Positions 1 to 46,848 of a stretch of DNA of 46,848 nt are shown here, one piece after another (the first letter of the stretch is position 1; each line of letters opens with the position of its first letter). Made by a program: the position numbers and the translations under genes. The stretch lies in assembly GCA_045807325.1 (NCBI GenBank), contig JBJMHP010000195.1, forward strand, positions 1 to 46,848. The letters run 5' to 3'. The notes beneath the pieces are model-generated. The model was not told where the DNA came from. It searched no databases and worked only from the letters and a program-made list of their open reading frames with translations. Origin of the DNA: Actinomycetes bacterium (lineage in GTDB: Bacteria; Actinomycetota; CALGFH01).

Positions 1-1
1 G

Positions 2-1153
2 GTCATCGACGCCAAGGCCAAGGCGCTCAAGGCGGCCGGGGAGGACGTGATCGGCTTCGGAGCCGGCGAGCCCGACTTCCCCACCCCCCGCCACATCGTG
101 GAGGCGGCCGTGGCCGCCTGCTCCGAGCCCCGCTACCACCACTACACTCCGGGGCCGGGCCTGCCCGAGCTGCGGGCGGCGATCGCGGCCAAGACGGCCC
201 GCGACTCCGGCCTGCGGGTCGAGCCGAGCCAGGTGCTGGTCACCAACGGCGGCAAGCACGCCCTGTACCAGGCGTTCACCACCCTGCTCGACCCGGGCGA
301 CGAGGTCCTGCTCCCCTCGCCCTACTGGGTCACCTACCCGGAGGCGATCTCGCTCTTCGGGGCCGACCCGGTGGTCGTGGAGACCGACAAGTCGACCGGC
401 TTCCGGGTCGGGGTCGAGCAGCTGGAGGCGGCCATCACCGACCGGACCAGGCTGCTGGTGTTCGTCTCCCCCTCCAACCCGACCGGGGCCGTCTACCCCA
501 GGGAGGAGGTGGAGGCCATCGGCCGCTGGGCGGCCGGCCGCGGACTGTGGGTGCTGACCGACGAGATCTACGAGCACCTGGTCTACGGCACGGCCGAGTT
601 CTCCTCCATGCCGGTGGTGGTGCCGGAGCTGTCCGACCGCTGCATGGTCGTCAACGGGGTGGCCAAGACCTACGCCATGACCGGCTGGCGGGTCGGCTGG
701 ATGATCGGCCCGCCCGACGTGGTCAAGGCGGCCATCAACCTCCAGAGCCACGCCACCTCGAACGTGGCCAACGTCTCCCAGGCGGCCGCCCTGGCCGCGG
801 TCTCCGGCGACCTGGTGGCCGTGGACGAGATGCGGGCCGCCTTCGACCGGCGGCGCCGCAAGATGGTGGAGCTGCTGCGGGCCATCCCGGGCGTCACCTG
901 CGTCGAGCCCGAGGGCGCCTTCTACGCCTTCCCGTCGGTGGAGGGGGTGCTGGGCCGGGAGCTGCGCGGCCGGCGCCCGGCCACCAGCATGGAGCTGGCC
1001 GACCTGATCCTGGAGGAGGCCAAGGTGGCGATCGTCCCCGGCGAGGCCTTCGGCGCCCCCGGGTATGCCCGCCTCTCCTACGCCCTGGGCGACGACGACC
1101 TGGTCGAGGGCGTCACCCGCATCGCCAAGCTGCTGGCCGAGTCGCGGCCCTAG
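2..1153 (+). CDS. aspC: Pyridoxal-phosphate-dependent aminotransferase class I/II (aspartate aminotransferase), 5' partial
   Basis: Frame is open from base 2 ([26 protein letters not shown]). Motifs SPSNPTG, DEIY, PLP-lysine segment [14 protein letters not shown] and EGAFY are present. Confidence 0.9.
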
Positions 1154-1170
1154 GCCGGCCACGGGGCAGT

Positions 1171-1211
1171 TCCACAAGCAACTTGCACAAGCTGCTTGTG
1201 GATCCTACCCT
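1171..1211 (+). promoter_or_regulatory. Sigma-A-like promoter overlapped by palindromic operator(s), probably for the downstream MarR
   Basis: TTGCAC (1183-1188), N17, TACCCT (1206-1211), with ATG at 1218. Palindrome CACAAGC-T-GCTTGTG at 1186-1200, a degenerate copy at 1173-1187, and outer inverted repeat TCCACAAGCA/TGCTTGTGGA. Confidence 0.7.
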
Positions 1212-1217
1212 TGGAGC

Positions 1218-1664
1218 ATGCCCGACACCTCACCCGCGGACCCGCCGGCGCTGCGGCTGGCCATGGCCATCGCCCGGGTGCGGGCCCGCCTGCGGGAGAT
1301 CGACCGCTCCGGGTCGATGGGGCTCACCCTCTCGCAGCTGGGCATCCTCAACCGCCTGCGCCGCGACGGGCCGGCGACCGCGGCCTCCCTCGCCGCCGCC
1401 GAGCACGTCAGCCAGCAGGCGATCGCCCAGAGCCTCACCGGCCTGAAGCAGGCCGGGCTGGTCGAGTCGACGCCCGACCCCGCCGACCGGCGCAAGTGCC
1501 TGCTCGAGGTGACCGACGCCGGTCACGCCCTGATCGGGTCGATCCTCGCCTCCCGCAACGCCTGGCTGGTCCGGGCGGTCGAGCAGACCGTCGGCCCCGG
1601 CGAGCGGGACGCCCTCGACAGCGCGATCGCCCTGCTGGAACGGCTCGCCGACGCGCCGGCATGA
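1218..1664 (+). CDS. MarR-family transcriptional regulator
   Basis: LTLSQLGILNRL...LAAAEHVSQQAIAQSLTGLKQAGLVESTPDPADRRKCLLEVT winged-helix pattern. ATGA overlap with the next gene. Confidence 0.9.
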   Translation: MPDTSPADPPALRLAMAIARVRARLREIDRSGSMGLTLSQLGILNRLRRDGPATAASLAAAEHVSQQAIAQSLTGLKQAGLVESTPDPADRRKCLLEVTDAGHALIGSILASRNAWLVRAVEQTVGPGERDALDSAIALLERLADAPA

Positions 1665-2980
1665 GGCGGACGTTCCTGGCCCTGCGCAACCGGAACTTCC
1701 GGCTGTTCTTTGTCGGGCAGCTGATCTCCAACACCGGCAACTGGCTGACCAACGTCGCCCTCACCCTGCTGGTGCTCAAGCTCACCGGGAGCGGGCTGAG
1801 CGTCGGCGTCCTGGCCAGCTTCCAGTTCGGCCCGATCCTGCTGCTGTCGGCCTGGGCCGGGGCGGTCGCCGACCGGTCGGACAAGCGGCGCCTGCTGCTG
1901 GTGACCCAGAGCCTGGAGATGGCTCAGTCGGTCGGCCTGGCCGTCCTGGCCTTCCTCCCGCACCCACCGCTGGCCGGGTTGTACGCGCTCGCCGCCTGCG
2001 GGGGGATCCTGCTCGCCTTCGACAACCCGCTGCGGCGCTCGTTCGTGACCGAGATGGTCCGGGCCGAGGACCTTCCGAACGCCGTGGTGCTCTACAGCAC
2101 CATCGTCAACCTCTCCCGGCTCTTCGGGCCGGCGCTGGCCGGCCTGCTGGTGGTGACGGTCGGCTACGGCTGGTGCTTCACGATCGACGCCGGCTCGTAC
2201 CTGGCCGTGCTGGTCTGCCTGCTCCTGATGCGGCCGGGGGAGCTCCACCGGAGGCCGCCCGAGCCACGGGCCAAGGGTGCGGTACGGGAGGGGCTGCGCT
2301 ACCTGCGCTCGGTGCCGACCCTGTGGATCAGCTTCGCCATGCTGGGCGCGATCGGCACCCTCTCCTACAACTTCGGCGTCACCCTGCCGCTGTTCGTCAC
2401 CCGGGCGCTGGACAGCAGCGAGGGCACCTTCACGGTCCTGTACTCGGTCTTCAGCCTGGGCGCGGTGGTGGCCTCGCTGGTGGTCGCCCGCCGTGGGCTG
2501 GTGCGACTGCGGCACATCATCCTGGGGGCGGCGGCCCTCGGCCTGACCATGGTGCTGCTCGCGGCCACGCCGAACGTGGCCGCCGCGGTGCCGGTGGTCT
2601 TCCTGGTCGGGACGGCCAGCATCCTGTACCTGACCGCCACCACCGCGATCGTGCAGGTCGAGGCGAGACCGGAGATGCACGGCCGGGTCCTGTCGCTGCA
2701 GACGGTGGTGCTGATCGGGACCGTGCCCGTCGGCGGCCCCTTCCTCGGCTGGCTCGCCGACACCCTGGGCGGCCGGGCGCCGCTCGTGGCCGGCGGCGTC
2801 GTCAGCCTCCTGGCGGCCGTGTTCGGGTGGTGGGCGAGCCGCCGCTCAGCCGGGGCCGAGGTCGATCTCGATGACCGCCAGCGGCGTGGGGGGCTCGTCG
2901 CCGTCGGTGACCGTGAGGGTGAGGGTCCTCGCGCCCTCCGGTGGCGCCGGCCGAAAGCCGAGCTGATGGACACTGACTAG
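1661..2980 (+). CDS. MFS transporter (DHA3/MFS_3-like efflux)
   Basis: LRNRNFRLFFVGQLISNTGNW start, motif A GAVADRSDKRRLL, about 12 hydrophobic segments. The 3' tail overlaps the convergent gene. Confidence 0.88.
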   Translation: MRRTFLALRNRNFRLFFVGQLISNTGNWLTNVALTLLVLKLTGSGLSVGVLASFQFGPILLLSAWAGAVADRSDKRRLLLVTQSLEMAQSVGLAVLAFLPHPPLAGLYALAACGGILLAFDNPLRRSFVTEMVRAEDLPNAVVLYSTIVNLSRLFGPALAGLLVVTVGYGWCFTIDAGSYLAVLVCLLLMRPGELHRRPPEPRAKGAVREGLRYLRSVPTLWISFAMLGAIGTLSYNFGVTLPLFVTRALDSSEGTFTVLYSVFSLGAVVASLVVARRGLVRLRHIILGAAALGLTMVLLAATPNVAAAVPVVFLVGTASILYLTATTAIVQVEARPEMHGRVLSLQTVVLIGTVPVGGPFLGWLADTLGGRAPLVAGGVVSLLAAVFGWWASRRSAGAEVDLDDRQRRGGLVAVGDREGEGPRALRWRRPKAELMDTD

Positions 2981-3769
2981 GCTGCCGCGGCCGCTCGCCG
3001 CACCGGTCAGCACGTAGGCGGTGCCGGCGTCGTCGGCCACCCGCCAGTCGAGGTCGAGCGGACGCCGTGGCCCCATCGGCTCCTCGGCCAGCAGCGCGTA
3101 GCGCAGGTCGAGCCACCCCGACCAGAGCTCCAGCGAGATCAGCACCACCCGGAGGCCGTCCCCGCGGAAGACCTCGCGGGCCAGCGGCACCACCCGGACG
3201 AGCTCGGCCGGCTGGTCCTGGTAGACGCCGGGCCCGCCGACGGCCATGCCCGCGGTCATCTGCTGGCTCGGCCGGACCTGCCCGGGCGGCTGGCTGGTCC
3301 CCGCGGCGAGCTGCTCGGGCGGGGCCCCGCCGGCGTAGCCGGCCAGCACCTGGATCACCTGCTGGCGGACCCGCTCCTGGTCGGCGCCCAGCCTGACCAG
3401 GACCTCGGCGCCGACGCCCTGGCCCTCACGCAGGAGCCCGAGCAGGATGTGCTCGGTGCCGATGTAGTTGTGCCCGAGGGCCAGCGCCTCGCGTAGCGAC
3501 AGCTCCAGGACCTTCTTGGCCCTTGTGGTGAAGGGGATGTGCCCGGTGGGCGGGCTGTCCCCCTGGCCGATGGTCTGCCGCACCTCGTCCCGGACCGCCT
3601 CCAGCGAGATGCCGAGCTCGGTCAGGGCTCTGGCGGCGACGCCCTGCTCCTCGTGGACCAGCCCCAGCAGGATGTGCTCGGTGCCGATGTAGTCGTGGTT
3701 GAGGAGGCGGGCCTCCTCCTGAGCGAGGACGACGACCCGTCGGGCCCGGTCGGTGAAGCGCTCGAACAT
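2846..3769 (-). CDS. Clp N-terminal repeat domain protein without AAA+ modules (ClpC2/C3-like), with a C-terminal beta-rich domain
   Basis: MFERFTDRARRVVVLAQEEAR...YIGTEHILLGL twice, as in the ClpC1 N-terminal domain. No Walker A/B motifs. Confidence 0.85.
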   Translation of the reverse strand: MFERFTDRARRVVVLAQEEARLLNHDYIGTEHILLGLVHEEQGVAARALTELGISLEAVRDEVRQTIGQGDSPPTGHIPFTTRAKKVLELSLREALALGHNYIGTEHILLGLLREGQGVGAEVLVRLGADQERVRQQVIQVLAGYAGGAPPEQLAAGTSQPPGQVRPSQQMTAGMAVGGPGVYQDQPAELVRVVPLAREVFRGDGLRVVLISLELWSGWLDLRYALLAEEPMGPRRPLDLDWRVADDAGTAYVLTGAASGRGSLVSVHQLGFRPAPPEGARTLTLTVTDGDEPPTPLAVIEIDLGPG

Positions 3770-3820
3770 CGGCCACCGCCTTCCCTGCGCGCAACCCGCG
3801 CCAAGCCTACCCCTCGGCGA

Positions 3821-4873
3821 TCAGCGCCTGCGGGCGGCGTGACGCTCCACCGCCAGGTCGACCAGGCGGGCCACCAGGTCGGGGTAGGACAGCCCGGAGG
3901 CGGCCCAGAGCATGGGGAACATGCTCTTGGGGGTGAACCCGGGGATGGTGTTGACCTCGTTGAGCAGGACCCGCCCGGTGGCCTCCTCGTAGAAGAAGTC
4001 GACCCGGGCGAAGCCCTCGCAGTCCAGGGCCTGGAAGGCGCGCAGCGACAGCTCGCGCACCCGGTCCCTGACCGCGCCGGGGACGGGGGCCGGGATCTCC
4101 AGCTTCAGCGACTCGTCCAGGTACTTGGCCTCGAAGTCGTAGAACTCGTGGCCGGGGACGACCTCGCCGACCACGCTGGCCTCGGGGGCGTCGTTCCCCA
4201 GGACCCCGCACTCCAGCTCGCGGGCGACGACGCCCTGCTCGACCAGGGCCTTGGTGTCGTGGGCGAAGGCGTCGGCCAGGCCGGCGGCCAGCCCGTCCGG
4301 GGTCTTGACCTTGGAGATGCCGATGGAGGAGCCGAGCCGGGCCGGCTTGGTGAACACCGGGTAGGCGAGGCGCCCCCCCACCTCGGCGGCCACCCGGTCC
4401 GGGTCGGCCCGCCAGTCCCGCTCGGGCACGACCAGGTACGGCGCCTGGGGCAGGCCGGCCTGGGCCAGCACCACCTTGGCCATGACCTTGTCCATGGCCA
4501 GGGCCGAGGCGAGCACGCCGCTGCCCACATAGGGCAGGTCGGCCAGCTCGAACAGGCCCTGCACGGTGCCGTCCTCGCCGAAGGGCCCGTGCAGGATCGG
4601 GAACACCACGTCGACGCCACCGACACCCTGCTCGGGCCGGACCGCCAGCTCGGTCCCGGCCGCCTCGACCTCGGGGAGGGCACCGTCGGAGGCGGTCAGC
4701 TCAAGGGGCGACCGGTCGGGCAGCAGCCAGGCGCCGGCGCGGGTGATGGCGATCGGCACCACCTCGAAGCGGTCGGGGTCAAGGGCCTCCATGACCGAGC
4801 GGGCCGACACCACCGACACCTGGTGCTCGGCCGAGCGGCCGCCGTACAGGATGGCCAGGCGGATCCTTGGCAT
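3821..4873 (-). CDS. ddl: D-alanine--D-alanine ligase
   Basis: GGRSAEHQVS, HGPFGEDG, KPARLGSSIGI, FYDFEAKY and NEVNTIPGFT motifs. Confidence 0.96.
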   Translation of the reverse strand: MPRIRLAILYGGRSAEHQVSVVSARSVMEALDPDRFEVVPIAITRAGAWLLPDRSPLELTASDGALPEVEAAGTELAVRPEQGVGGVDVVFPILHGPFGEDGTVQGLFELADLPYVGSGVLASALAMDKVMAKVVLAQAGLPQAPYLVVPERDWRADPDRVAAEVGGRLAYPVFTKPARLGSSIGISKVKTPDGLAAGLADAFAHDTKALVEQGVVARELECGVLGNDAPEASVVGEVVPGHEFYDFEAKYLDESLKLEIPAPVPGAVRDRVRELSLRAFQALDCEGFARVDFFYEEATGRVLLNEVNTIPGFTPKSMFPMLWAASGLSYPDLVARLVDLAVERHAARRR

Positions 4874-4876
4874 GGG

Positions 4877-6052
4877 CTACGCCACCTCCAGGGCTCGGGT
4901 GAAGTCCTCGGCCAGATCGGCCGCGTCCTCGAGGCCGACCGAGACCCGCACCATGCCCTCGCCGATCCCGGCCGCGGCCAGGGCCTCGGGGCTGAACTGG
5001 CGGTGGGTCGTGGACGCGGGGTGGGAGACGAGCGTCTCGGTCGACCCCAGGGAGGCGGCCAGCTTGGCCACCCGGGTCGCCTCGATGAACCGGCGCCCGG
5101 CCTCCCGGCCGCCCTCCAGGTCGAAGCTGAGCATCCCCGGGTCGCCGTCCAGCAGCTTGGCGGCGAGCTGGGCCGTGGGGTGGCCGGGCAGGCCGGGCCA
5201 GTGGACGCGGGCCACCTTGGGGTGGGCGTCCAGGAGCTCGGCCACCACGCGGGCGTTGGCCCCGTGGGCCCGCATCCTCAACGAGAGGGTCTTGACCCCG
5301 CGCAGGACCAGCCAGGCGGCGAACGGGTCGGGGGAGGCGCCGAGCTCGATCATGGCCCGCCAGGCGGCGTGGTGGCGTTCCGGGTCGGCGAACAGGGCCA
5401 GGCCGCCGACCACGTCGCTGTGGCCGCCCAGGTACTTGGTGGCCGAGTGGACGACCACCGCCGCCCCGTGCTCGATCGGCCGGCACAGGTACGGCGAGGC
5501 CACGGTGTTGTCGACCACCAGGGGCAGGCCGGCCGCGGTGGCGGCCTCGGCCAGGGCGGGCAGGTCGGCCACGGTCAGGGTCGGGTTGGCGACCGTCTCG
5601 GCGTAGACGGCCCGGGTCGTCGGGCGCAGGGCGGCCCGGACGGCCTCCGGGTCGCCGGCGTCGACGAAGCTGACCTCGATGCCGAAGCGGGGGGCGGTGT
5701 GGGCCAGCAGCGAGTAGGTCCCGCCGTACAGGTCCCGCTGGGCGACCACGTGGTCCCCGGCCCCGGCCAGCGACAGCAGCACGGTGGCGATGGCGCCCAT
5801 GCCCGACGCGGTGGCCAGCCCCTCGGCCGCGCCCTCCAGGCTGGCCACGGTCGCCTCCAGCGCGGCCGTGGTCGGGTTCTCGTAGCGGGTGTAGACGTAG
5901 CCCTCGCGCGGCTGGTGCAGGGTGTGGGCGTAGTGCTCGGCGTCGTCGAACACGAAGGTCGAGGTCTGCCAGATCGGGGCGGCCAGGGGCGGCTCGGCCG
6001 GGAGCGGCAGGCGGCCGGCATGGATTGCGCGGGTGGCGAAGCCATCAGCCAT
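4877..6052 (-). CDS. PLP-dependent transsulfuration enzyme (cystathionine gamma-synthase/lyase or methionine gamma-lyase family)
   Basis: YTRYENPT, ASGMGAI, DNT, HSATKYLGGHSD and SLGSTETLVSHP motifs. Start inferred at MADGFATRAIHAG. Confidence 0.9.
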   Translation of the reverse strand: MADGFATRAIHAGRLPLPAEPPLAAPIWQTSTFVFDDAEHYAHTLHQPREGYVYTRYENPTTAALEATVASLEGAAEGLATASGMGAIATVLLSLAGAGDHVVAQRDLYGGTYSLLAHTAPRFGIEVSFVDAGDPEAVRAALRPTTRAVYAETVANPTLTVADLPALAEAATAAGLPLVVDNTVASPYLCRPIEHGAAVVVHSATKYLGGHSDVVGGLALFADPERHHAAWRAMIELGASPDPFAAWLVLRGVKTLSLRMRAHGANARVVAELLDAHPKVARVHWPGLPGHPTAQLAAKLLDGDPGMLSFDLEGGREAGRRFIEATRVAKLAASLGSTETLVSHPASTTHRQFSPEALAAAGIGEGMVRVSVGLEDAADLAEDFTRALEVA

Positions 6053-6566
6053 CGGAGTTCCTCTCGCCGTGGTCGGCAGGCAGGGTATCAACCGGGGGAC
6101 TGCCGCTTCGCTCCTTGAGCCCCCCGGACCCTCCGTCAACTCCCGCGGCGGCCCTGGCGCGGGCCAGGACCCGGGCCCGGAAGCGGTTGCCCTGGGCGGC
6201 GCCGCGGACGCCGCGGACCACCCGCACCCCGCCGTCGCGACCGACCAGCCGGGTGCGCCGGCCCGACACCTCGACGGCCGACAGCTCCCCGTAGCGGTAG
6301 CGGCGGGCCCCGCCGATGCCGTGCAGCACCACCGCCTCGTCGTCCAGCTCGGCCGCCAGGACCCGCGCCCGCAGCCAGGCCACGACCAGGCTGACCAGGC
6401 CCAGGACGGCCCAAAGGAGGCTGGCCACCGACAGCGACGCGGCCGCGCCCGGGCTCGACTCGGAGGCGACCAGCGAGCCGGCGAGCAGCGCCGAGGCCAG
6501 GGCGAGCTCGACCAGCCCGCTGACCAGCGCGTGGGTCACGCCCCCGGGCTGGAACCGCTCGGTCAT
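6045..6566 (-). CDS. Small membrane protein with a bacterial PH-like C-terminal part
   Basis: Two hydrophobic helices, then LDDEAVVLHG...RRYRYGELSAVEV. Start overlaps the plsC stop (ATGA). Confidence 0.6.
   Translation of the reverse strand: MTERFQPGGVTHALVSGLVELALASALLAGSLVASESSPGAAASLSVASLLWAVLGLVSLVVAWLRARVLAAELDDEAVVLHGIGGARRYRYGELSAVEVSGRRTRLVGRDGGVRVVRGVRGAAQGNRFRARVLARARAAAGVDGGSGGLKERSGSPPVDTLPADHGERNSDG
6088..6134 (+). repeat. Copy of a short GC-rich palindromic dispersed element
   Basis: CCGGGGG...CCCCCGGACCCTCC arms with internal CGCTTCGCTCCTTGAG, similar to the 7900-7950 copy. Confidence 0.55.
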
Positions 6567-7264
6567 GCCGGCCCGGCCGTCCCGCCCCGGTACCATTCGG
6601 GCGGCTCCCAGCCGGCCCTGGCCTCGGCGACCAGGCCGGCGATGGCGTCCATCACCTTGTCCTTGGCCTGGTTGACCTCGGTCAGGGAGGCGTCGGGGGC
6701 CAGGCCGAGGTCGATGGGCGGCCCGGCCCGCTCCACCACCCGGATGCCGCGCCGGAACGGCCCCAGCCTGCCCCGGGTGAAGAGCAGGTGGGCGCCCCAC
6801 TGGCCGACCGGCACGACCGGTGCCCCGGTGAGGGCGGCCAGCCGGGCGACCCCGTTCTTGGCCGCCATCGGGCTGAAGTCGGGGTTGCGGGTGGTGGTGC
6901 CCTCCGGGTAGATGGCCACCGCGGCCCCCTCGCGCATGGCCTCGACGGCGTGGACCAGGGCCTGGCCGGCCCCGCGGGTCTCGCGGTACACCGGGATCTG
7001 CCCGGCCCCGCGCAGGATCGCGCCCAGCAGCGGGTTGCGGAACAGCTCCGACTTGGCCAGGAACCGGACCTGCCGGCCGGCCGTGTCGATGAGCACCCCG
7101 AGGCACAGCGGGTCGAAGTAGGAGATGTGGTTGGCGGCGATGATCACCGGGCCCTGCTTGGGGATGTTGAGCAGACCCTGGCAGTCGAGCCGGACCCAGA
7201 AGCGGATCACCGGCGGCACGACGACCTTGGCCAGGGTGTAGACGGGGTACCGGCGGCTGGCCAT
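6563..7264 (-). CDS. plsC: Lysophospholipid acyltransferase (PlsC family)
   Basis: NHISYFD (HxxxxD), FLAKSELF and YPEGT motifs. Conserved position next to cofC. Confidence 0.88.
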   Translation of the reverse strand: MASRRYPVYTLAKVVVPPVIRFWVRLDCQGLLNIPKQGPVIIAANHISYFDPLCLGVLIDTAGRQVRFLAKSELFRNPLLGAILRGAGQIPVYRETRGAGQALVHAVEAMREGAAVAIYPEGTTTRNPDFSPMAAKNGVARLAALTGAPVVPVGQWGAHLLFTRGRLGPFRRGIRVVERAGPPIDLGLAPDASLTEVNQAKDKVMDAIAGLVAEARAGWEPPEWYRGGTAGPA

Positions 7265-7291
7265 GCTCGGCGCATAGTACCGTTGCCGGCG

Positions 7292-7933
7292 ATGCCTGTT
7301 CCCCTCGTCCCCGTGAAGGCCCTGGCCGAGGCCAAGGGCCGTCTCGCCCCCCAGGTCGGCCCGCTCCAGCGGCGGCTGCTGGCCATCGCCATGTTCGAGG
7401 ACGTGGTCGCCGCCCTCCAGGCGGTGCCGGCGCTCGAGGCCCCGGTGGTCGTCTCCCCCGACCGTGAGGTGTGGCGGCGCGCCGACGCCATGGGCTGCCG
7501 GGTGGTCGAGGAGCCGCCCGGGGCTGGCGACCTGAACGCCGCCCTGGCCGCGGCCGCGGGCAGCCTGGGCGATGGGTCGCCGCTGCTTGTGGTGGCGGCC
7601 GACCTGCCGCTGGCGTCGGCGGCCGGGCTGGAGCGGGTGCTGGAGGCGGCGGCCGGGGCGCCGGTGGCGGTGGTCCCCAGCCACGACGGCGGCGGCACCA
7701 ACGTGCTCGCCTGGCGCGACCCGGCGTCCTTCGCGCCCAGCTTCGGCCCCGACTCGGCGGCGCGCCACCTGGCCGTGCCCGGCGCCGTCCGGGTCGACGA
7801 GCCGGGCCTGTCGCTGGACGTCGACACCGTCGACGACCTCCGCCTGGCCGCCGGCCGCCTCGACCCGTCCTCGGTGACGGCCCGCCGCCTCCGGGACCTC
7901 GGGGGTCCGGGGCCTCATGGAGCGGAGCGATAG
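7292..7933 (+). CDS. cofC: 2-phospho-L-lactate/PEP guanylyltransferase (F420 biosynthesis)
   Basis: PVKALAEAKGRLA, ADLP, GGTNVL, FGPDSAARH and LDVDTVDDL motifs. Confidence 0.92.
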   Translation: MPVPLVPVKALAEAKGRLAPQVGPLQRRLLAIAMFEDVVAALQAVPALEAPVVVSPDREVWRRADAMGCRVVEEPPGAGDLNAALAAAAGSLGDGSPLLVVAADLPLASAAGLERVLEAAAGAPVAVVPSHDGGGTNVLAWRDPASFAPSFGPDSAARHLAVPGAVRVDEPGLSLDVDTVDDLRLAAGRLDPSSVTARRLRDLGGPGPHGAER

Positions 7934-7950
7934 GTCCCGGTGGAACGGGG
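7900..7950 (-). repeat. Copy of the short palindromic dispersed element; supplies the cofC stop codon
   Basis: Minus strand reads CCCCGTTCCACCGGGACCTATCGCTCCGCTCCATGAGGCCCCGGACCCCCG, with the same ends as the copies in metG and at 21.3 kb. Confidence 0.6.
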
Positions 7951-7990
7951 ATATGCTCCAGCCGCTGACCGGATCGACCGAGGAGGCGTG

Positions 7991-8209
7991 ATGCTGCAGG
8001 GCACCGTGAAGAGCTTCGACCCCGAGACCAGGGCGGCGGTCGTGCTCACCGACGCCCGCGTCGAGTACGACGTGCCCCCGGAGGCGTTCGGCGCCTCGGG
8101 GCTGCGCAAGCTCACCCTCGGCCAGCGGGTGAAGTTCCGGGTCGAGGGCGAGGGCGACGCCGCCCGCGTCACCTACGTGAACATCCTCACCCTGCCCGAC
8201 CCGGCCTGA
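7991..8209 (+). CDS. Cold-shock/OB-fold small protein
   Basis: MLQGTVKSFDPETRAAVVLTD...GLRKLTLGQRVKF, with RBS AGGAGG at 7981. Confidence 0.8.
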   Translation: MLQGTVKSFDPETRAAVVLTDARVEYDVPPEAFGASGLRKLTLGQRVKFRVEGEGDAARVTYVNILTLPDPA

Positions 8210-8226
8210 GCCGCCCCCCGGGAACG

Positions 8227-8254
8227 CCGAGGCCCCGCCACGGCGGGGCCTCGG
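8227..8254. terminator. GC-rich hairpin, probable bidirectional terminator between convergent genes
   Basis: Perfect inverted repeat CCGAGGCCCCGCC / GGCGGGGCCTCGG. Confidence 0.75.
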
Positions 8255-8266
8255 GTCCTGGCGGTG

Positions 8267-8746
8267 CTACTTCTTCTTGCCGCTCTTGGCCTTGCTCCGC
8301 GAGCTGGCCGCCTTGACGGTGCTCTTGGCGGCGCTGTTGCGCGACGTGGCCGCCCGGGTGGCGCCGGCCTTGGACGTCGAGGCCTTGCTGGCGCTGGCCC
8401 TGGACGCGCTGGCCCTGGCGGTGCTCGCCTTGGCGGTGGACTTGACCGGCGTGAGCTTGGGCGCGGTCGCCCGGCCGCTCACGACGTCCTTGAAGCCCTG
8501 CCCGGCGCGGAACCGCGGGACCTTGGTCGCCTTCACCTTGACCGGGTCGCCACTGCGCGGGTTGCGGGCGGTGCGGGCCTTGCGGTCCTGCCGCTCGAAG
8601 GTGCCGAAGCCGACCAGCGCAACGCGCTCGCCCTTCTTCACGGCGACCTGGGTGTGCTGGATCAGGCTGCCGAGCACCTTGTCGACGTCGGTGCGCGCGA
8701 CCGCGGTGTGCTTCTGGATCGCGTCGACGAGTTCCTTGCGGTTCAA
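8267..8746 (-). CDS. hup: HU-family DNA-binding protein with a Lys/Ala/Ser-rich histone-like tail (HupB/HupS type)
   Basis: TTG start after AAGGAGG. LNRKELVDAI...GFGTFE...RTARNPRSG...VPRFRAG, followed by a basic low-complexity tail. Confidence 0.93.
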   Translation of the reverse strand: MNRKELVDAIQKHTAVARTDVDKVLGSLIQHTQVAVKKGERVALVGFGTFERQDRKARTARNPRSGDPVKVKATKVPRFRAGQGFKDVVSGRATAPKLTPVKSTAKASTARASASRASASKASTSKAGATRAATSRNSAAKSTVKAASSRSKAKSGKKK

Positions 8747-9050
8747 GGGCGCCTCCTTGCCCAGTAAGGGGATTTCCCCCGTCGGGACCGGACCTCCATA
8801 GCCCCGTCCCCCTTCGGCCGAGCATCGTAAAGACGCGGATATCAAAGGTCAACAACCCTCGACGAACGTCAATCCGTTGCGGCACAACGGCATCATCGGC
8901 TCCCGAACGGAAAAGGTGAAGTGATCTCCTTGCCTGGCAACGATTCTGGCTCTGGCAGGCTGGAGCGGCTCGCCGGAATGCTTGGCATTTGTCCAGGTCC
9001 TGCCGCCGATCTTGCCACCCACCGTGGCGTGTGGGATCCTGCCCTTACCG

Positions 9051-9063
9051 TTGAAGGGCTCAA
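9051..9063 (+). promoter_or_regulatory. Possible MarR operator palindrome
   Basis: TTGA-AGGGC-TCAA directly upstream of the MarR start. Confidence 0.3.
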
Positions 9064-9077
9064 GTATCGGAGCGGCG

Positions 9078-9518
9078 GTGACGGTGAAGGCCGAGACCGC
9101 GACGCCGGTTGCACAGGCGATCTGGGAGCTGCTCGTCGAGCTGTCGATGTCGCGCGTGCGCCAGCGGTTCCTGGCCACGGTCACCGAGCTCGGCCTCTCC
9201 CTCCCCCAGGCCCATGCCCTCAAGGTGTTGCGCCCCGGGCATCCGATCCCCATGCGGGAGCTGGCCGACGGGCTCCACTGCGACCCTTCGAACATCACCG
9301 GGATCGTCGACCGCCTCGGCGACCGGGGCCTGGTGGAGCGCGGGTCGGCGCCCGGTGACCGGCGCGTCAAGACCCTGATGCTCACCGAGGAGGGCGCCGC
9401 CCTGCGAATGCGGCTGCTCGACCAGTTGTCCGACCCGCCACCGGGCCTGGGCAGGCTGAGCCTCGACGAGCAGCGCCGGCTCCACGACCTTCTGCGCCGC
9501 GCCCTGCTGGACGACTGA
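9078..9518 (+). CDS. MarR-family transcriptional regulator
   Basis: LSLPQAHAL...MRELADGLHCDPSNITGIVDRLGDRGLVERGSAPGDRRVK. GTG start after GGAG (start approximate). Confidence 0.9.
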   Translation: MTVKAETATPVAQAIWELLVELSMSRVRQRFLATVTELGLSLPQAHALKVLRPGHPIPMRELADGLHCDPSNITGIVDRLGDRGLVERGSAPGDRRVKTLMLTEEGAALRMRLLDQLSDPPPGLGRLSLDEQRRLHDLLRRALLDD

Positions 9519-9561
9519 CGCCACGCCCACCCGGCTGGTCCCAAGCGAGAGGACCACTCCG

Positions 9562-11220
9562 ATGGACGTCCTGATCGGCGTCGCCTGGCCGTACGCGTCC
9601 GGGCCGCGCCACCTCGGCCACCTGGCCGGAGCCTACCTGCCCGCCGACGTCGCCGCCCGCTACCACCGGCTGGCCGGCGACCGGGTCCTGCTGGTCTCCG
9701 GGTCCGACCAGCACGGCACCCCGATCACGGTCGCGGCCGAGCGGGCCGGCCTGTCGCCGGCCGCCCTGGCCGACCGCGAGCACGTGCGCATCGCGGCCAG
9801 CTTCGCCCGCGCCGGCATCTCCTTCGACCACTACACGAGGACGGCGACCCGCCGGCACCACGCCGTCACCCAGGACCTGTTCACCCGCCTGCACACCAAC
9901 GGGTTCGTCACCGAGGCGACCCAGCCGGCCGCCTTCTGCGGGCGCGAGGGCCGCTCCCTGCCCGACCGCTACGTCGAGGGCACCTGCCCAGCCTGCGGCG
10001 CCCCCGACGCCCGCGGCGACCAGTGCGACACCTGCGGCCGCACCCTCGACCCCGAGGAGCTGGGCGCGCCCCGCTGCCGGCGCTGCGGCGGACCGGCCAC
10101 CCTCCGGCCCCTGCGCCAGCTGTTCCTCCGCCTGGACCTGCTCCAGCCACAGGTCGCGCGGTACCTGGACGCGCACGGGCCCGGCTGGCGGCCGTTCGTT
10201 GGCGCCGAGGCCGGCGGCTGGCTGGCGGCCGGCCTGCGGCCACGGGCGATCACCCGGGACCTGGACTGGGGCGTGCCCGTGCCCCTGCCCGGCTGGGAGG
10301 ACCGCCGGCTGTACGTGTGGTTCGACGCGGTCATCGGCTACCTGTCGGCGTCGGTGGAGTGGGCCGAGCTGCACGGCGACCCCGACGCCTGGCGGTGCTG
10401 GTGGCAGGGCGACGCGGCCCGCCACCGCTACTTCGTCGGCAAGGACAACATCTGGTTCCACACCGTCTGGTGGCCGGCCATCCTGCTCGGCGCCGGTGGG
10501 GACCTCCGCCCACCCGACGAGGTGGTGGCCAACCACTACCTGACCCATCCCACCGGAGGACCCCCCCGATCCACCGGGAGACCACCCCGGCGGTCCCCCG
10601 GACCCCCCTGGCCCACCGGCAAGCTGTCGGCCAGCCGGGGCCGGGCCCCCACGATCGACGAGGGCATCGACCGGGTCGGGCTCGACCCGCTGCGCCACGC
10701 CCTGTGCGCGCTCGGGCCGGAGACGGCCGACGTCGAGCTGGCCTGGGACAAGGTGGCCGAGCTGACCGCCAGCGGCCTGCTCGGCGCCGTCGCCGGCCCA
10801 CCCCACCGGGTGGCGACCCTGCTGTGGCGCCGCTTCGGGGGCCGCCCCGACCCGGCCGCGCTGGCCACCGCCGGGCCCGAGCGGGCCGAGGCCGCGGCCG
10901 CCCTGGCCGAGGTGGGGGCCGCCCTGGACCGGGCCGAGCTGCGCCGCGCCCTCCAGGCGGTGCACGCCATCGGCCGCGGCGTCAACCGCCGCCTGGCCGC
11001 CACCGAGCCCTGGCGCCTCCCCGACCCCGACGCCCACCGCGAGCTCACCCGCCTGCTGCCGCTGCTGGACGCCCTCGGGGTGGCCGCCTGGCCGTTCGTC
11101 CCCGATACCGCCGGCCGCGTCCGCACCCTCATCGGCCGCCCCGCGGCTCCGTGCCGCTGGGCGGTGGACCCCGACCCGCCCGTGGTCCCCGCCCCACCGG
11201 ACCCGCCGCTGCGCCGCTGA
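9562..11220 (+). CDS. metG: Methionine--tRNA ligase (divergent, possibly a second copy) with a 21-aa insertion
   Basis: AWPYASGPRHLGH (HIGH), SGSDQHGTPI, Zn knuckles, ITRDLDWG, YVWFDA, GKDNIWFH, KLSAS (KMSKS-like) and EPW. Confidence 0.88.
   Translation: MDVLIGVAWPYASGPRHLGHLAGAYLPADVAARYHRLAGDRVLLVSGSDQHGTPITVAAERAGLSPAALADREHVRIAASFARAGISFDHYTRTATRRHHAVTQDLFTRLHTNGFVTEATQPAAFCGREGRSLPDRYVEGTCPACGAPDARGDQCDTCGRTLDPEELGAPRCRRCGGPATLRPLRQLFLRLDLLQPQVARYLDAHGPGWRPFVGAEAGGWLAAGLRPRAITRDLDWGVPVPLPGWEDRRLYVWFDAVIGYLSASVEWAELHGDPDAWRCWWQGDAARHRYFVGKDNIWFHTVWWPAILLGAGGDLRPPDEVVANHYLTHPTGGPPRSTGRPPRRSPGPPWPTGKLSASRGRAPTIDEGIDRVGLDPLRHALCALGPETADVELAWDKVAELTASGLLGAVAGPPHRVATLLWRRFGGRPDPAALATAGPERAEAAAALAEVGAALDRAELRRALQAVHAIGRGVNRRLAATEPWRLPDPDAHRELTRLLPLLDALGVAAWPFVPDTAGRVRTLIGRPAAPCRWAVDPDPPVVPAPPDPPLRR
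10549..10619 (+). mobile_element. 63-bp in-frame palindromic insertion flanked by an 8-bp direct repeat (MITE/REP-like)
   Basis: CCCACCGG at 10549-10556 and 10612-10619. Internal hairpin CCGGGAGACC/GGTCCCCCGG. Removing the insert restores YLTHPTGKLSAS spacing. Confidence 0.7.
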
Positions 11221-11286
11221 CCCTACCCTCTTGGCGTGGGGGCGGCGGGCCAGGGAGAATGCGGCGGGAAACGGAAGGAGCCTGCG

Positions 11287-12279
11287 TTGCGTATCGAGTC
11301 GTCGGTCACCTCCCTGTCATGGATTCCGCTCGGGGCGATGGAAGGCGCCGGCACCGAGCTGGCGTTCCGCTTCGGCATCGCCCACTACGACCCGCCACCG
11401 CCCGAGGTCCTGGAGGACCTGGAGGCCCTCAAGGCCGCCGACCGCTTCCGGTTCGCCAACGACCTGCGGGCCTGGATCGAGGTCGACGACGACGGCCGAA
11501 TCGCCGACCACGGCCACGCCGGCGGCGGCCAGATCGGCAGCACCACTATGCGCCTGGGCGCGCGCGAGCTGACCTTCGCGGCCACGCCGTTCCCGGACCT
11601 GCGGCCCAAGCCGGAGCTCGGCGACGGCTGGGTCCGGTTCGTGCAGACGGCCGGCGGCCGCACCGGGGCGCCGGCGCCGCGGCGCATCCGCCGCCCGCCC
11701 TTCATCCAGTGGATCGCCCCGGCCGCCTGGTCGACCCTGGCCCTGACCGTCCACACCGACGGCCGGGCCACCTACGAGGTGGTCGGGGCCAGCCCCTTCC
11801 CGCGCCACTGGATCTACGACCACGACGGCAAGCTGGTCGCCAAGACGGGCCGGATCGACTTCGACCGCTGGTTCCGGGAGACCGAGATGCAGCGGACCCC
11901 CTGGGGCGACGAGGACTCGCCAGCGCTGGTCGTGGCCGCCGAGACGGCCCTGGAGCGGCGGCTGTCGGTGGCCATCATCGACGGCAAGCCCTCGTTCCGG
12001 CGCCTGGAGACCGGCGAGACCCTGGTCGAGCAGGGCGACACCGGCACCGACGTCTATCTCCTCTTCGACGGCGTGCTCATGGTGGAGGTCGACGGCAAGC
12101 CGGTGACCGAGCTCGGGCCGGGGGCCGTGGTCGGCGAGATGGCCCTGCTCGAGGGGGGCCGGCGCACGGCCACCCTGCGGGCGGTCACCCCCTGCCGGAT
12201 CGCCGTGGTCGCCGGCGAGCAGCTGGACCGGGACGCGCTGGCCGAGGTGGCGCGGGGCCGCCGGGAGCCCGACGACTGA
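11287..12279 (+). CDS. Cyclic-nucleotide-binding domain protein with an uncharacterised ~245-aa N-terminal domain
   Basis: TTG start after AAGGAG. C-terminal CNBD (LVEQGDTG...GAVVGEMALLEGGRRTAT). No HTH. Confidence 0.85.
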   Translation: MRIESSVTSLSWIPLGAMEGAGTELAFRFGIAHYDPPPPEVLEDLEALKAADRFRFANDLRAWIEVDDDGRIADHGHAGGGQIGSTTMRLGARELTFAATPFPDLRPKPELGDGWVRFVQTAGGRTGAPAPRRIRRPPFIQWIAPAAWSTLALTVHTDGRATYEVVGASPFPRHWIYDHDGKLVAKTGRIDFDRWFRETEMQRTPWGDEDSPALVVAAETALERRLSVAIIDGKPSFRRLETGETLVEQGDTGTDVYLLFDGVLMVEVDGKPVTELGPGAVVGEMALLEGGRRTATLRAVTPCRIAVVAGEQLDRDALAEVARGRREPDD

Positions 12280-12281
12280 CC

Positions 12282-14492
12282 ATGACCGCGGCGGTACCGA
12301 GGCGGGCGACGCTGCGGGTCGCCGTCTGGACCTTCCATCTGGTGCTGCCGCTGCTGGGGCTGTGGCTGCTGCTGGCCCAGCCCCACTTCGACGTCGTCAT
12401 CGAGCACCATGTCGGGCACTTCGCGCTGGTGGTGGCCGTGGCCGCGGTCAACGTGGCCCTCGGGGTGCGCATGAGCGAGGTGTCGCGCAACCAGGGCGAC
12501 GCCCGCCTGTTCCTGGTGTCGCTGGTGTTCCTGTCCAGCGCCGGCTTCCTGCTGCTGCACGCCCTGGCCACGCCTCAGGTGATTCTCTACGGGCGTAACG
12601 CCGGGTTCGCCATCGCCACTCCGGTCGGGCTGCTGCTGGCGGCCGTGTTCGCCGCCCTCTCCTCGCTCAACCTGACCCCCGAGCGGGCCGAGGCCGTACT
12701 GCGCCGCCAGGCCCTGCTCCGGGGCGGCCTGGCCGCGGTCATGGTCGCCTGGGGCGTGGTGTCGCTGTTCGGGCTGCCGCCACTGGACGCCCCCCTGCCC
12801 GAGGAGGCCAGCCGGGGCCCGCTGACCGCCATGGCCATCGCCGGGGTCGCCCTGTACCTCGTGGCCGCGGTCCGCTACTGGCTGCTGTACCGGCGCCGGC
12901 CGTCGGTGATCCTGATCGCCATCCTCACCGCCTTCGCCCTGCTGGCCGAGGCCATGGTCGCGGTCGCCCTGGCCCGCAACTGGCACGCCTCCTGGTGGGA
13001 GTGGCACCTGCTGATGGCGTTCGCCTTCGCCTTCGTCTACTACAGCGCCCACGTCCAGTACGCCCGCGAGGGCTCCTGGTCCAGCCTGTTCCGGGGCATC
13101 TACCTCCAGGAGACGATCCAGCAGGTACGTCGCGAGCACGGCGCCGCCCTGGAGGCGCTGGTCGAGGCCATGCAGCAGCCCAACGGGGCCCGGCCGGTCG
13201 GCCGGGTGGTGGCCGACCTGGCCGACCGCTTCGACCTGACCGAGGGCCAGGCCCAGGTGCTCGAGCGGGCCGCCGAGGCGCTGCTGGCCGAGCGCGAGCA
13301 GATCAGCCGCCTGCGGGCCCTGGTCGCGGTGGGGGCCGAGGCCCGGGTGATCGTGGACGAGCGCCACCTGCTGGAGCGCGGGGTCGAGCTGACCGGCCAG
13401 GCGCTGCGGCCCGACGCGCTGCGGGTCGGGCTGGTCGAGGGCGAGCGGCTGGTGTTCCCGTCCTCGATGCGGGCCGAGGGCTGGACCGACCCGCCGGCCG
13501 CCGAGCGGGGGCCGGACGACGGCGGCGGCGACCCGACCGCGGCCTCCCTGACCTCCCTGGAGCCGGTCGAGGAGACCGACGGCCCGGGTGGGCGGCTGGT
13601 CCTGCCCCTGACCGTCAAGGACCGCCCGGCCGGGGTCCTGGACGTGCGCCGGGCCGAGGGGCCCTTCGCCGAGCGGGACCGGTGGCTGCTCCAGGCCCTG
13701 GCCAGCCAGCTGTCCATCGGGCTGGAGAACGCCCGGCTGTACCGCCAGCTCGACGGGCTGTTCCGTCAGTACATGTCGCCCGACGTGGCCACCGCCCTGC
13801 TGGCCGACCCGACCCAGGCCGCCCTGGGCGGCGACGTGGCCGAGGTGACGGTGCTCTTCGCCGACCTGCGCGGGTTCACGCCCTACTCCGAGCGGACCGC
13901 CCCCGACCAGGTGGTGGGCATGCTCAACCAGTACTTCGGCCGGGCCGTGCCGCTGCTGCTGGCCAACGGGGGCACGGTCGTCCAGTTCGTCGGCGACGCC
14001 GTCATGGCCCTGTTCAACGCCCCGGCCCGCCAGCCCGACCACGCCCTGCGGGCGGCCAGGGCGGCCCTGGGCATGCAGGCGGCCATCGAGGCGGTCGCCG
14101 AGCATCAGCCGGACTGGCCCCGGTTCCGGGTCGGGATCAACACCGGCCCGGCCCTCATCGGCAACATCGGCAGCGACGAGTTCCGCAACTTCACCGCCAT
14201 CGGCGACACCGTCAACCTGGCCGCCCGCCTGGAGCAGGAGGTGGCCGAGGCCGGCCAGGTGGTGCTCGGCCCCACCACCCACGCCGCCATCAAGCACCTG
14301 GCCATCGCCCGGCCCCTCGACCCCATCGCGGTCAAGGGCAAGCGCGACCCCGTCGCCTGCTGGGTCCTGGAAGGCCTCAAGGACGACCCCACCACCTGGT
14401 CCCCCGACCACCCCCATCGCCCCACGCCCACGCCCCCCGAGGGCGACCCGGCGCCCGCCGACGCCCCTCCCGCTGGACCGGCGTCCCCTTGA
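12282..14492 (+). CDS. Membrane-bound class III nucleotide cyclase (multi-TM sensor, GAF-like domain, cyclase)
   Basis: About 7 TM helices, GAF tail LASQLSIGLENARLY, cyclase motifs VLFADLRGFT, FVGDAVMALF, GINTG and FTAIGDTVNLAARLE. Confidence 0.9.
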   Translation: MTAAVPRRATLRVAVWTFHLVLPLLGLWLLLAQPHFDVVIEHHVGHFALVVAVAAVNVALGVRMSEVSRNQGDARLFLVSLVFLSSAGFLLLHALATPQVILYGRNAGFAIATPVGLLLAAVFAALSSLNLTPERAEAVLRRQALLRGGLAAVMVAWGVVSLFGLPPLDAPLPEEASRGPLTAMAIAGVALYLVAAVRYWLLYRRRPSVILIAILTAFALLAEAMVAVALARNWHASWWEWHLLMAFAFAFVYYSAHVQYAREGSWSSLFRGIYLQETIQQVRREHGAALEALVEAMQQPNGARPVGRVVADLADRFDLTEGQAQVLERAAEALLAEREQISRLRALVAVGAEARVIVDERHLLERGVELTGQALRPDALRVGLVEGERLVFPSSMRAEGWTDPPAAERGPDDGGGDPTAASLTSLEPVEETDGPGGRLVLPLTVKDRPAGVLDVRRAEGPFAERDRWLLQALASQLSIGLENARLYRQLDGLFRQYMSPDVATALLADPTQAALGGDVAEVTVLFADLRGFTPYSERTAPDQVVGMLNQYFGRAVPLLLANGGTVVQFVGDAVMALFNAPARQPDHALRAARAALGMQAAIEAVAEHQPDWPRFRVGINTGPALIGNIGSDEFRNFTAIGDTVNLAARLEQEVAEAGQVVLGPTTHAAIKHLAIARPLDPIAVKGKRDPVACWVLEGLKDDPTTWSPDHPHRPTPTPPEGDPAPADAPPAGPASP

Positions 14493-14495
14493 TGT

Positions 14496-14515
14496 AGACG
14501 ACCGTTCGTGCTTTT
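14496..14515. promoter_or_regulatory. Putative TetR operator upstream of tetR
   Basis: AGACGACCGTTCGTGCTTTT. Its reverse complement AAAAGCACGAACGGTCG matches 15174-15190. Confidence 0.55.
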
Positions 14516-14523
14516 ATTGGGCC

Positions 14524-15132
14524 ATGAGCAAGGGGACCGAGACCCGCCAGGCCGTGCTGGAGGAGGCGGCCCGGGTGGCCAGCAGGGTCGGGCTGGGCGG
14601 CCTGACCATCGGGTCGCTGGCCACCACCACCCAGCTCTCCAAGAGCGGGCTGTTCGCCCACTTCCAGTCCAAGGAGGCCCTCCAGCTCCAGCTCCTGGAC
14701 CACACCCGGGAACGCTTCGTCGACCTGGTGGTCCGCCCGGCCCTGGCCGCCCCCCGCGGCGAGCCGAGGGTGCGCGAGCTGTTCCGGCGCTGGCTCGCCT
14801 GGGACGCCGACGCCCTGCCCGGCGGCTGCCTGTTCGTCGCGGCCAGCGCCGAGTTCGATGACCAGCCGGGCCCGGTCCGCGACCGGCTGGCCCAGGACCA
14901 GCGCGACTGGCTGGAGACCATCGCCCAGGTCTTCCGGACCGGCATCGCCGAGGGCCAGTTCCGCCCCGCCGCCGACCCCGAGCAGTTCGCCCACGACCTG
15001 CACGGGGTGATGCTGGCCTTCCACCACGCCAGCCGGCTGCTCGGCGACCCGGACGCCGCCGCCCGCGCCACCCGCGCCTTCGAGGCCCTGCTGCTCGCCG
15101 CCCGCCAACCAGCCCCTGACCCAGCCTCCTGA
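14524..15132 (+). CDS. TetR/AcrR-family transcriptional regulator
   Basis: TRQAVLEEA...GLTIGSLA...LSKSGLFAHFQSKEAL HTH, and GGCLF in the C-terminal domain. Confidence 0.92.
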   Translation: MSKGTETRQAVLEEAARVASRVGLGGLTIGSLATTTQLSKSGLFAHFQSKEALQLQLLDHTRERFVDLVVRPALAAPRGEPRVRELFRRWLAWDADALPGGCLFVAASAEFDDQPGPVRDRLAQDQRDWLETIAQVFRTGIAEGQFRPAADPEQFAHDLHGVMLAFHHASRLLGDPDAAARATRAFEALLLAARQPAPDPAS

Positions 15133-15143
15133 AGGAGACGCCG

Positions 15144-16040
15144 ATGCCCGGCAGCCGGCTCGCCGCCACGCAGAAAAGCACGATCGTTCGGTCATTCGTG
15201 GTGCTGGAGCGGGTCGCCCCCGCCGCCGGCGCCCGCTGGGCCGAGACCCTCTGGTTCACCGTCCCCAGGGCCAGGGCCCGTCCCGAGCGGCCGGCGCCCC
15301 CCGGCCGCCCCTTCCAGGTCCAGGTCAACGGCCACACGGTCGCCGGCGAGGCCTGGGGCGCCGGGCCGGTGGTGTACCTGGTCCACGGCTGGGGCGGCTG
15401 GGGCCGGCAGCTGGAGGCGTTCGTGGGCCCGCTGGTCGAGCGGGGCCACCGGGTGGTCACCTTCGACGCCCCCAGCCACGGCGCCTCCGACCCCGGCCCC
15501 GCGGGCCCGGGCCGCGGCACCATCCTCGAGTTCGCCGACGCCCTGACCGCGGTGGCGGCGGCCAACGGCCCGGCCCACGCCCTGGTCGCCCACTCCCTGG
15601 GCGCCACCGCGGCCGCGTACGCCATGCGCGGCGGGCTGCGGGTCGAGCGGGCGGCGTTCGTCGCCCCCATGGCCGACCCCCTGCCCTACACCCACATCTT
15701 CGCCGGCCGCCTCGGCTTCGGCGAGCGGGTCCGGACCCGCCTGGTGGACCGGATCGAGCGCCGGGTCGGCATGCCCCTGTCGGCCTTCGACGTCCCGGCC
15801 ATGGCCGGCGAGGTCCCCACCCCGCCCCTGCTGCTGGTCCACGACCGCCAGGACGCCGAGACGGGCTGGTCCGACAGCGCCGCCATCGCCCGCTCCTGGC
15901 CACACGCCCGGCTGGTCACCACCGGCGGCCTCGGCCACCGCCGCATCCTCCGCGCCCCGGCGGTGGTGACCGAGGTGGTGGAGTTCGTTGCCGAGCCGGT
16001 GGCCGCCCGCCCGGCCGGCCCGGCCCCGGCCCGCTCCTGA
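15144..16040 (+). CDS. Alpha/beta hydrolase
   Basis: VHGWGG, FDAPSHG, nucleophile elbow AHSLG, HDRQD and GLGHRRIL. RBS AAGGAG. Confidence 0.9.
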   Translation: MPGSRLAATQKSTIVRSFVVLERVAPAAGARWAETLWFTVPRARARPERPAPPGRPFQVQVNGHTVAGEAWGAGPVVYLVHGWGGWGRQLEAFVGPLVERGHRVVTFDAPSHGASDPGPAGPGRGTILEFADALTAVAAANGPAHALVAHSLGATAAAYAMRGGLRVERAAFVAPMADPLPYTHIFAGRLGFGERVRTRLVDRIERRVGMPLSAFDVPAMAGEVPTPPLLLVHDRQDAETGWSDSAAIARSWPHARLVTTGGLGHRRILRAPAVVTEVVEFVAEPVAARPAGPAPARS

Positions 16041-16206
16041 CCCTCAGGCCCGCACGACCAGGACCGTCTCCAGGGTCGGGTCGAGGCGCCGGCCATGCGG
16101 CTGCCCGCGTGGGCCTCGTCCCGGAGGGCCTCCAGCAGGTCGGTGGTGATCGGCTCGTGGGGGGCAAGAAGGCGTCACGGGGTGTCGTGCGGCACAGGCC
16201 AGGGGG

Positions 16207-16443
16207 CTAGGGGGAAGGCGGGGCTTCCTCGGGCGTCCCGGTCGACCCCGGGGGCCGGCCGCGGCTGCGGATCCGCTCGAAGGGGGTGTGGCAGGCGGTG
16301 CAGATCCAGGAGGAGGTCATCACCGTGGGGCCGACCATGCCGACCTGCTCCACCTGGTCGGAGTCGCACCAGGGGCAGGTCACGCCGGCGTCGTCGCCGC
16401 CGGCGGGTCCAGGCGGCGCTGGAGGGGGTTCCATCGGTGCCAT
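16207..16443 (-). CDS. PaaD C-terminal-like zinc-ribbon protein
   Basis: VTCPWCDS...GPTVMTSSWICTACHTPFERIR matches the CxxC...CxxC..PFE tail of PaaD. Start uncertain (16443 or 16434). Confidence 0.7.
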   Translation of the reverse strand: MAPMEPPPAPPGPAGGDDAGVTCPWCDSDQVEQVGMVGPTVMTSSWICTACHTPFERIRSRGRPPGSTGTPEEAPPSP

Positions 16444-17114
16444 GGTAGGTCCTGGTCCTCCAGCGGCTCCCGGGCGATGCCGGCGGCGTCCAGCACCGGC
16501 CCGACCCGCCCCAGGTAGCGGCGGCGCAGCTCGTGGTTGTCGTGGCCAAGGACGCCCCGGCCACGCAGGACCTCGACCCCGCGCTCTCCCGGCCGGCCGA
16601 ACCAGCACAGCAGCTCCGGGAGGGACTCGTCGACGCGGGCCTGGAGCTGGCCGCGGCCGCCGTGGAGGCCGACCAGCTCCCGCACCCGGCCCTCGGCGAA
16701 GTCCCGGTGGAACGCCTCCTCCTCCAGCATCCGCGGCACCCGCCTGGCCAGGGCGGCGTAGTCTCCGCCAGCCAGCGCCTCCAGCATGACGGTCACGGCG
16801 GTGTCGACCAGCAGCAGGGCGGCGACCGCGTGCGACCAGGTCGGGAAGGGCCGGTCGAGCAGGGACACGCGGTAGGCGCGGGACCGCTCGGCCGGGTCGA
16901 CCGGGCCGGGGAACGGCAGCTCGCCGAGCAGCGGGTACAGCACCCGGGCCTGGCCGAGCTCGCCCTGGGCGACGGCCGCGCAGGCCACCCCGACCTCGAG
17001 GCTGGGCGACCCGACGGCCCACCCCGACAGGTGCCGGCCGAGCCAGTACTTGTTGTCGCCCAGGACCAGCAGGAGGTTGACCAGCGCCGGGGCGGTGGGG
17101 TCGTGGTCAGCCAC
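16380..17114 (-). CDS. PaaC-like ferritin-fold (structural) subunit of an aryl-CoA epoxidase
   Basis: LGDNKYWLG...W...PSLE...AQGELGQAR...EEEAFH. PaaA/PaaC fold with degenerate iron ligands. Confidence 0.78.
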   Translation of the reverse strand: MADHDPTAPALVNLLLVLGDNKYWLGRHLSGWAVGSPSLEVGVACAAVAQGELGQARVLYPLLGELPFPGPVDPAERSRAYRVSLLDRPFPTWSHAVAALLLVDTAVTVMLEALAGGDYAALARRVPRMLEEEAFHRDFAEGRVRELVGLHGGRGQLQARVDESLPELLCWFGRPGERGVEVLRGRGVLGHDNHELRRRYLGRVGPVLDAAGIAREPLEDQDLPWHRWNPLQRRLDPPAATTPA

Positions 17115-17289
17115 CGCCGACGACCCAGTGGACGGCCCGCTCGGGGACCAGCACCAGCTCGACCCAGCGGTCGCCGTAGCGCTCCAGGGCGGCCGCGGCC
17201 GCGGCGGCGTCGTCGTCGGCCTCGACCGTGCCCTGGTGCTCCAGCGGCTCCGGGTAGGCGGTGCGGCCGAGCACCCGGTAGCGCTCCAC
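17107..17289 (-). CDS. PaaB-like small subunit (second copy)
   Basis: YRVLGR...PLEHQGTVEADDDAAAAAAALERY...ELVLVPERAV resembles PaaB. Fills the operon gap with overlapping stop/start. Confidence 0.6.
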   Translation of the reverse strand: MERYRVLGRTAYPEPLEHQGTVEADDDAAAAAAALERYGDRWVELVLVPERAVHWVVGGG

Positions 17290-17300
17290 GCCCCGCTCCC

Positions 17301-17498
17301 CTACTCCGGGACGATCACGGGGACGACGGCCGAGCGGGGGGCGACGAACATCTCCTGCCAGCGCCGCTCGTCGTACAGCATGAAGGCGAACACCTTGGCG
17401 TCGCTGGCCCCGGCGGCCTGCACCGTGCCAACGTGGTGGGCCCGGGCCTCGCGGTCGTGGCGGGCGAACACCTCCCAGACCTCGGCCGGGGTGTCCAC
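17301..17498 (-). CDS. PaaB-like small subunit
   Basis: VWEVFAR...HHVGTVQA...A...YDER...MFVAPRSAV, the PaaB pattern. Confidence 0.75.
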   Translation of the reverse strand: MDTPAEVWEVFARHDREARAHHVGTVQAAGASDAKVFAFMLYDERRWQEMFVAPRSAVVPVIVPE

Positions 17499-17501
17499 GG
17501 C

Positions 17502-17807
17502 TCAGGTCACCCCGAGGGCGCGAAGGGCGAGGCGGCCCTCCTCGGTCAGGTCCTGGCGGCTCCAGGGCTCGAACAGCTCCTCGACCTCGACGCCGGTCAC
17601 GCCCTCCAGGCGGCCCAGCCGGGCCTGGACGTCCTCGATGAGCACGTCGGTGCAGGGGCAGGCGATCGAGGTGAAGGTGATGCCGACGGTGACCGTGCCG
17701 CCCTGGACGCGGACCGACCGGACCAGACCCAGGTCGACGATGCCGACCGGCAGCTCCGGGTCCTGGACCTCGGCCAGGGCGGCCCACACGGCGGCCTCGG
17801 CGACCAT
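17502..17807 (-). CDS. DUF59/SufT metal-sulfur cluster assembly factor (PaaD N-terminal-like)
   Basis: VWAALAEVQDPELPVGIVDLGLV...TFTSIACP...PWSRQDLTEEGR. Confidence 0.85.
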   Translation of the reverse strand: MVAEAAVWAALAEVQDPELPVGIVDLGLVRSVRVQGGTVTVGITFTSIACPCTDVLIEDVQARLGRLEGVTGVEVEELFEPWSRQDLTEEGRLALRALGVT

Positions 17808-17809
17808 GG

Positions 17810-18745
17810 TCAGCCGCCCTCGGCCGCCAGCTGGCGCCGGCCCCGCTGGATGAGGCCGACGAACTCCTCGTTGGCCGGGCCGCGGCGCCGCCACCGGGCC
17901 AGCACCTCGTCCCAGGTGACCGCCCCGCCCTCGACGTCCCAGCGCTTGGCGTCCTCGTCGAAGCGCATCGGGAACGGGCAGTCGACCACGTACTGGCCGG
18001 TGGCGGTGTCCAGGTGGGCCGGGACCTCGAACCCCAGCCCCTCACACAGCGGCACCGTGGCCGACATCCAGGCCTGGCGCAGCTGGTCGTTGGTCAGGCC
18101 CTTGAGCTGGTAGCCGACCTGCTCCTTGTGCTGCTTGAGGTCGTCGGGCAGCCCGAACCACTCCAGGGTGAGCACGAACATCCAGTCGATCGCCCGCTGC
18201 ACCGCCGCCTTCTTGTCCGGGTCGTCGGACAGGATCTTCATCCACCGCTCGCCGTGGCGCAGGTGGAAGGTCTCCTCCCGGTCGACCTTGACCAGGGCCC
18301 GCTTCCACGGTCCGTAGCTGGTGTGCTGGTAGATGTCGCTGAGCAGCACGAACCCGGCCCGGTCGTAGAAGGCGTTGGCGATCACCAGCTCCTCCCACCG
18401 GTCCAGGGGCACGTCGAAGGCGTACGGGTACTTGAACGCCTTGGGCTCCCGCTCGTAGATCAGCTGGTCGGTGTCCACCCCAAGGTCCCGCAGCATCCGG
18501 TACCCGATGTGGGCGTGGCCCAGCTCGTCCTGCACGATGCTGGTCGCCGACATGTAGGAGTTGATCGAGGGCGCGTCCCTGGCCGCCCGCAGGTACGCCG
18601 GCGCACTGATCAGCTCGGTGTCCGCCGACACGATCAGCGTCCGCTTGAGCCCCTCGACATAGGCCTCGGTGGCGGTGTCCGGCCCCTCGATCAACCTGCC
18701 GCTCCGCAGCCGCTCGAGCAGCTCCCCCTCCGACCTCAACGCCAT
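17810..18745 (-). CDS. PaaA-like diiron catalytic subunit of an aryl-CoA epoxidase
   Basis: Diiron ligands ADTE, QDELGH, YDRAG and REETFHLRHG. Also SYGPW and TNDQLRQAW. Confidence 0.85.
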   Translation of the reverse strand: MALRSEGELLERLRSGRLIEGPDTATEAYVEGLKRTLIVSADTELISAPAYLRAARDAPSINSYMSATSIVQDELGHAHIGYRMLRDLGVDTDQLIYEREPKAFKYPYAFDVPLDRWEELVIANAFYDRAGFVLLSDIYQHTSYGPWKRALVKVDREETFHLRHGERWMKILSDDPDKKAAVQRAIDWMFVLTLEWFGLPDDLKQHKEQVGYQLKGLTNDQLRQAWMSATVPLCEGLGFEVPAHLDTATGQYVVDCPFPMRFDEDAKRWDVEGGAVTWDEVLARWRRRGPANEEFVGLIQRGRRQLAAEGG

Positions 18746-18782
18746 GCCCGCTCCCTCCCGCGGGCCCCATGATCGCTTCGTC

Positions 18783-18796
18783 TGACCGGTCGGTCA
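18783..18796. promoter_or_regulatory. Putative TetR operator upstream of the epoxidase genes
   Basis: TGACCGGTCGGTCA near-palindrome, with a second copy at 25742-25755. Confidence 0.6.
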
Positions 18797-18877
18797 ACCG
18801 CCGGCTGGGAGCGGGAGCAGCCGTTCTGCGATCCACCCGGCGGCCTCGCCCCCGACCGCTTCCAGGTCATCGGTGGG

Positions 18878-19732
18878 CTACCCGAGGCCCCGGTAGACCC
18901 GCAGGGCGTTGCCGCCCAGCACCGCTCGGAGGGTGTCGTCGTCCAGGTCGAGTTTGGTGATGGCGCGGGCGTTGGTGGCGATGCCGGGGGCGCCGGGCCA
19001 GTCGCTGCCGAAGATGCATTTTCTGGCCAGGCGGTTGAGGTCGAAGCGGGAGAAGTAGGCGGGGAGGCGGGAGGGGGGGAGGCCGGAGAGGTCGATCCAG
19101 ACGTTGGGGCGGGCCAGGGCGAGGAAGGCGGCGGCGTCGTACCACCAGCCGCGGCCGCCGTGGGCCAGGACCACGGTGAGGTCTGGGACGTGCTGGATGA
19201 GCTCGTCGATGGGGGCGGGGTCGCCGAAGCGGTTGACGGCGCCGGGGAAGGTGCTGGTGCCGGTGTGGAACACCACCGGCACCCCCAGCTCGGCGCAGCG
19301 CTGGTAGACCAGGTAGAGGACGCCCTCGGTGGGTGAGAAGCCGCCGTGGACCGGGTGCAGCTTGACCGCGGCCGCGCCAAGGGCGAGCTGGCGGCCCAGC
19401 TCGTCGGTGATCGGGTGGTGCAGGTGGGGGTTGAGGCTGGCGATGGGCCGGAACCGGCGCGGGTTGTGCTCGACCAGGGGCAGGAGGTCCTCGACCGGCT
19501 GGATCCCGGTGACCCGGGGGCTGTACTCGCTCATCAGCAGGGCGACGTCGACGCCCTCGGCCTCCAGGTAGGCGTCGAAGCGGTCGGGACGCAGCGTGCC
19601 CGCCTCGTCGTACAGGTCGTCGAAGGGGATGCCGCGGCCGAACTCGAGCGCCCAGCGCTGCCAGTCGACCTTGAGGGTGGGCCGCCGGGCCGGGTGCAGG
19701 TGGACGTCGACCAGTGGGATGCCGTCGATCAT
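18878..19732 (-). CDS. Amidohydrolase_2 family metal-dependent hydrolase/decarboxylase
   Basis: DVHLH, KLHPVH, FHTG, AHGG and FGSDWP motifs. Start overlaps the ligase stop. Confidence 0.88.
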   Translation of the reverse strand: MIDGIPLVDVHLHPARRPTLKVDWQRWALEFGRGIPFDDLYDEAGTLRPDRFDAYLEAEGVDVALLMSEYSPRVTGIQPVEDLLPLVEHNPRRFRPIASLNPHLHHPITDELGRQLALGAAAVKLHPVHGGFSPTEGVLYLVYQRCAELGVPVVFHTGTSTFPGAVNRFGDPAPIDELIQHVPDLTVVLAHGGRGWWYDAAAFLALARPNVWIDLSGLPPSRLPAYFSRFDLNRLARKCIFGSDWPGAPGIATNARAITKLDLDDDTLRAVLGGNALRVYRGLG

Positions 19733-21315
19733 CCGGTCGTCCCCGCGGGCGGGACCGCGGCCGTGCCAGAGTCCCCCGCCGGGGTGCCGCGCAGCTTGAA
19801 GCGCTGGATCTTGCCGGTGGTGGTCTTGGGCAGCTCGTCGGTGTACTCGACGATGTGGGGGAACTCGTGGCGCTGGAGCCGCTGCTTGCACCAGGCCTGG
19901 AGCTCGGGGGTGAGCCGGCCGGCGTCGGCCTCGGGGGCGACGACCACCGCCTTGATGCGGGTCAGCCCGTCGACCCGGACCTGGACGACCGCGCACTCGT
20001 AGATGGCCGGGTGCTCGGCCAGGGCCTGCTCCATCTCCACCGGCGACACCCACAGGCCGGCGACCTTGAGCATGTCGTCGACCCGGCCCTGGTGCCACCA
20101 GAACCCGTCGGCGTCCTGGCGGTAGCGGTCGCCGGTCCAGGTCCAGTCCCCCAGCACCGTCTGCTTGGTCTTCTCGTGCTGGCGCCAGTAGCCGGCCAGG
20201 GCGCTGTCGCCGCGGACGTACAGGGTGCCGGTCTCGCCCTGGGGGACGGGCTCGCCCTCGTCGCCGAGCAGCTTGAGGTCGTAGCCGGGCACGGCCACCC
20301 CGCTGGACCCGGGCCGCAGCCGATCGGTGGTGTTGGAGCAGAAGATGTGCAGCATCTCGGTCGAGCCGATGCCGTCCAGGATGACCAGGCCGTAGGTGTC
20401 GTGCCAGCGCCGCCAGATCTCGGCCGGCAGCGACTCGGCGGCCGAGACGCACAGCCGCACCGACGACAGGTCCCGCCCCTTGGCCTCGGGCGTGGCCAGC
20501 ATGGCGTTGTAGAGGGTCGGGACCGAGAACAGCAGGGTCGGCCGGTGGCGCTCGACGGCGTCCAGGACCCGGTCGGGGGCGGGCCGGCCGTACAGCTGCA
20601 CCGAGGTCGCCCCGATCCAGAACGGGAACGACAGGCTGTTGCCGAGGCCGTAGGCGTGGAACAGCTTGGTGGTCGACAGGCACAGGTCGTCGGTGCCGAT
20701 GCCGAGCACCTGGCTGGCGTAGGTCCGGCAGGTCCAGGGCAGGTCGTGCTGGAGGTGGACGACCCCCTTGGGCCGCCCGGTGGAGCCGGAGCTGTACAGC
20801 CAGAAGGCGGCGTCGTCGCGGTGGGTCGGGGCCGGGGCCAGCTCGCCGGCGTGCTCGGCCAGCAGGTCCTCCAGGGCGTGCGCGTCCTCGCCCTGGCCGC
20901 CGGCCACCAGCAGCTGGACCGGCTGGTCGCGGCCGGCCAGGGCCTCGCGGACCTTGGGGAGCAGGTCCAGGTCGGCCACCACCGCCCTGGCCTCGCTGTC
21001 GGCGAGCAGGTAGCGGTAGTCGTCGGGCTTGAACAGCGGGTTGAGCGGGACCGGGACCATCCCGGCCCGGATGGCACCAAGGAACACCGCCGGGAAGGCC
21101 GGGGTGTCGTCCATGACCATCAGCACCCGCTGCTCGCGCTGGACGCCGAGCGCGCCCAGGGCCCGCCCGGCAGCGCAGGCCATGGCCAGCAGCCGCTCGT
21201 AGCTGACCTCGCCGTACTCGCCGACGATGGCCGCCTTGGCCCCGCGCCCGGCCTCGAGGTTGGCGTCCAGCAGGGTGCTGACGTTGTAGCGCTCAGGTAG
21301 CTCGGACGATGTCAT
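19729..21315 (-). CDS. Benzoate-CoA ligase family aryl-CoA ligase
   Basis: AFWLYSSGSTGRPKGVVH, KLFHAYGLGNSL, DGIGSTEMLHIF and TTTGKIQRFKLR, typical of BadA/BclA-type enzymes rather than PaaK. Confidence 0.9.
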   Translation of the reverse strand: MTSSELPERYNVSTLLDANLEAGRGAKAAIVGEYGEVSYERLLAMACAAGRALGALGVQREQRVLMVMDDTPAFPAVFLGAIRAGMVPVPLNPLFKPDDYRYLLADSEARAVVADLDLLPKVREALAGRDQPVQLLVAGGQGEDAHALEDLLAEHAGELAPAPTHRDDAAFWLYSSGSTGRPKGVVHLQHDLPWTCRTYASQVLGIGTDDLCLSTTKLFHAYGLGNSLSFPFWIGATSVQLYGRPAPDRVLDAVERHRPTLLFSVPTLYNAMLATPEAKGRDLSSVRLCVSAAESLPAEIWRRWHDTYGLVILDGIGSTEMLHIFCSNTTDRLRPGSSGVAVPGYDLKLLGDEGEPVPQGETGTLYVRGDSALAGYWRQHEKTKQTVLGDWTWTGDRYRQDADGFWWHQGRVDDMLKVAGLWVSPVEMEQALAEHPAIYECAVVQVRVDGLTRIKAVVVAPEADAGRLTPELQAWCKQRLQRHEFPHIVEYTDELPKTTTGKIQRFKLRGTPAGDSGTAAVPPAGTTG

Positions 21316-21341
21316 CTGGGCCTCACTCCCCCGCCGTCCCT

Positions 21342-21416
21342 CCGGGGCACCCCCTGGGGTTCCCGGATCCCTCCCGATGCACCGGGGCACCCCCCTGGGG
21401 TTCCCCGGACCCCTCC
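21342..21416 (+). repeat. Tandem pair of the short palindromic dispersed element (intergenic)
   Basis: CCGGGGCACCCCC(C)TGGGGTTCCC(C)GGA(T/C)CCCTCC twice. The junction CCCTCCCGATGCACCGGGG matches the metG insert CCCCCCCGATCCACCGGGA. Confidence 0.7.
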
Positions 21417-21422
21417 GGCGCC

Positions 21423-22856
21423 TCAGTGCCGGACGACCACCGACTTGGTCTCCTGGTAGTAGTCGAGCGCCTCGATGCCGTGCTCCTTGCCGTAGCCGCT
21501 CTGCTTGAGCCCGCCGAACGGCAGCTCGTCGTAGACCTTGTTGATCGAGTTGACCCAGGTGTAGCCGGCCTCCAGCCGCTCCGCGGCCAGGTTGGCCCGG
21601 TGCAGGTCGCGGGTCCAGATGGCCGAGCCGAGCCCGAACGGCGAGTCGTTGGCCCGCTCGATCGCCTCGTCCAGGCCGCCGACCCGCCAGATTGGCAGGA
21701 CCGGGCCGAAGGTCTCCTCGACCGCCACCCGGGCGTCGGCCGGCGGCTCCAGCAGCAGGGTCGGGGCGTAGAAGAAGCCGCGGTCGTAGACCTCGCCCTG
21801 CGGGCGGGTGGCGCCACAGAGGACCTTGGCCCCGCGGTCGACGGCGTCGGCCACCTGCTCCTCGATCAGGGCCCGCTGACGGGCCGAGTGCAGCGGCCCC
21901 ATCAGCACCCGCTCGGCCGTGCCAGGCCCGACCCGGAGCTTGGCCGCCTTGGCGACCAGCCGCTCGACGACCTCGTCGGCGACCGTGTCGAACACGAACA
22001 GCCGCTTGGTGGCCAGGCAGGCCTGGCCACAGTTGAAGAACCGGCCGACGCTGGCCGCGCTGACGGCCCGGTCCAGGTCGGCGTCGTCGCAGATGATCAT
22101 CGGGTCGGAGCCGCCCAGCTCCAGGGTGACCCGCTTGAGGTGCTCGGCGGCGGCGGCCATGGTGCGCCGCCCCACCGGGGTGGAGCCGGTGAAGGCGACC
22201 TTGCGGACCCGTGGGTGGCGGACCAGGGCGTCGCCGGCGACCGGCCCGGTGCCGGTGACGACGTTGAAGGTGCCGGCCGGCAGGCCGCCCTCACAGAGCA
22301 GCTCGGCCAGGCGCAGGGTGGTCAGCGGGGTCGTCTCGGCCGGCTTGGCCACCACCGTGTTGCCGGCCACCAGGGCCGGGCCGAGCTTGTTGGCCAGCAG
22401 GGTGGTCGGGAAGTTCCAGGGCACGATCGCCCCCACCACCCCGAGGGGGCGGCGCAGCACCACCCCGTAGGCCCCCTCGTCCAGGTTGGGCACGTACCCG
22501 CCGCGGAGGCTCTTGGCCAGGCCGGCGTAGTGCTCCAGGGTCTCCAGGCAGCGGTCGATCTCCAGCCCGGCCTCCCGCAGGGGCTTGCCCTGCTCGCGGG
22601 TGAGGGAGGCGGCCAGCTCCCCGGCCCGGCCGCGGGCATGCTCGGCGGACCGGCCGAGGAGCTCGCCGCGGCGGGCGGCCGGGGTCGCCCACCAGCCCTC
22701 GAAGGCGGCCTGGGCGGCGGCCACGGCCGCGTCCACATCGGCCGGGGTCCCGGCCGGGACCTCCTCGAAGGCCTCCCCGACGGCCGGGTCCAGCACCTGG
22801 AGCCGGTCGCCGCCCGTCCCCTCATACGGGCCGCCGTCGACAAACATCGTCCTCAC
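21423..22856 (-). CDS. NAD(P)-dependent aldehyde dehydrogenase
   Basis: PWNFP, KPAETTP, FTGS, LELGG, NCGQAC, EETFGP and PFGG motifs. Confidence 0.93.
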   Translation of the reverse strand: MRTMFVDGGPYEGTGGDRLQVLDPAVGEAFEEVPAGTPADVDAAVAAAQAAFEGWWATPAARRGELLGRSAEHARGRAGELAASLTREQGKPLREAGLEIDRCLETLEHYAGLAKSLRGGYVPNLDEGAYGVVLRRPLGVVGAIVPWNFPTTLLANKLGPALVAGNTVVAKPAETTPLTTLRLAELLCEGGLPAGTFNVVTGTGPVAGDALVRHPRVRKVAFTGSTPVGRRTMAAAAEHLKRVTLELGGSDPMIICDDADLDRAVSAASVGRFFNCGQACLATKRLFVFDTVADEVVERLVAKAAKLRVGPGTAERVLMGPLHSARQRALIEEQVADAVDRGAKVLCGATRPQGEVYDRGFFYAPTLLLEPPADARVAVEETFGPVLPIWRVGGLDEAIERANDSPFGLGSAIWTRDLHRANLAAERLEAGYTWVNSINKVYDELPFGGLKQSGYGKEHGIEALDYYQETKSVVVRH

Positions 22857-23467
22857 GGCTCGGCGCCCAGCAGGAGCGGCAGGTTCCGGTGGCAGAGGGC
22901 CTTGTACTCGGCGTGGGAGGTCCTCCAGTCCTCGCGCTGCAGCCAGACGAGGAAGGTGCCCTCGATCAGGGCCCGCATCGCCGCCGCAGCCGCCACCGGG
23001 TCCTCGACCCGGAGCCCGCCCGAGGCCACGCCGTCGCGGATGACCTCCTCGTACAGGCCGTTGATGATCTCGTGGGCCATGCCCGGCAGCTGCCCGAAGG
23101 ACGGGACCCGGGCCGCGTGCTCGATCAGGTCCAGGTACAGCAGGTAGAACTCGCGGTTCTGCTCGGGGCCGACGAAGACGGCGTCGACCAGGGCGGCGAT
23201 GGCCTGGCCGGGGTCGGCGGCGCCGGCGATGCGCCGGCGGATGCGGGCCTCGGTCCGCTCGAGGGCCCAGCGCATGGTGACCAGGAACAGGTGCTCCTTG
23301 CTCTTGAAGTAGTACAGGACCATGCCCTTGCTGACCCCGGCCTCGTCGGCCACGTCCTGGAGCGACAGGCGGTGGCTGCCCTGGCGGGTGATGACCTGGT
23401 AGGCGCTGCGGACCAGGGCGTAGGCGCGGGGCGACAGCGTCTCGTCGCCGACCTGGCGGGTGGCCAC
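22853..23467 (-). CDS. TetR-family regulator (BetI-type C-terminus)
   Basis: LSLQDVADEAGVSKGMVLYYFKSKEHL HTH. Start approximate. Confidence 0.9.
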   Translation of the reverse strand: MATRQVGDETLSPRAYALVRSAYQVITRQGSHRLSLQDVADEAGVSKGMVLYYFKSKEHLFLVTMRWALERTEARIRRRIAGAADPGQAIAALVDAVFVGPEQNREFYLLYLDLIEHAARVPSFGQLPGMAHEIINGLYEEVIRDGVASGGLRVEDPVAAAAAMRALIEGTFLVWLQREDWRTSHAEYKALCHRNLPLLLGAEP

Positions 23468-23468
23468 C

Positions 23469-24239
23469 TCAGCGCCCACTGAACTTGGGTGGGCGCTTCT
23501 CGGTGAAGGCGGTCATGCCCTCCCGGGCGTCCTCGGAGGCGAACAGGGCGGCCAGCTCCTCCAGCTCGCGGTCGAGGGCGTCGGGCAGGGGCCGGTCCAG
23601 GCCGTCGTTGACCACCCGGGTGATGGCGGCCACGGCCAGCGGGGCGCCGCCGGCCAGGCTGGCGGCCAGGTCGGCCACGGCCTGGTCGAACCCGCCGGCC
23701 GGGACCAGCCGGTCGACCATGCCCAGGCGCTCGGCCTCGGCCGGGGTGACGGTGCGGCCGGTGGTCATCAGCTCCAGGGCCCGGCCGCGGCCGATCAGGC
23801 GGGGCAGCCGCTGGGTGCCGCCGGTACCCGGGAGCAGGCCAAGGGTGGCCTCGGGCAGCCCGATCCGGTAGCGGCCCTCGGCGGCCACGCGGATGTCGCA
23901 GGCCAGGGCGATCTCGTAGCCGCCGCCGAGGGCGTGGCCGGCGATGGCGGCGACGAACAGGGGCGCCTCGGCCGCGAAGCGGTCCAGGACCCGGTGGGCG
24001 CGGCGGCACATGACCATGTTGTCGTCGGCCGACCGCTCCAGGAACGCCTTGACGTCGGCCCCGGCCGAGAAGAACCTCTCGCTGGCCGACCGGACCACCG
24101 CCACCGCCACCTCGGCCTCGGCGACCTGGCCGATGGCCTGGTCCAGTTCCTCCAGGAAGCCGGCGTCGTAGCTGTTGGCCGGCGGCCGGTCCAGCGTGAT
24201 CCAGCCGACCCGGTCCCTGACCTCGGCGGTCACCGCCAT
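23469..24239 (-). CDS. Enoyl-CoA hydratase/isomerase (crotonase family)
   Basis: FFSAGAD, GHALGGGYEIALACD and GLPEATLGLLPGTGG (both catalytic Glu present). Confidence 0.93.
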   Translation of the reverse strand: MAVTAEVRDRVGWITLDRPPANSYDAGFLEELDQAIGQVAEAEVAVAVVRSASERFFSAGADVKAFLERSADDNMVMCRRAHRVLDRFAAEAPLFVAAIAGHALGGGYEIALACDIRVAAEGRYRIGLPEATLGLLPGTGGTQRLPRLIGRGRALELMTTGRTVTPAEAERLGMVDRLVPAGGFDQAVADLAASLAGGAPLAVAAITRVVNDGLDRPLPDALDRELEELAALFASEDAREGMTAFTEKRPPKFSGR

Positions 24240-24249
24240 GGAATCCCCC

Positions 24250-25692
24250 TCACTGGGACAGGCCGCCGACGACGACCGACTTCGCCTCGGTGTACTCGGC
24301 CAGCGCCTCCAGCCCGTGCTCGCGGCCCAGGCCGCTCTGCCTGGTGCCGCCGAAGGGCAGCTCGTCGTAGCCGTAGTGGAGCTGGTTGACCCAGGTGACG
24401 CCGGCCTCCAGCTCGCGGGTGGCCCGGTCGATGGCCACGGCGTCGCGGGTCCAGATCGAGGAGCCGAGCCCGTAGGCGGTGTCGTTGGCCCGCGCGATGG
24501 CCTCGTCCAGGTCGTCGACCCGCCACACGGGCAGGACGGGCCCGAACACCTCCTCGGTGGCCAGGCGCGAGTCGGGCGGGGCGTCGACCACCACCGCCGG
24601 GGAGAAGAAGTGGCCCGGCCCGTCGGCCGCCTCGCCGCCGACCACGACCTTGGCCCCCCGGTCGACCGCGTCGGCGAGCTGGGCGACCAGCAGGTCGCGC
24701 TGGGCGGCGGTGTGCAGCGGCCCGATCCGCAGCCTCGGCTTCTCGGCCTTGGTGGAACCGGGGCCGGGCTCGTAGCGCCCGACCCGTCCGGCCAGCTGCT
24801 CGACGAAGGCGTCGTAGACCTCGGCCTGGACGAAGGCCCGCTTGGGGGCCAGGCAGGCCTGGCCGCAGTTCCAGTAGCGGCCGATCTGGACGTTCTTGAC
24901 GGCCGCGTCCAGGTCGGCGTCGGCCAGGACGATGGTCGGGTCGGAGCCGCCCAGCTCCAGGCTGACGTGCTTGAGGGCGGGGCCGGCGACCTCCATGATC
25001 CGGCGTCCGGTGGCCGTCTGGCCGGTGAAGGCGACCCGGCGCACCCCCGGGTGGGCGGCCAGCGCCTCCCCGGTCGCCGGCCCGCCGATGACCACGTTGA
25101 GGACCCCCGGGGGCAGGCCGGCCTCGGCGGCCAGCCGGGCCACGGCCAGGGTGGTGAGCGGGGTGGTCTCGGCCGGCTTGGCGACCACGGTGTTGCCGGC
25201 GGCCAGGGCCGGCCCGAGCTTGTTGCCGAGCAGGGTCAGGGGGAAGTTCCAGGGGGTGATGGCGCCGACCACCCCGAGGGGACGGCGCACCACCAGCCCG
25301 TAGGCCGGGCCGAACTGGCCGGGCAGCTCCTGGTAGGTGCCGCGGACCTTGGTGGCCGCCTCGGCGTAGTAGCGCAGCCCGCCCAGGAAGTGCCGAAGCT
25401 CCCCCTGGGCCTCCAGGGTCGGCTTGCCCTGCTCGCGGGTGAGCAGCCCGACCAGGTCGCCGGCGGCCCCCTCGACGGCGTCGGCCAGCGCCCGCAGGTG
25501 CCCGGCCCGGTCAGCCACGTCGACCCGCCGCCAGGAGGTGAACGCCTCGGCCGCGGCGGCCACGGCGGCGTCGACGTCCTCGGTGGTCGCCTCGGATACC
25601 TCGTCGACGGCCTCCCCTGAGGCCGGGTCGGTCACGGTCCGCCGCCCGCCGGACCCGGCCGTGGCCGTCCCGTCTATCCACAGATCGGCCAC
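24250..25692 (-). CDS. NAD(P)-dependent aldehyde dehydrogenase (paralog of 21423-22856)
   Basis: PWNFP, FTGQT, LELGGSDP, WNCGQAC, EEVFGP and YDELPFGG motifs. Confidence 0.93.
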   Translation of the reverse strand: MADLWIDGTATAGSGGRRTVTDPASGEAVDEVSEATTEDVDAAVAAAAEAFTSWRRVDVADRAGHLRALADAVEGAAGDLVGLLTREQGKPTLEAQGELRHFLGGLRYYAEAATKVRGTYQELPGQFGPAYGLVVRRPLGVVGAITPWNFPLTLLGNKLGPALAAGNTVVAKPAETTPLTTLAVARLAAEAGLPPGVLNVVIGGPATGEALAAHPGVRRVAFTGQTATGRRIMEVAGPALKHVSLELGGSDPTIVLADADLDAAVKNVQIGRYWNCGQACLAPKRAFVQAEVYDAFVEQLAGRVGRYEPGPGSTKAEKPRLRIGPLHTAAQRDLLVAQLADAVDRGAKVVVGGEAADGPGHFFSPAVVVDAPPDSRLATEEVFGPVLPVWRVDDLDEAIARANDTAYGLGSSIWTRDAVAIDRATRELEAGVTWVNQLHYGYDELPFGGTRQSGLGREHGLEALAEYTEAKSVVVGGLSQ

Positions 25693-25741
25693 GATGGTCC
25701 TCCCGCCGCTCGGCGATGCGGACGATATCGTGCCACCTGAC

Positions 25742-25755
25742 TGACCGGTTGGTCG
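25742..25755. promoter_or_regulatory. Putative TetR operator at the head of the catabolic operon
   Basis: TGACCGGTTGGTCG, 12/14 identical to 18783-18796. Confidence 0.55.
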
Positions 25756-25767
25756 ACCCGGTGGCCG

Positions 25768-26532
25768 CTACCTGGGGGCCATGCGGATGGCGCCGTCGAG
25801 GCGGATGGTCTCGCCGTTGAGCATGCGGTTCTCGACGATGTGGCGGACCAGGGCGGCGTACTCGGTGGGGTGGCCGAGGCGGGAGGGGAACGGGACCTGG
25901 GCGCCGAGGGAGGCGCGGACCTGGTCCGACATGGCGGCCAGCATGGGGGTGTCGAAGATGCCGGGGGCGATGGCCAGCACCCGGATGCCGTGGCGGGCCA
26001 GCTCGCGGGCGACGGGCAGGGTCATGCCGACCACCCCGGCCTTGGAGGCGGAGTAGGCGGCCTGGCCGATCTGGCCGTCGAAGGCGGCCACCGAGGCGGT
26101 GTTGACGATCACGCCCCGCTCGCCGTCCTCACCCGGCTCGTTGGCGGCCATGGCCTGGGCGGCCAGCCGGGTCACGTTGAAGGTGCCGACCAGGTTGACC
26201 TGGATGGCGGCCATGAACCGGGCCAGCGAGTGCGGGCCGTCGCGGCCCAGGACCCGCTCGGCCGGGGCGATCCCGGCGCAGCTGACGGCAACGTGCGGCC
26301 CGCCCAGCTCGAGCGTGAGGGCCACGGCGGCGCCCACGCTGGCCTCGTCGGTGACGTCGGTGGGCACGAACCGGGCCCGCTCCCCCAGCTCGGCCGCGAC
26401 CCGCTCGCCGCGCTCGGTGTCCACGTCGGCCACCACCACCGACCCGCCGTGCTCGACCACCATCCGGGCGGTGGCCGCCCCCAGCCCCGACCCGCCCCCG
26501 GTGACCAGCACCGTCCTTCCCGCGATCTCCAC
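25768..26532 (-). CDS. 3-hydroxyacyl-CoA dehydrogenase type II (SDR, HSD17B10-like)
   Basis: [29 protein letters not shown] and [17 protein letters not shown] start after GGAGGAGG. Confidence 0.92.
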
Positions 26533-26560
26533 CCCGCCCTCCTCCGGTCGGCCCGGCGGC

Positions 26561-27142
26561 TCAGCCGGAGCCGAGCAGCCAGCTCGGCCGGTTGCCCTCA
26601 CGCCACTTGAGGCTGCAGCCCATGCTGGGCCGGTGGGGCTCGGGGACCGGCTGGCCGGCCAGGACCCGGTCGAGGGCGTCGCGCAGCAGCGCGCCGGTCA
26701 CCGGCTGGCCGTTGCGGGGGGTGCTGTCGTCGAAGGCGCCGCGGTAGGCGAGCCGGCGGTCGGCGTCGTAGACGAACAGGTCGGGGGTGCACATGGCCCG
26801 GTAGTCGGCCGCGACCTGCTGGCCCTCGTCCAGCAGGTAGGGGAAGCCGAAGCCGGCCCGGCGGGCCTGCTCGGCCATGCCGGCCGGGCCGTCCTCGGGG
26901 TAGGCGTCGAGGTCGTTGCTGTTGATGGCGACCGCGGCCAGGTCCCGGGCGGCGTAGTCGGCCACCACCTCGCCGAGCCGGCGCTCCACGTGGCGCACAT
27001 ACGGGCAGTGGTTGCACAGGAACATCACCAGCAGCGCACGCCCGTCCAGGTCGGCGAGCTTCACGGTGGTCCCGTCGAACGACGGCAGCTCGAAGTCGTG
27101 GGCCGGGGTGCCGAGCGGCACCATGAGTGAGGATGCGGCCAT
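26561..27142 (-). CDS. Thioredoxin-fold AhpC/TSA family protein
   Basis: [22 protein letters not shown] and SMGCSLKW motifs. Confidence 0.92.
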
Positions 27143-27215
27143 GTGCTGATCTCCTGGGGCGCTGCGGTCGGGTTGTGCTTCCGGTTCATGGTGGACGGAC
27201 CTTACGCTAGCGGAC

Positions 27216-28334
27216 ATGGCCTACCGCTTCACGCCGGCGGACCGGGGGGCGTTCAAGCGCTGCCGCCGGCAGTGGGACTTCGGGGCCAGGGAGCGCCACA
27301 ACTACGAGCCCGCCGACGGGCCCGCCGCCCCCGACCTGGAGCTGGCCGTCCGTGACGCCCTGGCCGTCTACTACTTCCCCGGCATGTGGGACTGGCAGCG
27401 CTCGGTGGTGCTGCCGCTGGTCCTCCAGGGGCTGGCCCGGTCCCTGGGCGGCCAACCGGCGGCCGGCGGCCAGGCCGCCGGCGAGGCCCTGCTGCGGCGC
27501 TACTTCGAGTGGGCGCCCGGCGTCGACCGCTTCTCCCCCATCCAGGTCGAGTGCCGCCTCGAGGTGAACCTGCCCGACCCGGCCGGCGGGGGCCGGGAGC
27601 TGGTCCTGCCCGACGGGCGGCCGATCCGCTACCAGGGCCGGGTCGACCTGCTGGCCGGGGACGAGCACGACCGCTACTGGGTGGTGGCCCACCGGCTGGT
27701 CGACCGGTTCGGGACCGCCGAGGAGCTGCTGCTGGACGAGGAGCTGGTCGCCGCCTGCTGGGCCATGGAACGGTTCTACCCGGGCATGCGGATCGCCGGG
27801 ACGATCCACAACGAGCTCCGACCGGCGAATCTGCCGGTCGGAATGGATGAACTGCCGCCGAAGGCGGCTCCACGCCGTTCTCTACCCTGGCCGCGGAGCC
27901 GCCATGAACGAGGCATCCCCCAGCACGAGGCCAGCGGCGGCGGGCGGTCCCTGCCCTATGCCCGCCGTGGCGGCGTCCGCGCCGGGCCACCCGGCCCGGC
28001 GGCGGTGGCCAGCGAGGGCGACGGCCGGTTCCGCCGGACCCGGATCCAGCGCGGCCGGGCCGAACTGGAGGCGGCGGGGGCCAGGCTGGCCGCCGAGGCC
28101 CTGGACATGGTCGACCCGGGCCTGCGCCTGTACCCCAACCCCGCCCCCGAGCACTGCGGCAGCTGCCAGTTCGTGGCCCCGTGCCTGGCCGTCGAGCGCG
28201 GCGGCGACGTGGCCGCCGTGCTCGCCGCCGCCTACCGTGACCGCGGCCCGGAGCGGGCCGAGCCGGGACGGCTCGGCGCCGCCACCTGGGGCACCGGCCG
28301 GGGCGCGGCCCCGCCCCGGTTCGACCGCGGCTGA
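27216..28334 (+). CDS. PD-(D/E)XK superfamily, Cas4/AddB-like Fe-S protein with a degenerate nuclease motif
   Basis: FKRCRRQW N-terminal Cys, GRVDLL...WVVAHR and C-terminal HCGSCQFVAPC. -10 TACGCT lies 7 nt before ATG (leaderless). Confidence 0.75.
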   Translation: MAYRFTPADRGAFKRCRRQWDFGARERHNYEPADGPAAPDLELAVRDALAVYYFPGMWDWQRSVVLPLVLQGLARSLGGQPAAGGQAAGEALLRRYFEWAPGVDRFSPIQVECRLEVNLPDPAGGGRELVLPDGRPIRYQGRVDLLAGDEHDRYWVVAHRLVDRFGTAEELLLDEELVAACWAMERFYPGMRIAGTIHNELRPANLPVGMDELPPKAAPRRSLPWPRSRHERGIPQHEASGGGRSLPYARRGGVRAGPPGPAAVASEGDGRFRRTRIQRGRAELEAAGARLAAEALDMVDPGLRLYPNPAPEHCGSCQFVAPCLAVERGGDVAAVLAAAYRDRGPERAEPGRLGAATWGTGRGAAPPRFDRG

Positions 28335-28347
28335 GAGGAGGGATGGG

Positions 28348-29424
28348 GTGAGCCAGCCCGAGCACGCGGCGCCCGGCCGCCCGAGCCGGCGGCGGCTGGT
28401 GGTCAGGGTGGTGCTGGCGGTCGCGGTGGTGGCCGCCATCTACTTCGGGGTGATGCCCAAGCTGGTCGACGTCGACCAGGTGTGGGCGACGCTGCGGGCC
28501 ATGACCTGGCTGGAGCTGGTCACGCTGGGAGCGGCCGCGGTCTGGAACCTCTGGTCGTACCTGCTGCCGCAGCTGGCCGCCATGCCCGGCCTGAGCCTGG
28601 GCCAGGCGGCGATGGAGAGCCACGCCTCGACCGCGGTCGGGAACCTGATGCCGGTGGGCCAGGCGGTCGGGCTGGGGGTGACCTACCGGTTCTACACCTC
28701 CTACGGGTTCGGCCGTGGCCCGATCGCGCTGTCGCTGCTGGTGCAGGGGGTGTGGAACAACTTCATCAAGCTCGGCATGCCGATCGTGGCCCTCGGCCTG
28801 CTGGTGGTCAGCGGCGACGCCGCCGGCGAGCTGGCCCCGGCGGCGGTGATCGGGCTGGTGGTGTTCGTGGTCGCCCTGGCCGGCTTCGCCTTCGGCCTGT
28901 CCAGCGAGCGCCGGGCCGCCTGGCTGGGCGGGGCCCTGGCCGACGGGGTGGCCAGGCTGCGGCGTCTGGTCCGGCGGCCCGGCCGGCCCGACTGGGACCG
29001 CGGCGCCGTGGCCTTCCGGGCCGAGGCGGTCGCGCTGCTGCGCGACCGCTGGCACTGGCTGACCCTGACCACCCTGGCCAGCCACCTGTCGCTGTTCCTG
29101 GTGCTGCTGCTGGCCCTGCGCCACGTCGGGATCTCCGAGGCCGAGGTGAGCTGGGTCGAGGCCCTGGCCGCGTTCGCGCTGGTGCGGCTGCTGTCGGCCG
29201 TCCCGATCACCCCGGGCGGGCTCGGCGTGGTCGAGCTCGGCCTGGCCGCGACCCTGGTCCTGGCCGGCGGCGAGGAGGCCCAGGTGGTGGCGGCGGTGCT
29301 GGTGTTCCGGCTGCTGACCTTCCTGCTGCCGATCCCCATCGGCGCGTTCACCTGGTGGATGTGGCGCCGGGGCGCGTGGTATCCGTCTGGAGGTACCGTG
29401 GTCACAGGAGAGGAGCGCGGGTGA
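28348..29424 (+). CDS. Lysylphosphatidylglycerol synthase TM domain / flippase-like membrane protein (UPF0104)
   Basis: Multiple TM helices, PITPGGLGVVE and VVAAVLVFRLLTF. RBS GAGGAGG. Confidence 0.85.
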   Translation: MSQPEHAAPGRPSRRRLVVRVVLAVAVVAAIYFGVMPKLVDVDQVWATLRAMTWLELVTLGAAAVWNLWSYLLPQLAAMPGLSLGQAAMESHASTAVGNLMPVGQAVGLGVTYRFYTSYGFGRGPIALSLLVQGVWNNFIKLGMPIVALGLLVVSGDAAGELAPAAVIGLVVFVVALAGFAFGLSSERRAAWLGGALADGVARLRRLVRRPGRPDWDRGAVAFRAEAVALLRDRWHWLTLTTLASHLSLFLVLLLALRHVGISEAEVSWVEALAAFALVRLLSAVPITPGGLGVVELGLAATLVLAGGEEAQVVAAVLVFRLLTFLLPIPIGAFTWWMWRRGAWYPSGGTVVTGEERG

Positions 29425-29455
29425 GCAGGGCGACAATCGTGACCGGGTCCGCCCC

Positions 29456-31009
29456 ATGACGTCCCGGCCGGAGGGGACGCAGCTGCCGGTGGTCCTGCTG
29501 TCCCACCGCGGGCCGGTGTCGTTCGGGCGTGACGAGGAGGGCCGCCGCACGGCCAGCCGCGGGGCCGGCGGGCTGGTCACGGCCCTGACCGGCCTGATGT
29601 CGGACCTGCCGGACGCCGTCTGGGTGTGCGCCGCCTCCTCCGAGGAGGACGCCGCCGTGGCCGCCGAGCACGACGGCGACGCCGTGGAGGTGGCCCTGGA
29701 GCCCGAGCCGCGGCTCCTCGACCAGGACGGGGAGGACGGGTCGGGCGTGCGGCTGCGGCTGGTCGAGGTCGACCAGCGGGCCCACGACGACTTCTACACG
29801 GTGATCGCCAACCCGCTGCTGTGGTTCCTCCAACACGGCATGTACGGCCTGGCCCTTGCCCCCATGCTGACCAAGCGCGAGCACGCCGCCTGGAACGACG
29901 GCTATGTGGCCGTCAACCGGCTGTTCGCCGACGCGGTGGTCTCCGAGGTCCAGGCCCGCGGCGGCCGCGCCCTGGTCATGCTCCACGACTACCACTTCTA
30001 CCTGGTGGCCAGGAAGGTGAGGGAGCAGTGCCCGGAGGCGGTGGTGTCGTTCTTCCTGCACATCCCCTGGCCGGGCCCGGACGCCTGGCGGGTGCTGCCG
30101 CCGGCCTGGCGCGAGGCGGTGCTCAACGGGCTGCTCGGCAACGACGTGGTCGCCTTCCACACCGAGGGGTTCGCCCGGAACTTCCTGCTGACCTGCCAGG
30201 AGCTGCTGGGGCTGCCGGTCGACCTGGAGGCGATGACGGTGCGGGTCGGCGACCGGGAGGTGGCCGCCCGCCACTACCCGATCTCCATCGACGTCGAGGC
30301 CATGCGGGCGCTGGCCGCCTCCCCCGAGGTCGCCGAGCACGCCGGCCAGCTGCGGTCGGCCTTCTGCGGCGACGACCGCCAGCTGATCCTGCGGGTCGAC
30401 CGCACCGACCCGTCCAAGAACATCGTCCGCGGGTTCGCGGCCTTCGCCACCCTGCTGGAGGACCATCCCGAGCTGGTCGGCAGGGTGAGCTTCCTGGCCC
30501 TGCTCCAGCCGAGCCGCCAGGACGTGCCCGAGTACGCCGACTACCTGGCCGAGATCGGCGCCATCGTTGCTCGGGTCAACGCCGCCCACGCCGGCGAGGG
30601 CGACGCGCCGATCGACCTGCGCCTGGCCGAGGACCAGGCCCTGGCCGTGGCCGCCTACACCGTCTGCGACGTGCTCATGGTCAACGCCCTGGCCGACGGC
30701 ATGAACCTCGTGGCCAAGGAGGCGGTGGTGGTCAACACCCGCGAGAGCGTCCTCGCCCTGTCCGAGAACACCGGCGCCCACCAGGAGCTGGGCCCCTTCG
30801 CGGTCACCCTGCACCCCTTCGACATCCAGCAGCAGGCCGACGCCCTCCACGAGGCCCTGACCATGGGCCGCGACCTGCGGCGAGCCCGCCGCCAGGCCGC
30901 GGCCCGGGTGGTCGATGAGAACGACATCGCCAAGTGGCTCAGCGCCCAGCTCAACGACCTGGGCGTGCACTTCGCGGCGGAGCGGGTCAGGCCTCCAGGA
31001 CCTGCTTGA
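29456..31009 (+). CDS. otsA: Trehalose-6-phosphate synthase (GT20)
   Basis: GGLVTAL, HDYHF, FLHIPWP, YPISID, RVDRTDPSKN and DGMNLVAKE motifs. Confidence 0.85.
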   Translation: MTSRPEGTQLPVVLLSHRGPVSFGRDEEGRRTASRGAGGLVTALTGLMSDLPDAVWVCAASSEEDAAVAAEHDGDAVEVALEPEPRLLDQDGEDGSGVRLRLVEVDQRAHDDFYTVIANPLLWFLQHGMYGLALAPMLTKREHAAWNDGYVAVNRLFADAVVSEVQARGGRALVMLHDYHFYLVARKVREQCPEAVVSFFLHIPWPGPDAWRVLPPAWREAVLNGLLGNDVVAFHTEGFARNFLLTCQELLGLPVDLEAMTVRVGDREVAARHYPISIDVEAMRALAASPEVAEHAGQLRSAFCGDDRQLILRVDRTDPSKNIVRGFAAFATLLEDHPELVGRVSFLALLQPSRQDVPEYADYLAEIGAIVARVNAAHAGEGDAPIDLRLAEDQALAVAAYTVCDVLMVNALADGMNLVAKEAVVVNTRESVLALSENTGAHQELGPFAVTLHPFDIQQQADALHEALTMGRDLRRARRQAAARVVDENDIAKWLSAQLNDLGVHFAAERVRPPGPA

Positions 31010-31691
31010 GGGCGGCGACCCGTTCCCGCCAGTAGGCCTTGAGCTTGTCGGCCGTGGGGGCGTCGGGGATGCGCTCGTGGACCAGGGCGACCTGGCTCTT
31101 GGCCTCGCCGCGGGCGGTGAAGCTGATGACCAGGCGGGTCGGGCCGTCGTCCCAGTTGGCCCGGATCGACCTGGCCGGGCGGGCGGTGCGGACCTCGAAG
31201 CTGGCGTCGGGCAGCCAGCGTTCGCGCAGGGCCGGGTCGGCGAAGGCCTCGTACAGGCGCTCGACCGGCACGGCCACCGTCTTGGAGGCGTTGGCCTCGT
31301 ACAGGCCGCCGCGGCGCTGGCCGGGGTCGCGCAGGCCGCGGGCCTGCTCGTAGGCGACGGTGACGCCCTGGGCCCACCAGCCGCCGACGTCGTGCTCCTC
31401 CACCAGCCAGCGGGCGATCTCCGGATGCGGCCGCCGGGCGGCCCCCCACCCGTCCAGCAGGGCGAACCACTCGTCCCAGGTGCGCCCGGTGTTGCTCCGG
31501 ATCACCTCGTCCGAGTACGGCCGCCTGGCCCCGGGGGCGTCGGCGACCGGCCCGCCGGGCTGGGTCTCGGGCTCGGGCGGGGCCTCGGCGGTGGACTTGG
31601 CCAGCAGCTGGCGGCGGGCGGAGGTGTAGCTCTCGGACGTCTTGTCCATGCGCGCCCGGATGCGGTCCTTGAAGGACTTCTGCCTGGTCAT
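30987..31691 (-). CDS. Hypothetical protein: basic N-terminal helix, DUF4287-like segment and SRPBCC/START-like domain
   Basis: MTRQKSFKDRIRARMDKTSESYTSARRQL; TGRTWDEW...HPEIARWLVEEHDVGGWWAQ; SKTVAVPVERLYEAFAD...HERIPD...YW. RBS GAGGAG. Confidence 0.75.
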   Translation of the reverse strand: MTRQKSFKDRIRARMDKTSESYTSARRQLLAKSTAEAPPEPETQPGGPVADAPGARRPYSDEVIRSNTGRTWDEWFALLDGWGAARRPHPEIARWLVEEHDVGGWWAQGVTVAYEQARGLRDPGQRRGGLYEANASKTVAVPVERLYEAFADPALRERWLPDASFEVRTARPARSIRANWDDGPTRLVISFTARGEAKSQVALVHERIPDAPTADKLKAYWRERVAALKQVLEA

Positions 31692-31848
31692 CTGGTGCTC
31701 CTCTGCACGCGGGCGGCTGCGGGACCCACGCTCCCGTCGCCCCCGCGAGGAGGGCACTCGACCGGCGTCCCGAGAACTCGAGGTCCCCTTTACCTCCACG
31801 GGCCGGTGGCGTGAGCACCGGAACAAAGGTCGGGCGCGGGACGGCGCC
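31692..31848 (-). ncRNA. Candidate structured 5' leader / cis-regulatory RNA
   Basis: Nested complementarity on the minus strand: GCUCACGC/GCGUGGGU, CCCGU/ACGGG, hairpin GAGGU-AAAGGGG-ACCUC and hairpin GCCCUC..GGGGGC. Not identified as a known family. Confidence 0.45.
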
Positions 31849-31854
31849 AGCCCG

Positions 31855-31877
31855 AGCATAGCCGATGGCCTCGACAA
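31855..31877 (-). promoter_or_regulatory. RecA-NDp/PafBC-like promoter motif
   Basis: Minus strand TTGTCGA-N10-TATGCT versus the actinobacterial consensus TGTCRG-N10-TANNNT. Confidence 0.5.
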
Positions 31878-31891
31878 CCGGAACCCGCCGA

Positions 31892-33094
31892 CTACCGCGG
31901 CGCGCCCCGCAGCCACAGCGACGCCCGGGTCGGCTGCACGGTCTGGTCGACCACGGCCAGCAGCTCGGTGTGCAGGGCGTCCAGGTCGACCTGGTCGCGC
32001 AGCCGGGCCGCGAACGCCGCCACGGTGCCGGCGGCGTCGTAGCGGCGGCGGTTGAAGCGCCGGTCGACGAGATCCTGGACCCGGCGGCGCAGGGGCGAGA
32101 AGAGGGCGGCCACGGCCAGGGTGGCCGCGGCCACGGCCAGGCCGGAGCCCTCGGGCAGGAGCCGGCCGAGCCCGAGCACGACCGCGGTGTAGCCGAGGCC
32201 GAGCAGCACCGTCAGCAGTCCGTAGGTCAGGGTGCGGCTGATGACCCGGTCCAGGTCGTACAGCCGGTAGCGCAGCACCGCCACCCCGACCGCCACCGGC
32301 GGGCACAGCATCGCCGGATAGACGATGTTCGAGATCCAGCCGGACGTGATCCCGAGCCCGCCCGGGAGGGCGAGCAGCAGGCCGGCCACCGCACCTGCGG
32401 CCCCGGCGGCGACCCAGCGCAGCTGCTGGCGCTCGACCCCGCGGGAGGCCCGGAACCGCAGCACCACGCAGACCGCCGCCGGGGGCAGACTGAGCCAGTG
32501 CAGCAGCACGCCCACGATCGTGAGGACCTGGGCGAGGTCGCCCGCCGGGCCGGCCAGCCCGAACGGGTTGTCGATCCCCATCTCCTCCAGTGGTCCCGGG
32601 GACAGGGGGGCGGCCAGGGTGATCAGCAGGGAGCCGGTCACGCTGGCGATGACGACCAGCCGCCAGCGACGCGAGCGCAGGTGGCCGTTGGGCAGCAGCA
32701 GCGCCGGCAGCGTGACCCCCAGCGCGATCGCGGGCGCCCAGCTCAGGTCCCCGGTCGCCGCGACGAACTGCGCGATGAACGGCACCGGCCGGTGCTCGCG
32801 GACCAGCTGGTCGATCCAGGGCCCGACGGGAATGGTGTACGCCCAGGCGAAGCCGGCGCCGCCGTACAGCCAGCCGATCGGGTTGCCCGGCCGCCGCAGG
32901 GCCAGCACCAGGCCGACGGTGGCGAACCCGAGCACGAAGGAGCACGCGTAGAGGGCGCCCTCGACCAGCACGCCGAGGGTGAGGGGCCGGTAGATGGCCA
33001 GCGTCACCAGCAGTCCGGCGGCGCAGCAGCCGAAGGTGACCAGCCACTGCGCCCAGGCGAGCACCGCCCTGGTTCGGGACTCCAGCGCCACCAC
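31892..33094 (-). CDS. Multi-TM membrane protein resembling a histidine-kinase sensor region without a kinase domain
   Basis: RRPGNPIGWL, LPNGHLRSRRWR, ERQQLRW, AVLRYRLYDLD and RFNRRRYDA. Ends before any HisKA/HATPase domain. Confidence 0.75.
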   Translation of the reverse strand: MVALESRTRAVLAWAQWLVTFGCCAAGLLVTLAIYRPLTLGVLVEGALYACSFVLGFATVGLVLALRRPGNPIGWLYGGAGFAWAYTIPVGPWIDQLVREHRPVPFIAQFVAATGDLSWAPAIALGVTLPALLLPNGHLRSRRWRLVVIASVTGSLLITLAAPLSPGPLEEMGIDNPFGLAGPAGDLAQVLTIVGVLLHWLSLPPAAVCVVLRFRASRGVERQQLRWVAAGAAGAVAGLLLALPGGLGITSGWISNIVYPAMLCPPVAVGVAVLRYRLYDLDRVISRTLTYGLLTVLLGLGYTAVVLGLGRLLPEGSGLAVAAATLAVAALFSPLRRRVQDLVDRRFNRRRYDAAGTVAAFAARLRDQVDLDALHTELLAVVDQTVQPTRASLWLRGAPR

Positions 33095-33179
33095 CTCCCC
33101 GCGGCTCCAGGCGGCTTCGAGGCAGTCTCCGCCGGCCTCGGTACGGCAGCGTTACGGCCCCTCAGACGATCCCTGAGAC

Positions 33180-33201
33180 TGTCACAGGTAGCGGTTACGC
33201 T
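33180..33201 (+). promoter_or_regulatory. RecA-NDp/PafBC-like promoter motif
   Basis: TGTCAC-N10-TACGCT, 40 nt upstream of the Rad52-like gene. Confidence 0.55.
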
Positions 33202-33241
33202 GGGACAACGCTATCAACCGCTTCCCCGAGGACTGAGGCCC

Positions 33242-33727
33242 GTGACCATCACCGCCGACGCCGACCTGGTCGAGCTCTCCCGCCCCTTCCCCACCGATTT
33301 CGTCGAGCGCAAGGACGGCCAGGACTACGTCGCCCACCACGTCGTCAACCAGCGCCTGCTCAGCATCGTCGGCCCGTTCGACTTCGAGCTGGTCGAGGTC
33401 ATCCGCGGCGACGTGGCCGAGGTGGGGCCCGACCCCACCGCCCGCAGCGGCCGCGGCAAGGCGGGGACGCCGGCGCTCCACAACGTCGTGGTCGGCGGTA
33501 TCTGGCGGCTGACCGCGACCATCGACGGCCGCCAGGTCCGGGTCGAGGAGGTCGGCGACGTCGGCGACGTCCACAACTGGGCCCACGACGGCGCCCGCCT
33601 CAAGGACGCCGCCTCCGACGCCCTCAAGCGCTGCGCCATGCGCCTGGGCCTCGGCCTGCATCTCTGGGCCCAGGAGCACTACTTCCTGGACCAGCAGCTG
33701 CTGAAGGCCCAGCACCGGGAGGAGTAG
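33242..33727 (+). CDS. Rad52/Rad22-family single-strand annealing protein (Sak/DdrA-like)
   Basis: LSRPFP..VERK...YV.HH.VNQRL and the signature KDAASDALKRCAMRLGLGLHLW. GTG start after GAGG. Confidence 0.8.
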   Translation: MTITADADLVELSRPFPTDFVERKDGQDYVAHHVVNQRLLSIVGPFDFELVEVIRGDVAEVGPDPTARSGRGKAGTPALHNVVVGGIWRLTATIDGRQVRVEEVGDVGDVHNWAHDGARLKDAASDALKRCAMRLGLGLHLWAQEHYFLDQQLLKAQHREE

Positions 33728-33786
33728 CCCACCGGCCGCAGGCCGGCCCGCGGCGACCGTGGTTCCCACTCGCCGGCTGGACCGTG

Positions 33787-34431
33787 TCAGGCGTTGAGGT
33801 AGGCCAGCACGGCCAGCACGCGGCGGTTGTCGTCCTCGGAGGGGGGCAGGCCGAGCTTGCTGAAGATGCTGTTGGTGTGCTTGCCGACGGCCTTCTCGGT
33901 GATGAACAGCCTGCCGGCGATGGCGGCGTTCGACCGCCCCTCGGCCATCAGGCCGAGGACCTCGCGCTCACGGGCGGTGAGCTGGCCGAGTGGTTCGTTC
34001 CTGGCCTGCCTGGTCAGCAGCTGGGCGATCACCTCGGGGTCCATGGCCGTGCCGCCGGCGGCGACCCGGCGGACCGCGTCGAGGAACTGGCCGACGTTGG
34101 CCACCCGGTCCTTGAGCAGGTACCCGACGCCGCCGTCGCGGTCCGACAGCAGCTCGCGCGCGTACAGCGGCTCGACGTACTGGGAGAGCACCAGCACCGG
34201 CAGGCCGGGGACGGCCGCCCGGGCCTCGATCGCCGCCCTCAGCCCCTCGTCGGTGAACGTCGGCGGCAGCCGGACGTCGACCACGGCCACATCGGGACGG
34301 CGGGTGGTCAGCGCCCGCAGCAGCGACGGCCCGTTGTCGACGGCCTCGACCACCTCGAAGCCGCTGGCGTCGAGCAGCCGGATCAGCCCGTCCCTGAGGA
34401 GGGCGAGGTCTTCGGCGACGACGACTCGCAC
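33787..34431 (-). CDS. NarL/LuxR-family response regulator
   Basis: VVVAED, DVAVVDVRLP, GYLLKDRV and LTAREREVLGLMAEGRSN motifs. Confidence 0.95.
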   Translation of the reverse strand: MRVVVAEDLALLRDGLIRLLDASGFEVVEAVDNGPSLLRALTTRRPDVAVVDVRLPPTFTDEGLRAAIEARAAVPGLPVLVLSQYVEPLYARELLSDRDGGVGYLLKDRVANVGQFLDAVRRVAAGGTAMDPEVIAQLLTRQARNEPLGQLTAREREVLGLMAEGRSNAAIAGRLFITEKAVGKHTNSIFSKLGLPPSEDDNRRVLAVLAYLNA

Positions 34432-35684
34432 GGCAGCTCCATGGTCACGACGGTGGGGCCTCCCGGCGGGCTGCTCACGGCCAGGGTGCCATCGAGGGCG
34501 GCGAGCCGGCGCCGGATGCCCTCCAGCCCGCTGCCGGCGCCGGGGTCCGCGCCCCCGCGGCCGTCGTCGCCGACCACCATGACGAGCCGGCCGTCGGCGT
34601 GCCGCAGCCGCACCCAGGACCGGTCGGCCTGGCTGTGCTTGATGACGTTGGTGAGCGTCTCGGCGACGGCGAAGTAGGCCGCCGACTCGACCGGCGCCGG
34701 CAGCCGGGCGGGGATGTCGATCTCGACCTCGGTCGGCACCGGGCTGGCCAGGGCCAGCGCCTGGGCGGCGCCGTCCAGGCCGCGGTCGGCGAGCACCGGC
34801 GGGTGGATGCCACGCACCACCTCACGCAGCTCGGCCAGGGCCTCGGTGGTGGCCTGCCTGGCCTCGGCCAGCAGCTCCCTGGCGGCCGCCGGGTCGTCGC
34901 CGACGAGCTCGGCGGCCCTACCAAGGCTCCTCCCCAGCGACACCCGCCTGGCCTGCACGCCGGCGGGCAGGGCGCGCGCGATGCGGCGCAGCTCGGCCGC
35001 CTGGGTGTCGACCGTCTCGGCCCTGGTCTCGGCGAGCTGGCGCACCCGGCTGGCCAGCCGGGACCGCTCGGTCGGGGCCAGCAGCCAGCCGGCCAGCCGG
35101 GCGTCGGCCCGCAGCAGCCGGGGGGTCGCCCACCACCAGAGCGCCAGCAGCACCAGGCCCTGGAGCGCCACCAGGTAGGCGCCCACGGGCGCCGGCACCG
35201 CGCCCGGCCCGGTGACCCTCACCAGGCCCACCCAGTTGGTCTGGTCGGTGGCCGGCAGGTACGGCCAGACGGCCGGGAAGACCAGCGCCGCGACGCCGGC
35301 GAGGAACAGCCCGACCGGGAGCAGCCGCAGCACCGTCCCCAGCGAGGCGTTCACCAGCACCCAGGCGGCGTCCCGCCAGGTCGCGGGGTCACGCGCGATG
35401 ACCTTGAGCCGCCCGAACATGCCCCGCTGCGACAGCGGACGGTAGGGCCGGCCGATCTCCACGCCCAGCAGGCGCCCCGCCCGGGCGCGGTGCAGGCCGG
35501 CGAACCACCGGAGCACCGCCACCGCGCCCAGCACCAGCGGCACGCCGACCCAGGCCGGGATGAGCGCGGCGGAGAGGACGGCCAGGGCCAGCAGGCCCAG
35601 CCCGACCAGGGACAGGGCGCTCAGCACCAGCGCCGACCCGAGCAGGCGCAGCCGCCCGGTGGGGCGGACGGTGGTCGCGGCCAT
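34383..35684 (-). CDS. Sensor histidine kinase (HisKA_3) whose H-box reads aberrantly
   Basis: TM sensor, ETLTNVIKHS, DDGRGG, GSGLEGI and GGPT. The H-box reads IARALPAG instead of IERDLHDG. Confidence 0.85.
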   Translation of the reverse strand: MAATTVRPTGRLRLLGSALVLSALSLVGLGLLALAVLSAALIPAWVGVPLVLGAVAVLRWFAGLHRARAGRLLGVEIGRPYRPLSQRGMFGRLKVIARDPATWRDAAWVLVNASLGTVLRLLPVGLFLAGVAALVFPAVWPYLPATDQTNWVGLVRVTGPGAVPAPVGAYLVALQGLVLLALWWWATPRLLRADARLAGWLLAPTERSRLASRVRQLAETRAETVDTQAAELRRIARALPAGVQARRVSLGRSLGRAAELVGDDPAAARELLAEARQATTEALAELREVVRGIHPPVLADRGLDGAAQALALASPVPTEVEIDIPARLPAPVESAAYFAVAETLTNVIKHSQADRSWVRLRHADGRLVMVVGDDGRGGADPGAGSGLEGIRRRLAALDGTLAVSSPPGGPTVVTMELPCESSSPKTSPSSGTG

Positions 35685-35743
35685 GGACGTTCCCTTCCCG
35701 ACGCTCGTGGCCTCCATTGTGCCCGCCGCGCCGGCCACCCTCA

Positions 35744-35804
35744 GTGGGCCTAGACCCCCTATCTGGAGGGGTGCTGGGCCCCGCCAACTGGGGTGCTGCG
35801 CCCA
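35744..35804. promoter_or_regulatory. Repeated response-regulator binding-like motifs in the divergent promoter
   Basis: GGGGTGCTG at 35768 and 35790 (22-bp period), with a degenerate copy at 35744. Confidence 0.5.
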
Positions 35805-35868
35805 GTGCCGACGCCGCCGCCGTCGCCCAAGGTGACCTCCCAGCCATCGACACCACCGGAGCGGTCGC

Positions 35869-36966
35869 ATGCGGTACGCCAGCCTGCGGGCCCGGCACCT
35901 GCTGACCGGGCTCGTCCTCAGCGGCATCCTCTCTGCCGGCGCCACCGGGGCCGCCTGGGTGCTCGGCCCCGACCCGCACGCACCCCTCGACGCCCTCCTG
36001 GGCGTCAAGGGGTGGCCGGCCGCGGTCGCGGCGGCCGCCCCCGGCGTCACCGCCCCCGACCCGTCCTCGGCGAGCGTCGTCCAGGTGCGGCGCTTCTGGG
36101 CCGCGCTCACCGACGGGCAGCGCCGGGCGCTCGCCCGACGCGCCCCCGAGGTCCTCGGGAACCTCGACGGGATCCCCTACCGGCTCCGGTACGCGGCCAA
36201 CCAGCGGGTCCGGGCCGCGCTGGACCCGCACGGGCCGCCGCCGGCCGGCCGGCTGCTCGCCTACGACCCCCGCGGCGACGGCCGCGTCGTCCTGGTCCTC
36301 GGCGACCTGGCCTCGGCGCGCCAGGTGGCCGTGCTCGTCCCGGGCAGCGGCTGGCGGCTGGACCAGCTCCTCGGCTCGGGCCCCAGGACGGGCGCCGACC
36401 CGATCGCCGCCGCGGCCGCCCTGCGTGGCCAGCTCCGCCGCCTCGCCCCCGGCGCTCGGGTGGCGGTGGTGGTGTGGCTCGGCTACGACACCCCCGAGGG
36501 CATCGACCGGCAGGCCGTCCGGTCCGACCGGGCCGCGGCGGGCGCCCGCGCCCTCGCCCGCTTCCTCGACGCCCTGCCCAGCCGGGCCAGGGTGAGCCTG
36601 CTCTGCCACAGCTACGGCGCGGTGGTCTGCGGCCGGGCGGTGGGCGGTGGCCGGGTCGGCGACCTGGTCGCCCTGGCCGCCCCGGGCATGGACGTCGCCT
36701 CGGTGGCCGGCCTGCGGACCTCGGCCCGCGTCTGGGCCGCCCGCATCCCCGACGACCCCATCCGTCTGGTCGCGCACCTGCGGGTCGGTGGGTTCGGCCA
36801 CGGCGCCGACCCGGTGGCGGCCGGCTTCGGCACCCGGGTGTTCCGCACCGGCGACGCGTCCGGCCATGACGGCTACTACGCGCCCGGCGCCGAGTCGCTC
36901 GGCAACCTCGCCCGCATCGTGCTCGACCGCACCTCGGAGGTGACCCTCGTTGACCATCCAGGCTGA
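35869..36966 (+). CDS. Exported alpha/beta hydrolase (DUF1023/Abhydrolase_8-like)
   Basis: N-terminal hydrophobic segment, GNLDGIP, WLGYDTP, CHSYG, DDPI and GHDGYY. Confidence 0.85.
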   Translation: MRYASLRARHLLTGLVLSGILSAGATGAAWVLGPDPHAPLDALLGVKGWPAAVAAAAPGVTAPDPSSASVVQVRRFWAALTDGQRRALARRAPEVLGNLDGIPYRLRYAANQRVRAALDPHGPPPAGRLLAYDPRGDGRVVLVLGDLASARQVAVLVPGSGWRLDQLLGSGPRTGADPIAAAAALRGQLRRLAPGARVAVVVWLGYDTPEGIDRQAVRSDRAAAGARALARFLDALPSRARVSLLCHSYGAVVCGRAVGGGRVGDLVALAAPGMDVASVAGLRTSARVWAARIPDDPIRLVAHLRVGGFGHGADPVAAGFGTRVFRTGDASGHDGYYAPGAESLGNLARIVLDRTSEVTLVDHPG

Positions 36967-38191
36967 GTGGCGGGACCTGGCCGGCCGCCTGGAGGCGGCC
37001 ACCCCGCCGACGCGTGACCGCGCCATCGACGGCCTGCGGGCCCTGGCCATCGGTGGGGTGGTCGTCGGCCACTGGTTCGTCATGGCCACCACGGTCGGCA
37101 CCGGGGGGGTGCTGCATGGCACCAGCCCGCTGTCGGCCCTGCCGGCGCTGGCCCCGGCCAGCTGGGCGCTGCAGCTGCTCGGCCTGTTCTTCCTGGTCGG
37201 CGGGTACCAGTCGTCCCGCGGCCTGGAGCGGGCGCGGGCGCGTGGCCAGGCCTACCCGAGCTGGCTGCGGGGGCGGCTGCTGCGGCTCGTCCGCCCGGTC
37301 GCCATGGCCACGGCGGTGCTCGGGGCCGCCCTGCCCGTCCTGGCCGTCGCCGGGGTGCCGGCCGGCACCCTGCGGACCGTGGTCGTGATGGTCGCCCAGC
37401 CGCTGTGGTTCATCGGCATCTACGGGCTGGTCACCGCCCTCACCCCGGCCGCGGTGGCGTTCGACCGGCGGCTGGGGGTGCTGGCCGCCCTGCCCCCGCT
37501 GCTGGTCGTGGCCGCGGTCGACCTGCTCCGGTACGGGCCGTGGCGGGAGGCCGTGCCGGGCTTCGTCGGGCTGGTCAACGTCGTGCCCGGCTGGGGGTTC
37601 GCCTTCCTGCTCGGCGTGGCCTGGGCGGCCGGCCGGATCGACCGGCGGGCCGCGGCCGTGCTCGCCGCCGGCGGCGCCGCCCTCGGGCTGCTGCTGGTGC
37701 TGGGCATGGGGTATCCGGCCAGCATGGTGGGGGTCCCGGGGGCGGCCCGGGTCAACTCCCACCCGCCGTCGCTGCTGGTGCCGGCGCTGGCCGCCTGCCA
37801 GTCGGGGCTGGCCATCCTGCTGCACGAGCGCCTCGGCCGGTGGCTGCGCCGGCCCGGCCTGTGGGCGGCCGTGGCCCTGGCCAACCTGCAGGCGATGACG
37901 ATCTTCACCTGGCACCAGGTGGCGTCGCTGGTACTGGCCGGTGCGGCCGTCGTCGCTGGGGCCGCGGGCGTTCCCGGCCTGCTGGACGTCCCCGACGACC
38001 CGGCCTGGCTGCTCCACCGGCTGACCTGGTTCCCGGTCTACGCCGCGGTGCTGGCCGTGCTTGTCGCCCTGGCTCGGCGGTTCGAGGCCCCCTGGACCCT
38101 GCCCTGGCCGGCCAGGGCTGTGGTGGTCCTCCTCGCCGCCGGGTTCGGGCTGTACGCGGCGGCCACGCTGGCGCCCGGGCTGGTGTCGTGA
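36950..38191 (+). CDS. Membrane acyltransferase family 3
   Basis: RDRAIDGLRA...VVGHW, FFLVGG, PLWF and MTIFTWHQ, with many TM helices. Confidence 0.88.
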   Translation: MTIQAEWRDLAGRLEAATPPTRDRAIDGLRALAIGGVVVGHWFVMATTVGTGGVLHGTSPLSALPALAPASWALQLLGLFFLVGGYQSSRGLERARARGQAYPSWLRGRLLRLVRPVAMATAVLGAALPVLAVAGVPAGTLRTVVVMVAQPLWFIGIYGLVTALTPAAVAFDRRLGVLAALPPLLVVAAVDLLRYGPWREAVPGFVGLVNVVPGWGFAFLLGVAWAAGRIDRRAAAVLAAGGAALGLLLVLGMGYPASMVGVPGAARVNSHPPSLLVPALAACQSGLAILLHERLGRWLRRPGLWAAVALANLQAMTIFTWHQVASLVLAGAAVVAGAAGVPGLLDVPDDPAWLLHRLTWFPVYAAVLAVLVALARRFEAPWTLPWPARAVVVLLAAGFGLYAAATLAPGLVS

Positions 38192-38208
38192 GCCGCGGCG
38201 ACCGTGGG

Positions 38209-41103
38209 CTACCGCCGGTCGGCGGCGCCGGCGAGCAGCTCGGCCAGGTGGAGGGCGTGGCGGCCGGCCAGCTGGTCGAGCGGGGTGCGGCAGGAGAACC
38301 CGGCGGCCAGCACGACCGCGTGCGGGCCGGCGGCCCGCACCGCCGGGAGGAGCGCCGTCTCGGCCACGGCGACCGAGACGTGGTAGTGGCCGCGCTCGGC
38401 GCCGAAGTTGCCGGCCAGCCCGCAGCAGCCGCCCACGGCCGTGACCCGGCAGCCGGCGCGGGCCAGCAGGTCGCGGTCGGCCTCCCAGCCGAGCACGGCG
38501 TGCTGGTGGCAGTGCGGCTGGGCGACCACGGCCAGCCCGTCCAGGTCCGGGGGCCGCCACCCGGGCGTGGCCCCCAGCACCTCGGCCAGGGTCGATGCGG
38601 CTCGGGCGACCGCCGCGGCCGCCGGGTCGTCGGCCCCCAGCAGCTGGAGGGCGTCGTGGCGCAGCACGGCCAGGCACGACGGCTCCAACCCGACCAGCGG
38701 CACACCCCGGCCGGCCCCAGGCCCTGCCCTCCCAGCCCCTCCCCCGCCGGCCCCGGGCCCTCCCCCGCCCGGCGCGGTCTCCTCCCCCCCGACCAGGGCG
38801 GCCAGGTGGTCGACGGTGCGGCGCAGCACCCGTTTGGCCGTGTCCAGCTGGCCGGTCGAGATCCAGGTGAGGCCGCAGCACACGGGCCGGTCGGGCAGCT
38901 CGACCCGGTAGCCGGCGTCCTCGAGCACCCGGACGGCGGCCCGCCCGGCGCCGGGGGCGAAGTGGTTGGTGAAGGTGTCGGGCCACAGCAGCACCCGGGG
39001 GCTGCCGGCCGGCCCCGGCCCGGGCGGTGGGCGGCGGCGCCACCAGGCGCGCAGGGTCCGGGTGGCCAGGGTCGGCAGGGGGCGGCGGTGGTCGACCCCG
39101 CCGAGGCGGCGGCCCAGCCCGGCCAGGGTCGGGGTGGTGAGCAGGCGGTTGGCCAGCCGCGGCGCCCGGGAGGCGACGGCCGCCCAGCGGGGCAGCCAGC
39201 CCAGGCTGTAGTGGGCGGCCGGGCGGAGGCGGCCCCGGTAGGTCTGGTGCAGCACCTCGGCCTTGTAGGTGGCCATGTCGACCCCGGTCGGGCAGTCGGA
39301 GGCGCAGCCCTTGCAGGCCAGGCAGAGGTCCAGGGCCTCCTGCACCTCGGGCGAGGCCAGGCCGCGGACCAGGGTGCCGTTGACCGCCTCCTGGAGCACC
39401 CGGCTGCGGCCCCTGGTGGTGTCCTTCTCGTCCCTGGTGGCCAGCCAGGACGGGCACATCACGCCCCCGGCGGCGGTGTTGTCGGCCACGCACCGCCCGA
39501 TCCCCGTACAGCGGTGCACGGCGCTGGTCAGGTCGCCGCCGTCCTCGGTGTAGCGGAACCCGAGCCGCGTGGTGACCGGCCGGACCATGGCGCGGCGCAG
39601 GTCGGCGTCGAACGGCCGCGGCCGCACCAGGACCCCGGGATTGAGCAGGTCGCGGGGGTCGAAGACGGCCTTGACGGCGCCCATGGCCGCGATGGCGGCC
39701 GGCTCGTACATGCGGGGCAGCAGCTCGGAGCGGGCCCGCCCGTCGCCGTGCTCACCGGACATGGAGCCGCCGTGGCGGGCGACCAGGTCGGCCGCCTGCT
39801 CGACGAAGGACCGGTAGACGCCCCGCCCCTCGGGCCGGTCGAACGGGAAGTCGATGCGCATGTGCACGCAGCCGTCGCCGAAGTGGCCGTAGGGGATGCC
39901 GTCGAGGCCGTGGTCGGCCAGCAGGGCCTCGAACTCGCGCAGGTAGGCGCCGAGCCGGTCGGGGGGCACGGCCGCGTCCTCCCAGCCGGCCCAGGCCGGC
40001 GCCCCGGCCGGGCTGCGGCCGCCGAAGCCGGCCCCGTCCTCGCGGATGCGCCAGATGGCGGCGGCCTGGGCCGGGTCGGTCAGGACCCGGCTGGCCAGGG
40101 CGTCGCCGCCGGCCGCGCCGACCAGCCGCCCGGCGGCCGCCTCGGCCTCGGCCGGGGTGGCGCCGGCCAGCTCGACCAGCAGCCAGCCGCCCCCCTTGGG
40201 CAGCTCGGGCACGGCCCGGCCGCGGCGCCTGACCACGTCGATGATCCGGGCGTCGATGCCCTCGCACGCCACCGGCCGCAGGGGCAGGACCGCGCCGACG
40301 GCGTCGGCCGCGGCGGCCATGTCCGGGTAGCCGAGCACGACCAGCACGGTCGCCGCCGGTGCCTGGACGAGCCGGACGGTGGCCTCCAGGGCCACGGCCA
40401 GGGTGCCCTCGCTGCCGACCAGGGCCCTGGCCAGGTCGCCGCCCCGCTCGGGCAGCAGGTGCTCGAGCGAGTAGCCGGAGATCTGGCGGCCGAAGCGGCC
40501 GAACTGGGTCCGGATCGGGGCCAGGTTGGCCCGGACCACCGCCTCCAGCTCCGGCAGCTGGCCCACCGTGCCCGTCCCGGCCCGCAGGCGGCGGCCGGTG
40601 CCGTCCACCACCTCCAGCTCCAGGACGTTGTCGGCCGTGCGGCCGTAGGCGAGGGCCCGCGACCCGCAGGCGTTGTTGCCGATCATCCCGCCGAGGGTGC
40701 AGCGGCTGTGGGTGGAGGGGTCGGGGCCGAAGCGCAGCCCGGAGGGACGGGCCGCGGCCTGCAGGTCGTCGAGCACGGCACCTGGCTGGACGGTCGCCGT
40801 GGCCGCCTCCGGGTCAAGGGCCAGGACCCGGCGCAGGTGCCGGGACAGGTCCATGACCACGCCCGGCCCGACGGCGTTGCCGGCGACCGAGGTGCCGGCG
40901 CCCCTGGCCGTCAGCGGGACGCCGAGCTCCAGGCAGGTGGCGACCACGGCGGCGGCCTCGTCGGGGTCGCGTGGGAAGGCGACCACCTGGGGCGGGACCC
41001 GGTACAGGGACGCGTCGGTCGAGTACTCGGCCCGCCGCCGGGCGGAGTCGTCCACCTCGGCCACCCCGGCCCGGCGGAGGGCGGCGACCAGCTCCCCGGT
41101 CAG
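38209..41103 (-). CDS. FAD-binding and Fe-S-binding oxidoreductase (YdiJ/D-2-hydroxyacid dehydrogenase type)
   Basis: RGAGTS, GGMIGNNACG, GSEGTL, GHFGDGCVH, GEHGDG, CxxCxxCxxxCP and CCG domains. The start is probably at 41103 (reads CTG overlapping the upstream stop); the first canonical GTG is at 41064. Confidence 0.88.
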   Translation of the reverse strand: MTGELVAALRRAGVAEVDDSARRRAEYSTDASLYRVPPQVVAFPRDPDEAAAVVATCLELGVPLTARGAGTSVAGNAVGPGVVMDLSRHLRRVLALDPEAATATVQPGAVLDDLQAAARPSGLRFGPDPSTHSRCTLGGMIGNNACGSRALAYGRTADNVLELEVVDGTGRRLRAGTGTVGQLPELEAVVRANLAPIRTQFGRFGRQISGYSLEHLLPERGGDLARALVGSEGTLAVALEATVRLVQAPAATVLVVLGYPDMAAAADAVGAVLPLRPVACEGIDARIIDVVRRRGRAVPELPKGGGWLLVELAGATPAEAEAAAGRLVGAAGGDALASRVLTDPAQAAAIWRIREDGAGFGGRSPAGAPAWAGWEDAAVPPDRLGAYLREFEALLADHGLDGIPYGHFGDGCVHMRIDFPFDRPEGRGVYRSFVEQAADLVARHGGSMSGEHGDGRARSELLPRMYEPAAIAAMGAVKAVFDPRDLLNPGVLVRPRPFDADLRRAMVRPVTTRLGFRYTEDGGDLTSAVHRCTGIGRCVADNTAAGGVMCPSWLATRDEKDTTRGRSRVLQEAVNGTLVRGLASPEVQEALDLCLACKGCASDCPTGVDMATYKAEVLHQTYRGRLRPAAHYSLGWLPRWAAVASRAPRLANRLLTTPTLAGLGRRLGGVDHRRPLPTLATRTLRAWWRRRPPPGPGPAGSPRVLLWPDTFTNHFAPGAGRAAVRVLEDAGYRVELPDRPVCCGLTWISTGQLDTAKRVLRRTVDHLAALVGGEETAPGGGGPGAGGGGAGRAGPGAGRGVPLVGLEPSCLAVLRHDALQLLGADDPAAAAVARAASTLAEVLGATPGWRPPDLDGLAVVAQPHCHQHAVLGWEADRDLLARAGCRVTAVGGCCGLAGNFGAERGHYHVSVAVAETALLPAVRAAGPHAVVLAAGFSCRTPLDQLAGRHALHLAELLAGAADRR

Positions 41104-41498
41104 GTCCCCGACCCCTCCTCTGTCGGCCCATGCGTGTGCCCGGGCACCGGGTCACCGGCCCGGAGGGGGGCCTGCTCGAACCGGCCCTCGTGGGCCAGGA
41201 CCGGGCGGCGGTCTCCGGCCAGCTCGGGGTGGCGAGCCTCCAGGTCGCGGCGGGCGTCGGCCACCCGGCGCAGGTGGGTGACGTAGTCGCGGTCGCCCCG
41301 GTAGGTGCCCTTCCAGGTCTGGGGCATGCGCTCGGGCGGCGGCGGCACCGAGGCCGTCCCGCCGACCCCGACCCCGAACCCGCTGGGGACCTTGCGGGTC
41401 GCCCGCCCGCAGGCCGGGCAGGCCGGCAGGGGGTCGGTCGAGGCCTGGAGCGTCTCCGAGCGGTGCCCGTCCTCGCAGGCCAGCTCGTAGATCGGCAC
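41100..41498 (-). CDS. FmdB-family zinc-ribbon protein
   Basis: MPIYELACEDGH...ACPACG...RK, with a C-terminal extension. Confidence 0.8.
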   Translation of the reverse strand: MPIYELACEDGHRSETLQASTDPLPACPACGRATRKVPSGFGVGVGGTASVPPPPERMPQTWKGTYRGDRDYVTHLRRVADARRDLEARHPELAGDRRPVLAHEGRFEQAPLRAGDPVPGHTHGPTEEGSGT

Positions 41499-41506
41499 CG
41501 GTCCTC

Positions 41507-42796
41507 CTACCAGTTCGACAGCGAGCGGGACAGGATGGCCGCCGCGTCGTCCTCGGTCACCGGGCGCGGGGCCGTGTCCAGCAGCCGCTGCTGCTTCATG
41601 GTGCCCTCGACCAGGTCACCGACGTCGCTCTCGTCGTAGCCGACCCCGCCGATCCCGTTGGGGATGCCGATGTCGCGCATGAGCTGGGTCAGGGCCGCCG
41701 GCAGGCACTCGGCGTCGTCGTTCGGCCGGTCCAGGCCGGGGGCGAGCAGCTCGGCCGCGCGCAGGTGCCGCTCGGGACGGGCCTGGAAGGTGAACCGGAA
41801 CGCCTCCGGCGCGGTCAGCGACACGGCCATGCCGTGGGGCACGATCGGCTCGTCCTTGGGGTAGTCCTCGGGCCGGAAGTCCTTGACCCGCCCGGCGATC
41901 GGGTAGGCGTTGGCGTGCGGGATGTGCACCCCGGCGTTGCCGAAGCCGAGCCCGGCCATGGTCGCGGCCAGGGCCATCCGGCCCCTGGCCTCCAGGTCGT
42001 CGCCGTTGCCCACGGCCGTCCGGAACGAGCCGGCCAGCAGCCGCATGGCGTTCTCGGACCACATGTCGGAGATCGGGTTGGAGCCGCAGTAGGGCACCCG
42101 CTGCTCCGGCTGCTTGCGGTCGTAGTCGCTGTAGGGCTTGGCGGTGTAGCTCTCCAGGGCGTGGCAGAGGATGTCCATGCCGCAGGCCGCGGTCACCCCG
42201 GCCGGCTGGGTCACGGTCAGGGCCGGGTCGACCACGGCCAGGGTCGGCCGCAGGCGCGGGTGGCTGATGCCGGTCTTGACCTTCTGGGCGAGCACGTCGA
42301 GCACGCAGATGGTGGTGCTCTCGGCGCCCGTCCCGGTGGTGGTGGGCACGGCCACCAGCGGGTTGAGCGGCTTGGAGGGCGCCCTGCCCTCGCCCACCGG
42401 CTTGTTGACGTAGTCCATCAGCTCGCCCGGGTTGGTGGTGAGCAGGTTGACCGCCTTGGCGGTGTCGATGCTGGAGCCGCCGCCCACGGCCACATAGGCG
42501 TCCCACGGCCCGTTGGCCTCGGCGTGGTCGATCGCCTGCTGCAGGCTGGCGTCGGTCGGCTCGACGTGGACGCCGTCGTAGACGTGGGCCTCGATGTCGA
42601 ACCGCTTCATCTGGTCGGCCACCCGCGCCGGCAGGCCGGTGGCGGCCATGCCGGGGTCGGTGACCACCAGCACGCGGCGGGCGCCGTACTGGGACAGGTC
42701 ATAGCCGATCTCGTCGGACGCGCCGGTGCCGAACTTCAGCAGCGGGGCGCCGTAGGTGAAGACGGTCTCCGAACCGCCTGGGAACGTCGCGGTCAT
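41507..42796 (-). CDS. Hydroxyacid-oxoacid transhydrogenase (Fe-ADH family, ADHFE1/HOT-like)
   Basis: GGGSSIDTAK, PTTTGTGAE, MDILCHALESYT, GNAGVHIPHANAYPIAG and PHGMAV. Confidence 0.88.
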   Translation of the reverse strand: MTATFPGGSETVFTYGAPLLKFGTGASDEIGYDLSQYGARRVLVVTDPGMAATGLPARVADQMKRFDIEAHVYDGVHVEPTDASLQQAIDHAEANGPWDAYVAVGGGSSIDTAKAVNLLTTNPGELMDYVNKPVGEGRAPSKPLNPLVAVPTTTGTGAESTTICVLDVLAQKVKTGISHPRLRPTLAVVDPALTVTQPAGVTAACGMDILCHALESYTAKPYSDYDRKQPEQRVPYCGSNPISDMWSENAMRLLAGSFRTAVGNGDDLEARGRMALAATMAGLGFGNAGVHIPHANAYPIAGRVKDFRPEDYPKDEPIVPHGMAVSLTAPEAFRFTFQARPERHLRAAELLAPGLDRPNDDAECLPAALTQLMRDIGIPNGIGGVGYDESDVGDLVEGTMKQQRLLDTAPRPVTEDDAAAILSRSLSNW

Positions 42797-42823
42797 GGTG
42801 CCTCCCGGAGTCCGTGCGGGTGC

Positions 42824-43639
42824 TCAGGTGTAGTGGCCGTCCGGCGACCGGCGCAGCGACCAGAGCTGCTCGGCGTCGTGGCCGAAGATCACGTTGGCGT
42901 TGGTCTGCTCGGCGATGCCGCGGAGCTTCTCGACCGAGGCGTACCACTGGCTCAGGTCGTTGACGATCGCGGCCGGGGTGGCCGGCGGGCCGTAGGAGTC
43001 GCCCATGTAGATGGCGTCGGAGGTGAAGATCATGGGGCCCTCGTCGGCCAGGTCGACCTTGAGGGCCATGGTCCCCGGGGTGTGCCCGGGCGCCTCGATC
43101 AGGGTCACCCCGGGCAGGAACTCGGTGTCGCCGGACACGGTCTCGAAGTCGAGGCCCTCGTAGTCGGTCTTGAGGTGGGCGCCGGTGAACAGGCCCTCGA
43201 AGCCGAGGGCGAACTCGCGCTCCTTGTCGTTGACGACCAGCCGGGGCCCGGCGTCCTGGAACATCTTGGCGTTGCCGGCGTGGTCGAAGTGCAGGTGCGA
43301 GAAGACGACGTAGTCGAGCTGCTCGGGGCCGAGGCCGAGCTGGGCCAGGCGCTGGTCGAGGTACTGCTCCTCGGTGACCCGGTCATACGGGAAGAACTCG
43401 TGCAGGCCGGTCGGGACCCAGCGTTCCTCCCAGTCACGCGGGCACGAGGTGTCCCACAGCATCGTGGCCTCGGGGGTCTCGACCACCACGGCGTGGGTGG
43501 TGCACGGGTACCACTCCACCGGTTTGTCGCGCTCGGCCCGCGGCCGGATGCTGCGCCCGGGCTTGAGCAGCAGCCAGGTGAGGTCACAGCTCATGGACCC
43601 GCAGTCGAGGACGTGGAGCTTGTTCGCGGTTCCCGCCAT
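42824..43639 (-). CDS. Metallo-beta-lactamase-fold lactonase (AttM/AiiA N-acyl-homoserine lactonase family)
   Basis: SHLHFDHAGN (HxHxDH), PGHTPG, SDAIY and GHD. Confidence 0.88.
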   Translation of the reverse strand: MAGTANKLHVLDCGSMSCDLTWLLLKPGRSIRPRAERDKPVEWYPCTTHAVVVETPEATMLWDTSCPRDWEERWVPTGLHEFFPYDRVTEEQYLDQRLAQLGLGPEQLDYVVFSHLHFDHAGNAKMFQDAGPRLVVNDKEREFALGFEGLFTGAHLKTDYEGLDFETVSGDTEFLPGVTLIEAPGHTPGTMALKVDLADEGPMIFTSDAIYMGDSYGPPATPAAIVNDLSQWYASVEKLRGIAEQTNANVIFGHDAEQLWSLRRSPDGHYT

Positions 43640-43753
43640 GGCTACCGCCCTTCGTTGGTAGGCGTCCGGACTGGCCAGGGTCGTCGCCCCTCGGATGTTG
43701 GTCTACCCACTGGTGCCGGGCTTCAGCCCTTGGCTCGGCGATACCGTGAGGGG

Positions 43754-44518
43754 ATGGACCAGCTCGCCCGTACCCTGCTCGGCCTGCTGCTGCTGGCCGC
43801 CGTGGCCTGTGTGGTGCCGCTGGTCGACGGCGTCCGCCAGGCCCGGGCGGTGCTGTGGTCGGCCAGCCGGGGAGCGGCCCAGCTGCTGGCCGTCGGGCTG
43901 CTGCTCGGGGCGGTGTTCCGGGCCCCGCTGGCCGTGCTGCCGGTGCTGTTGGTGATGGTGGCGGCGGCGACCGTGACCGTCGCCCCTCGCCTGGCCGGGC
44001 TGCCCGCGCTCGGCCGCTGGCGCCGGCCGGTGGCGGCGGCCGCGGCCGTCACCAGCGGCGCGGCCGTGACCCTGACGGTGGTGTTCGCCACCGGGGCGCT
44101 GCCGCTGGGGGTCCGCAACCTGGTGGCCGTGGGCGGCATCACCGTCGGCGGGGCGATGACCGCCTCGACCCTGGCCGGCCGCCGTTTCGTGGCCGAGCTG
44201 GACGCCCGCCGGGCCGAGGTCGAGGGCAAGCTGGCCCTGGGCGCGACCATGCGCCAGGCCACCGCCGACCTGGTCGCCGTGGCGGTCGCCGAGGCCCTGG
44301 TGCCGGCGCTGGACCAGACCCGCACCACCGGCCTGGTCACCCTCCCGGGAGCGTTCGTGGGCGCCCTGTTCGGCGGGGCCAGCCCGCTCCAGGCGGCCCG
44401 GTTCCAGCTGGTGGTGCTGGTCGGGCTGCTGGCCGCCGAGAGCGTGGCCGCGGTGGTGCTGCTGCGGCTGCTGGCCGCGGTGCCGTTCCTGCCGGCGCCG
44501 GCCGGCGTGCGACCCTGA
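43754..44518 (+). CDS. UPF0014/FetB-like ABC transporter permease
   Basis: RGAAQL, EVEGKLALGAT and LDQTRTTGLVTLPGAFVG..FGGASP.QAARFQ. Confidence 0.85.
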   Translation: MDQLARTLLGLLLLAAVACVVPLVDGVRQARAVLWSASRGAAQLLAVGLLLGAVFRAPLAVLPVLLVMVAAATVTVAPRLAGLPALGRWRRPVAAAAAVTSGAAVTLTVVFATGALPLGVRNLVAVGGITVGGAMTASTLAGRRFVAELDARRAEVEGKLALGATMRQATADLVAVAVAEALVPALDQTRTTGLVTLPGAFVGALFGGASPLQAARFQLVVLVGLLAAESVAAVVLLRLLAAVPFLPAPAGVRP

Positions 44519-44551
44519 ACCAGGCTTCAGCGTCGTTCAGGGTCCGCTCAG
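44512..44551. promoter_or_regulatory. Inverted repeat plus three phased TCAG direct repeats
   Basis: ACCCTGAAC/GTTCAGGGT inverted repeat; TTCAG at 44526 and 44536, CTCAG at 44547. Confidence 0.35.
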
Positions 44552-44629
44552 GTCGGCCGGCGCAACCTCCGGCCCGGGATTCGGTCGGCCGCACCGGGCG
44601 GCCGGCGGCCCGCGACCAAGGAGACGCCG

Positions 44630-45385
44630 ATGCTGGGACGCGCGTGGAGGTTCCTGGGGGTGGCCGCGCTGGCGGCCGCCGCGCTGGGGGTGGTCCCGGC
44701 GCCCGCGGCCGCGACGGGCTCCGCCTGCCATCTGCCGAAGTTCGGGCCCGGCCGCAGCTACCACCCCCACATCAACCCGGCCGACTTCAGCCCCAACGTC
44801 ACCAACCGGTACTTCCCCCTGACCCCGGGCCGGACCCTGGTCTCCACCGGCACCAAGGACGGCAAGAAGGCGCTCGACCTGTTCGCCGCCACCTCAAGGA
44901 CCCGGGTGATCGCCGGGGTGCGGACCCGGGTGGTCGAGGACCGGCTGTACCTGAGCAACGTGCTCGAGGAGCGGACCAGCGACTACTACGCCCAGGACCG
45001 CTGCGGCAACGTCTGGTACTTCGGGGAGGACACGGCCACCCTCGACCGCAAGGGCAAGGTGGTCGACACCGAGGGCACCTGGCACGCCGGGGTCGACGGC
45101 GCCCAGCCGGGCGTGTTCATGCAGGCGCACCCGCAGCGCGGGCGCAGGTTCCGGCAGGAGTGGTACCAGGGCCACGCCGAGGACGTGTTCAAGGTGGTCG
45201 ACCGTTGGGCGGCGGTCACGGTGCCCCACGGCCGGTTCCGGCACGCCCTTCGGACCGCGGAGTGGACCGCCCTGGAGCCGGAGGTCCTGGACAACAAGCT
45301 CTACGTCGCCGGCATCGGGCAGGTGGCCGAGGTGTCGGTCAAGGGCCCGCGCGAGGGCCTCCGCCTGGTCGAGATCATCTCCTGA
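44630..45385 (+). CDS. Secreted protein of unknown function
   Basis: Signal peptide (AAALGVVPAPAAA), then TNRYFPL, DYYAQD..GNVWYFGE and W.AGVDGAQPG. RBS AAGGAG. Confidence 0.78.
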   Translation: MLGRAWRFLGVAALAAAALGVVPAPAAATGSACHLPKFGPGRSYHPHINPADFSPNVTNRYFPLTPGRTLVSTGTKDGKKALDLFAATSRTRVIAGVRTRVVEDRLYLSNVLEERTSDYYAQDRCGNVWYFGEDTATLDRKGKVVDTEGTWHAGVDGAQPGVFMQAHPQRGRRFRQEWYQGHAEDVFKVVDRWAAVTVPHGRFRHALRTAEWTALEPEVLDNKLYVAGIGQVAEVSVKGPREGLRLVEIIS

Positions 45386-45462
45386 CCGCGAGGCGCCATG
45401 CACCACACGGCTTCGACCGGTCCTGGGCGCGGTAGGCTCGTGCCGGGCGTCGAGGAGGAGCG

Positions 45463-46224
45463 GTGGCCGACCACTTGCCGAGGATCGCGGTTGTCACCGG
45501 GGCCGGGAGCGGCATCGGGGCGGCGGTCGCGCACGCCCTGGCCGGCAACGGCTGGGCCGTGGTGCTGGCCGGCCGCCGCCCCCAGGCGCTGGCGTCGGTG
45601 GCCGAGCGGGGCGCCGAGCTGGCCGGGGCGCTCGACCCGGTCCCCACCGACGTCACCGACGAGGCGTCGGTGCGGGCGCTGTTCGACCGGACGGTCGAGC
45701 GGCATCGCCGCGTGGATCTCCTCTTCAACAACGCCGGCGCCTGGCCACCGGCCCGCGAGCTCGACACCGTCCCCCTCAGCGAGTGGAACGCCACGGTGGC
45801 GGTGAACCTCACCGGCGCCTTCCTCTGCACCCGCGAGGCGTTCCGGGTGATGCGCCACCAGCAGCCCCGCGGCGGCCGCATCATCAACAACGGCTCCATC
45901 TCCGCCCACGCCCCCCGCCCCCAGTCGGTCGCCTACACCGCCACCAAGCACGCCATCACCGGCCTGACCAGATCGACGTCCCTCGACGGACGCGCCCACG
46001 ACATCGCCTGCGGCCAGATCGACATCGGCAACGCCGCCACCGACATGACCGAGGCCATGACCGCCGGCGTCCCCCAACCCGACGCGACCCTCCGCCCCGA
46101 GCCCCGCATGGACGTGGCCGACGTCGCCCGCGCCGTCCTCTACATGGCCGAGCTCCCTCTCGACGCCAACGTCGCCACCATGACCGTCATGGCCACCAAG
46201 ATGCCCTTCGTCGGCCGCGGCTGA
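45463..46224 (+). CDS. SDR-family oxidoreductase
   Basis: [23 protein letters not shown] and QIDIGNA. Confidence 0.93.
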
Positions 46225-46239
46225 GCAGGCCGTTGCCAG

Positions 46240-46848
46240 TCAGAACGGCTGGAAGTGCTCGAAGGCCGGCTCGAATGGAGGGTCGGGCAAGCGGAGCGCC
46301 AGGAGGCGTGCGCGTCCGGTCTGAGCGTCGATCGTGCCGCTGTCGAAGGCGCCCGGGACGACGCGCCACCCCATGTTCAGCTCGAAGTAGCGTGCCGCGC
46401 TGCGGACCGGGGGCCACCAGTGGTCGTCCAGAACGACGATTCCGCCGGGCCGAACGAGCTTGCGGAGGAAAGAGAGATCAACGAATACCTCGTGGAACCG
46501 ATGGCTGCCGTCCACGAACGCCGCATCGGCGGCGAGGCCCTCGGCGACGAGCTGTGGCAGCGCCATTGACGAGGGCCGGAGGACCAGCCTGGCGATCGTG
46601 TCGAGCCCGGCGGATCGCAGTAGCTGCCATCCGACGTTCGACCATTCCGTGGCCTGCAGCGGATCGATGATGACGTGGAGCGGCCGCCCTGCACCGACGG
46701 AGATCAGCGCCTCCCCGATGGCGAGCGCCGAGCGACCGTAGGCCAGGCCAACCTCAACGACCGTCTCGGCACCCTCGGCGATCAGCAGGTCGCGGAGGGC
46801 ATCGCAATCGCGCTCGGGGACCGTGACCACATCGAAGTCGTCGGCATG
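46240..46848 (-). CDS. Class I SAM-dependent methyltransferase (Methyltransf_24-like), 5' partial
   Basis: VVEVGLAYG, IIDP, AAFVDGSH and PGGIVVLDD. Frame is open to the window end. Confidence 0.8.
   Translation of the reverse strand, partial: HADDFDVVTVPERDCDALRDLLIAEGAETVVEVGLAYGRSALAIGEALISVGAGRPLHVIIDPLQATEWSNVGWQLLRSAGLDTIARLVLRPSSMALPQLVAEGLAADAAFVDGSHRFHEVFVDLSFLRKLVRPGGIVVLDDHWWPPVRSAARYFELNMGWRVVPGAFDSGTIDAQTGRARLLALRLPDPPFEPAFEHFQPF

Follow-up and report, generated by a model that had tools for sequence, protein, structure and literature searches.

A gene cluster of a soil actinobacterium that probably encodes a so far undescribed route for degrading benzoate-like acids

The DNA analysed here (the window) is a stretch of 46,848 nt in which 12 tightly packed genes of a soil actinobacterium lie on the minus strand between positions 16207 and 25692 (Table 1). 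Frames were called by third-position GC frame analysis together with Pfam and NCBIfam searches, and the result agrees with an earlier reading made from the sequence alone (below, the sequence-only reading), which had described 12 co-oriented, mostly tightly coupled genes; its gene ends are exact apart from the start of the ligase gene, which is better placed at 21315 than at 21390. Transcription runs from ALDH-1 through the crotonase, TetR, ALDH-2, ligase, Amidohydro_2, PaaA-like, DUF59, PaaB-like-1, PaaB-like-2 and PaaC-like genes to the Zn ribbon gene. Spacing ranges from overlaps of 4–8 nt to a gap of 132 nt, and the PaaC-like and Zn ribbon genes overlap by a GTGA start/stop. The 132-nt gap, upstream of the PaaA-like gene, holds the sole promoter-like site in the region 15900–27400 (shuffled sequences lead one to expect 0.2). 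All 12 frames are open, and GC3 is 0.96–0.99 in the 11 that were scored, the 58-aa Zn ribbon being below the size filter. The recurrence of this gene set in distantly related phyla shows that the arrangement is not due to chance.

Table 1. Features of the cluster in order of transcription
Feature	Positions	Strand	Basis
ALDH-1, 480 aa	24250-25692	-	PF00171, 513 bits
Crotonase / enoyl-CoA hydratase, 256 aa	23469-24239	-	PF00378, 178 bits
TetR-family regulator	22853-23467	-	TetR_N and BetI-type C domain (TetR_C_6)
ALDH-2, 477 aa	21423-22856	-	PF00171, 542 bits
Benzoate-CoA ligase family AMP ligase, 528 aa	19729-21315	-	TIGR02262, 588 bits
Amidohydro_2 metal-dependent hydrolase, 284 aa	18878-19732	-	PF04909, 135 bits
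Promoter-like site, TTGACC-17 nt-GATCAT	18769-18797	-	consensus match only
PaaA-like catalytic diiron subunit, 311 aa	17810-18745	-	PF05138, 196 bits
DUF59 protein (N-terminal half of split PaaD)	17502-17807	-	PF01883, 74.6 bits
PaaB-like-1, 65 aa	17301-17498	-	PF06243, 23.8 bits
PaaB-like-2, 60 aa	17107-17289	-	hhalign paralogy with PaaB-like-1
PaaC-like structural subunit, 244 aa	16380-17114	-	PF05138, 90 bits
Zn ribbon, 58 aa, CxxC...CxxC (C-terminal half of split PaaD)	16207-16383	-	PF23451 Zn_ribbon_PaaD, 50.8 bits

The oxygenase module is best understood by comparison with the PaaABC(D)E system of E. coli and Pseudomonas. Both combine a homologous diiron subunit that carries the same metal motifs with a PaaC-like partner and a PaaB-like bridging protein, and both include the DUF59 and Zn ribbon parts of PaaD; the likeness extends to an implied CoA-thioester substrate and to ALDH and crotonases downstream. 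The window module differs in its gene order, A-D(N)-B1-B2-C-D(C), in having PaaD split between two genes and two half-length PaaB paralogs rather than one PaaB, and in having no PaaE; its A, C, B and D proteins fall well under the NCBI equivalog cut-offs and it belongs to a separate clade. The diiron motifs of the PaaA-like protein align with those of E. coli PaaA and are invariant in 24 relatives, in agreement with the intact ligands first read from the sequence. The divergence from PaaA noted then is equally clear: the protein scores 110 bits against the PaaA equivalog model TIGR02156 (cut-off 280), is 26–28% identical to canonical PaaA in Foldseek alignments (29% by tblastn), and in the phylogeny lies in a clade apart from PaaA of E. 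coli, of P. fungorum and of its own genome's canonical copy. Its predicted model (pLDDT 88) matches PaaA with query-normalised Foldseek TM scores of 0.79–0.83 and BoxB, which gave no sequence match at E<=1 and is a remote fold match only, with 0.49–0.57. Judged by sequence and predicted fold, the protein is neither a canonical PaaA nor BoxB-like.

The remaining subunits are similarly distant from their namesakes. The PaaC-like protein scores 55 bits against TIGR02158 (cut-off 133), and the DUF59 protein and Zn ribbon cover positions 1–88 and 93–144, respectively, of the 146 of TIGR02159. PaaB-like-1 lies just below the PF06243 gathering score of 27 and matches canonical PaaB with an hhalign probability of 96. 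PaaB-like-2 has no Pfam match; hhalign pairs it with PaaB-like-1 at a probability of 99.7 (E 2.6e-26) and with canonical PaaB at 92, and its GC3 is 0.97. The window cluster contains no reductase or ferredoxin gene, an E. coli PaaE query found no match in any of the 80 related loci, and the best TIGR02160 match in the actinobacterium's own genome, 106 bits, is far under the cut-off of 421.

Two readings of what such an oxygenase does to its substrate were compared. Diiron oxygenases of this fold can hydroxylate, and CoA-dependent benzoate degradation through 3-hydroxybenzoyl-CoA and gentisate has reportedly been seen in a Bacillus and in haloarchaea, its genes not identified; the enzyme might thus be an aroyl-CoA hydroxylase (producing, e.g., hydroxybenzoyl-CoA) and not an epoxidase, with the remaining genes peripheral. 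We regard this as very unlikely, since neither the window cluster nor any annotated relative inspected has a ring-cleavage dioxygenase, and the conserved pairing of ALDH and crotonase fits hydrolytic opening to a semialdehyde. From the gene content we infer probable epoxidation, with benzoyl-CoA or the CoA ester of a near analogue as the likely substrate. In excerpts of PMC4498308, benzoyl-CoA bound to canonical PaaABCE acts solely as an inhibitor, so that turnover by a Paa-type site would need changes.

The ligase had been called BadA-type rather than PaaK, and by sequence that is what it is. It scores 588 bits against TIGR02262, the benzoate-CoA ligase family (cut-off 375), TIGR02155 (PaaK) is absent among its listed NCBIfam matches, and it matches the PDB benzoate-CoA ligases 2v7b (E 1e-133) and 4eat (E 1e-130), whose aryl-pocket motifs are nearly identical to its own. 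One pocket motif reads KLFHAYGLGN where reference benzoate-CoA ligases have KLFFAYGLGN. Of the 20 cluster-linked ligases read, 17 have exactly this form and the other three differ outside the fourth place, so that His is kept there in all 20; with His in place of the reference Phe, plain benzoate may therefore not be the substrate. ALDH-2 is always directly upstream of the ligase in relatives, and the copy on a Thermus plasmid is 67% identical.

The Amidohydro_2 protein bears on the same question. The closest fold match of its predicted model (pLDDT 88.6) is 3irs (uncharacterised, TM 0.76), followed by ACMSD, the LigJ hydratase and the LigY C–C hydrolase; all 30 sequences compared keep residues H11, H13, H191 and D244. 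We speculate that it is a ring-opening, deformylating or lactone hydrolase. Conservation of this gene, the Phe-to-His change and the closeness of the solved anthranilate-CoA ligase 4wv3 (410 bits vs 447 for benzoate ligases) might instead indicate an aromatic acid that carries nitrogen or is polar in some other way (an aminobenzoate, hydroxybenzoate or pyridine carboxylate), from which amidohydrolase-superfamily enzymes remove the substituent or whose hetero-ring product they open; an adenine-deaminase-like Amidohydro_1 protein in the Rubrobacter and Thermus clusters points the same way. However, the window genome has no homolog of that protein, characterised Amidohydro_2 enzymes are decarboxylases, hydratases, lactonases and C–C hydrolases and not deaminases, and benzoate is favored by the BenE neighbors described below; we consider a polar acid rather unlikely.

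ALDH-1 always adjoins the crotonase in relatives, and its orthologs are 57–91% identical in 10 of 10 informative loci of the sub-clade and 59% identical in the Thermus plasmid copy. The crotonase retains both catalytic Glu motifs (GGGYE and LPE), as does E. coli PaaF, its closest PDB matches are hydratases, PaaF (4fzw_A) scores E 2.6e-38, and it looks like a PaaF-type hydratase. Here the sequence-only reading, which had it act like BoxC, is not supported: BoxC (2W3P) is absent from the best 60 of its 173 PDB matches, both glutamates are kept as in PaaF, and the closest solved relatives are plain hydratases. The stand-alone crotonase beside a stand-alone ALDH recalls the pair of alternative oxepin-CoA hydrolase and PacL that replaces PaaZ; the window protein differs from that hydrolase in reaching only 123 bits against its model (NF046063, cut-off 300) and in its PaaF-like retention of both hydratase glutamates. 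TetR orthologs are 44–92% identical in nine of the 10 informative loci, and the Thermus plasmid cluster likewise has a TetR gene.

A survey of gene neighborhoods, proposed in the sequence-only reading, found the oxygenase module in the same gene order across the 80 loci examined (PaaC in 78, DUF59 in 77, PaaB1 in 75, Zn ribbon in 62) and its link to the ligase conserved across phyla. Cultured carriers include Rubrobacter marinus, R. taiwanensis and T. thermophilus HB5018. Within the window's sub-clade, the 10 informative loci (at least 8 kb of flank on both sides) have an orthologous ligase and ALDH-1 in all 10, ALDH-2, crotonase and TetR in nine each and the amidohydrolase in eight. A BenE benzoate transporter gene follows the TetR gene in three loci (L022, L026 and L033) and in these only, a neighbor that favors a benzoate-like substrate; branched-chain-type ABC transporters lie near the cluster in eight loci and on the Thermus plasmid. 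Relatives also occur in haloarchaea (NF041867–NF041869; Haloterrigena and Haladaptatus plasmids), which share the split PaaD, the short PaaB, the order A-DUF59-B-C, a PaaA-like protein of 50–55% identity and an adjoining ligase whose best family is TIGR02262 (371 bits). The window proteins are far under the equivalog cut-offs of those models, and the haloarchaeal loci differ in having a 2Fe-2S ferredoxin, UbiD decarboxylases, CoA-transferases and formate dehydrogenase and in lacking the Amidohydro_2 gene and the second PaaB.

Among these clusters the window copy is the leanest, without the second crotonase, PaaY-like, MBL, BenE and ABC genes of relatives; the best match to the second crotonase elsewhere in the genome is 37–41% identical. 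It could accordingly be read as a remnant, decaying or incomplete, that supports no functional pathway, as the transporter, reductase, thiolase and dehydrogenase kept near the cluster in relatives are missing too. The open, tightly coupled frames with their high GC3 argue against decay, and several close relatives (L005, L009 and L010) share the lean layout, making a remnant highly improbable. Contigs from soil RNA libraries contain pieces 95–99% alike, which is weak evidence of activity given that DNA carry-over is possible.

The actinobacterium also carries a canonical PaaABCD (its PaaA scores 382 bits, cut-off 280), a PaaZ (50% identity) and PaaG-like and PaaK-like genes, and has no match to the BoxB model TIGR03225. 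This bears on the proposal that the cluster degrades phenylacetate or an arylacetate by an alternative route, in which the BadA-type ligase acts on phenylacetate, the oxygenase is an isofunctional phenylacetyl-CoA epoxidase, and the crotonase and ALDH-1 replace PaaZ. Such a replacement by a crotonase and separate ALDH is known (excerpts of PMC9007349), the subunits have their homologs in PaaA, B, C and D, relatives' loci contain PaaG-, PaaY-, PaaJ- and PaaH-like genes, and ALDH-2 bears a resemblance to phenylacetaldehyde dehydrogenases as well (430 bits, cut-off 850). Canonical PaaA is moreover absent from four of five other carrier genomes searched; in these the cluster might have no other Paa-type system beside it and might act on phenylacetate. 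Against this stand the ligase's family and aryl pocket, the presence of PaaK homologs in only three of the 80 loci, the BenE neighbors and the low score of the crotonase against NF046063. Furthermore, a canonical Paa system is kept alongside the cluster in this genome, in that of L005 and in Thermus thermophilus, which has a chromosomal paa cluster (excerpts of PMC6651687) besides the plasmid-borne set with its gene annotated paaA_2. We judge a phenylacetate pathway distinctly unlikely.

We therefore favor, with modest confidence, an operon for the breakdown of an aromatic carboxylic acid in the form of its CoA thioester; the acid is most likely benzoate itself or a closely similar compound with a substituted ring. 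ALDH-2 would oxidise an aromatic aldehyde to the acid, and the BadA-type ligase would convert this to the aroyl-CoA. The ring would then be oxygenated, probably to an epoxide, by a Paa-type diiron oxygenase in which the PaaA-like protein is the catalytic subunit and is joined by the PaaC-like protein and the two short PaaB paralogs; the split PaaD may assist assembly, and a ferredoxin or reductase encoded outside the cluster would have to supply the electrons. The Amidohydro_2 hydrolase is a speculative candidate for hydrolytic opening of the non-aromatic product. ALDH-1 would oxidise the resulting semialdehyde-CoA in a BoxD/PacL-like role, and the PaaF-like crotonase would hydrate an enoyl-CoA of the dehydroadipyl-CoA type, towards 3-oxoadipyl-CoA. 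The TetR protein would control the operon, probably by responding to the acid or to the corresponding CoA ester.

Such a system would function like the Paa and Box pathways and belong to neither. With the Box pathway of Azoarcus evansii and Burkholderia xenovorans it shares a benzoate-CoA-ligase-family enzyme as first step, a diiron oxygenase whose presumed substrate is a CoA ester, an ALDH for the semialdehyde-CoA and the expected funnel into 3-oxoadipyl-CoA; it differs in its multi-subunit, Paa-type oxygenase in a genome with no BoxB match, and in a cluster lacking BoxA (within the cluster itself) and a BoxC-like long crotonase. From the Paa pathway it differs in having a benzoate-CoA ligase family enzyme for PaaK, no fused PaaZ and an extra Amidohydro_2 protein. 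The sequence-only reading thus holds for the ligase type, the non-PaaA, non-BoxB oxygenase and their conserved link, and is not supported for the BoxC-like crotonase; the distinct route it suggested accords with the canonical PaaABCD and PaaZ elsewhere in the genome, and we found no matching characterised pathway in the literature searched. The cluster probably represents a way of degrading benzoate-like acids that has not been described so far, and its gene content is best read as that of a third aerobic route in which the ring of benzoate, or of an acid much like it, is oxidised in CoA-dependent fashion.

The GC content of the window is 75%, and for this reason reading frames were chosen by third-position GC and then scanned against protein families. 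The 12 minus-strand genes that emerged are exactly those listed for 16207–25692 by the sequence-only reading, and its end points for the cluster were right; the start of the ligase gene is better placed at 21315. The spacing of the genes ranges from overlaps of 4–8 nt up to 132 nt. Flanking genes were considered as further members and rejected: the upstream SDR gene has matches in 4 of the 80 loci of our comparison set (relatives with a PaaA-like homolog, see below), at 32–37% identity, and neither the upstream redoxin gene nor the downstream, convergent alpha/beta hydrolase gene is conserved with the cluster. The SDR and hydrolase genes found in the Thermus and Rubrobacter clusters are not orthologs of those in the window. 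The remainder of the window consists of ordinary actinobacterial housekeeping genes, no Rfam family reaches its gathering score in it, and a search for operators gave no motif common to the intergenic gaps of the cluster. The TetR protein of the operon may exert its control at the palindrome ahead of ALDH-1 and at the sigma-70-like site.

Coordinates of the cluster, of candidate sites and neighboring genes in the window, and of related loci elsewhere
Feature	Sequence	Position	Strand	Remark
Cluster	window	25692 down to 16207	minus	ALDH-1, crotonase, TetR, ALDH-2, AMP-forming ligase, Amidohydro_2, PaaA-like, DUF59, PaaB-like-1 and -2, PaaC-like, Zn ribbon (58 residues)
PaaB-like-1 (PaaB1)	window	17301–17498	minus	
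PaaB-like-2 (PaaB2)	window	17107–17289	minus	
Imperfect palindrome	window	25739–25754		Upstream of ALDH-1; operator search
GC-rich inverted repeat	window	21382–21408		Operator search
Sigma-70-like site	window	18769–18797		Gap before PaaA-like gene; sole such site of the region
Alpha/beta hydrolase	window	15198–16040		Not part of cluster
SDR	window	25768–26511		Not part of cluster
Redoxin	window	26561–27124		Not part of cluster
cNMP-binding protein, then 736-aa GAF-adenylate/guanylate cyclase	window	11338–14492	plus	
951-aa fusion	window	38209–41064	minus	FAD-linked oxidase domains, 4Fe-4S dicluster and CCG domain
Zn-ribbon protein, iron-type alcohol dehydrogenase, MBL hydrolase	window	41100–43639		Adjoin the 951-aa fusion
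TetR-PaaA-PaaB-PaaC-PaaD operon	own genome, contig C75	513–3639	minus	Canonical Paa operon
PaaA-like cluster	Haloterrigena turkmenica pHTUR01 (L095)	6157–24843		
Distant split-PaaD oxygenase locus	Agrobacterium tumefaciens pAtCG920 (L099)	2018–15385		

Aerobic attack on the aromatic ring of a CoA ester is known from two "hybrid" routes, one for phenylacetate (Paa) and one for benzoate (Box). PMC4498308, in the sections available to us, describes both routes as strictly specific, each for its own substrate. The cluster differs from both in having a Paa-like oxygenase together with a Box-like ligase; it belongs with the CoA-dependent aerobic aromatic pathways as a conserved and unannotated variant.

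The PaaA-like protein matches PF05138 strongly, and Foldseek aligns its AlphaFold model (pLDDT 88) with the PaaA structures 4ii4, 3pw8, and 4iit at query-normalised TM scores of 0.79–0.83 (target-normalised 0.82–0.86). Its carboxylate/histidine diiron motifs (E..., DExxH, D, EExxH) coincide with the E. coli PaaA motifs on alignment, and they do not vary across 24 relatives. Compared with canonical PaaABCDE, the cluster thus has the PaaA fold and diiron motifs, but its A, C, and D components score below the respective equivalogs: 109.6 bits for the PaaA-like protein against the NCBIfam model TIGR02156 (cut-off 280), 55 for PaaC-like (cut-off 133), and 65 and 34 for the two halves of PaaD (cut-off 108). 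Kinship with BoxB was rejected, since no BoxB chain matched the PaaA-like sequence at E ≤ 1, the fold match to BoxB is remote (Foldseek TM 0.49–0.57, E about 1e-3), and the BoxB model TIGR03225 has no match in the genome.

The homology of the PaaC-, PaaB-, and PaaD-like partners to the canonical subunits is clear. The DUF59 protein covers the N-terminal part of the PaaD model and the Zn ribbon its C-terminal part, so PaaD is split between two genes here. PaaB1, which falls under the Pfam gathering score, and PaaB2 are paralogs (hhalign probability 99.7), and both of these short proteins are related to the canonical PaaB core (probabilities 96 and 92), with the qualification that the PaaB2 alignment set may include cross-matches to PaaB1 from loci with a single PaaB; we infer a PaaB1/PaaB2 pairing. 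PaaB1 also has a sub-threshold match (29 bits, cut-off 57) to TIGR04031, the "Htur_1727 family rSAM-partnered candidate RiPP", and this candidate peptide family may actually be PaaB-like. Pfam and NCBIfam scans found neither a PaaE reductase nor a PaaK ligase in the cluster, and by Pfam none of its genes has a reductase or 4Fe-4S domain. Canonical PaaABCE is inhibited by benzoyl-CoA and does not turn it over, according to the available sections of PMC4498308; PDB titles among the Foldseek matches show that PaaAC has been crystallised with benzoyl-CoA bound.

The ligase belongs to the benzoate-CoA ligase family TIGR02262 (588.1 bits, cut-off 375.25, covering positions 2–506 of the 508 in the profile), and solved benzoate-CoA ligases match it at E values of about 1e-133 to 1e-130, with 2v7b at 7e-133. 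The motif KLFHAYGLGN is exact in 17 of the 20 cluster-linked ligases read, the Thermus copy included, and the His at its fourth place is kept in all 20, whereas two reference benzoate-CoA ligases have Phe there (KLFFAYGLGN). We take this position to line the aryl pocket of the ligase.

The sequence-only reading had cast the crotonase as a counterpart of BoxC, and this part of its hybrid-pathway interpretation was not supported, while the BadA-type ligase and the non-canonical PaaA-like protein distinct from BoxB were. The crotonase retains both hydratase Glu residues, like PaaF (E 2.6e-38), its best solved relatives are plain hydratases, and BoxC (2W3P) is not among the best 60 of its 173 PDB matches. 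Nor do the Glu pair and the hydratase relatives support a PaaG analogue. The amidohydrolase is an Amidohydro_2 protein (PF04909, 135 bits against a gathering score of 26.4) whose model (pLDDT 88.6) has a TIM-barrel fold with the HxH...H...D arrangement, H11, H13, H191, and D244 being invariant. Its nearest fold neighbor is the uncharacterised 3IRS, followed by ACMSD, the LigJ hydratase, and the LigY C-C hydrolase, and the best 120 listed homologs carry only generic names.

PaaA-like homologs number 4308 at E ≤ 1e-10 in a large protein collection, and named records among the best 120 listed (68–95% identity) include Thermus, an Armatimonadota MAG, and a Gaiellaceae MAG. Species-representative genomes yielded 376 relatives on scanning, and the best 80 loci from these make up the comparison set. 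When these were searched with the window proteins (tblastn), the oxygenase module (PaaA-like to Zn ribbon) was found in the same order nearly everywhere, with PaaC in 78/80, DUF59 in 77/80, PaaB1 in 75/80, the Zn ribbon in 62/80, and PaaB2 in 38/80; E. coli PaaE matched in none of the 80 and PaaK homologs occur at three.

In a quick IQ-TREE phylogeny of 88 rows, with PaaC sequences as outgroup and 77 of the 80 loci (the matches of the other three were short or stop-containing), the PaaA proteins of E. coli, P. fungorum, and the canonical operon of the same genome form one clade (SH-aLRT 99), and all PaaA-like proteins form a separate one with long branches (SH-aLRT 93). Together with the comparison to BoxB, this agrees with the earlier claim that the protein is distinct from both. 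Nested in the PaaA-like clade is a group of 33 rows (SH-aLRT 98) to which the window belongs, as do the Thermus plasmid copy and all loci whose ligase is orthologous; in another clade, of 45 Chloroflexota rows, only crotonases come after the oxygenase.

The gene neighborhoods bear out the coupling of ligase and oxygenase. In the window's group (loci L005–L037 and L051, comprising the tree clade and, assigned by identity, the three loci absent from the tree), the ligase is present at ≥55% identity in 10/10 informative loci, meaning those whose flanks extend 8 kb or more to either side. ALDH-1 accompanies it in 10/10, ALDH-2, crotonase, and TetR in 9/10 each, and the amidohydrolase in 8/10. Outside this group are 46 loci, and of the 25 informative ones among them none has the ligase at that level; these counts are descriptive and not a test because related genomes are not independent. 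Three of the 46 (L073, L082, and L079) have a more divergent member of the ligase family (47–50%). The PaaA-like gene is unevenly spread over 40 sampled related genomes, occurring in 5/10 of the same genus, 7/20 of the same family, and 1/20 of other families.

Relatives also provide hints about the substrate. A BenE benzoate transporter gene follows the TetR gene in three loci (L022, L026 from Rubrobacter marinus, and L033), and ABC transporters of the branched-chain type border the cluster in L005, L006, L010, L011, L012, L019, L020, L023, and the Thermus plasmid. Extra genes encode a PaaY-like hexapeptide protein, an MBL hydrolase, PaaJ-like thiolases (53–59% to E. coli PaaJ), PaaH-like dehydrogenases, and a second crotonase in which the first of the catalytic Glu residues is missing. 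The window copy has no transporter, PaaY-like, or MBL gene and is the leanest version of the cluster, and the best candidates for a second crotonase elsewhere in its genome reach 37–41%, none of them an ortholog.

The same genome carries a canonical Paa operon on contig C75, in which PaaA (382.5 bits with TIGR02156), PaaC, and PaaD exceed their equivalog cut-offs and PaaB scores 57 against 85. This contig is only 5.5 kb long, and the operon is followed by an oligopeptide-type ABC ATPase gene, not by PaaE; no PaaE-type reductase scores above cut-off anywhere in the genome. E. coli queries (tblastn) also find PaaZ (50% identity), PaaG-like, and PaaK-like genes elsewhere in it. Of five other carrier genomes, none has a match to TIGR03225 and four have no canonical PaaA; in those four the cluster might equally serve phenylacetate. 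For the cluster as a whole, with its benzoate-CoA-ligase-family enzyme and the BenE genes of its relatives, the substrate is probably benzoate-like.

Seven Thermus thermophilus plasmids have a copy at 72–73% identity, annotated paaA_2 in four. On pHB5018c (L094/L096) the genes run PaaA-like, DUF59, small hypothetical, PaaC-like, crotonase, TetR, crotonase, ALDH, ABC transporter, ALDH, "benzoate-CoA ligase family protein", thiolase, amidohydrolase, adenine-deaminase-like protein, MaoC, PaaI, SDR, and alpha/beta hydrolase, and the identities to the window proteins are 63.5% (ligase), 67% (ALDH-2), 59% (ALDH-1), 62.5% (crotonase), and 56% (amidohydrolase). Transposase genes, of IS3 and other types, enclose the whole cluster (119–152 kb of the record of this 159-kb plasmid) and give it the look of a mobile catabolic island. 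The canonical paa genes of T. thermophilus HB8 are chromosomal, TTHA0963–0973, in the available part of PMC6651687. Haloarchaeal plasmids have PaaA-like relatives at 50–55% identity, with neighboring genes for a 2Fe-2S ferredoxin, CoA-transferase subunits, two UbiD decarboxylases, an MBL hydrolase, and an acyl-CoA synthetase that scores best with TIGR02262, its 371 bits falling slightly short of the cut-off. On pHTUR01, where two CoA-transferase subunits are present and formate dehydrogenase is added, such a gene set would fit conversion of a dicarboxylic aromatic acid to an aroyl-CoA with release of formate. The Agrobacterium locus encodes a more distant split-PaaD oxygenase (37–39% to the window's PaaA-like protein) beside a 917-aa AMP-binding protein, CoA-transferase, ABC transporter, PaaI thioesterase, SDR, and "coniferyl aldehyde dehydrogenase", and possibly acts on another substrate class.

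From the families and folds of the cluster proteins we infer a course in which ALDH-2 and the ligase would convert an aromatic aldehyde or acid to its aroyl-CoA, and the Paa-type oxygenase, drawing electrons from a ferredoxin system encoded elsewhere, would oxygenate the ring, probably to an epoxide. A hydrolase would then open the ring, ALDH-1 would oxidise the semialdehyde-CoA, and the PaaF-like crotonase would hydrate the enoyl-CoA toward 3-oxoadipyl-CoA, in relatives presumably along with the PaaG-like isomerase, PaaH-like dehydrogenase, and PaaJ-like thiolase. Because no BoxC-like enzyme is recognisable in the window and its one crotonase is of the hydratase type, we propose the Amidohydro_2 protein, speculatively, as a candidate ring-opening or deformylating hydrolase, given its co-occurrence with the oxygenase and a fold shared with the C-C hydrolase LigY and with hydratases; at loci without it, such as L011, L012, and L019, the MBL hydrolase may, equally speculatively, take that role. 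Taken to its full extent, this would be a third, widely spread CoA-dependent aerobic dearomatisation pathway, a proposal that we regard as tentative and on balance rather doubtful. In it, benzoyl-CoA would be epoxidised by a multi-subunit diiron oxygenase of Paa type, with PaaD split and PaaB1 paired with PaaB2, and the ring would be opened not by a BoxC-type crotonase but by a metal-dependent hydrolase from the amidohydrolase (or MBL) superfamily. Carriers are found among Actinomycetota, Rubrobacteria, Chloroflexota, Armatimonadota, Thermus plasmids, and haloarchaea.

In the full-text literature outside subscription journals, judged from titles and the beginnings of abstracts, we found no description of a Paa-type oxygenase with a benzoate-CoA-ligase-family enzyme, in keeping with the earlier suggestion of a distinct route. 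A 2026 survey of the Paa pathway, in its available parts, proposes PaaA plus PaaC as markers of phenylacetate potential, and those parts do not mention this clade of PaaA-like oxygenases (PMC13186573). At least half of the sampled words of the stretch are present in 14 sequencing runs from seven studies, 13 labeled soil metagenome and one metagenome. Contigs from RNA libraries (four runs, at most three samples, three studies), 95–99% alike, cover short pieces of every gene, and are no proof of transcription of this operon because they are contigs, derive from relatives, and may reflect DNA carry-over.

If a distinct and widespread oxygenase clade is indeed wired to the benzoate-CoA-ligase family, aerobic degradation of benzoate-type acids would follow a route now annotated as "phenylacetate catabolism", and surveys that use PaaA and PaaC as markers would consequently over-count phenylacetate potential. 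Paa-type oxygenases would also prove more variable in subunit composition than assumed, since this type does without a reductase of its own, splits PaaD, and has a second PaaB paralog. The idea can be tested directly in cultured carriers, one of which, T. thermophilus, is genetically tractable; if true, it would give a benzoate route to BoxB-less soil Actinomycetota, Rubrobacter, Chloroflexota, and thermophiles.
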